In this document: positions 1 through 64,000 of the stretch, one piece after another
Position numbering within the stretch: position 1 is the first letter of the stretch
How the letters are laid out: every line of letters starts with the position of its first letter
Source of the DNA: Macrostomum lignano
Lineage: Eukaryota
Length of the DNA stretch: 64,000 bases
Direction of reading: 5' to 3'
Assembly (NCBI GenBank): GCA_002269645.1
Contig: NIVC01001863.1
Location: 1 to 64,000 of the forward strand
Notes under the pieces: generated by a model
Database searches by the model: none
The model's input: only the letters and a program-made list of their open reading frames with translations
Told to the model about the DNA's origin: nothing
Made by a program: the position numbers and the translations under genes

Positions 1-3000
1 GGCGTCGGATGATGCGCTTGATCACGCGTCGTATCTGGCGTCGGCCCTTAGTCACTCGTTTGCGGACGACTCGTCGGATGATGCGCTTGACCTTGCGGAC
101 GCTGCGTTTAATGCGTTTAACGATACGTCGCTTACTCACTCGTCGGCGTCGGCGGCGGACTACTTTTCGGCGGACCACGCGCTTGCGGATCACTCGTCGG
201 CAGATGCGCTTGATCACACGTTTTGTCACGCGTCGTCCTTAATGACTCGGCGTCGGATGATGCGCTTGATCACGCGTCGTATCTGGCGTCGGCCCTTAGT
301 CACTCGTTTGCGGACGACTCGTCGGATGATGCGCTTGACCTTGCGGACGCTGCGTTTAATGCGTTTAACGATACGTCGCTTACTCACTCGTCGGCGTCGG
401 CGGCGGACTACTTTTCGGCGGACCACGCGCTTGCGGATCACTCGTCGGCAGATGCGCTTGATCACACGTTTTGTCACGCGTCGTCCCTTAATGACTCGGC
501 GTCGGATGATGCGCTTGATCACGCGTCGTATCTGCGTCGGCCCTTAGTCACTCGTTTGCGGACGACTCGTCGGATGATGCGCTTGACCTTGCGGACGCTG
601 CGTTTAATGCGTTTAACGATACGTCGCTTACTCACTCGTCGGCGTCGGCGGCGGACTACTTTTCGGCGGACCACGCGCTTGCGGATCACTCGTCGGCAGA
701 TGCGCTTGATCACACGTTTTGTCACGCGTCGTCCCTTAATGACTCGGCGTCGGATGATGCGCTTGATCACGCGTCGTATCTGCGTCGGCCCTTAGTCACT
801 CGTTTGCGGACGACTCGTCGGATGATGCGCTTGACCTTGCGGACGCTGCGTTTAATGCGTTTAACGATACGTCGCTTACTCACTCGTCGGCGTCGGCGGC
901 GGACTACTTTTCGGCGGACCACGCGCTTGCGGATCACTCGTCGGCAGATGCGCTTGATCACACGTTTTGTCACGCGTCGTCCCTTAATGACTCGGCGTCG
1001 GATGATGCGCTTGATCACGCGTCGTATCTTGGCGTCGGCCCTTAGTCACTCGTTTGCGGACGACTCGTCGGATGATGCGCTTGACCTTGCGGACGCTGCG
1101 TTTAATGCGTTTAACGATACGTCGCTTACTCACTCGTCGGCGTCGGCGGCGGACTACTTTTCGGCGGACCCGCGCTTGCGGATCACTCGTCGGCAGATGC
1201 GCTTGATCACACGTTTTGTCACGCGTCGTCCCTTAATGACTCGGCGTCGGATGATGCGCTTGATCACGCGTCGTATCTGGCGTCGGCCCTTAGTCACTCG
1301 TTGCGGACGACTCGTCGGATGATGCGCTTGACCTTGCGGACGCTGCGTTTAATGCGTTTAACGATACGTCGCTTACTCACTCGTCGGCGTCGGCGGCGGA
1401 CTACTTTTCGGCGGACCACGCGCTTGCGGATCACTCGTCGGCAGATGCGCTTGATCACACGTTTTGTCACGCGTCGTCCCTTAATGACTCGGCGTCGGAT
1501 GATGCGCTTGATCACGCGTCGTATCTGGCGTCGGCCCTTAGTCACTCGTTTGCGGACGACTCGTCGGATGATGCGCTTGACCTTGCGGACGCTGCGTTTA
1601 ATGCGTTTAACGATACGTCGCTTACTCACTCGTCGGCGTCGGCGGCGGACTACTTTTCGGCGGACCACGCGCTTGCGGATCACTCGTCGGCAGATGCGCT
1701 TGATCACACGTTTTGTCACGCGTCGTCCCTTAATGACTCGGCGTCGGATGATGCGCTTGATCACGCGTCGTATCTGGCGTCGGCCCTTAGTCACTCGTTT
1801 GCGGACGACTCGTCGGATGATGCGCTTGACCTTGCGGACGCTGCGTTTAATGCGTTTAACGATACGTCGCTTACTCACTCGTCGGCGTCGGCGGCGGACT
1901 ACTTTTCGGCGGACCACGCGCTTGCGGATCACTCGTCGGCAGATGCGCTTGATCACACGTTTTGTCACGCGTCGTCCCTTAATGACTCGGCGTCGGATGA
2001 TGCGCTTGATCACGCGTCGTATCTTGCGTCGGCCCTTAGTCACTCGTTTGCGGACGACTCGTCGGATGATGCGCTTGACCTTGCGGACGCTGCGTTTAAT
2101 GCGTTTAACGATACGTCGCTTACTCACTCGTCGGCGTCGGCGGCGGACTACTTTTCGGCGGACCACGCGCTTGCGGATCACTCGTCGGCAGATGCGCTTG
2201 ATCACACGTTTTGTCACGCGTCGTCCCTTAATGACTCGGCGTCGGATGATGCGCTTGATCACGCGTCGTATCTGCGTCGGCCCTTAGTCACTCGTTTGCG
2301 GACGACTCGTCGGATGATGCGCTTGACCTTGCGGACGCTGCGTTTAATGCGTTTAACGATACGTCGCTTACTCACTCGTCGGCGTCGGCGGCGGACTACT
2401 TTTCGGCGGACCACGCGCTTGCGGATCACTCGTCGGCAGATGCGCTTGATCACACGTTTTGTCACGCGTCGTCCCTTAATGACTCGGCGTCGGATGATGC
2501 GCTTGATCACGCGTCGTATCTTGCGTCGGCCCTTAGTCACTCGTTTGCGGACGACTCGTCGGATGATGCGCTTGACCTTGCGGACGCTGCGTTTAATGCG
2601 TTTAACGATACGTCGCTTACTCACTCGTCGGCGTCGGCGGCGGACTACTTTTCGGCGGACCACGCGCTTGCGGATCACTCGTCGGCAGATGCGCTTGATC
2701 ACACGTTTTGTCACGCGTCGTCCCTTAATGACTCGGCGTCGGATGATGCGCTTGATCACGCGTCGTATCTTGCGTCGGCCCTTAGTCACTCGTTTGCGGA
2801 CGACTCGTCGGATGATGCGCTTGACCTTGCGGACGCTGCGTTTAATGCGTTTAACGATACGTCGCTTACTCACTCGTCGGCGTCGGCGGCGGACTACTTT
2901 TCGGCGGACCACGCGCTTGCGGATCACTCGTCGGCAGATGCGCTTGATCACACGTTTGTCACGCGTCGTCCCTTAATGACTCGGCGTCGGATGATGCGCT

Positions 3001-5830
3001 TGATCACGCGTCGTATCTGCGTCGGCCCTTAGTCACTCGTTTGCGGACGACTCGTCGGATGATGCGCTTGACCTTGCGGACGCTGCGTTTAATGCGTTTA
3101 ACGATACGTCGCTTACTCACTCGTCGGCGTCGGCGGCGGACTACTTTTCGGCGGACCACGCGCTTGCGGATCACTCGTCGGCAGATGCGCTTGATCACAC
3201 GTTTTGTCACGCGTCGTCCCTTAATGACTCGGCGTCGGATGATGCGCTTGATCACGCGTCGTATCTGGCGTCGGCCCTTAGTCACTCGTTTGCGGACGAC
3301 TCGTCGGATGATGCGCTTGACCTTGCGGACGCTGCGTTTAATGCGTTTAACGATACGTCGCTTACTCACTCGTCGGCGTCGGCGGCGGACTACTTTTCGG
3401 CGGACACGCGCTTGCGGATCACTCGTCGGCAGATGCGCTTGATCACACGTTTTGTCACGCGTCGTCCCTTAATGACTCGGCGTCGGATGATGCGCTTGAT
3501 CACGCGTCGTATCTGGCGTCGGCCCTTAGTCACTCGTTTGCGGACGACTCGTCGGATGATGCGCTTGACCTTGCGGACGCTGCGTTTAATGCGTTTAACG
3601 ATACGTCGCTTACTCACTCGTCGGCGTCGCGGCGGACTACTTTTCGGCGGACCAGCGCTTGCGGATCACTCGTCGGCAGATGCGCTTGATCACACGTTTT
3701 GTCACGCGTCGTCCCTTAATGACTCGGCGTCGGATGATGCGCTTGATCACGCGTCGTATCTGGCGTCGGCCCTTAGTCACTCGTTTGCGGACGACTCGTC
3801 GGATGATGCGCTTGACCTTGCGGACGCTGCGTTTAATGCGTTTAACGATACGTCGCTTACTCACTCGTCGGCGTCGGCGGCGGACTACTTTTCGGCGGAC
3901 CACGCGCTTGCGGATCACTCGTCGGCAGATGCGCTTGATCACACGTTTTGTCACGCGTCGTCCCTTAATGACTCGGCGTCGGATGATGCGCTGATCACGC
4001 GTCGTATCTTGGCGTCGGCCCTTAGTCACTCGTTTGCGGACGACTCGTCGGATGATGCGCTTGACCTTGCGGACGCTGCGTTTAATGCGTTTAACGATAC
4101 GTCGCTTACTCACTCGTCGGCGTCGGCGGCGGACTACTTTTCGGCGGACCACGCGCTTGCGGATCACTCGTCGGCAGATGCGCTTGATCACACGTTTTGT
4201 CACGCGTCGTCCCTTAATGACTCGGCGTCGGATGATGCGCTTGATCACGCGTCGTATCTGGCGTCGGCCCTTAGTCACTCGTTTGCGGACGACTCGTCGG
4301 ATGATGCGCTTGACCTTGCGGACGCTGAGTTTAATGCGTTTAACGATACGTCGCTTACTCACTCGTCGGCGTCGGCGGCGGACTACTTTTCGGCGGACCA
4401 CGCGCTTGCGGATCACTCGTCGGCAGATGCGCTTGATCACACGTTTTGTCACGCGTCGTCCCTTAATGACTCGGCGTCGGATGATGCGCTTGATCACGCG
4501 TCGTATCTGGCGTCGGCCCTTAGTCACTCGTTTGCGGACGACTCGTCGGATGATGCGCTTGACCTTGCGGACGCTGCGTTTAATGCGTTTAACGATACGT
4601 CGCTTACTCACTCGTCGGCGTCGGCGGCGGACTACTTTTCGGCGGACCACGCGCTTCGTCGGCATCACTCGTCGTCGCAGATGCGCTTGATCACACGTTT
4701 TGTCACGCGTCGTCCCTTAATGACTCGGCGTCGGATGATGCCTTGATCACGCGTCGTATCTGGCGTCGGCGTCACGGCCCTCGTAGTCACTCGTTTGCGG
4801 ACGACTCGTCGGATGATGCGCTTGACCTTGCGGACGCTGAGTTTAATGCGTTTAACGATACGTCGCTTACTCACTCGTCGGCGTCGGCGGCGGACTACTT
4901 TTCGGCGGACCACGCGCTTGCGGATCACTCGTCGGCAGATGCGCTTGATCACACGTTTTGTCACGCGTCGTCCCTTAATGACTCGGCGTCGGATGATGCG
5001 CTTGATCACGCGTCGTATCTGGCGTCGGCCCTTAGTCACTCGTTTGCGGACGACTCGTCGGATGATGCGCTTGACCTTGCGGACGCTGCGTTTAATGCGT
5101 TTAACGATACGTCGCTTACTCACTCGTCGGCGTCGGCGGCGGACTACTTTTCGGCGGACCACGCGCTTGCGGATCACTCGTCGGCAGATGCGCTTGATCA
5201 CACGTTTTGTCACGCGTCGTCCCTTAATGACTCGGCGTCGGATGATGCGCTTGATCACGCGTCGTATCTGGCGTCGGCCCTTAGTCACTCGTTTGCGGAC
5301 GACTCGTCGGATGATGCGCTTGACCTTGCGGACGCTGCGTTTAATGCGTTTAACGATACGTCGCTTACTCACTCGTCGGCGTCGGCGGCGGACTACTTTT
5401 CGGCGGACCACGCGCTTGCGGATCACTCGTCGGCAGATGCGCTTGATCACACGTTTTGTCACGCGTCGTCCCTTAATGACTCGGCGTCGGATGATACGCT
5501 TGATCACGCGTCGTATCTGGCGTCGGCCCTTAGTCACTCGTTTGCGGACGACTCGTCGGATGATGCGCTTGATCACGCGTCGTATCTGCGTCGAGTCACT
5601 CGTTTGCGGACGACTCGTCGGATGTGCGCTTGACCTTGTGCGTTTAATGCGTTTAACGATACGTCGCTTACTCACTCGTCGGCGTCGGCGGCGGACTCTG
5701 GCGTTTCACTCGTCGGCAGATGCGCTCGGATGTCCCTTAATGACTCGCTTGATTTGATCACGCGTATCTTCGGCCCTTAGTCACTCGCGGACGACTTCGG
5801 ATGATGCGCTTGATGACATCCTTTTCCGAA
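1..5830 (-). repeat. 249-bp tandem array (~23 copies visible), probably coding (83 codons per unit)
   Basis: Unit length is divisible by 3. The minus frame gives VIKRIIRRRVIKGRRVTKRVIKRICRRVIRKRVVRRKVVRRRRRRVSKRRIVKRIKRSVRKVKRIIRRVVRKRVTKGRRQIRR with no stop, open over up to 4 units between 1-bp indels. Copies are nearly identical. Confidence 0.95.
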
Positions 5831-8475
5831 GAAAGCGCGTTTATGACAAGCCGTTTAGTCTGCGTTTTGTCAGTGGCTTCTTTTTTAGCTTTCGCATGAC
5901 TTTTCGCTGGAACCTTTTGTTAATCTTTCTGAGCTTTTTACCGAATCGCGTCTTTGCCTTGACTATCCTCTTTTTGAATCGCTGAACTCTGCGCTGGAGT
6001 CTGGCCTTGTACCTGAGGCGCATCTTTTGAAGAAACTTCTGATACAACTGCTTCTTCTCTCGCAGCCTCTGGCGGTAGAGACGCAGCTTCATCAGCAGCA
6101 GCTTGGTCTGGTAGCGGGCCTTGTAGATCCGCTTGGCAGCAGCCATGATTTTGCGCTTATCGATGGCGCACTGCTGCGGCGACCGCTTAGTAGCTGGAAT
6201 GGCGGGTTTCTGGCTGTTGGCACAAGGTTTATAAAAGAATTTTTATCATATTTAAAGCTGAGATTGGCAGCTTAGTAGTCTTTTGTCTACCTCTGAATAT
6301 GTAGATTGGCAACTGCGACAAAACTACGTACTATATAACGTTGTGCTTTCTTTTTTTGAAAAAAACGTGCCTTGGATTTGATTGCGTCCCATATTTTCAC
6401 ATTCTGTGGCAGCGCCAGCTGGAAAGCTCCAACTATTTGAATAAGCTCAGATTCCATTCGACAAATTACAGCTTGTTTTTTTGACAAAGGGGATGTTAAA
6501 CTTAAGAGTCAAATCCGACCACTTTAGCATTTGGGATCTGTATGGGGAGAGGGGCCGGCAGCTCGGACAGGTGGGGCGCCTCCAGTTGCTGTTGGGCCAG
6601 TGTGGGGATGAGATGGACTACGGCTCAGGGTTGGTGTTGGGGTTCAGGGACAAGCTTAGGGTTTATGGAATGGAGTTTAGGGTTCAAGGGATGGAGTTTA
6701 GGGTTCAGGTGGTGGAGTTTAGGGTTCAGGTGGTGGAGTTTAGGGTTCAGGTGGTGGAGTTTAGGGTTCAGGTGGTGGAGTTTAGGGTTCAGGTGGTGGA
6801 GTTTAGGGTTCAGTTGGTGGAGTTTAGGGTTCAGGTGGTGGAGTTTAGGGTTCAGGTGGTGGAGTTTAGGGTTTTGTCTCTTCTGGACCTTCTGGACACG
6901 GAGAAATGGGATAAATTGGGATTTCATGTGATCGGAAAACTTTCCTGTGTTATTTTGAGTTGAATATGTTTTCATTGTGTTTTCCAGGACTCCAGTATAC
7001 AGCCCTTTATGAAACATTGTACCAAAACTTGCCGTTAGTTACGCAAGAATGTAAGGCATGCACGTTTAGGAGTGACGGAAGAATGTTAAGCGTTAAGTTG
7101 TGGTTTTTCACGTGGAATCCCCATTTATCCAATTTCTCCCCACAGAGATCCCCAAATGCTAAAGTGGTCGGGCTTTCTGCATAACGGGAGATGTTTGGCT
7201 CCAAATGAAGGGATTGGCGTAGAGAAATCGGGACCCAATTATTCAGGCTCCATTTTGACTCCTAAGTTTACATCCTCTTTAATCTTTATTGACAGTAAAT
7301 TGTCAGAAAAGGTTGAAGTTGTCAATTTCCTGTGCCCGTTTTCTTAAAAAGAGGAACAATATAAGGAGATCCCATAGATTAGGCTCTTGCATAATCTATG
7401 GAAAAAGATACACGAGCGACACGAGACTGGCCACGTATCACTACTTGGTGTGCGCTTGCTGGGCTTCATAAAAGGAATAACATTTCCACTATTTCTGCTC
7501 CAGCGCTACGGATGCCGTCAGATAGTTATGGGTCTCACTGTGCTTGGTACTCCTACTTTAGTTGCAAATAGAAGGCTTGGATTCAAGGCGAGCGTTTGAG
7601 CTGGACACTCTTGGACTGCATTTGAGTACGAGGCATCAGGGCACCGTTGGGAAAGAGGCGGCCGTGTTCTAACGGAACTCACCCGCTTTGAAGCCGGTTT
7701 TGAGAATCAGGTTGCGCCAGAACCCTCCGCAGGTTTGCACGCGGGATCCGTTGCACGGCTTGTTGCACTCCGAGCTCTGGGCGCGGCCGTGCCTACCGTA
7801 GCTGTTGCCGCACCGGCACTCGTTGCCGTTCTGCACTCCGGCGTAGCTGAACCGCAGCTTGAAGCACTGGGCAGCGCAGGCCGCAGGCGTCACGGAGCCC
7901 AGCCTGGCCAGCTTGGGCAGGTCGCGCGGCTTCGCCTTGTCCTTGAAGCAGCCGACGCTGGGCGGCTTCTTGATTGCCTCTGCGAGGATTTGTTGTGTTA
8001 CTGAGTTAGGGGGGGGGCTTTCTCACCCGGGGATTTCGGTCGCGGTGGACACACTGTAGGGAAATTCCAGTCCTACAGTGAACATCCCAGAAAGACCGGC
8101 ATTATTAGCAGTGTATAAAAACCTGTTGCGATAGAAAAGAACAGGAAAGAGTGTCCAATGCGGGGGAAGAAGCGTCCAAGGCGGGGGAAAGAGTGTCTAA
8201 GGGGAGGGAGTGTCCGAAAGACAGGAAAGATGCCCAAAGGACCAGAGGACAGGAAGTGTCCAAAGAACAGGACAGGACGCAGTGGAACATTTAGCATGCA
8301 TTTACCGGTATGCATGAGATTCGCCAATAGGCAAGAGATGTGTAAGAGCGATTGAAACAAAGGACACAGGCTAACACAACAGCTTACTCTTGGCTGGAAG
8401 GCTGGATAAGCTGGCACCATTGGCGGACATGGCTGCCCAGACAGCGAGGATCAGCAGCAGCAGCCAGAGCCTCAT
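1..8475 (-). CDS. Secreted WSC-domain protein with Lys/Arg-rich region and a giant 83-aa Arg/Lys/Val/Ile tandem-repeat tail (3' end outside window)
   Basis: Exon1 8475-8388 (MRLWLLLLILAVWAAMSANGASLSSLPAK, signal peptide; donor A|GTAAGC, phase 1). Exon2 7979-7683 (297 nt, acceptor cctcgcag, WSC motif SVGCFKD...CAAQC...YAGVQNGNECRCGNSY...CNKPCNG...CGG, donor G|GTGAGT, phase 1). Exon3 from 6193 (acceptor gccattccag, phase 1) reads ATKRSPQQCAIDKRKIMAAAKRIYKARY... to an apparent stop at 5841 in a degraded, indel-rich junction, followed by the repeat frame. The link to the repeats requires correcting indels at ~5600-5850. Confidence 0.75.
6515..7171. mobile_element. Foldback/MITE-like element with ~37-bp terminal inverted repeats and an internal 21-bp G-rich array
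   Basis: ccgaccactttagcatttgggatctgtatggggaga at 6515 is the near reverse complement of tctccccacagagatccccaaatgctaaagtggtcgg ending 7171. No clear TSD. Confidence 0.5.
6670..6872. repeat. 21-bp minisatellite (ggtggtggagtttagggttca)n
   Basis: About 9 direct copies. Confidence 0.9.
7683..7979 (-). CDS. WSC-domain exon of the polycationic repeat gene
   Basis: Cys pattern and GCF-x-D, YAG-x-Q-x-G-x-EC-x-CG motifs typical of WSC domains; symmetric phase 1-1 exon. Confidence 0.9.
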
Positions 8476-9677
8476 GTTGAGTCCGGCCGCCGCTTGCGAA
8501 GCAATGTTTGCTGATGACAACCGGCCAGCAATGCAGTTGCCTGGTTGAGATTTTTTGCAGCAGAGTTTCGTTTGTCAAAACAGACAAGCTGGCTGTGGAG
8601 TTTCTCGCTCCGCAGGTTCTCTCTTCTGCCAACGGTTGATCCAAATGGGGGACTCACCGTGGTTAGCTGGGGGACTTCGGAGAGAAGTGAGGCTTCAGGC
8701 GAAGAGCCAGCTGGCTGGTGGGCCGGCGGTTTTATCGCGCTGCCGATACCAGCATTGCGGCCTTCGTGCTGCGTCGATCGCGCCACCACCCGCCTGACCG
8801 CCCCCCCCTCCTTACCCTCCGCGGACCATCGCCGTTCCTGCGAAGGAAGCGCTACAAAAAACCAGCTGGCCTCGAGACCGAGCTGCCGCTGCTTTTGTTT
8901 TGCTCTTCCGGAGCCTCCCGGGCTTGCAGCCGTCGACAGCAACGGCGGGGAGGTGGGGGTGGGGGCACTGCTGCAGTCCTCTACTCTCCGCCCCTCTCCG
9001 CCAGGCCACCCACGGCCGAGAGTTGCTGATTCAGCAGGTGGAGCTCCTGGCCAGCCCCCCAAGCCCCCGCTCTGCAGTAATCGATTCAGCGATACTTCAG
9101 CAAGTTGGCAGCCGCAACGCTGCGCTGTCTTGGGTGGTGCCGGAATGACGAGCAACTGCAACCACTGGCTGCGCCCAGCAGTGCCCAACTCGCATTACCA
9201 ACCCCCCCCCCTCAGTCCAGAGCTGGCAGAGTCCTGCACCCGCAAATTGGAGAACTCGAAAGTCATAAACAGCGCCAGAGAGAATCGATCAGCCTCTCCC
9301 TGCTCAACTCAACCACCCAGAGCTCCAGTTCGAGGATAAATTCCAGGGCATCGAAAGCTGCCGAAAACAAAAAATAAACAACAACAGAAGACGCAACACT
9401 TTAACTGAAAAGTGAACAGCAAACTAAACAAATGCCGTGTGCGGATATCAATATCAAACAGTCGCGTTTTATCTGATTATGAATTCTTTAACAAACTCAA
9501 TCCGTGAAGCAGCTGAATTAACTATCAGCACTGACTAGTTGGGACACTGCGAATAAAATAGTAAAACTGCAAGCACTGCGATAGCGCAAGCTTTGAAAAT
9601 AAGTAGCTCGTAATATCGAATGCTCTTCGCGATTAGTAAGTGCAATAAGAGAAAACTTATTGAAACACGGAAACAAG

Positions 9678-10203
9678 GAGACACGAGTGAAACACGAGTG
9701 AGACACGAGTGAGACACGATTGACACACGAGTGAGACACGAGTGAGACACGGGTGAGACACGGGTGAGACACGATTGACACACGAGTAAGACACGAGTGA
9801 GACACGGGTGAGACACGGGTGAGACACGGGTGAGACACGGGTGAGACACGATTGACACACGAGTAAGACACGAGTGAGACACGGGTGAGACACGGGTGAG
9901 ACACGATTGACACACGAGTAAGACACGAGTGAGACACGAGTGAAACACGAGTGAGACACGGGTGAGACACGATTGACACACGAGTAAGACACGGGTGAGA
10001 CACGAGTGAGACACGAGTGAGACACGATTGACACACGAGTGAGACACAAGTGAGACACGAGTGAGACACGAGTGAGACACGAGTGAGACACGAGTGAGAC
10101 ACGAGTGAGACACAAGTGAGACACGAGTGAGACACGAGTGAGACACGAGTGAGACACGAGTGAGACACAAGTGAGACACGAGTGAGACACGAGTGAGACA
10201 CAG
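9678..10203. repeat. 11-bp minisatellite (gagtgagacac)n
   Basis: Direct tandem copies with variants. Confidence 0.9.
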
Positions 10204-10614
10204 TTAGCTGAGTGAGCAAAAGTTGAGCCAGATAAACAAAAATGTTGCATTTTAATATTTTAGCAAATAAACAAAATTTTGTTGAACGGACGCTAAAGCT
10301 TACAGAAAAACATTTCTTAGAATCTAAACTAAAAGCTAAATTCGCATTGGAATTGACGAGTAAAAAATAAACTGTTAAAGGAACTAATCTACCAGCTAGT
10401 GGCAAAAAGGGCAAAAAGTTGAATGAAGAGTTGTATAAAATTTCTAATATTTTGATAACAAAAATTACTCTCAAGGAATTTAGCTCTGCAAATAAAAAAG
10501 AAGAGCTCACGGAGAACTTCCATCCTGGAACTATACATAAAATATCTGCTTGGAAAAATGTTTAGAAATAGCAGAATAATAAAGCTGAATGCTAAGCAGC
10601 AAAAGTAATAGATA

Positions 10615-11486
10615 ATCCAGGTCATAGATAGATCCGGTCATACATAGTTCCGGTCATAGATAGATCCGGTCATACATGTACATAGTTCCGGTCATAGATA
10701 GATCCGGTCATACATAGTTTCGGTCATAGATAGATCCGGTCATACATAGTTCCGGTCATAGATAGATCCGGTCATAAATAGTTCCGGTCATAGATAGATC
10801 CGGTCATACATAGTTCCGGTCATAGATAGATCCGGTCATAAATAGTTTTGGTCATAGATATCCGGTCATAAATAGTTCCGGTCATAGATATCCGGTCAAA
10901 GTTCCGGTCAAAGACAGTTCAGTAATAGACAGATCAGATCCGATAAATTTGGTCATGATCGCATTGGTGAAGAAAGATTCGGTGACAGACAGACTGGGTC
11001 ATAGGAGATAGGGTCATAGACAGATTGGGTCATAAACAGATTGGGTCATAGGCAGATTGAGCATAAGCAGCTTGGGTCATGGACAGATTGGGTCATAGAC
11101 AGACTGGGTCACAGGCAGATTGAGTCATAGGCAGATTGAGTCATAGACAGATTGGGTCATAGACAGACTGGGTCATAGGCAGACTGGGTCATAGGCAAAT
11201 TGAGTCATAGACAGATTGGGTCATAGACAGACTGGGTCATATACAGACTGGGTCATAGGCAGATTGAGTCATAGACAGATTGGGTCATAGACAGACTGGG
11301 TCATAGGCAGACTGGGTCATAGGCAGATTGAGTCATAGACAGATTGGGTCATAGACAGACTGGGCCATAGGCAGACTGAGTCATAGGCAGATTGAGTCAT
11401 AGACAGATTGGGTCATAGACAGACTGGGTCATAGACAGACTGGGTCATAGGCAGACTGGGTCATAGGCAGATTGAGTCATAGACAG
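10615..11486. repeat. Two related 16-bp arrays (ccggtcatagatagat then gggtcatagacagact) downstream of the Rogdi stop
   Basis: Shared ggtcatag core, with a gradual transition at ~10900-11000. Confidence 0.85.
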
Positions 11487-11492
11487 TTCAAA

Positions 11493-14400
11493 CTAGGCCG
11501 CGCCGCTGAGCTGCAGCTGTCGCAGCTTCTCGATCAGCTGAGCCACGGTCAGCATGGCCCTGCTCAGGTGCAGCATCAAGTCGTTCAGCCAGGGCACCAC
11601 GGCCTGTCCGTGGTAGCGGCCGCTGATGTCGTAGGATTTTGTCCGGGTGTTGTAGTGCAGGAAGTACACAGCCAGCACCAGGCGGCGACCGCTGACGTAC
11701 ATCGACAGGCTCATGTCGTTGGGCACCGGGGGATGGAACACCTCCTGTTTGATGCGTTCATCATCAGCACTAATTAAGATCAAGAATATGCAAAATGCTC
11801 TCATAATGAATTCTGGAGCAGGCAATGAGATAATAGAGAACGCTAGAGAACACGCAACAGAATATCAATTATAACACCGATTATAAAACTCATTAGAACA
11901 CTAATTAGAACACCGAATACAACATCAATTAAAACACTTGTTAGATCAGAACACCAATTAGAACATTAATCAGAACAATAATCAGAACACCAATTAGAAC
12001 ACCAATTAGAACACTATTCAGAATACCAATTAGAACACTAATTAGAACACTATTCAGAATACCAATTAGAACATTGATCAGAATACCAATTAGAACACTA
12101 ATCAGAACACCAATCAGAACACTTATTAGAACACTAATCAGAACACCAATTAGAACACTTATTAGAACACTAATCAGAACACCAATTAGAGCATTAATCA
12201 GAACACTAATCAGAACACTAATCAGAACACCAATTAGAACACCAATTAGAACACTATTCAGAATACCAATTAGAACATTAATCAGAACAATAATCAGAAC
12301 ACCAATTAGAACACCAATTAGAACACTATTCAGAATACCAATTAGAACATTGATCAGAATACCAATTAGAACACTAATCAGAACACCAATTAGAACACTT
12401 ATTAGAACACTAATCAGAACACCAATTAGAACACTTATTAGAACCCTAATCAGAACACCAATTAGAGCATTAATCAGAACACTAATCAGAACACTAATCA
12501 GAACACCAATTAGAACACTTATTAGAACACTAATCAGAACACCAATTAGAACACTAATCAGAACACCAATTAGAACACCAATTAGAACACCATTCAGAAT
12601 ACCAATTAGAACATTGATCAGAATACCAATCAGAACACTAATCAGAACACTAATCAGAACATTAATCAGAACATCAATTAGAACACTGATCAGAACACCA
12701 ATTAGAACACAGATCAGAACACTAATCAGAACACTAATCAGAACACCAATTAGAACACCAATTAGAACACTATTCAGAATACCAATTAGAACATTGATCA
12801 GAATACCAATTAGAACACCAATTAGAACATTAATCAGAACACAAATTAGAACACTGATCAGAACACCAATTAGAACACTAATCAGAACACTAATCAGAAC
12901 ATTAATCAGAACATCAATTAGAACACTACTAATTAGAACACCAATTAGAACACCAATCAGAACATCAATTAGAACACTAATTAGAACACTGATTAGAACA
13001 CCAATCATAACACCAATTCAAAAATTTACAAGAACAGCCACAAGAAAGGCGGGCTTCCCCACCTTGTGCCGGCTGTGCGCGAGCTCCTCAACGGATTTCT
13101 TCTGCGGCAGCACCACGTGGTCCCGCGCGGACTTCAGGCAGGCAAAAATTCGGTCCAGGGTCTCGAGGGTCCGCGCCGGCTCGGACTGGCAGCCGACCTC
13201 GCAGGCCTGCTGGATGCAGAGCTTGGCGGCCTGGAGGGTGCTGCCGCAGCCGATGAGCTGCGGATTTGGCAGATTTGTGGGCCGCTCAGGTGAGCTTCTC
13301 AGCGCGAATCCTCTAGATGAGTTCCGATGTCTCTACCGGTAGATGTGCCCAGATGTCTAGAGGGGAATTACAATCTCATGAAAAATCGCAAGGGCGTCTA
13401 AAAAGTTTTCACTGTCTTTAGAGAGGCCGGGCTTAGAGGTCAAAAGAAGATCTCCAGAGGTCTCAAGATTGTCTTGCGACGTTTCAGAGTCTTTAGAGGG
13501 GTCTCAGTCTCGTGTTCTCTGTCCAGATGTCCAAGTGTCTATAGATGGGTATCAGTGCTGTCTGTAGATGTCCAATGGTATCTATAGGCCCCAGAGTACA
13601 CTGAGTCGCCGGCAGAATACTCTATATGCTATATGCAGTGCATGTTTTCAACAGACAAGTATTGTAATCGATAGAGTATTTGCGTGCACAAAAATGCACA
13701 CAGAATACTTCTGGAAGGTTCGTAAACAGAGTTCAGCCAGAGTAATAAAAGAGCAGGTTGCTTCAAGGCGCATTGCTGAATTGCGATATGGTTTGAAACT
13801 GCTGAAAGCAGCAGAACCGCGGCTCGTGAGGGCGGCGGTGGGTGTGGGGGCAGAACCGGTCCGAAGCAGAGTTGGGCTGCATTTCTGCTTGCAGTTGCTT
13901 CTTTTGCGACAGATCGAGCGGTTGAGGAGACAAACCCGCAGAGGGCGGTGCAACTGCCAGCAGCGCCCAACCCTCGGCCAGGGGAGGGGGGGGGTTCGGG
14001 AGTTCCTGCACAGCTCACTCACAGCTGCCCCTACACGCCTCCCCGGCCGAGGCAAGGGCGAAGCCAGCCGGACAGTGCACGATCCCCAGCAGCGCCCAGT
14101 GACAAAATTATAACTCCAAAAATGAGCTCACCTGCTGCAGCTTGTAGGAACTGCCTTCGGCTATGCCGCAGCGGTAGAACTGCTTGAAGGGGCTCTCGAC
14201 GCTGATGTCCTGCGGCGCAAGGGAGAGGTCGGTTCTACATTATTCACACAGTGGCTTTGGTCATTCACACACTGGCTTTGGTCATTCACGCACTGGCTTT
14301 GGTCATTCACACACTGGCTTTGGTCATTCACGCATTGGCTTTGGTCATTCACGCACTGGCTTTGGTCATTCACACACTGGCTTTGGTCATTCACGCACTG

Positions 14401-17311
14401 GCTTTGGTCATTCACACACTGGCTTTGGTCATTCACGCATTGGCTTTGGTCATTCACACAGTGGCTTTGGTCATTCACACACTGGCTTTGGTCATTCACG
14501 CACTGGCTTTGGTCATTCACGCACTGGCTTTGGTCATTCACACACTGGCTTTGGTCATTCACGCACTGGCTTTGGTCATTCACGCACTGGCTTTGGTCAT
14601 TCACACACTGGCTTTGGTCATTCACGCACTGGCTTTGGTCATTCACACACTGGCTTTGGTCATTCACGCACTGGCTTTGGTCATTCACACACTGGCTTTG
14701 GTCATTCACACACTGGCTTTGGCCATTCACACACTGGCTTTGGCCATTCACGCACTGGCTTTGGTCACACACACTGGCTTTGGTCATTCACGCACTGGCT
14801 TTGGTCATTCACACACTGGCTTTGGTCATTCACGCACTGGCTTTGGTCATTCACACACTGGCTTTGGCCATTCACGCACTGGCTTTGGTCATTCACACAC
14901 TGGCTTTGGTCATTCACGCATTGGCTTTGGTCATTCACGCACTGGCTTTGGCCATTCACACACTGGCTTTGGCCATTCACGCACTGGCTTTGGTCATTCA
15001 CACACTGGCTTTGGTCATTCACGCACTGGCTTTGGTCATTCACACACTGGCTTTGGTCATTCACGCACTGGCTTTGGTCATTCACACACTGGCTTTGGTC
15101 ATTCACGCACTGGCTTTGGTCATTCACACACTGGCTTTGGTCATTCACACACTGGCTTTGGTCATTCACACACTGGCTTTGGCCATTCACGCACTGGCTT
15201 TGGTCATTCACACACTGGCTTTGGTCATTCACGCATTGGCTTTGGTCATTCACGCACTGGCTTTGGCCATTCACACACTGGCTTTGGCCATTCACGCACT
15301 GGCTTTGGTCATTCACGCACTGGCTTTGGTCATTCACGCACTGGCTTTGGTCATTCACACACTGGCTTTGGTCATTCACGCACTGGCTTTGGTCATTCAC
15401 ACACTGGCTTTGGTCATTCACGCACTGGCTTTGGTCATTCACACACTGGCTTTGGTCATTCACACACTGGCTTTGGTCATTCACGCACTGGCTTTGGCCA
15501 TTCACACACTGGCTTTGGCCATTCACGCACTGGCTTTGGTCATTCACGCACTGGCTTTGGTCATTCACGCACTGGCTTTGGCCATTCACACACTGGCTTT
15601 GGTCATTCACGCACTGGCTTTGGTCATTCACGCACTGGCTTTGGTCATTCACGCATTGGCTTTGGTCATTCACACACTGGCTTTGGTCATTCACACACTG
15701 GCTTTGGTCATTCACACACTGGCTTTGGTCATTCACGCACTGGCTTTGGTCATTCACACACTGGCTTTGGCCATTCACGCACTGGCTTTGGTCATTCATA
15801 CACTGGCTTTGGTCATTCACACACTGGCTTTGGCCATTCACGCACTGGCTTTGGTCATTCATACACTGGCTTTGGTCATTCATACACTGGCTTTGGTCAT
15901 TCATACACTGGCTTTGGTCATTCACGCACTGGCTTTGGTCATTCACGCACATGTATATCATTCACGCATCCAACTATCGGTCACCATTTAGGAATGAGCA
16001 TTCACTCTTTGACTAGAAGTTCATTCTAAATACAATAAAGTATAGGCTAAGAGTACAGTTGGAACTTACTGCTTCTGTTATCTCGTCTCCATTGAGAGTG
16101 ACTACTGCTTTGAGACTGCATTGTCTAAAATTTAGCAACATTGAGATTAAAGTTAAGATAAACAAATTTGCACTGGTACCATTAGACATTCTGGGTACTC
16201 ACTCATTGGGAGTGAACAGAAATTTACTGGCAGGTTGGGCAAGCTTCTTTTCAGACTGGTCCACAATAACTTGCAACTGTTGTAAAGTGGCAATGTACTC
16301 ACGCTCAAGAAGCCAAGCCAGCTCATCCATTGCTGTGGATAGAATATTTTAACATAAATTTTTTGTATTATTGTACTAAATTTATAAATTTAAACTAAAT
16401 TGCATTAAAGTGTTTTGCTTTTGTCTTATAAACAAAAATGCTTCCAAAATTCTTTAAAATTATGTTGAAATAGCTAAAATACATGTCTAGAACAAATAGA
16501 AAACTGTTTTCAGTGATAGATATAGTAGTTTGAAAATAAAATATGAAAGAAATCAGAAATTTTTATTTTGTTTTTTTCAAATATAGTATACTACCATATA
16601 GAATAATCACAATCAGAATTTAATTTTTTAAACAGTTTTTTATCTATCTTTGTATAACTAGTAATGGTATATTATTAACTTTAGTCCTCATCTAATATGC
16701 TTTTAATCTAGCATAAAATAGTGAAATACAAAAGCTGCATGACATCACCATAGCCATGGGCTGATAGCATAGCAATTAGCAATGATTAAAAAACAGTCAT
16801 GTTTACATTGATTGATTATTAGACATTATTAAGGAAGAAAAGTATCATGTCCAGGCGCAAATTAGAAATTTTTGAACGGGGCGCAGATTACCAAGGTAGT
16901 TTTGATTTGATTTGATTTTGATTATTTATTTATTCAATTATTCAGGTCGTATTACGCAGAGAAAAGAAAAAACTCTATGGGCGCACACACCCTTTGTGCG
17001 CTACCCCTGAATTCACTACTGATAATGTCTTGCTACACCTAAATCTGGAATGCCTATACTCTTCAATAAGAGCAATATGCACGTTCATTCGGCATTCGCT
17101 AAGCGAACATGTCATTAGATAGCGGCTTCCGTTGAAATTCCGTTATTCTGTTATTGGGTCTAAGTTATTTCTTAGAAAATCGAATTATTGTAAAGTTTCC
17201 GCTATTGAAAACGTTTAAACACATTTGAAGTCATCTCCGAATGTTATGCTCTGAAATAACCCTCTTGTAATTTTAAATTAATTTTAAACTAATTGAATTA
17301 CCTTTTGCCAT
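11493..17311 (-). CDS. ROGDI: Rogdi (RAV2-like) leucine-zipper protein, ~239 aa
   Basis: Exons 17311-17302 (MAK, tentative), 16332-16203 (MDELAWLLERE...), 16124-16070 (LKAVVTLNGDEITEA), 14209-14132 (DISV...YKLQQ), 13257-13063 and 11744-11493 (FHPPVPNDMSLSMYVSGRRLVLAVY...VVPWLNDLM). All junctions are GT-AG and in phase. The motifs match my recollection of Rogdi family motifs (FRWLL, LTLQGD, WKLQQIQD, VPWLND). Confidence 0.88.
11880..13015. repeat. 12-bp minisatellite (agaacaccaatt)n filling a Rogdi intron
   Basis: Direct tandem copies; source of the spurious IGVL/IRTP ORFs. Confidence 0.92.
14240..15950. repeat. 21-bp minisatellite (cattcacacactggctttggt)n filling a Rogdi intron
   Basis: About 80 copies between the 14209 acceptor and the 16070 donor. 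Confidence 0.95.
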
Positions 17312-17359
17312 AATCATCAAGAATTACGACCAAATCGCAGAATAGCTCTTTTTTGCTTC

Positions 17360-17787
17360 TGAGGTGGGGGTGGAGAAGAAAGGATATCTGGTCGGTCGGT
17401 TTGAAAATTTGCTGACACCAATGAGGTGGGGCGGATTCCTCGTTTGAATTGCCGCCGGCGTTGTTGAAACACGAATAAAGCCGGAAACTCGCGCAGATAA
17501 TCTCAATGAATTTCTTCTCCTTTTACTCCGACAGCCGGGTTCTCAAGTCCGGGGGGAGGGTAGTTGTAATCGTAGCGGAGCGGTCGTAGAGCGGCACGGA
17601 CGTTCAGATGTAGAACACAGGAGATTCTGACTCCGTAAATTAATGCGTCGATGAGTTGAACTTGTTACTTTTAGTAGGGTAGTTGCTGCCACCACCGTAA
17701 TTTACGTATTACGGAACGTTAATGTCTCAGAGCTTCTTGGAGATGAGAACTTGGTTCGTTTTACGCCCCGTGGGCAAATAACTCAAG
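17360..17787 (-). promoter_or_regulatory. ~430-bp dispersed repeat copy A with GC-box, CCAAT and CACCC motifs, just upstream of the tentative Rogdi ATG
   Basis: Reverse complement aligns along its length to 38438-38858. Contains ccgccccacctcattgg and ccacccccacctc. Confidence 0.55.
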
Positions 17788-18129
17788 ATAGGCTATGGGC
17801 TTAATGAATTAGTTATGGAACAATATAAGCGAAATATTATTATTATTATTATTATTGTTTAACTGAATATTATAGTAAAGACGATTATGGCTTAGCAGGC
17901 AGGTGGAAGTTAATTAAGCACGACGAAGATAATTACTCGAACAGAGCCGCGGTGCACTAAAAGATTAAGATACGACTTATAAAAGTATTACTAAGTCAGT
18001 CAGTCGGTCCGGGAGCCGGGCGGAGGCTTCCTTAAAGAAAAGTTGAGAGTGTTTGAGAGAGGGAGAGCGCGAGTTTGAGCGTTAGTTTTTGAGCGAGAGT
18101 TGAGAAGCATGCAAATAAATAGATAACAA

Positions 18130-19499
18130 AAAAACAAACAATAACAGGGGCGAAAGTTGGACTGGCAGCTGGGCAACGGGTTGGACAAAAGGTTGGGCAC
18201 CAGGTTGGACAGAGGCGGTAACGCAGAAAATAAACCGGAAAGAAAAACAACAAGAGTGGGGAAACGTTGCTTCAAAGGTGGGACAGATGGGAGGAACAAA
18301 ATTGGGAACGAGAAGACAACCTGTGAAAAAAATGACGAATTATCAACCGTTGACAGATTACGCAAAAATTCCGGGTGTTGGGGCACATGATTAAAGTTCA
18401 AATTAGTAAATTGAACAAAAAATAATTCCTATACCAAAGTGGCAACCCGACTGCCACACTTCCACCACCTTCAAATGAAATGAAATATTAAACATTTTGC
18501 GGGACTCAAGTTCGTCAATCTGTGTTAATACACCAAATCGGTCTGTGAATGAACTTTATCAAAACGTGCCTAAAGGCCAAAAACAGTGTAAAACAGTAAA
18601 ATTGCTAAACTTTTTTCATCCAATCACATCGTCACCTATGAAGATTATTAATTTGTATTCAACTTTTAAATTTATCATAAACTCGTCAGGCTCTATCTAT
18701 CTGGCTATCCTCAGTAATTTTAGGTCATTGAGCCATTACTATAATATAGTAAAAGATTAAATTTCTCAAATTCTGTCATCATTTGTTCGATCTGGTTTTG
18801 TCAAAGATGTCTGGATGCAAATCAGACAAATAAATACAAAAAAACAAACAATTTGGACTGGCAGCTAACGGGTTGGACAAAAGGTTTTGTAACGCAGAAA
18901 ATAAACCGGAAAGAAAAACAACAAGAGTGGGGAAACGTTGCTTCAAAGGTGGGACAGATGGGAGGAACAAAATTGGGAACGAGAAGACAACCTGTTGACG
19001 AATTATCAACCGTTGACAGATTACGCAAAAATTCCGGGTGTTGGGGCACATGATTAAAGTTCAAATTAGTAAATTGAACAAAAAATAATTCCTATACCAA
19101 AGTGGCAACCCGACTGCCACACTTCCACCACCTTCAAATGAAATGAAATATTAAACATTTTGCGGGACTCAAGTTCGTCAATCTGTGTTAATACACCAAA
19201 TCGGTCTGTGAATGAACTTTATCAAAACGTGCCTAAAGGCCAAAAACAGTGTAAAACAGTAAAATTGCTAAACTTTTTTCATCCAATCACATCGTCACCT
19301 ATGAAGATTATTAATTTGTATTCAACTTTTAAATTTTATCATAAACTCGTCAGGCTCTATCTATCTGGCTATCCTCAGTAATTTTAGGTCATTGAGCCAT
19401 TACTATAATATAGTAAAAGATTAAATTTCTCAAATTCTGTCATCCATTTGTTCGATCTGGTTTTGTCAAAGATGTCTGGATGCATCAGACAAATAAATA
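18130..19499 (+). repeat. Tandem duplication (~700 + ~660 bp) of the upstream region and first codons of the Delta-like gene
   Basis: 18130-18837 and 18838-19499 are near identical. Both end in ...gtcaaagATGTCTGGATGC(aa)ATCAGACAAATAAATAC. Confidence 0.88.
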
Positions 19500-22400
19500 C
19501 TGTCCTTTTTATTGCATTTGTACTTGTCAATTTATTTGCTTTGGATTTGGCTTATAGACCAAAGGTAAGTATAAAGCTTTTTTGTTTTGTTTTTTTTTCA
19601 TTTTCAGCCTTTTTTATTGGAATTGTATTCATACATGCGCAACCTCCAAAATTCGGTCGGCCATGCGACTTAGTTTTAACAAAAATGCGACATAGTTTTT
19701 GGCCAAAAGTGCGACTTACATGTAAAAAAACCTAAAGCAAAATTAACGCAACTTTGGGTAAACGGCAAGAGTAACTATGACTGTCTTATAAGGCCAAAAT
19801 GCCTCGTCAGCTACTTAGTACTACTACTTGGTTTTTTGGGTGGGCATTTTTGCGACTTCCTTGGTTCACCACCAAATAGGTCGGCCGGATCGGCCGACTC
19901 GGCCGACTGTTGCGCATGTATGATTGTATTGATTAAAATTAAATTGTGATTAAATTTAAAGGGCCTGTCAATTTGTCTTAGCTTTTAAAGTGGGGTCTGA
20001 GTAACCCATGCTATGTATACAAATGATGGGTGCTGGTCATTTTGTCAATTGGTATTTTATCAAATAGTTTACAAAAAAGTGATTATTTGGCAGGGGTAGC
20101 AGTATTTGCTATTGATGAAGTGACCAAGTTTAGAGGTCTTATTGATTGGTCAGTTGATAAAGTGATTAAGAATAAGATCCACACTCCGGATCATGTAGTA
20201 TATACCCAAACATTTAGGCATGCATTGGCCTTGTATGCCAAAAGTAGGCACGCATAGTTGGCATATATCACTCCTAAGAAAATATACCTTACGTGCACTT
20301 TGTAGAATCATGCAGAAGAATTATTGTAGAGTAGAAGAAAGATAAAAAAGTTCATTTTTAAGCATAAATTTCCTGCTTTCCAGGTTTTTAAGCTTGTAAT
20401 AAGGCATTTAAACAACTCTTTACATGTATCAATTTTCCACTATAAATAGTATCACCAAAAAAGCAGAAAAATTAACCAAATTATTTGTCAAAAAGGGTCT
20501 ATTATGCAATGAAAAAAGGTAATTTATTGTCACAATACTGGCAAAGTTTTAAGAATGGGTGTGCACTTAATTTTTTTGGCATGCATTTGTAACTATCAAT
20601 TTTTGTTCGGGCATGCACCTATCATGATCCAGACTATAGACTAAGATCAATGGCTTCCCAATTGACAAAATGAAATGAATTTTAAATTATAGTTATTCTT
20701 GAAATAGCCTTTCTTTTCTTTTGTTATAGTTCAATGAATTTTTATATTTACAAAATTCAAATATACATACGTATTTTAGAAACAATATGTCAATTGCAGT
20801 ATGGTACAATTTGAAATTTATTAACCTGCTTTACCCACTTCATATATGTAAGAGTTTAATAGAAGAATTCTTGGCGCACATCCAGCCATGAACATATACA
20901 CAATATTGCATTGCATAATATATACATAATGCATAATTTATTAAGTGACCATCATTTTAAAGTATTTGAAAAGGTAATTTTTAGTATATTGGACTATAAT
21001 ACTATATTCTTATCTAAGAATATCTACCTAGATCTAATAAAATATGACATGATTTTCATTTAAGTCTAAATTAAACATTGGTTTAGTAAATTTGTCCAAA
21101 TGCCCCTTTGTTTGAATTACTTTTTCTGTTAACAATATAATCTAGGGTCTAGATTGTATAATTTGGTATATGCTAGAGCTAAAATCCTATCATAGCTAAA
21201 TGCATACCTATGTATGCCAAAAATGGAAAATTGCAATCTTTTAGATAACAATCACTAAATAAAGTGACAACCAACTAAATAAATATTTTAAATAGTATAA
21301 AGTAGAGCTTTTAAAACACTAGTCTTATTACAAATAGTTTCTAGATATTCAAGAGTTCAAGCATTCAGGGAGCCAATGATTCTAGCACCTCTTTTATAAA
21401 TTAGCACCTTAATGTATTATATTAGTTTGGGATAACAATAACAATCATTATAATATGAAAATTGCCCTAAAATGATTAAGTTGCAAAAGTATAGCTTTTC
21501 TTGTCTTCAGCCTTTAGTCTTGTCTTTAGTCATGCTGAGTCTTAAACCATTTGTATGCAAAAAAAATCGATAAAATCGAGCAACAGAAAAAAGAAGCTCT
21601 AATTAAATATTTCTAAATTCCCACCTAGGCTACAGAATTTGCTGGAGTTCTGCACATCCGCCTGGACTATTACCGGCAGAAGGATCCAAACCACTGTGAC
21701 CAGGGCCTGCTTGTTATTAAGGATCTGTGCGATCCCTACTTCATTGTGACTGCTGGCCCTATCGGCAGGAGAGCTCTGACCAGCTTCGAGTCCAAGCCAG
21801 TGGACAATGCGCACCGAGTGCTTCAGTTTGGCAACAAAATCGGACAGCTCTCAAATCCGCTGCGATTCTGGTTTAAAGACTCTGATGAACTGGGTGACCT
21901 GCTGGACATTAAGGTGCGGAGTTGATGCAGCTGCAGGGATGCTGGGGCTGAGTGGTGCAGACACTGATAAGCTGTGCCTAATCCCAATCCTGACCTCTCC
22001 CACAGGTCACTGTGAAAGACCACGACCCGCTGACCCCCGACGAGCTAATAGAGCAGTTCCGCTGGACGCTGCCGCTCGCCAACCTCACAACTGGGGTGCT
22101 GGACTCCCGCTTCATCGTCAGCTTCAACGCAACGCAGCCGAGCTCCGCCCTGCTGACCGGCGCGCTGGCCAGGGGCGACCAGCTGTCCCTGCACGCCTGG
22201 GTCTCCTGCCGGCCTGGCCGCGCCGGCCCCGCCTGTCGAGTCGCCTGCACGCCCGGTCGGCCGGCCGAGGAGGGCGGCTTCGGCTGCGACTTGGCAACCG
22301 GCCAGCGCGTCTGCCTGCCCGGCTTCCTCGACCCCGACGCCGGCTGCTCGCGCCGCGACCCCTGCGCCGACGCCTCGGCGGCTTGCCAGCACGGCGGCAT

Positions 22401-24590
22401 ATGCGCGGCCAGCGACGCCGGTGACCGACCGGTCTGCCGCTGCCCGGAGGGCCTCGCCGGGCCCCGCTGCCAGACCGTCCTGCAGCCCTGCGGCGGCGCC
22501 GGCGGCCGCACCTGCATGCACGGCGTGTGCGTCGCAGCGCCGGCGGGGGCCTCGGGCGCCGGCCAGTGCGTGTGCGATACCGGGTATCAGGTGAGCGACC
22601 ATGGATCTAGTTGGGATCTGTCCGATCTATTTGGGATCTGTCTGATCTAGTTGGGATCTGTCCGATCTATTTGGGATCTGTCTGATCTATTTGGGATCTG
22701 CCTGATCTATTTGGGATCTTTCTGATCTATTTGGGATCTTCCGATCTATTTGGGATCTGTCCGATCTATTTGGGATCTATTTGGGATCTGCCTGATCTAT
22801 TTGGGATCTGTCCGATCTATTTGGGATCTGTCTGATATATTTGGGATCTATTTGGGATCTGTCTAATCTATTTGGGATCTGTCTGATCTATTTGGGATCT
22901 GTCTAATCTATTTGGGATCTGTCTGATCTATTTGGGATCTGTCCGATCTATTTGGGATCTTTCTGATATATTTAGGATCTATTTGGGATCTGTCCGATCT
23001 ATTTGGGATCTGTCCGATCTATTTGGGATCTGTCCGATCTATTTGGGATCAGTCTGATCTATTTGGGATCTGTCTAATCTATTTGGGATCTGTCCGATCT
23101 ATTTGGGATCTGTCCGATCTATTTGGGATCTATCCGATCTATTTGGGATCTGTCCGATCTATTTGGGATCTGTCCGATCTATTTGGGATCTGTCCGATCT
23201 ATTTGGGATCAGTCTGATCTATTTGGGATCTGTCTAATCTATTTGGGATCTGTCCGATCTATTTGGGATCTGTCCGATCTATTTGGGATCGGTCCGATCT
23301 ATTTGGGATCTGTCCGATCTATTTGGGATCTGTCCGATCTATTTGGGATCTGTCTGATCCATTTGGGATCTGTCTGATCTATTTGGGATCTGTCTGATCT
23401 ATTTGGGATCTGTCTGATCTATTTTTCGTCACGATTCGCCCCATAATTCACCCAGGGCGACCTCTGCGACCGCGACATCGACGAGTGCCGCCTGGTGTCG
23501 CCCTGCCAGCACGGTTCAACGTGCGTCAACACCCGCGGTGGCTTCGAGTGCCGCTGCCAGCCGGGCTTCTCCGGCCGGCTCTGCCAGCTGCCGCCGATGC
23601 TGCTGCCGCCGCCGCAGCCGAAGCCGGTGGCCGCGTCAGCCCTCGACACCGCGGTGAGTCATCATCAGTAACTCAATTAGGTCATAAGCGATACATACGT
23701 TGAAAGGTAAACGGCGAGAGTAACTTGCCTGTATTTGGAAAGGTCATATGCCTCGCCATCTAAGCACCAAAGATGCTTTCTAGCTTTTTTCAATATTTCC
23801 AGTTTATTTTTCGTTTATAATTTTGTTTAAATTTGCGAAGCAACAGAAGCATTGGAAAGAGCGTTTGCCGCTTCAGCCGCTTTTCTTAACCGGTTGATTA
23901 ATCAAGATGAACGCAGAAAGTTGAAAGTGAGGGCTTAATTTAGATTTTTTGGCCCCCACTAGGAGGTCAACGGGCAGCTGTTTATGCGCGCATAAAATGG
24001 AGTTTGCACTGCCGCCAACTCTGCATCGACTCGCGCTTTTGCCTGTTAATTAGGTCTCATTACACTACTTATCTAAATAAGTAGCATTGTAAGCGCATTG
24101 CTGTCTTTATTTGGTCTTACTGGTCATAAAATGAACTTAATAATGGGTTCGATTGATTCCGCAGTCCGCCGGCTCCGCCACGATGCTGACGGCCGTCCTG
24201 CTATCCGTGATTGCCGTGCTGGCGCTGGCCCTGCTCTTCGTGCTGCTGCTGCTGCTGCGGAGGCGCCGGCGCGCTGATGACAGCCCCCGGTTTGCCGCGG
24301 TTTTCACGCGTCGGCCAGCTGGCAAAGTTCGCGACGGCGGCAGCGAAAGCCAGAGCTGCTACGACTCCATCGAGGACCTGCCGCTGCAGCAGGCCGGCGA
24401 GAATCCCTACGAACCGGACTATGGGGATAATTTTCCCAATGCCGCCTACGCCGTTGAAACGGCCCCGCCGCTGCCGCAGGCGAGACAGTCGCCGCCGCCG
24501 CCACCGCCGCCCCGCCTGTCCGCCACCCAGCCGACGTCCTGTTGCGGAGACTCACCAGCAGAGGACTCGCAGTCCAACTGCTACGTCTGA
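19472..24590 (+). CDS. Delta/Serrate(DSL)-like type I membrane EGF protein, ~528 aa
   Basis: Exons 19472-19564 (signal peptide MSGCIRQINTVLFIAFVLVNLFALDLAYRPK), 21629-21913 (C2/MNNL-like, CDPYF, SNP), 22006-22590 (DHD, DSL-like CRPGRAGPACRVACTP...GCDLATGQRVCLPGF...C, 2 EGF), 23456-23653 (Ca-binding EGF DIDEC) and 24165-24590 (TM helix, RRRRR stop-transfer, tail ending SNCYV). All junctions are phase 0 GT-AG. Confidence 0.85.
19630..19922. mobile_element. hAT-type MITE copy 1 carrying a degenerate 28S rRNA fragment
   Basis: 14-bp TIR CATACATGCGCAAC / GTTGCGCATGTATG; perfect 8-bp TSD attgtatt; second copy at 36820. Confidence 0.92.
22604..23422. repeat. 20-bp minisatellite (gatctatttgggatctgtcc)n in Delta-like intron 3
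   Basis: Direct tandem copies starting about 14 nt after the donor. Confidence 0.93.
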
Positions 24591-24714
24591 AACCTAAACA
24601 CGATTTCTGCTTGCCTAAAAGAAGGCGAGGTATCACCATAGCAACCGTGAAAATCTCAATGACATCCATGAAATTTTCACTGTAAAACCCCAATTCAGTT
24701 CTGAAAAAAAATCG

Positions 24715-25180
24715 CCATAGCAACAAGAAAGCTACCCATGGAAAGCATAAAGCTATCCATAGCAACCATAGAGCTACCCATAGCAACAAGAAAGCTACCC
24801 ATAGCAACAAGAAAGCTACCCATAGCAACAAGAAAGTACCCATGGAACCATAAAGCTACCCATAGCAACCATAAAGCTACCCATAGCAACAAGAAAGCTA
24901 CCCATAGCAACAAGAAAGCTACCCATGGAACCATAAAGCTACCCATAGCAACAAGAAAGCTACCCATAGCAACAAGAAAGCTACCCATAGCAACAAGAAA
25001 GCTACCCATAGCAACAAGAAAGCTACCCATGGAACCATAAAGCTACCCATAGCAACAAGAAAGCTACCCATAGCAACAAGAAAGCTACCCATAGCAACAA
25101 GAAAGCTACCCATAGCAACAAGAAAGCTACCCATAGCAACAAGAAAGTACCCATGGAACCATAAAGCTACCTATAGCAAG
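24715..25180. repeat. 21-bp minisatellite (ccatagcaacaagaaagctac)n
   Basis: Direct tandem copies. Confidence 0.9.
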
Positions 25181-26093
25181 GATATAAATTCGACTGACTC
25201 AACATAAGCAGCTACGGATTGCTCGGTTGATTTTTTTTAATTTATTGATATAGAATCCTCGCAATTGATTTGTTTGTTTTCTTCTACCTCCCAGGTGTAA
25301 AAAGTTTCCATTGGCCGAAACCATCGAATTTCGCAGTACTTTATGAACCTTCTAAACTGGCAGATATTTTATTTACATTCTGATTTGCTTGAAACCGCTG
25401 AATGAATGAACTGCTTGCTTACCTCGAAGCACATTTTTATTGCTTGAATGCGTGTTGTGCTGATATTTTTGCACACTAAATCCGAATATTAATCATTGCA
25501 TGTTGAAATACATATTGAGCCACTACTAATATTAGTGCTAAAAAAGCACTGGTTTTACACTCAGATTTTTCACCACGAAGTTGGCTTAATGCAAGTCTTT
25601 GACCATGGCTTTTGTTCTTATCTGCGCTCGTATGCATACTTGCACGAGTATACAACTTGCTGGAAGTTGAGATGAGGTGTCCTCAGCTGGAGATGAGGTG
25701 TCCTCAGCTGGAGATAAGGTGACCTTGGCTTGAGATGAGGTGTCCTTAGCTGGAGATGAGGTGGCCTCGGCTGGAGATGAGATGTCCTCGGCTGGAGATG
25801 AGGTGTCCTCAGCTGGAGATGAGGTGTCCTCAGCTGGAGATGAGGTGTCCTCAGCTGGAGATGAGGTGTCCTTAGCTGGAGATGGTGTCCTCGGCTGAAG
25901 ATAAGGTGTCCTCAGCTGGAGATGAGGTGTCCTTAGCTGGAGATGAGGTGTCCTCAGCTGGAGATGAGGTGTCCTCAGCTGGAGATGGTGTCCTCAGCTG
26001 GAGATGGTGTCCTCAGCTGGAGATGAGGTGTCCTTAGCTGGAGATGGTGTCCTCAGCTGGAAATGAGGTGTCCTCAGCTGGAGATGAGGTGTC

Positions 26094-28242
26094 TATTGTA
26101 TTTCCAACGAATGCAAATGTAAATGCTTATTTTATATCTATGGCTCAGTCATGCTTCAATATACAGATAAGTGAGTCGCAGCCCCAGAGGCTGATCATTT
26201 TTCTTTTCTAGCACAAGAGCTAGTACACCAGTAATACAACATTGGTGACAGCGGTAAAAGCGCACTTGGCGCGAAAGTGCATCTCCGCTGCAGGACAGAG
26301 GCGGCACACCAAATATGAGCCTACTACCTCAGCCATCTCCGTTCGACCCGGAAAAGGATCCATCGAACGTGGCGAAAAGATGGGAGGACTACCTACAGGA
26401 AATCACGCTGTGGTTGGACGCCTGCGGAATAACAGACGACAAAAGAAAGCGATCTGCATTTCTGCTCTGTGCCGGTGTGAAAGTTCGAAAAATACTAGAA
26501 AACCTGGACAACACAGGATCTGACTTCAAAACGGCTCAGACCCGACTGGACGAGTACTTCAAGGACGGAACAAACGTGGTATACGAAACCTTCAACCTGC
26601 TGCAAATCAGGCAAAAGGAAGGTGAGGCCATTGACTCTTTCCATGGCCGACTGCGGGAAGCAGCGAAATACTGCGACCTCGAGGTATCAACCACTGATGC
26701 AACAACCAAACTGTCCTATGAAGACCGAATAATTCGCGATCTTGTAGTCCTAAACTGCAACTCAAACAGCCTCAGACGGAAGCTCATCCAAGAAGGGTCA
26801 ACTCTGACTCTGAAGAGAGCTATCGAAATAGGAAGATGCTTCGAATCGACGAACAGCCAGAGCGGAGTCATTGAGAAGCACTTCTCCGACCCGAGCACCG
26901 TCAATTCAGTTGGACAGTCCAAAGGACCAAGAAGATTCCCTAAATCGAAGAAAACTGGAATTGACAGCAAGCAGTTTCTCAGAAGAAATTCCAGTGCTCG
27001 CGATGTCTGTAGCCGCTGTGGAAGAAGCTCACATACAGCAGAAAACTGCTATGCGCGCAACGATACTTGCAAGAAGTGCAATAAGGTGGGACATCATGCC
27101 AAGATGTGCAGAACCAAACTACCAACCAAAAGTAAACTTCAAGTTTACGAAACGAAAGAATCGGGCGTGACTGAATCGTCAGACTCAGAGGAGATTCATA
27201 CGATAGCAAGCGTCAGCGCGAAGAACGGTGCAACAAAGCAAGCTGTCATCAACGGCAGAAAATGCGATGTACTAATTGACTCGGGCTCCAATCTAAATCT
27301 AATATCCTACAACACAGTTGCTAAAATGGTGAGTCCGGATCAGATTAACTCGAGATCACATATCAAGATTTGGTCGTACGGGGCCAGGACCCCCATCGAA
27401 ACCCAAGGCACAGTACATCTGGAAGTTACTCTCAACGAAAGTACACAGCAAATGAAGTTTCACATAACTCCAGTAAAGGATGCACGCACTATTATCGGAT
27501 TTGAGGACGCCTTCAAGCACGGTTTCCTGACACGGGGCTCGGATAAAAGCTGCCTTCACATCGAGAACATTCAGCAGCCAACGCAAGTGATTCTGGAAGA
27601 GTTCAAGGATGTCTTCCGTGGAATAGGAAAACTCAAAGACAGCAAAGTTAAGATTCGCCTGAAGGAGAACGCCAATCCTATTGTTCATCCACCATCGCGT
27701 ATACCAGCACACCTTCACCAGAAACTGCGCGAAGAACTAGAAGGGCAGTTAAGAGAGGACATAATCGAGCCAGTCAAGGGAACTACTGAATGGGTGTCAA
27801 GAATAGTGGCTGTTCCGAAGGCCAACGGTAAATTGAGAGCCACGGTTGATCTCAGAGACCTAAACAAAGCTACTAGGAAGGAGCACTATCCACTGCCCAG
27901 CATCGACGAACAACTGATTAACGTTGGCGATGCTAAGTACTTCTCCTACTTGGATGGCAATAAAATGTTTCATCAGCTAGAACTGCACGAAGACTCCAGG
28001 ATGCTCACGACATTTTCAACAGGCCTGAAAGACTGGCCACTTATGAGATATAAGAGACTACCAATGGACTGGGTGAACTCATCGTTTGCACTCCAATCGG
28101 AAATGCATCAAGTTCTTGCTGGCATTTCAGGAGTTCTGAATATCCAGGATATCCAGAATATCCAGGATATCCAGTTCTGAATACCCAGAGGCTGATCATT
28201 TTTCTTTTCTAGCACAAGAGCTAGTACACCAATAATACAACA
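26094..28242 (+). mobile_element. Internally deleted Ty3/Gypsy LTR retrotransposon
   Basis: 5' LTR 26094-26241 (TaTTGTATT...AATACAACA), PBS-like TGGTGACAGCGG at 26243, 3' LTR remnant 28184-28242, and 5-bp TSD gtgtc on both sides. Confidence 0.92.
26315..28180 (+). CDS. Gypsy gag-protease-RT polyprotein, truncated in RT
   Basis: Two CCHC knuckles (CSRCGRSSHTAENC, CKKCNKVGHHAKMC), protease LIDSGS, and RT motifs WVSRIVAVPK...VDLRDLNK and YFSYLDGNKMFHQLEL. It ends at VLNIQD where the catalytic DD is expected; RNase H and integrase are absent. Confidence 0.93.
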   Translation: MSLLPQPSPFDPEKDPSNVAKRWEDYLQEITLWLDACGITDDKRKRSAFLLCAGVKVRKILENLDNTGSDFKTAQTRLDEYFKDGTNVVYETFNLLQIRQKEGEAIDSFHGRLREAAKYCDLEVSTTDATTKLSYEDRIIRDLVVLNCNSNSLRRKLIQEGSTLTLKRAIEIGRCFESTNSQSGVIEKHFSDPSTVNSVGQSKGPRRFPKSKKTGIDSKQFLRRNSSARDVCSRCGRSSHTAENCYARNDTCKKCNKVGHHAKMCRTKLPTKSKLQVYETKESGVTESSDSEEIHTIASVSAKNGATKQAVINGRKCDVLIDSGSNLNLISYNTVAKMVSPDQINSRSHIKIWSYGARTPIETQGTVHLEVTLNESTQQMKFHITPVKDARTIIGFEDAFKHGFLTRGSDKSCLHIENIQQPTQVILEEFKDVFRGIGKLKDSKVKIRLKENANPIVHPPSRIPAHLHQKLREELEGQLREDIIEPVKGTTEWVSRIVAVPKANGKLRATVDLRDLNKATRKEHYPLPSIDEQLINVGDAKYFSYLDGNKMFHQLELHEDSRMLTTFSTGLKDWPLMRYKRLPMDWVNSSFALQSEMHQVLAGISGVLNIQDIQNIQDIQF

Positions 28243-29014
28243 GTGTCCTTAGCTGGAGATGGTGTCCTCGGCTAATGATGAGGTGTCCTTAGCTGGAGAT
28301 GAGGTGAGGTGTCCTCAGTTGAAGAAGAGGTGTCCTCAGCTGGAGATGAGGTGTCCTTAGCTTGAGATGGTGTCCTCCGCTGGAGAAGAGGTGTCCTTAG
28401 CTAGAGATGAGGTGTCCTTAGCTAGAGATGGGGTGTCCTTAGCTAGAGATGGGGTGTCCTCAGCTGAGATGGTGTTTTCCACTCAGCTGAGGTGTGACCA
28501 GGGATGACCTGTTTGCAAAAAAATAAAGAAGTCACCAAAACAAGTCTGCCAGACTGACCTTTTGAAAAGTTCAGATGTTTCTCAAACGGAGCAGTGGAAC
28601 TCAACCAGGTGATCGACTTCAAGCTTTATTTGCATTGGGATGGTTGAACAAATAAATCTGAGATGCGACTAAAAATAATCAACAGGAACAAAGTCAGGCG
28701 GGCCAGAGGAGGCGGTTTGGGATTCAAAAAATGCAGTTCCTCACTCAAGAGCCATCAAGCCCGCCAAACAGGTCGGTGAAAAACAAAGCCACAGTTCTCG
28801 GGATAAAAATAGTTTAAGAACTAATTTTCCACAAGACATTCAGTTAAAGCGTATTTTGTACTAAAAACAACAAACTCCTTTGTTGAACAGATACGGCATT
28901 ACCATCAGATTGAAATGCTGCGAGTGGATGCGAATAATCCCAGAAGTTGGGATTCCCAGATGGAAAATACCGGAAGTTGGGATTATGGATTAGGAATTCC
29001 AGGTATCTCAAAAT

Positions 29015-30596
29015 CTGGGAATTTTCCCGGCATTGGGATCCTAGATGGGGATTTCCCAGCATTGGGATTCTAGATGGGGATTTCCGGCATTGGGATTCTA
29101 GATGGGGATTTCCCAGCATTGGGATTCTAGATGGGGATTTCCGGCATTGGGATTCTAGATGGGGATTTCCCGGCATTGGGATTCTAGATAGGGATTTCCC
29201 AGCATTGGGATTCTAGATGGGGATTTCCCAGCATTGGGATTCTAGATGAGGATCTCATGGCATGGGATTCTAGATGGGGATTTCCGGCATTGGGATTCTA
29301 GATGGGGATTTCCCGGCATTGGGATTCTAGATAGGGATTTCCCAGCATTGGGATTCTAGATGGGGATTTCCCAGCATTGGGATTCTAGATGGGGATTTCC
29401 CAGCATTGGGATTCTAGATGAGGATCTCATGGCATTGGGATTCTAGATGGGGATTTCCGGCATTGGGATTCTAGATGGGGATTTCCCAGCATTGGGATTC
29501 TAGATGGGATTTCCCAGCATTGGGATTCTAGATGGGGATTTCCCGGCATTGGGATCCTAGATGGGGATTTCCCAGCATTGGGATTCTAGATGGGGATTTC
29601 CCGGCATTGGGATTCTAGATGGGGATTTCCCGGCATTGGGATTCTAGATGGGGATTTCCCAGCATTGGGATTCTAGATGGGATTTCCCAGCATTGGGATT
29701 CTAGATGGGGATTTCCCGGCATTGGGATCCTAGATGGGGATTTCCCAGCATTGGGATTCTAGATGGGGATTTCCCGGCATTTGGATTCTAGATAGGGATT
29801 TCCTGGCATTGGGATTCTAGGTGGGGATTTCACAAAATTAGGATTATAAATGGGGATTTCCCGGCATTGGGATTCTAGGTAGGGATTTCACAAAATTAGG
29901 ATTATAAATGGGGATTTCCCAGCATTGGGATTCTAGATGGGGATTTCCGGCATTGGGATTCTAGATGGGGATTTCCCAGCATTGGGATTCTAGATGAGGA
30001 TCTCATGGCATTGGGATTCTAGATGGGGATTTCCGGCATTGGGATTCTAGATGGGGATTTCCCGGCATTGGGATTCTAGATAGGGATTTCCCAGCATTGG
30101 GATTCTAGATGGGGATTTCCCAGCATTGGGATTCTAGATGGGGATTTCCCAGCATTGGGATTCTAGATGAGGATCTCATGGCATTGGGATTCTAGATGGG
30201 GATTTCCGGCATTGGGATTCTAGATGGGGATTTCCCAGCATTGGGATTCTAGATGGGATTTCCCAGCATTGGGATTCTAGATGGGGATTTCCCGGCATTG
30301 GGATCCTAGATGGGGATTTCCCAGCATTGGGATTCTAGATGGGATTTCCCAGCATTGGGATTCTAGATGGGGATTTCCCGGCATTGGGATCCTAGATGGG
30401 GATTTCCCAGCATTGGGATTCTAGATGGGGATTTCCCGGCATTTGGATTCTAGATAGGGATTTCCTGGCATTGGGATTCTAGGTGGGGATTTCACAAAAT
30501 TAGGATTATAAATGGGGATTTCCCGGCATTGGGATTCTAGGTGGGGATTTCACAAAATTAGAATTATAAATGGGGATTTCCCGGCATTGGGATTCT
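29015..30596. repeat. ~30-bp minisatellite (ggggatttcccagcattgggattctagat)n
   Basis: About 50 copies with higher-order variant blocks, adjoining the helicase stop. Confidence 0.93.
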
Positions 30597-33500
30597 ACCA
30601 GCGCAATTCCACTATGCACCTGAAAACCCCAATCCAGCAGACACAAGCAGCAAAGCGACTGAAAATGGCAGTCCTAGAAATTGTACCGCTTCCCCGCCCG
30701 CCGATGCTGCGGCTGCTCTTGGCGGGGCCCCGGCTGCGCCAGACCGCCTGCTTGAAGTTGGGCACGCCGGCCGGGCCTCGGTTCGGCTTTCGGGTCACCC
30801 AGCCGTCATCCTCAGCTTCCTCGCTGGTCTCCCGATAGTTGACAAGGAAGTCGGGCACCTGCTGCTTGCACGCCTGCAGGACTTGGAGCAGGCCTTTGCG
30901 AATGTCGCCAATGCGGAGGTCGCCGCTGTCCAAGAAGGTGACGGCCCGGCCCGGGCGGCCCAGGCGGCCGGTGCGACCGACCCGGTGGATGTACTGGTCC
31001 ATGTACATCGGGGCGTCGAAGTTCACCACCAGGCCGACGCCGGGCAGGTCGAGGCCTCTGGCGGCCACGTCTGTGGCGATGAGCACGGAGCTGCGGCCGG
31101 ACTTGAAGCTCTGCAGAGACAGCTGGCGGGACTGCGGGACGGAGACGAGCAAAACTTCTGGGTTTCCATTCTCATGCAAACAAACCAAGAGTTTGTCTAT
31201 TTTTAGAAACCTAGAATTTGGGAATTAGTAGGTGAATAGTAGGAATAGGAGTAATGGGATTCTCTGTAGCGGGATTCTCTGTAGCGAGATTTCCTGTAGT
31301 GGGATTCCCTGTAGTGGGATTCCCTGTAGTGGGATTCCCTGTAGCGGGATTCCTGCAGCGGGATTCCCTGTAGTGGGATTCCCTGTAGTGGGATTCCCTG
31401 TAGTGGGATTCCCTGTAGTGGGATTCCCTGTAGTGGGATTCCCTGTAGTGGGATTCCCTGTAGTGGGATTCCCTGTAGTGGGATTCCCTGTAGTGGGATT
31501 CCCTGTAGCGGAATTCCCTGCAGCGGGATTCCCTGCAGCGGGATTCCCTGCAGCGGGATTCCCTGCAGCGGGTTTCCCTGAAGTGGGATTCCCTGTAGTG
31601 GAATTCCCTGTAGCGAGATTCCCTGTAGCGGGATTCTCTGTGCCCGATTCATCGCAAAACAAAGATCAAACGCTGCCTAGCTGAGCTCCGCAGCATCGCA
31701 GACGCCATCCTCCCCATCTCGGACTCACGTGCTGCTTCATATCGCCGTGGATGGTCGCAGCGGAGAAGCCACCAGCCAGCAGGCGGCGGTGCAGCCGGTC
31801 GGCCCCGGCTTTGGTCCGCACAAACAGCAGGCAGCGCTCGCCTTCACCGAGTTCGGCCAGAAGGCGCTGCAAAGCCTCCAAGCGCTGAGCTTCGCCCCGG
31901 CTGATCAGGCGGAGCTCCTGGCTGATGCCGGCCGGCACGGGTCCGGACTCGGCCCGGCCAGCCCGGACAGAGACGCAGTCGTCCGGACGCATCAGATTTC
32001 GAACTATTCGGTTCACGTCCGATGGGAAGGTGGCCGAGTACAGCGAAGTCTGCCGGTCGGCCGAGGGCGGCATGCCAAACTCCCTGCTGCTGACGATTCT
32101 GCGGATGTCGCGCTCGAAGCCCATGTCCAGGCAGCGGTCGGCCTCGTCCAGCACCAGCTGGCGGCAGGCCGTCAGCGACAGGATGCCGCGCTGCATGAAG
32201 TCCAGCAGGCGGCCCGGCGTGGCCACGGCAATGTGCAGGCCTTCGGTCAGGATCTGCGTAGGGGATTGGTATTATCACAGCACTGGCATGATCACAGCAT
32301 TGGCATGATCACAGCACTGGCATGATCACAGCACTGGCATGATCACAGCACTAGCATGATCACAGCACTGGCATGATCACAGCACTGGCATGATCACAGC
32401 ACTGGCATGATCACAGCACTGGCATGATCACAGCACTGGCATGATCACAGCACTGGCATGATCACAGCACTGGCATGATCACAGCACTAGCATGATCACA
32501 GCACTGGCATGATCACAGCATTAGCATGATCACAGCATTGGCACACAACACATGACCACACAGCATGACACACACGACCACACAGCATGACACACACATG
32601 ACCACACAGCATGACACACACATGACCACACAGCATGACACACATGACCACACAGCATGACACACATGACCACACAGCATGACCACACATCATGACACAC
32701 ATGACGACACAGGATGACACACATGACCACACATCATGACACACATGACGACACAGGATGACACACATGACCACATAACATGACACACATGACCACACAG
32801 GATGACACACATGACCACACATCATGACACACATGACGACACAGGATGACACACATGACCACATAGCATGACACACATGACCACACAGGATGACACACAT
32901 GACCACATAGCATGACACACATGACCACACAGCATGGCACACACATGACCACACATAATGACACACATGACCACACAGCATGACACACATGACCACATAG
33001 CATGACCAGTCAAACAATAACCACCCCCCACTGACCCTCTGCCGCATGGGCTCGGGACTGAGGCCGCCCACCAGCAGGCCGCAGCTGATCCTGGTGAAGC
33101 AGGTGAGGCGAAGCAGGTCGGCGAGGATCTGCTGCGCCAGCTCCCTAGTCGGGCAGATGATGAGGCCGCTAGGATACTGGGTGAGCTCATCGGCCTCCCT
33201 AACCAGCTCCATAGCCTGGGCAGGATAGTTGGCAGCCAGCCGGCTGACCAGGGGCACCAGGTAGGCCAGGGTCTTGCCGCTGCCCGTCTCCGCCTGCACC
33301 GTGGCGTCCAGGCCGGCCAGGCCGACCGGCACCGCGCCGCGCTGCACAGGCGTCATCTCGTCCACCCCCATGCGGCCGAGCGCCTCCAGCACGCGGGGCT
33401 CCAGCGAGTCGGCCAGCTGGCTGAACCGGACAGCCGAGCTGTTGGCAGGCGAGAAGGCGCCCGACTCAACCGGGCGGCCCGAGTGGGTGAGCGGCACCTG

Positions 33501-33752
33501 CGCAAAGTGGACTCGGGCCGCCTCCGACATGCCGCCACCGCCGCCGCCGCCGCCGTCCGACTCGATGTCGCTGTTGAGATTTTTGGTGTCGGACCAGAGA
33601 CTGGCCGGCCGCTCCACTCGGGCACCCCAGCTCTCCGCTCTCACCAGGCCGCTGGTGGACCGGCGCAGGCCGCCTCCGCCGCCGCCTCTGCCTCTGTTGC
33701 TGTGAAGCGCTCTGGTCAGCAGCGACCAGATGAGCCGCTGATGAGGATGCAA
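30595..33752 (-). CDS. DEAD-box RNA helicase, DDX3/Ded1/Vasa-like, with an RGG/transit-peptide-like N-terminus
   Basis: Exons ~33752-33036 (Q motif TPVQ, AETGSGKT, PTRELAQQI), 32253-31729 (ATPGRL, DEAD, SAT, HGD) and 31131-30595 (ATDVAARGLD, HRVGRTGR). Junctions are phase 0 GT-AG. The start is uncertain: the first in-frame ATG is MSEAA, well downstream of the open frame start. Confidence 0.92.
31250..31640. repeat. 15-bp minisatellite (gggattccctgtagt)n in helicase intron 2
   Basis: Direct tandem copies. Confidence 0.9.
32275..33005. repeat. Compound array (17-bp catgatcacagcactgg, then ~22-bp catgacacacatgaccacacag) in helicase intron 1
   Basis: Two adjacent arrays sharing a catga core. 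Confidence 0.88.
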
Positions 33753-33811
33753 CTTGCTCAGGGGATGCAGCGGGTGGCGGGCGGAATTTGGTGGTCAAAT
33801 TCGTTCTATAA

Positions 33812-34088
33812 TCTAATAATAATAAATAATAATTGATTGCACCTGCCCCAATTGCGCGGCGCATCTGAAAGCTGCGTATAGCTGCACAGTCCCAGGACTG
33901 GGGGTCGCCTCACACACCCTCAATTACCCCAGCTAATGCTGGCACCCATTTTACAGCTGGGTGAACTGAAGCCATGTAGAGTTGAGTGTCTTGCTCAAGC
34001 AAGAACACAAACTGTTTTACAGTTGGATCAGGGATCGAAACCCCAACCTTCAGGTTGTGAGTCCTAGTGCACAACCTACAATGCCCCT
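33812..34088 (-). mobile_element. tRNA-derived SINE copy (minus strand)
   Basis: tRNA-like head with B-box gtttcgatccc, core cagttcacccagctgtaaaatgggtgccagc shared with 39330-39550, and an (ATT)n tail. Confidence 0.7.
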
Positions 34089-35140
34089 AGTCTCTAATCT
34101 AATCTCTAATCTAGCAATATACAGACTGTTAATTTGAGATACTAGGATTATAATTGGGATTGTATCCAATGTAATCTTTGAAGGATCTAGAGATTTTAGG
34201 ATTGGGATTGCATTGATCATTGATCAAGTTTTGATTCTACAAGCCCTGTCTTATAATTCAGTGAGAAGTATTGCATAGAATTATAGAAAAGTTTGCCTTG
34301 CATAAATTATTTGTGGCAGACTAAGGGTAATTTCCAAAAAAAAATTTTGGCTAATGAATTTCAGAAATTTCATATGTATGATCTGCTTAAATAATGGATC
34401 AATATCTAAATAGTTATATCCAATTTTTTTTCTTTGCACTAGACTAGAAATAATTATATATATTTTATTTCTTGTATATTTATACAAAAATACAAAATGA
34501 CAGAAAGAATAAAGAAAAAATGAAGTTGCAATTGGACCAAGCTAAGCTTATGATATTCCAATATTAATCTTAAGAATTATATGGGAGTTAGAGGCGTTGG
34601 GGAAAATGGGAAATGAATAATAGAGAGGGTAGGGAAAAGGAATAGCAAGAAAGATAAAAATGGCATGAATAAGGGAAGGAATGAAAAGGGATAAGATAGA
34701 TCATAGATAGGAATATTTCACCAAACAAAATTAATAAAGTTATTCTATAATATAATAGCTTTCATTTTAAAAACCTTACAAGTATTTAAAATTAAAAACA
34801 TAATATGAAAAAGAAAAAAACAAAAAAAGTAATTAAAAAATATCCGGATTATTTGGTAAAAAAACCTGTGTATTTATTTAAATTGTTCTTTTTAGATTAT
34901 GAAGCCTAAATGATGACTAAAGTATTTTGTTTTTAAATATTATAAAGAAAATATGAATGATCATGCAGGCTTACTTTATTACCATTAAACCAAAATCCAG
35001 TAAATTATTGATATCTAATAAAATGTTGACATGTTTAAGCCTTATTTAAAAGCTTCAGGCATTTCTTGACTTATATATTTATATTATAGATAGAATTATT
35101 ATACCCAAGATTTCTAATATAGATTTATATAGCAAAGCTA

Positions 35141-36751
35141 CAGTGTTAGGCACGATACTCAAAAAAGTATCGATGAAAACCAATACTCCAATAGCCTTTC
35201 TCAAAAAACTATTGCCAATACCTGAAAGTCCGATACCCAAATTTGAATATTGGCGATACTCAATTCTAATACTTTATTCCGATACCCGATTTTTGCCAAA
35301 AGAAATGTTTAACAAATATAAATGCATATAATTTAAGCTTGTCAGATCTTCTCCTAGATTTTTAAGGCAAATAAAGCAAGCTTAGCATTGTTTTAAATGA
35401 TGAAGCTTTCAGTAAAACAAATAGAATAAAATTTACGAATAAAAACCAACAGTTGCCACTGTAGTCAATCATTAACTATTTATTATCCTCTTAGTCAATC
35501 ATTAACTATTTATTATCCTCTTAGTCAATCATTAACTATTTATTATCCTCTTAGTCAATCATTAACTATTTATTATCCTCTTAGTCAATCATTAACTATT
35601 TATTATCCTCTTAGTCAATCATTAACTATTTATTATCCTCTTAGTCAATCATTAACTATTTATTATCCTCTTAGTCAATCATTAACTATTTATTATCCTC
35701 TTAGTCAATCATTAACTATTTATTATCCTCTTAGTCAATCATTAACTATTTATTATCCTCTTAGTCAATCATTAACTATTTATTATCCTCTTAGTCAATC
35801 ATTAACTATTTATTATCCTCTTAGTCAATCATTAACTATTTATTATCCTCTTAGTCAATCATTAACTATTTATTATCCTCTTAGTCATTCTTCTTTACGC
35901 CTATTAGTACTGTTTTTGTTTTAGTATAGTGTGGCGGCCTGCCAGTCTGTGATTGGTGCACCTGCAGGGTAACCTTAGCCTTATTTTTTTGGGTTGGGTG
36001 CACTAGCTTACATGTAGATATAGCCAGCTGCTAGCCAGACCGAATGCTCCCAGCTGAGATACTGACTTTAAAGCCTTACCTCTGATTGGGCAACATATCC
36101 ACTTTCTATACATATAAACCTAAAGTAAATTGTATCACTTCTTTTCCCTTTACTCTTTGGCCTTGCCCAATATGTGCACCCAAAATAGTGGATTTATTTA
36201 TTTATTTCTGTTCTATATATGAATGTTTGCATGTACGCATTGTTCACTAAATTGCATGTTACTAGTGTAGTACTTGTGTATATTATATATTGTAGAAATT
36301 GTAGAATCGATTGGCAATCAGTGGCTAGCAATGAAAGTGTTGCAGAACTTGCAGCATGACAATTTACTAAAATAATATCATTTTGATGATAATTACTAAT
36401 TAATAACTAAGTGATACTGATAAGGTAAGGGGCAGGCAATTTTAAAAAGTTCTAAAAAGTAGTTTTAAGGACGAAAATATTATTCATTTCAGCTTCATTG
36501 ACCAAAAAGTGAAGTATTTATCATTAATTTCTATAAAATTATTCAATTTTTCTTTCATTATAACGAAACTTTCATTGTTTGCATGCTCAAAATTAAAAAT
36601 AGTATTGGACTATCAAAAAAATTTGAAAATTGTATTGAAGTTACCAAAGTCCAATACTATAAAAAAAGTATCAACTTCTAATACTCCAATACCCAAAAGG
36701 TATCGCCGATAGTATTGGAGTATCAGAGTGTCGGAATTGTGCCCAACACTG
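35141..36751. mobile_element. Non-autonomous hAT-type DNA transposon (1.6 kb) with an internal 30-bp satellite
   Basis: TIR CAGTGTT(a/g)GGCAC ... GTGCCCAACACTG; 8-bp TSD caaagcta/cagagcta (1 mismatch); subterminal gtatcg/caatact motifs. Confidence 0.8.
35462..35886. repeat. 30-bp perfect minisatellite (tagtcaatcattaactatttattatcctct)x14
   Basis: Identical copies. Confidence 0.95.
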
Positions 36752-36819
36752 CAGAGCTATGAGGCTAGCTAAGCTAAGGAGTTAGACTAAGGAACTTTCT
36801 AAGCAAGAGCATTTGGGGT

Positions 36820-37082
36820 CATACATGCGCAACCTCCAAAATTTGGTCGGCCATGCGACTTAGTTTTAACAAAAATGCGACATAGTTTTTGGCCAAAAAT
36901 GTGACTTACATGTAAAAAAACCCAAATCAAAATTAACGCAACTTTGGGTAAACGGCAGGAGTAACTATGACTGTCTTATTAAGCTGAAATGCCTCATCAG
37001 CTACTTAGTACTACTACTTTGGTGTTTTTTTGGGTGGGCATTTTTGCGACTTCCTTGGTTGGCCGATTGTTGCGCATGTATG
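36820..37082. mobile_element. hAT-type MITE copy 2 carrying a degenerate 28S rRNA fragment
   Basis: Same 14-bp TIR as copy 1; perfect 8-bp TSD tttggggt. Confidence 0.92.
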
Positions 37083-38437
37083 TTTGGGGTATTGACTATT
37101 GGCAATCTTTTTATAGAATTATATACCCCTACCAAAAAATTCTAAAAATTTTAACTAAAAATGATTTTTCAAATAACAAATAAGTTTAATGTATAATTTT
37201 TACCCTAAGGGCTAAAATAAAATCAATTTATCTTTAAAATATTTTTTTAAATATAATACAATTTTATTTTGAATTTGTATAACAGCAATTACTGTATTTT
37301 CTCTGTACTTTTATTTGATAATAAGTCAATTGTGACTGATTGACCAGGCTTAGTGACTTAAATAAACCTTATTTATTAATTATTCAAACAAATTTACTTT
37401 AAAATTAGCTTTTTTACTTTGTTTTTAGTGTGAAAAGTGAGCTAAATTAATTTAAAAATTATTTTTAGTTGAAAAAGTGCATTTTTGGAATTTACAGAGG
37501 GTACAGAAGGATTTCCAGGGCATTTCTTCTAATTCTTCATTGCAAGCAATGTTTAAAATAGCTAGCCTAATAGGTTTATAATATTCATAGGTCCATATAG
37601 ATTTAGGTGATATTATATTTTCATTATATAGATAGGCCTATTCAATCAGTTGCTTATGATAAAGAGTCTGTCTAGGTCAATCAACTTTCTTTTAAGAATG
37701 CACGGCTATGCACGGCACGGCACAGCGGGTGGTCTAGCTTGGCACAAGCATCAGCTTCTTTCGTGAGTTTCCGTTTGCGATTCTCGTTTCGGGGAAAAAA
37801 CTATAGAATAGCGAACTCTGTTATAACAAAAAAACTTGTATATTCAAATGACTGAAAAGCAAGTGTGGCAGGCGGGTTGCCACGTAAGATGCGATGACTG
37901 GAATTTGGCATGTTTAATTTTTTTTGCATGTGCATGGTGAACCGCTGCGTTTCCCCCTTTATTGGAGTGACATCACTCCCGATGTTGGTTTCTGTCTATA
38001 CCCGCAACGTGTACTGCTTACACGGAGTTGGATGTGTGCCGTAATTTTGTTTTTTTTTTCTATGTGTTTAAGCCGCCCTTTTACGTGATTTTTCTCTCCC
38101 ACTGTGCATGCCCAGCCTCTGTCCCCACTGCGTGACCAGTCACTCCCCCCTATTTTCAAGCGATGATTTACATGACTGCTCCTTCAACTGCTCCTTCAAC
38201 TGCTCCTTCAACTGCTCCTTCAACTGCTCCTTCTACTATTTTTCTACTACCGTTTAAATTTAGTGCTACAGTTTTCTGCTCGTTTAAGCCCAGTCGAAAC
38301 ATTTTCGACCTCGGCCCGCGTCTCATCCGTGTAGTGTCGTGTAAAATTTATTTTATTATCCAGCCTGCTCGAAATAAGTCAATATAATAAACTCCAACCA
38401 TTAGTATTTATTTTATTGTACTAAAGCCATAGTATTT

Positions 38438-38858
38438 CTTGAGTCATTTGCCCGTGGGGCGTAAAATAACCAAGTTCTCATCTCAAAGAAAGCTCTGGGA
38501 CTCATACGTAAATTACGGTGGTGGCAGCAACTACTGAAAGTAACGAGTTCCGAAGGTCGACGCATTAATTTTCGGAGTCAGAAATCTCCGGTGTTTTCTC
38601 CGCTTTGAACGACCGCGCCGCTAACGACCGCTCCGCTACGATTACGACTACCCTCCCCCCGGACTTGAGGACCCGGCTGTCGGAGTAAACAGGAGAAGAA
38701 ATTTCGTTGTGATTCGTCTGCGCGTTTTTTCCGGTTTTATTCGTGCGAACTCAACGCCGGCGGCAATTCAAACGAGGAATCCGCCCCACCTCAATGGTGT
38801 CAGCAAATTCAAAACAACCGTGCTAAGAAAGATCTTCTCCACCCCCACCTCACAAGGA
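38438..38858 (+). promoter_or_regulatory. ~430-bp dispersed repeat copy B (inverted relative to copy A)
   Basis: Aligns to the reverse complement of 17360-17787 with scattered substitutions and indels. Confidence 0.55.
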
Positions 38859-39329
38859 TAAAAACTAATTCCTGTGAAGTCTATTAATTAGTTTGTTAAC
38901 TTTTTAATTTTTTGCAATAATTTTTTGGCGTTGTCGTTTTCCTTATCGCCAGTTTAGCAACATTCTGTACTGAATTAAAAATTACTACCCCAAAATAATT
39001 TGACTGTTCTTTATTTTAAGACTGTTTACTTTTTGTTTAATTGCTTGTAATGGTGAAAATTTAATTACATAATTAAAGGCGGGAAAAGTGACAGCCGTCG
39101 GCAACAGTGATGCCAAGCTCCACCCGCTCTCATTTCGCTCTCACAGCATGTCCTCAACCATGCGACGATGCCGGCAATGCGGTGAGTGGCTGAGCCTAAA
39201 AAACTTCGCTCGCCATGTGAGGCGCCGCCACTGAGGGGTAAGCAATGCAGTGCCACCATGATTTTCTTTGATTTTTAAACAGCTGCTTATTAGTCAACTG
39301 CCCAACTGGATAATTACTACTGCTCGAAG

Positions 39330-39550
39330 GAGGTTGTAGCCTAGTGGTTAGAGCGTCGGACTATTCGGACTCTGGGTGAGCTTCAGTTCACCCAGCTGTA
39401 AAATGGGTGCCAGCGTTAGCTGTGGTAATTGAGGGTGCGTGTGGCGCCCCCCACCGAACAGCCGTACGCGGCCTTCAGATGCGCCACGCAATAGCCACGA
39501 CTGAGCTGTCGGTTAGGGCAGATGTAGTATTAATTATTATTATTATTATT
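39330..39550 (+). mobile_element. tRNA-derived SINE copy (plus strand, internally shortened)
   Basis: A-box tagcctagtggttag, shared core with the 33812-34088 copy, and an (ATT)n tail. Confidence 0.7.
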
Positions 39551-39759
39551 ACAAGCGTAGTATCGTTGAGAGTTTCAAAACGAAACTATCTTATTCACGA
39601 GACACTGCAGTCACATCTCGTGTCCATTTTTTCTTTCCCTGCCTCAACCGAGCTCATACTTGACCTTCTCAATTGCTGAGTTTTCTTGGTTTCTTTTCTT
39701 GGCACTCCTGCATTAGATTCCCTGTATGATGCATATTCGCACTCAGACAATGATCCGCT

Positions 39760-40385
39760 AAGCTTCCTGAAACCAAGCAGCAGGGACCGAACTCTGTGAC
39801 AAGCGTCGCGCCGAGCGCCGCGCCGAGGAGCCAGGCCCCGCGCTCCGAGCCGTTCAAGAGAAGTGCCCCGCTAAAGAGGTAATATCAAATTAAAATCTAA
39901 TAGAGATACCAAAGACATCGAAATAAATGCAAGCCGATGTTTCAACAAAGGACAAGTCACTTGCGCCAAGCCTGCACTGCACTTTTCACTGCAGGCGGCA
40001 TGAAACATCAGAAGAGGCTGAGGAATATTTTGTCGCTAGAGTGCAAGCGGCCGCTAAGGTGAGTGCAGCCACTAGAAATATGGACTGTTTCTGACTAGTA
40101 ACCTGTTTATATAGCTACTCCATCAAGCCGACACGCTTTACTCATTCTGGAATCAATTTCAGGAACTTTGCCAAATCAAGAGACCAAGAAGGGTTAAAGA
40201 TCAGGCGACACAAGCAGGAGAGGAGGTCAGTTGTTATATGTTATATATATATATGTATGTTATATATAATTATATTATATACAGTTGTTACATATGTTAA
40301 TGTTATATACAGTTACAGTGGTCCTTGGCTTTTTCGTTCAGACTTTTTGTGTTTGCAGTCTTTAGACACCATGACCTATACGTAG
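39760..40385 (+). CDS. Small spliced orphan gene, 5' end not identified
   Basis: Exons ...-39878, 39995-40058, 40163-40225 and ~40359-40385 join in phase via GT-AG: ...PRSEPFKRSAPLKRRHETSEEAEEYFVARVQAAAKELCQIKRPRRVKDQATQAGEESLDTMTYT*. No recognisable domain. Confidence 0.4.
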
Positions 40386-40927
40386 ATTTAATGTTGAGTT
40401 TTCGAGCATTTCTACTATAAGTAGCGTAAAGCTGTTGAATAGCAAATTGTCAGCCGGGCCAAAGAACTTATAAAGTCAAACTACTAAGTTTAACAAACTT
40501 CGGGTGCAGTAAATATAGCTAATTATTTATTAATGAACTTCAACTGCAAGCCGCTTCTTCGACTTGTTTATTCGACAGAGGACAGAGCCGCACGGTGTGA
40601 GATAATAATGGTATTTATAGGTCGCGTCGTAGCAAAAACAAAAACTAATTAATGGAATAGTGATACTAAAAGTAACAAAGGTAACAGATCGGTTAAATTT
40701 TGGCCCGTATACAGCGGCCGAGCATGCAAATAGCAAGAGGGGGTGCAGAGCTTCCAGGCCCTGGTCCATCAACTGCATGGTCAAAGCCGACCTTCGGCCA
40801 TACAATGAACACCAAACAGCATGGATGTTGGGGTACGGAGGGGAGAAAACAAATGAGGAACGAATGCCGGTATTTGTCATTTGTCACACAGAAACTCCTT
40901 CAGTCAGTATTTGGCATGGACTCGATC

Positions 40928-41629
40928 TCAGCGGCGGCCGGCGGTTCGTCCACCGCGGCGGGCGTAGCTGAGGCCGCGCTGGGTTCGAGCAGCAGTGCCT
41001 CTGGCAGGCGGTCGAACGGGTTCCTCGGCGTTATTGGTAGAGGCGTCATTGGTAGAGGCGTCAGCCTCCTGAAGGCCTTGGGCTGAGGCGGTGCTGGGGG
41101 GCCAGCCGAGGATGTGGACCGTGTCGCCTTCCACGAACAGCCTTTCGGGGCGCTTCTCTACCGCGATGTCCCAGAAGGCTCGCAGGTGGGGCAGCCAGCC
41201 GTTTTGGAGGTGCCCAGCCTCCCAGTAGGCGATGGCCATTAGTAGTGCCAACGCGGGGCACGGCTGGCCTCTCTGGCGGACGTAGTCATCCGCTCGCTGG
41301 AGAAATTCATCGAGCGTTTCGCGCGTCGCGGCCGGGTCCATCTGCTGGCACATCAGTCTCCAGCGGGCGTCAACATCGACTTCTTCCTTGGTGACCGCCC
41401 GTTGGTAGGCCTCTTCTAAGTCTGCGCGCAGCTGGCGAAGGGCTAGTGGCAAGTTTGTCCCGGTGGCGGCGGCAACGAGGGCTCTCAATAAGGCGTCCTC
41501 GTCTGGACGAAGCCATGGAGCGCGGACTGGCTGGGCGTCTGTTCCGGACTGGCCGCTGCTTGGAGCTAGCTGGTAGAGGTACCCAGCTGCCTGCTGGTCG
41601 TCTTCGGGGGACATGTGCTCGTCAGCCAT
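40928..41629 (-). CDS. Intronless orphan ORF, 233 aa from MADEHMSP, unknown function
   Basis: GC-rich gene-like codon usage, good ATG context (gccATGG), and TATAAAA about 125 bp upstream. No family recognised. Confidence 0.55.
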   Translation of the reverse strand: MADEHMSPEDDQQAAGYLYQLAPSSGQSGTDAQPVRAPWLRPDEDALLRALVAAATGTNLPLALRQLRADLEEAYQRAVTKEEVDVDARWRLMCQQMDPAATRETLDEFLQRADDYVRQRGQPCPALALLMAIAYWEAGHLQNGWLPHLRAFWDIAVEKRPERLFVEGDTVHILGWPPSTASAQGLQEADASTNDASTNNAEEPVRPPARGTAARTQRGLSYARRGGRTAGRR

Positions 41630-42185
41630 GGCAGGTAGTGAGCAGCTGAGCAATTGAAATGGAATTAAGCAGAATCAAGGAAGCGGAGATTTGACACAAG
41701 ATGAGGGGCGCTCAAGAATAGAATTTCATTCTCGGATAGAAAATCTCGCATTTTATACCCTGGCTGGTCCATCCGATGGAAAAACGGTCCCCACACGATT
41801 GAACAAAGACCGCCAACCCGCGTGCACTCTAGCTGAGGTCACGCCCGCGGAGGTGGGTGGGTGAGTGGAATAAGTTTATGCGTTAAAGGGGAGCGAGGCA
41901 CAGCTCGAAGCAATAAATAATAGTTTAGACTCGGTAAAGAGTTTACAAATGAACCGAGAGGGGCGGTGTTGGGAAGCAGAACTGTTCCCAGGGCCCAAAG
42001 CAAAGCGGGCACAGGAGTCCCTTGCTGTTCCTTACAGATTTCCCAGTAAACTGCAGGCTTGATAAGGAGCAGTGACAGTGCCTGACTCATCGCACGATAA
42101 ACAGTTGGTGCCGGAGCTTTCCCAAAAACTGGTGGGCCCAAAAAGGACCCGCATAACTCGCATGGGAGGACAAGGTTTTACGGTG

Positions 42186-42665
42186 CAGGGGCCGGCAACC
42201 TCCGGCCCGGGGGCTGAATGCGGCCCGCGAAGCCTCTCTATCCTGCCCTCGGGTCCTTTGAAACTTTACAATAGCAATCCGCTCAGGGTTTGTGTGTTTT
42301 CTAAGTTGTCTCCTCTCTCTTTTTCTTCGCTCTTTTCTCATCTCTCATCTCCTCTCCTCTCTCCTCTCATCTCCTCTTCTCTCTCCTCTCTCCTCTCAGC
42401 TCCTCACCTTTTTTCTCTCCGCTCTCATCTCTCTCTTATCTTCTACTCGTATCTACATGAACATATCTCATTCTATCTTCTACGAGACGAGTATCTTCTA
42501 TCTCATCTCTTCATTTATTGCGTCTCTCATCTCTCCTTTCTTTTGTCATCTCCTCTTTCTTGTTCTCTCTCTCTCCCATTCTATCTCCTTTCCACTCTCA
42601 TCTGGCCCGCAGCAATGATCTAAACTCTTTATCTGGCCCTGCAAGTAAAAATGTTGCGCCCCTTG
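42186..42665. mobile_element. Charlie/hAT-like MITE with a CT-rich interior
   Basis: Ends CAGGGGCCGGCAAC ... GTTGCGCCCCCTTG with ggcccgc subterminal motifs. No clean TSD. Confidence 0.55.
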
Positions 42666-43871
42666 TTTTAGTCTGGGCTTTTAAACACCTTTTATTGTAG
42701 AAGAGGATGCTACACTCGTCATTTAGCGCAGGTGCTAAGACTTAAAATTAGTACGAGCTATCAATTTTCACCTGAAAGCCTAAGGATGAGAACAAAAAAA
42801 TTAATTTCAGCACTTTACTCGTTGATGATTGCAGAGAAAGTTTGCAGTTAATAGCAAACTGGGAAATAAAGGTTTAACAGCTAGGAATGAACTCGCGATA
42901 TTGCCTACTTACAGTAGCGCGCCTAAAAGATTTCAGTAAAACATTTCAGGGGCACTCTCACTTTTAATTCGTTTTTTATTACTATCCGATAGCAGGCAGA
43001 TCCGGGTCTCCTAGCAGAACTCTGGGGTGTCACAGGCTGGGTTCGAACAGTCGTTGCTATCTTGTCCCATTTCTGATGGTCTTCAAGGAGACAGGTGAAA
43101 ACCTATTTAAAGTTTTATTGGAAGCACGAGAATTGCCCGCGATCGAATTGCCCTCCGAGTTTTTCCCGCCGAGAATTGCCCGCAATGCTTTTTCATGCAA
43201 CGCATTTTGCCACGCTTCAGATAATTCATATTCTTCTGATTGGTCAAGAGTCTTTATAAAGAGATTTACCCGAATCAAAACATATTTTTCTTGTAGGTCT
43301 TCTTGTGTAAGAAATGTTGTTAGGCAAAGTTTAACAGACTGCACGTACAACAAATGTCAAAACGCTTTGCCCACTGCAAGTTAGTGATAGAGAGTATCGA
43401 AAAAACAATTGCAAAGGGGCACGATCACTCGTTATTACGACTAGTAGTGCAGGACTTCCCCCTTAGTCAGCATCGCATAGACTCTAATTGATCATGCGAA
43501 TTCCGTTGGCTCACAAATCCAAGTCTCACAGAACTGTACGAGCGGCTCAAGCGACTCAAGCTGCTGCTCTGGGATCTGAAATGCTGCTCGAGTTCTGAAT
43601 GCAGTGGGAATACAGTAGCTGAACTGCCCCCCCCCCATGCTGAAGTGGCAGCGAAAGCGGAGCTCAAGAGGTGCGAAGGGGCAATTGTCGGGTCGGTGAC
43701 CGAAGGGGGGGAGGTGTAACGGTGGTGAAAGTCAAAGCAGCTGAAAACTTCTTTAAAAGCCGTCAAAACGTCAAAACGTCAGCAGTTGCTTGGTAGCCGA
43801 GGAACTGAGCTGTCTCTCTAAGCTGTCAAACTGATAGTGCACTGCTTGCTGCTCAACTTCGATAACCGAAG

Positions 43872-46800
43872 ATGCGACTGGCAGTCACTGGGCTGCTCCT
43901 GACCGGCCTCCTGACACTGGCGCAGTGCCAGGCTGACCGACTGACCGATGGTCTGCGGCCTGAGTTCTGTAAGCTTCTTGAGCTCTGAAGCATTGCCTGT
44001 TTACACTGAAAAGCATTGCCTGTTTACACTGAAGCATTGCCTGTTTACACTGAAAAGCACTGCCTGTTTACACTGAAATGCACTGCCTGTTTACACTGAA
44101 GCATTGCCTGTTTACACTGAAAAGCACTGCCTGTTTACACTGAAAAGCACTGCCTGTTTACACTGAAGCACTGTCTGTTTGCAGTAAAGCATTGCCTGTT
44201 TGCAGTAAAGCATTGCCTGTTTGCAGTAAAGCAATACCTGTTTGCAGTAAAGCATTGCCTGTTTGCAGTAAAGCAATACCTGTTTGCAGTAAAGCAATGC
44301 CTGTTTGCAGTAAAGCAATACCTGTTTGCAGTAAAGCAATGCCTGTTTGCAGTAAAGCAATACCTGTTTGCAGTAAAGCAATACCCCAGTAAGAGTGGCT
44401 CCGCCTCGTCCATCAGTTCAACCTCGAATCATTTCAGCAGCAACGCTTCCGAGAAGCTACGGCTGCTTCAAGGACCGTCGCGAGTCCCGCGATCTGCAGA
44501 TGTGGCCAAGAAAGACTTGGTGACCGTCCAGAGCTGCCTGCGCCTGTGCCGGGCCATGGGCTACAGGCTCTTCGGCCGGCAGAACAGCAGCAAGTGCCGC
44601 TGCGGCAACTCGCACGGCCGGGCCAAGCAGGTAAAGTGCAACAAGGCCTGCTCGGGGACCCCAGGCAGCACTGCGGCGGCCTGCTGCACAACACCATCTA
44701 CCCTGCCAGCGAGGGACTGACTGACTGACTGACTGACTGACTGACTGACTGACTGACTGACTGACTGACTGACTGACTGACTGACTGACTGACTGACTGA
44801 CTGACTGACTGACTGACTGACTGACTGACTGACTGACTGACTGACTGACTGACTGACTGACTGACTGACTGACTGACTGACTGACTGACTGACTGACTGA
44901 CTGACTGACTGACTGACTGACTGACTGACTGACTGACTGACTGACTGACTGACTGACTGACTGAATTTCAACTTTTCAGACCGCCAAACAACCATGAAGA
45001 CTGGCTCTAGCCATCACAGCAGACGTCGGTTCACTTGGCAGGCAAAGAAATTAAAGACCAGAAAGTTTCCAGAAAGGAGGAAAGGACGGAACGGCGTAAA
45101 AGAAAAAACTCGGATGCAAAAAAAGAAAAACAGAAAGTTCAAAGGAAATATGGGAACAAAGAAAGTTGGAAAGAGGAAAAGCCTGAGGGCCGGAAAGAGG
45201 AGAAGACGGAAAGGACGGAAGGTTGGAAGGAGGAATCGTCGGGAGGGTAGGACACAATGAAAAAACGATTTTAACCCTGGTTTCTAATTCTCTGAATTAA
45301 TGTTTCGATTTTCGACAATTTCAGCTGGGAGCACCGCCAGCGGCTATGAGACGAAGACAGTTGTGTGTGAGTGGGCTTCACAGCTGCGCCTGCTTCCGGT
45401 GCCATGCTCACACTAGCTCCCATCACACCAGCTCCCATCACACCAGCTCCCATCACACCAGCTCCCATCACACCAGCTCCCATCACACCAGCTCCCATCA
45501 CACCAGCTCCCATCACACCAGCTCCCATCACACCAGCTCCCATCACACCAGCTCCCATCACACCAGCTCCCATCACACCAGCTCCCATCACACCAGCTCC
45601 CATCACACCAGCTCCCATCACACCAGCTCCCATCACACCAGCTCCCATCACACCAGCTCCCATCACACCAGCTCCCATCACACCAGCTCCCATCACACCA
45701 GCTCCCATCACACCAGCTCCCATCACACCAGCTCCCATCACACCAGCTCCCATCACACCAGCTCCCATCACACCAGCTCCCATCACACCAGCTCCCATCA
45801 CACCAGCTCCCATCACACCAGCTCCCATCACACCAGCTCCCATCACACCAGCTCCCATCACACCAGCTCCCATCACACCAGCTCCCATCACACCAGCTCC
45901 CATCACACCAGCTCCCATCACACCAGCTCCCATCACACCAGCTCCCATCACACCAGCTCCCATCACACCAGCTCCCATCACACCAGCTCCCATCACACCA
46001 GCTCCCATCACACCAGCTCCCATCACACCAGCTCCCATCACACCAGCTCCCATCACACCAGCTCCCATCACACCAGCTCCCATCACACCAGCTCCCATCA
46101 CACCAGCTCCCATCACACCAGCTCCCATCACACCAGCTCCCATCACACCAGCTCCCATCACACCAGCTCCCATCACACCAGCTCCCATCACACCAGCTCC
46201 CATCACACCAGCTCCCATCACACCAGCTCCCATCACACCAGCTCCCATCACACCAGCTCCCATCACACCAGCTCCCATCACACCAGCTCCCATCACACCA
46301 GCTCCCATCACACCAGCTCCCATCACACCAGCTCCCATCACACCAGCTCCCATCACACCAGCTCCCATCACACCAGCTCCCATCACACCAGCTCCCATCA
46401 CACCAGCTCCCATCACACCAGCTCCCATCACACCAGCTCCCATCACACCAGCTCCCATCACACCAGCTCCCATCACACCAGCTCCCATCACACCAGCTCC
46501 CATCACACCAGCTCCCATCACACCAGCTCCCATCACACCAGCTCCCATCACACCAGCTCCCATCACACCAGCTCCCATCACACCAGCTCCCATCACACCA
46601 GCTCCCATCACACCAGCTCCCATCACACCAGCTCCCATCACACCAGCTCCCATCACACCAGCTCCCATCACACCAGCTCCCATCACACCGACATTCCAGC
46701 GGAGGCCCGCAGCGTCGGCTGCTTCAAGGACTCGGCCAGCCATCGTGACCTCCCGGTGCGTGGTGGCAGCGGATCCGCAATGACAACTGAAAAGTGCATA

Positions 46801-46989
46801 CAGTCGTGCACCGCCAAGATGCACAGGTACTTCGGCCTGCAGTCCGGCACCGACTGCTGGTGCGGCGACAGCTACGGCAAGCACGGCCCGGCTGTGGACG
46901 CCAAGTGCGACAAGAAGTGCGGCGGGAACGGCGGCCAGCGGTGCGGTGGCAGCCTGTTTAACAGCGTCTTCGACGCCGGGAAGCCCTGA
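43872..46989 (+). CDS. Secreted protein with two WSC domains; two apparent -1 frameshifts in the first WSC exon
   Basis: Exon1 from 43872 (MRLAVTGLLLTGLLTLAQCQA..., donor T|GTAAGC). WSC1 exon ~44438-44714 (YGCFKD...QSCLRLC...CRCGNSHG...CNKACSG..HCGG) needs single-base insertions near 44497 and 44656. Linker exon 45325-45366. WSC2 exon 46700-46989 (SVGCFKD...CWCGDSYG...CGG) is intact. Confidence 0.75.
43988..44385. repeat. 21-23-bp minisatellite (gcattgcctgtttacactgaa / tgcagtaaa variant) in WSC gene intron 1
   Basis: Direct tandem copies; the variant switches midway. Confidence 0.88.
44715..44963. repeat. (GACT)n microsatellite
   Basis: About 62 perfect copies. Confidence 0.97.
45410..46689. 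repeat. 15-bp perfect minisatellite (catcacaccagctcc)n, intronic
   Basis: About 85 identical copies between donor 45367 (gtgagt) and acceptor 46699 (ttccag). Confidence 0.93.
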
Positions 46990-47477
46990 GCTTCGATTGA
47001 ATGAAAAAAAATCTAAATGAATAAATGAAACTTTTAACTATCCGTGCATATACGCAAAAGAAAATTCATGCTTATACTCGTAAACCAGTTAAAAAATGTT
47101 TAATCTTATTTGAAAGGCATAAGCCGACGTTTTGCTCTGAGAAGACTTGCTACATTAAGTAACAGTTACTAAGAAATCAAGTAAGCGACTTCTAAAATGT
47201 ACTTTAAAAAACGTGGCTCAGAGAACTTCGACAGCTAGCTGGCTTAGCGGGGAGGAAACTTCAGTCTATGGCTGTCAGTCTGGCCAGCCTCAAAGCTGCC
47301 GTCTATGGCCGAAAGCGCGCGGCGCGGCCTGTAGCAGTCAGACCCTCCCTAGGAGCCAGAAACCAGCGCTCGGTTGCAGTCAAACAGGAGCAGCAAGCCC
47401 AGGAGAGCCAAGGCCCCCCCCCTTAAGCCACAGCAACACTTCAGTCGATCCCGAAAGCAGTCGGACCACAAATCGCC

Positions 47478-47936
47478 ATGTGCCGCCAAGTCGCCCTGAG
47501 CTGGAGGCCCACCCGCTGCGGTGAGATCCCCGACCGAGCCATCATCCTGGGCTCCAGCGTGCACATCGGCCGGGCCAAGCACGAGAACGAGGTGATCCCC
47601 GGCACCGGCATCCACGGCCAGCTGTACGTGCCCTACTGCGGCGAGGAGCACTGCCACGAGGACTACGAGGTGCTCTGCGACACCGCCCTGCAGTGCTTCG
47701 GCCAGGGCTACGAGTGGTGCCCCATCGACGCCAAGTGCGAGCCGGTCAACGTGCCGCCCACGGCCGTCATCGGCGGGCACACGGCCTGCAAGCAGCCGAT
47801 CTACATCGCCAGGGCCTGCATCAACGGTGAGTGGTGCGTCGGCAAGCTGAGCGAGGGCCAGTCCATCGCCTGCTTCCCGTACGGCGGCAAGGAGGTGCCC
47901 CTGGAGGAGTACGACCTTCTGGTGTACTGCCCCTGA
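47478..47936 (+). CDS. Tandem DM9 (DUF3421) repeat protein, 152 aa, intronless
   Basis: Two DM9-like repeats: W...G.IP..AI..G...HIGRAKH....IPG...YVPYCGEE....YEVL and W........PPTAVIGG......IYIARA.......GK.....A.FPYGGKE....YDLL. Confidence 0.88.
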   Translation: MCRQVALSWRPTRCGEIPDRAIILGSSVHIGRAKHENEVIPGTGIHGQLYVPYCGEEHCHEDYEVLCDTALQCFGQGYEWCPIDAKCEPVNVPPTAVIGGHTACKQPIYIARACINGEWCVGKLSEGQSIACFPYGGKEVPLEEYDLLVYCP

Positions 47937-48509
47937 AGTGGCGGCCGCCGCGGCGCGAGATTTTCTGTTTGACCAAGATCCGCCCACCCGCTGGGCTTCA
48001 GCGACTGACAACCAAGAGACTTTAAATGACCGAAAAAAACATTTTTATGTTGTCAACAAACAAAAGAGGAAGGCGGCTGTTTCGAATACACAGAACTCTT
48101 TTGCTGTGATTTGATTTTTTAAACCGTTTTTTTAAGACTTTGACTCCTTTCCAGATTTCAAAAATAGAATTGTCTCTAGGGGCCAGCCGTAAACTTACCT
48201 GCCAAGTTGAAACTCTAAACGGTTTTGAGTCAATCCTGTGTACAGCCTGCTTTTGAAGGCCAAACTTGACTAATTCAGATCGGGTTCAAGGGGTTCAAGG
48301 ACATCCTGGAGGTTAAAGGACGCTCGGGATTCCACGGATCGGGGCTTTGGGATCAGAGCTCAGGATTGAGCTATTCGGGGTCAAAAGTTGCTCCCACGGA
48401 GCTGGTGGGTTCTAGGTTCAGGTATTCAGGATTCTGCGTTCAGGTGGGACGGTCTTGCAGTCTACCCTACCGGCGAGGACAGACGCGCACTCGGGTTTGG
48501 TTTTCAGGG

Positions 48510-48835
48510 GGTCAGAGGTACATCAGGGGCTCATCAGAGGTTCTTCAAAGGCTTCATCAGAGGTTCCTCAAAGGCTCATAAGATGTTCTTCAAAGGCTCA
48601 TCAGGGGCTCAGATGTACATCATGGCTTAGGGGTACATCAAGGGCTCAACAGAGGGCTCAGAGGTACATCAGGGGCTCATCAGAGGTTCCTAAAAGGCTC
48701 ATGAGGGCTCAGAGGTACATCAGGGGCTCATCAGAGGTTCCTCAAAGGCTCATCAGGGGATCAGAGGTACATCAGAGGCTCATCAGGGGCTCATCAGGGG
48801 CTCAGGGGTTCATCAGGGGCTCAGAGGATCATCAG
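48510..48835. repeat. Degenerate minisatellite (catcaggggctcatcagaggtt-like)
   Basis: Recurrent catcagggg/ctcagagg motifs. Confidence 0.7.
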
Positions 48836-49284
48836 GGTTCCAGAGACATAATTTTTGGTCCTGTGCTGGCAAAGCGAATTCGAATGCCGCTGAGATATTT
48901 AGCAGTGCATTATCATAGCAGACCTATCAGTTAGCGCTGATGAAGCACTCAGCATCCGCAACGGGGCCAATCTCGTGCCCCAAAGCGACCGGACCCCGCA
49001 GCCTGGTCAAGCACCTCTCCCAGGGGACCTGGCTGCCTCTCCTCGCTTCTCCAACTTGCAACGAAAGCTTCAGCTACCCTCCGCGATAAAAATGTAAATT
49101 TACCGAGGCGAAAAAGTTAGTGAGAGTATAGCTGAGGTCTCAAATTGCTCAGCCCCTGCTCACGTTGAGCGCCAGTTACGTTTGAGCAGGCTTACTCAGC
49201 CAGCACTGAGCCCTTGCAGAGCGCGCAGCTCAGATCTGGGCGACATCAAAAGCAGCCGAAAGCTGGCAGTCGTCAAACTTAAGT

Positions 49285-50405
49285 CCGAGAGGGAGATGGG
49301 AGCGAGAGAGGGGAGATGTGAGTGAGAGGGGAGATGGGAGTGAGAGGGGAGATGTGAGTAAGAGGGGAAATGGGAATGAAAGGGGAGATAGGAGTGAGAG
49401 GGGAGATGTGAGTGAGAGGGGAGATGTGAGTGAGAGGTGAGATGGGAGTGAGAGGGGAGATGTGAGTGAGAGGGGAGATGGGAGTGAGAGGGGAGATGGG
49501 AGTGAGAGGGGAGATGGGAGTGAGAGGTGAGATGGGAGTGAGAGGGGAGATGGGAGTGAGAGGGGAGATGGGAGTGAGAGGGGAGATGTGAGTGAGAGAG
49601 GAAATGGGAGTGAGAGGAGAGATCTGAGTGAGAGGGGAGATGGGAGTGAGAGGGGAGATGTAAGTAAGAGGGGAAATGGTAATGAAAGGGGAGATAGGAG
49701 TGAGAGGGGAGATGTGAGTGAGAGGGGAGATGTGAGTGAGAGGGGAGATGGGAGTGAGAGGGGAGATGGGAGTGAGAGGGGAGATGGCAGTGAGAGGTGA
49801 GATGGGAGTGAGAGGGGAGATGGGAGTGAGAGGGGAGATGTGAGTGAGAGGGGAGATGGGAGCGAGAGGGGAGATGTGAGTGAGAGGGGAGATGAGAGTG
49901 AGAGGGGAGATGGGAGTGAGAGGTGAGATGGGAGTGAGAGGTGAGATGGGAGTGAGAGGGGAGATGTGAGTGAGAGGGGAGATGTGAGTGAGAGGGGAGA
50001 TGGGAGTGAGAGGGGAGATGGGAGTGAGAGGGGAGATGGGAGTGAGAGGGGAGATGGGAGTGAGAGGGGAGATGTGAGTGAGAGGGGAGATGGGAGTGAG
50101 AGGGGAGATGGGAGTGAGAGGGGAGATGGGAGTGAGAGGGGAGATGGGAGTGAGAGGTGAGATGGGAGCGAGAGGGGAGATGGGAGTGAGAGGGGAGATG
50201 GGAGTGAGAGGTGAGATGGGAGTGAGAGGGGAGATGGGAGTGAGAGGTGAGATGGGAGTGAGAGGGGAGATGGGAGTGAGAGGGGAGATGTGAGTGAGAG
50301 GGGAGATGTGAGTGAGAGGGGAGATGGGAGTGAGAGGAGAGATCGGAGGGAGAGGAGAAGATGGGAGTGAGAGGGGAGATGGGAGTGAGAGGGTTAGTGG
50401 AGAGA
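49285..50405. repeat. 18-bp purine-rich minisatellite (gagaggggagatgggagt)n
   Basis: Direct tandem copies, almost purely purine on the + strand. Confidence 0.92.
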
Positions 50406-51072
50406 AGGTAGAGAGAGGGTGCTACGAAAGGTAAGAGAATGGCAGAGATCGGGGAGAGGTAAGGGAAGAGTAGGGAGGGAGATGGGATAAAGGACTGGTA
50501 GTGTGGGTTAAAGAGATGGAGGTAGGGGTTGAGGGGAGAAATATGAAGAAGGGAAAAGGACAAGGAGAGGGGAGATTGGAGGGAGAGGAGAAAGGGGGTG
50601 AAGAGATGGCAGGTTGGAGCAGCTTGGAGACTTCACAGATCTTGGCAATGCCCGAAAGCATTATGAAGTCCCTTTACTTCAGCGGGAGAGAAATGCAGAT
50701 TAACAAAGAAAAGGCTAAATGGTCAATTTTTCATAAGCTAATGATAGAACACGCAGGCAAACAGCTGCCTGTCGGGGCGCATCTCTCTTGGATTCGCCGG
50801 GACCGGGCGATTTGCATTTCTTCAGCCGGGACTCCCGAGGGACTCCCGCTTGATGGCGGGGAGACAAATTTTGCAAATTTTTATGCCCTCGCGAAGCAGC
50901 AGGGAGCGACGCTTGCCCGTTTTTTTCCAGATAGATGAAGCTGGTCGGGGGAGGCTGGGATGATGGATGATTGGCGCGGCACCCGAGCTGGGGGCTCCTG
51001 TTGAATTTCGGCTGTTTAAATATAAAAATGCGGGGAATTGAGAGACTGCGGGATCCGACTGACAGCTTCATC

Positions 51073-62156
<11,084 letters not shown>

Positions 62157-62274
62157 CCGCTGTGCTCTGAGCTCTGGGGGATCTCGCTGCAATGGCAACG
62201 AATGAAAACTATGTGGGACATTGGCAGTGCCCTGTGTTTCAGGCATTTTCTTGATTTCATTGGGTTTTACTGAG

Positions 62275-63167
62275 GCCAGATTGGAGCTAGACTGTGCCAG
62301 GTTGAGGCTAGACTGCCAGGTTGAGGCTAGACTGTGTCAGGTTGAGGCTAGACTGTGTCAGGTTGAGGCTAGACTGTGTCAGGTTGAGGCTAGACCGTCA
62401 GTTTGAGGCTAGACTGTCAGTTTGAGGCTAGACTGTGTCAGGTTGAGGCTAGACTGTCAGTTTGAGGCTAGACTGTCAGTTTGAGGCTAGACTGTGCCAG
62501 GTTGAGGCTAGACTGTCAGTTTGAGGCTAGACTGTGTCAGGTTGAGGCTAGACTGTGTCAGGTTGAGGCTAGACCGTCAGTTTGAGGCTAGACTGTCAGG
62601 TTGAGGCTAGACTGTGTCAGGTTGAGGCTAGACTGTGCCAGGTTGAGGCTAGACTGTGTCAGGTTGAGGCTAGACTGTGTCAGTTTGAGGCTAGACTGTG
62701 TCAGGTTGAGGCTAGACTGTGTCAGGTTGAGGCTAGACTGTGTCAGGTTGGGGCTAGACTGTGTCAGGTTGGGGCTAGACTGTGTCAGTTTGAGGCTAGA
62801 CTGTGTCAGGTTGGGGCTAGACTGTGTCAGTTTGAGGCTAGACTGTGTCAGGTTGGGGCTAGACTGTGTCAGGTTGAGGCTAGACTGTGTCAGGTTGAGG
62901 CTAGACTGTGTCAGGTTGGGGCTAGACTGTGCCAGGTTGGGGCTAGACTGTGCCAGGTTGGGGCTAGACTGTGCCAGGTTGGGGCTAGACTGTGCCAGGT
63001 TGGGGCTAGACTGTGCCAGGTTGGGGCTAGACTGTGTCAGGTTGAGGCTAGACTGTGTCAGGTTGGGGCTAGACTGTGTCAGGTTGGGGCTAGACTGTGT
63101 CAGGTTGGGGCTAGACTGTGTCAGGTTGAGGCTAGACTGTGTCAGGTTGGGGCTAGACTGTGTCAGA
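62275..63167. repeat. 21-bp minisatellite (gctagactgtgtcaggttgag)n downstream of the neprilysin stop
   Basis: Direct tandem copies. Confidence 0.93.
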
Positions 63168-63858
63168 ACTAATTGCCCACTTTGCTTGTCCAGCGCAGAC
63201 AGACTGCAGCAAATACAATGCGCACTCGAGTCAGTCATAAACTTTTTATGACTCAAACATGAACTAACTTGACAACCTCCGACTTCATAAATAATTCCAA
63301 ATTTAATTTGTGTAAACACTCTATTTATGTATCAAATAAGCTTGTTTGTGTTTTCGTGTTGCATGTCATCAACTGGGAAATTTCAACTTGGCCGTCTGTC
63401 ATCAATAATGGGGAGGGGGTTGGCGGGGGCCGATTATTATCGAGCTCGGTTGCGCAACCGGCCGAAATCCTCAGTTCTAAATTGCTCTCGGTGTATAAGC
63501 ATCAAAAAAATAATAGAACTGACTGCCCATGGTGGGGGTGACAAATGATCTGGGGGTGGTAATGGAGGTTGCGCAACCAGCCGGACCCCTGGGGTGCAGC
63601 GGGAATGAGGAAAACTGATAAGAAATGAAATATGCGACCCGCACCCCCGTTTCAACGGTTGGTTCCACGGCGAGAGTGGCTGACTCGGGCTGGGGGGTTG
63701 TGCAACCGGGGGCGGCTCGCTTTGCTGAATGGCCACGAGAGTCCGTGGGGATGCCACAGGGCAGGCAGCAACTGCTGACAGCATTTAGAAAATACAAACT
63801 GATGCTGTTTGATGGGGCAGAGATAGTGAAATTCGATAGGTGTCAAACTGCTCTGCAG

Positions 63859-64000
<142 letters not shown>

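Follow-up and report, generated by a model that had tools for sequence, protein, structure and literature searches.

In Macrostomum lignano, the giant secreted protein Mlig-ap1 combines a carbohydrate-binding module with over 3,600 residues of repetitive, K/R-rich and extremely basic sequence, and it is proposed to provide electrostatic cohesion, which polyanions such as heparin can neutralise (Wunderer et al. 2019; PMC6410801). An earlier note on the locus treated here had cited this protein as an example of K/R-rich secreted repeat proteins in flatworm adhesive secretions, and it is a real precedent for such a giant protein in this species. A second precedent, for long coding tandem arrays, is Mlig-ap2 of the same species, with 46 repeats of 221-255 aa (PMC6410801). 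WSC proteins also occur among the prostate-limited transcripts of M. lignano, many of which have WSC BLAST hits, and 6/65 such ORFs are without a stop codon (PMC5977470 and its Table S1, PMC6953679, PMC4490696).

The window examined here is a stretch of 64,000 nucleotides, positions 1-64000 of the M. lignano Mlig_3_7 contig NIVC01001863.1. The tandem array and the upstream WSC gene described in the earlier note were confirmed from the sequence, and the array was found to run past the contig end. We read the window, with somewhat better than even confidence, as one member of a recently duplicated family of M. lignano genes (transcript cluster Mlig029036, with numbers up to g11) that would encode giant WSC-headed polycationic secreted proteins with a cohesive matrix or condensing role. 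The family is apparently lineage-specific; the homology search found no homolog outside M. lignano. Its products would comprise a signal peptide, one glycan-binding WSC domain, a basic alpha-helix of about 100 residues and a short Cys-containing linker, followed by a very long coding array whose 83-residue units (R34 K13 V16 I12 C1, no acidic residue) are almost perfectly homogenised. The observations made here are this architecture, an ORF that continues into the array in a paralog and also in a second assembly, and public transcript-derived models that lie in the array with the same strand as the gene. The features of the window copy are as follows.

8658..8837, minus strand: 5'UTR exon, of at least this extent, from the mapping of A0A1I8GNH5.
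8657-8541, minus strand: 5'UTR intron of 117 nt, with a GTGAGT donor and a CAG acceptor.
8388..8540, minus strand: start-codon exon with ATG at 8475-8473 and the signal-peptide-like MRLWLLLLILAVWAAMSANGAS, ending in phase 1 before GTAAGC (direct reading).
7683..7979, minus strand: WSC exon of 297 nt, phase 1-1, with eight Cys (Pfam PF01822).
6194..7682, minus strand: intron 2 (GTGAGT...CAG), which has about 97% identity to that of the paralog Mlig029036g11 and contains a 21-bp minisatellite (6671-6873).
5841..6193, minus strand: exon 3, a 117-residue K/R-rich tail (48 K+R, 2 D+E), with TAA at 5843-5841 as assembled.
5573..5840, minus strand: degenerate junction and first array unit with multiple deletions and frame changes (alignment with the paralog, three-frame translation).
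1..5572, minus strand: array of 22.4 x 249 bp (83 codons) running off the contig end (TRF, 98% matches).
3637..5597, minus strand: GenBank Mlig_3_7 model wholly within the array, 565 aa, with a 263-nt gap that skips an aberrant unit (gene table and model reconstruction).

When the coding exons (8475-8388, 7979-7683 and 6193-5841) are joined, they give a 245-aa ORF that stops at TAA 5843-5841. The first 213 residues of the product are identical to the transcript-based GenBank model PAA63193.1, which confirms the splice sites. A three-exon minus-strand gene had been proposed; its coding exons and splice sites hold, but the gene has at least four exons, because a 5'UTR exon and intron were also found. 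The N-terminal extension of UniProt A0A1I8GNH5 maps with 100% identity to 8837-8670 and 8541-8389. The signal peptide is putative, as it was called from the n/h/c-region pattern only. The predicted WSC exon was borne out by Pfam, which placed a WSC domain at residues 38-115 (E = 1.5e-18; score 67.2 bits, threshold 27.8), with positions 2-82 of the 82-position profile aligned. All eight conserved WSC cysteines are present, at residues 40-112 of the spliced product, and align with those of Kremen1. For the exon 3 tail, AlphaFold2 on the single sequence predicted one alpha-helix of about 99 residues (residues 5-103, mean pLDDT 90.7).

We then analyzed the 249-bp array. The repeat reported at 1-5830 corresponds to the TRF units plus a degenerate unit that prolongs the array to about 5830. 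The reported unit composition was reproduced exactly, with the minus-strand consensus holding R34 V16 K13 I12 G2 T2 S2 C1 Q1, no D or E, and a net charge of +47. The R/K/V/I frame is the sole open sense frame of the array. However, 3/6 frames of the consensus unit are open, both antisense frames among them, because the plus strand is A-poor; the open frame alone is therefore weak evidence, long ORFs being cheap in a perfect array. A period divisible by 3 does not discriminate here either, since about half of the window's other tandem arrays share it. Sub-repeats inside the unit showed no third-position excess in their divergence, with 26 mismatches at first, 22 at second and 29 at third codon positions, and the Pfam search of the array gave no significant match. 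As assembled, the R/K/V/I frame is broken about a dozen times by 1-nt indels, and the longest open stretch is 359 aa. Of a hot-spot motif, 13 copies are Q-type (12 in full units) and 3 K-type, 4 have lost one nucleotide and 2 have gained one. Elsewhere the array shows a further eight 1-nt deletions, and a single unit, at 4854-4593, is aberrant with 262 nt. In total, about 14 one-base indels stand against one substitution type, with 6 of the indels at the single site that distinguishes Q-type from K-type units.

The paralog Mlig029036g11 has an ORF of 2,687 codons that runs without interruption from exon 3 across a unique linker and through 30 units. The spliced conceptual product is at least 2,799 aa long (about 353 kDa, net +1,529), with 1,537 of the 2,799 residues being K or R and 8 being D or E. 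Its array comprises 37.6 copies at 99% identity and also runs off its contig, and the 31 units compared differ at no nucleotide. Within its unique 470 nt, the ORF frame has 0 stops, compared to 9 and 7 in the other two, and the antisense open frames stop at the array edge. The model A0A1I8F1Q9 from the independent ML2 assembly likewise joins exon 3, by way of the linker, to the R/K/V/I frame, reading ...CRNIKRIIRRVVRKRVTKGRRQ. The proposed collinearity of array and WSC gene is thus found in frame in both. Translation of the array as part of the WSC gene is predicted from this ORF continuity. A recurrent -1 variant occurs at the same site in both the window and paralog arrays; it could be real, and would terminate the ORF.

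The public annotation splits the gene into fragments, namely BOX15_Mlig029036g1 (partial, 213 aa) and the separate 565-aa model in the array. The GenBank WSC CDS stops at 5940 (...TRFG) and is flagged partial, without a stop codon, as expected if the ORF goes on downstream. Gene models that share the strand of the gene and follow the R/K/V/I frame lie within the arrays of both the window and the paralog. The annotation pipeline was built on stranded RNA-seq using StringTie --rf, TACO and TransDecoder (PMC5730564). It is possible that the strand assigned to the array models was set in part by TransDecoder and not by the transcript. No mention of Mlig029036 was found in the published texts and supplements searched.

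The window's own copy differs from this intact form. As assembled, the stop at 5841 precedes the array, and hence the array is not in frame with the gene there. The earlier note had raised the possibility that this TAA is an indel artefact; a single indel does not account for it, as the junction differs from that of the intact paralog by insertions of +2 and +2 nt, by deletion of the 101-nt unique linker that is present in paralogs, and by about 8 more deletions in the first unit. The window copy is either locally misassembled or broken. The excess of indels over substitutions, together with an ML2 model that matches the locus with an intact-type junction, suggests that much of the damage is assembly error, more long-read consensus error than decay, with a truly truncated copy as the less probable case. 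This model (A0A1I8GNH5) shares the window's 5'UTR frame and allele markers, yet its junction is of the intact type.

Our best guess at the function, made by analogy, is a glycan-anchored polycationic cohesive secretion that would be analogous, and apparently not homologous, to Mlig-ap1. The protein would be secreted from a gland cell and act as a polycationic matrix or condensing agent, with electrostatic binding of the array to polyanions such as mucus, glycocalyx or sulfated glycans. Hydrophobic and disulfide cohesion would come from the paired Val/Ile residues and from the one Cys per unit, and the WSC head would supply specific carbohydrate anchoring. Cohesion by the array would in this way be functionally analogous to that of the cohesive K/R regions of Mlig-ap1. 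A prostate (seminal-fluid) origin of the secretion is plausible, and the frequency of WSC proteins among transcripts limited to the prostate makes this gland a strong candidate. Against the reading as a whole stand the lack of a confident AlphaFold2 fold for the array unit (pLDDT 49.8) and the demands that translating and translocating a 55% basic chain would make, as polybasic tracts can stall ribosomes.

Two alternatives concern whether the array is coding at all and whether the window copy is functional. The 249-bp array could be an ordinary non-coding satellite beside, or in the 3'UTR of, the gene for a secreted WSC protein of about 245 aa, made up of signal peptide, WSC domain and basic helix; the open frame would then follow from base composition, and the transcripts would be read-through or noise. 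Both copies are long head-to-tail arrays of near-identical units, and this extreme homogeneity and the position at contig ends are satellite-like; the three open frames of the unit and the sub-repeats without a third-position signal also favour this reading. Tandem repeats make up 15% of the M. lignano genome (PMC5730564), the window is full of them, and in the assembled window the ORF ends ahead of the array at a degenerate junction, without a frame continuous with the neighbouring gene. However, such a frame does exist in the paralog, where no stop intervenes between exon 3 and the array and ribosomes must therefore enter the sole open sense frame. The same in-frame junction recurs in the independent assembly, the unique exon 3 tail and linker share the K/R-plus-aliphatic character of the array, and the transcript-based CDS was annotated without a stop. 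We regard the satellite explanation as unlikely. A decaying duplicate of functional Mlig029036 genes, in other words a pseudogene and not a misassembled functional copy, is a possibility for the window that we hold tentatively and think somewhat improbable. It would account for the 5841 stop, the loss of the 101-nt linker and the first-unit deletions of 2-20 nt, which exceed typical long-read consensus errors, as well as for the many frameshifts in the array, and recent duplication is extensive in this genome (PMC5730564). In contrast, exons 1-3 of the window copy are undamaged, with about 97-99% identity to the paralog, and nearly every array defect is a 1-nt indel, with a single substitution type beside them, whereas a mutational spectrum would show the opposite. 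The intact-type junction of the ML2 model that fits the 5'UTR frame and coding markers of the locus also argues against decay, as does the clustering of the paralog's frameshifts close to its own contig end.

If the array is translated, its product might also be a polyprotein from which proprotein convertases would release many copies of short Arg/Lys/Val/Ile peptides, cationic, amphipathic and either antimicrobial or membrane-active, for example the 16-mer between two KGRR motifs, (Q/K)IRRVIKRIIRRRVIK, possibly C-terminally amidated. Each unit contains two such K-G-R-R motifs and four R-x-[KR]-R sites behind a signal-peptide-like N-terminus, and a glycine followed by a dibasic site is the amidation-site pattern of peptide precursors generally. 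The analogy to Arg/Val amphipathic helices held locally, with a helical hydrophobic moment of up to 1.09 in the best 18-residue windows of the unit, compared to 0.35 +/- 0.07 in shuffles, but not overall, as the dominant hydrophobic period is 4.6 residues and not 3.6. In typical antimicrobial precursors the charge of the cationic cargo is offset by acidic spacers or propieces, whereas the unit has none and the whole paralog product only its 8 D+E. The 27 dibasic positions in each unit set no defined processing boundaries, and if they were cut indiscriminately, only fragments of 1-6 residues would remain. All 31 in-frame units of the paralog have Lys in place of the hot-spot Gln from which an N-terminal pyroglutamate could form, and one Cys per unit suits cross-linking better than free peptides. 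We consider this polyprotein highly improbable, and a weaker reading than the cohesive secretion.

The locus was also compared to known systems. Protamines and other sperm nuclear basic proteins share its very high Arg content; they are small and nuclear, without a signal peptide or extracellular domains. The signal-like N-terminus, the disulfide-rich WSC domain and a conceptual length of thousands of residues argue against this candidate, in agreement with the earlier argument from the signal peptide. The engineered LBU/WLBU2 peptides resemble the unit in combining Arg with beta-branched aliphatic residues and no acidic residues, and the computed helical hydrophobic moment of WLBU2 is, at 1.14, similar to the local maximum of the unit. 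However, they are synthetic 12-48-mers of strict 3.6-residue design, while the natural unit adds Lys, Ile, Gly and Cys, has its own longer period and lies within a chain of about 2,800 residues. Among solved structures, the Kremen1 WSC (PDB 5FWS and related; E = 6e-14) comes closest to residues 31-124, although Kremen1 is a Kringle-WSC-CUB transmembrane receptor and has the WSC module alone in common.

The prostate WSC proteins (Mlig-pro46 and RNA815_80.4, seminal-fluid candidates) are of the same species, have a signal peptide and WSC domain(s), and are lineage-specific and poorly annotated; their descriptions mention no polycationic repeat tail, and none of the prostate WSC transcript ids could be linked to the present locus. 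Coding tandem arrays such as mucin VNTRs and Mlig-ap2 are likewise long, homogenised, head-to-tail coding repeats that look like satellites and break assemblies. The present array differs in its extreme unit identity and in being polycationic instead of Ser/Thr/Pro-rich. Mlig-ap1 has a core of C-type lectin, vWD/C8/TIL and EGF-like domains, whereas Pfam finds only WSC here. Its K/R regions contain Ser, Pro and Asn, judged by the antibody peptide SRKPRRKNRKSRKP, while the present unit is ordered Arg > Val > Lys > Ile with one Cys, and neither KRIIRR nor RRVVRK had a match in the searched supplement text of PMC6410801. What the locus shares with Mlig-ap1 is the species and the combination of a carbohydrate-binding module with very large, extremely basic K/R-rich repeats in a predicted secreted protein.

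The window sequence agreed without a difference with contig NIVC01001863.1, positions 1-64000, in assembly Mlig_3_7, where public databases show the locus solely as fragmentary hypothetical proteins. The relevant features of the window are as follows.

Features of the window
8475-8388, 7979-7683 and 6193-5841, minus strand: exons of the WSC gene, canonical GT-AG splice sites, phases 1 and 1
8475-5940, minus strand: BOX15_Mlig029036g1 (GenBank), "hypothetical protein, partial", 213 aa, no stop codon
5597-3637, minus strand: separate GenBank gene model, 565 aa, entirely within the 249-bp array
26315-28180, plus strand: reverse-transcriptase domain (RVT_1, E = 3.6e-9) in an ORF of 621 aa, a presumed piece of a retrotransposon
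32496-33752, minus strand: DEAD/DEAH-box helicase domain (E = 2e-17) in an ORF that is probably one exon of a helicase gene

The spliced minus-strand WSC gene that the earlier note had placed upstream of the array was borne out by GT-AG splicing and by a Pfam match. Joined together, the three exons give a 245-residue ORF (stop TAA at 5843-5841) in which Pfam recognises a complete WSC domain (residues 38-115, E = 1.5e-18), for which the nearest solved structure is the Kremen1 WSC domain (6e-14). The spliced protein is 100% identical to the M. lignano UniProt model A0A1I8GNH5. Its exon-3 tail of 117 residues contains 48 K+R and 2 D+E, and when modelled alone it was predicted by AlphaFold2 with high confidence (pLDDT 90.7) to form a single helix of ~99 residues.

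Downstream, Tandem Repeats Finder resolved window positions 1-5572 into 22.4 copies of a 249-bp unit with 98% matches, and a multiple alignment found that these units differ from one another almost solely by single-base indels. Three of the six frames of the consensus unit are open, one on the minus strand and two on the plus strand. The minus-strand frame, hereafter the R/K/V/I frame, reads KRIIRRRVIKGRRVTKRVIKRICRRVIRKRVVRRKVVRRRRRRVSKRRIVKRIKRSVRKVKRIIRRVVRKRVTKGRRQIRRVI and comprises R34 V16 K13 I12 G2 T2 S2 C1 Q1 with no acidic residues (net +47), exactly the composition and charge previously reported. The two remaining sense-strand frames contain 5 and 7 stops per unit, while both antisense frames are open owing to the scarcity of A on the plus strand. 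In the assembled window sequence, the R/K/V/I frame suffers about a dozen breaks, and its longest open stretch is 359 codons. Since the array reaches the contig edge, its true length and the 3' end of the gene lie out of view.

A second gene copy, Mlig029036g11 (PAA48566.1), was found at a paralogous locus (L002) on contig NIVC01004115.1. Here an uninterrupted ORF of 2,687 codons begins 16 codons before the exon-3 acceptor, in the last stretch of intron 2, and runs from the exon-3 tail through a unique linker (...RKGFISRRAAKIAKKPIQIQKRRSPVTIHGNMICKCRNI) into 30 array units. The unique 470 nt ahead of the array contain no stops in the coding frame vs 9 and 7 in the other two, and the two antisense frames that are open across the array both close at its edge. 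With exons 1 and 2 spliced on, the conceptual product has 2,799 residues (353 kDa; 38% Arg, 18% Val, 17% Lys and 14% Ile), with 1,537 K+R, 8 D+E and a net charge of +1,529. The exon-3/linker/array junction is supported by the UniProt model A0A1I8F1Q9, from the independent ML2 assembly, which passes from exon 3 through the linker to ...KRIIRRVVRKRVTKGRRQ before a frameshift. GenBank lists further models at this locus:

Along the L002 array, R/K/V/I frame: six 164-residue gene models

At both loci the immediate upstream neighbour of the WSC gene encodes a Rogdi_lz domain (window ~11493-16330, minus strand; L002 3031-6766), so the duplication was segmental and took in adjacent genes. It was also noted that intron 2 of both copies (window 6671-6873; L002 12387-12547) contains a 21-bp minisatellite (AACCCTAAACTCCACCACCTG) with a telomere-like CCCTAA core. 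An element of ~89-96 nt is single-copy in intron 1 of the window (8274-8369) and ~eight-fold tandem in intron 1 of L002 (10194-10906).

The Mlig_3_7 annotation was built from transcript evidence alone (PMC5730564), which means that RNA data include the array. The pipeline used StringTie --rf on stranded RNA-seq, together with a mapped de novo transcriptome, TACO (no unstranded assembly) and TransDecoder (PMC5730564); the CDS strand of the array models could partly reflect TransDecoder's pick among three open frames. The length of the 565-aa model was reproduced in our reconstruction with a 263-nt GT-AG gap omitting one aberrant 262-nt unit. An exact look-up of the reconstructed 565-aa and 164-aa array models in the protein collection returned no match, and a look-up of A0A1I8GNH5 and A0A1I8F1Q9 gave no contig on record. 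The GenBank CDS of both gene copies is partial and ends exactly at ...TRFG before GTAAAAAG (window 5939-5940; L002 13277), for which a transcript-assembly break, A-rich internal priming and a real alternative splice donor are candidate causes. The sense strand of the array at 1-5572 (minus) contains one ATTAAA hexamer per unit, 22 across the array, whereas AATAAA is absent. Were this hexamer to serve as a poly(A) signal, transcripts could end within the array, adding to the fragmentary transcript models.

The differences between the two copies raise the question of whether the window copy is misassembled or decaying. Exon 3 of the window aligns identically with L002 as far as ...KRRL, past which two 2-nt insertions give rise to the TAA, the 101-nt linker is absent, and the first array unit shows approximately eight deletions of 1-20 nt each. 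The suggestion that the TAA at 5841 was a single-indel artefact thus proved too simple. Among the 21 full window units we found eight scattered 1-nt deletions, one aberrant unit, and a single kind of substitution (G>T, seen twice). The units vary at one site, CGC[C/A]AGATA, with 12 Q-type, 3 K-type, 4 with one nucleotide fewer and 2 with one more. The 36 units of L002 comprise 31 identical K-type units and 5 with the -1 variant, four of them consecutive and near the contig end. Indels far outnumber substitutions, gather at the sole site separating the two unit types and cluster toward contig ends, a pattern that resembles errors of long-read consensus or polishing more closely than it does decay by mutation. 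In the ML2 model A0A1I8GNH5, the in-frame 5'UTR and the coding markers agree with the window, yet the model carries an L002-type junction (RLRLVKRAFF and the linker start, with a 1-nt deletion of its own); this combination fits a local misassembly of the window. The window copy may nevertheless be genuinely truncated or decaying, and the -1 variant, which is common to both arrays, is possibly real and would then terminate the protein.

We consider it probable that the array is translated in intact copies. In favor of coding, the frame is continuous across unique sequence in two assemblies, the transcript-based CDS has no stop, and the gene models within the array share the strand and R/K/V/I frame of the WSC gene. 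The strongest self-similarity offsets inside the unit are all multiples of three (mean identity 0.334 vs 0.227 elsewhere), and the K/R-plus-aliphatic character is common to the unique exon-3 tail and the array. On the other side, as contrary or neutral evidence, the base composition makes open frames cheap, and other minisatellites of the window often have periods divisible by three. About half of those arrays do, and a period divisible by three was accordingly dropped as strong coding evidence. Across 9678-64000 the window contains >25 separate minisatellite arrays with periods of 4 to 60 bp, several of them 1-1.7 kb long, and many yield long spurious ORFs in several frames. Compared to look for protein-level constraint, sub-repeat mismatches within the 249-bp unit fall at codon positions 1, 2 and 3 in 26, 22 and 29 cases, with no third-position excess. 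Because the paralogs are 97-99% identical, introns included, dN/dS between them is not computable. A protein homology search found no relatives beyond M. lignano; the R/K/V/I array frame had no match in a protein homology search or in phmmer against 1.84 billion representatives, nor did the antisense A/S/D/H frame, used as a DNA-level probe, in a protein search. These array-frame negatives say little on novelty, since low-complexity bias filters and candidate caps probably hide even identical sequences.

The predicted product has a five-part architecture of signal-peptide-like start, WSC head, long basic helix, Cys-containing linker and polycationic array, in which Val/Ile occur in pairs and every 83 residues include a single Cys. 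Hydrophobic residues form 18 clusters per unit, their main periodicity being 4.6 residues. Helical hydrophobic moments of the array (18-residue windows, 100 degrees) averaged 0.57 vs 0.35 +/- 0.07 in shuffled sequences and peaked locally at 1.09, while strand-type moments were low; a two-unit AlphaFold2 model indicated no more than a helical tendency, with helical segments at low confidence (pLDDT 49.8). On the most parsimonious interpretation, the product is a secreted polyelectrolyte. Its array would bind polyanionic glycans and may cohere via hydrophobic contacts and disulfides, and the glycan-binding WSC head would anchor the secreted product. The rival reading, an antimicrobial polyprotein cut into cationic peptides, draws some support from two KGRR motifs per unit and the strongly amphipathic 16-mer lying between them, but the 27 dibasic positions in each unit, the absent acidic spacers and a would-be N-terminus that varies between Q and K count against it. 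A protamine was ruled out by the signal-peptide-like start, as the earlier note had argued, and additionally by the WSC domain. As to the source tissue of the predicted product, the prostate is a serious possibility, because WSC-domain proteins are prominent among the prostate-limited seminal-fluid candidates of M. lignano and six prostate-limited ORFs have no stop codon (PMC5977470 Table S1, PMC6953679, PMC4490696).

The observation made in the earlier note therefore stands, while its interpretation as a giant glue or mucus protein or cleaved antimicrobial polyprotein is partly supported. If the array is translated, public annotation has broken a single giant gene up into a "partial hypothetical protein" and several orphan models, and overlooks a class of proteins that matters for flatworm secretions, be it in bioadhesion, seminal fluid or mucus. 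A bolder and rather doubtful proposal is that Mlig029036 encodes the largest and most charged natural polycations described (>2,800 residues, >+1,500, from a homogenised 249-bp coding satellite), serving as a seminal-fluid or gland-granule scaffold or releasing dozens of Arg/Lys/Val/Ile amphipathic peptides. Were this true, polybasic residues by the thousand, one after another, would have to be translated and translocated by the worm, and present thinking on how polybasic tracts stall ribosomes would be called into question. Such an extreme polycation would test how cells make and secrete these chains; anchored to glycans, carrying +47 per 83 residues and having regularly placed Val/Ile pairs and a Cys in each unit, it would also suit polyelectrolyte, coacervate-type materials. 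The locus would further illustrate that satellite-like arrays at contig ends of repeat-rich genomes can be coding exons, and that a copy can look like a pseudogene through consensus errors at one polymorphic site.

We found no mention of Mlig029036 in the literature full text or supplements searched, and the motifs KRIIRR and RRVVRK were not found in the supplement text of the Mlig-ap1 paper (PMC6410801). A giant K/R-rich secreted repeat protein is an already known kind in M. lignano; novelty lies in the WSC head, in a unit of Arg/Val/Lys/Ile/Cys, in the extreme charge and in a coding satellite that is perfectly homogenised. Mlig-ap1, with >3,600 residues of K/R regions and a proposed cohesive role neutralised by heparin (PMC6410801), offers a functional precedent as another K/R-rich secreted protein of this worm. 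However, it has a different domain core and repeat composition; the missing core rules out membership of its family, and the likeness is one of analogy. If the array were instead cut, the resulting peptides would be naturally occurring equivalents of the LBU/WLBU2 series of engineered antimicrobials.
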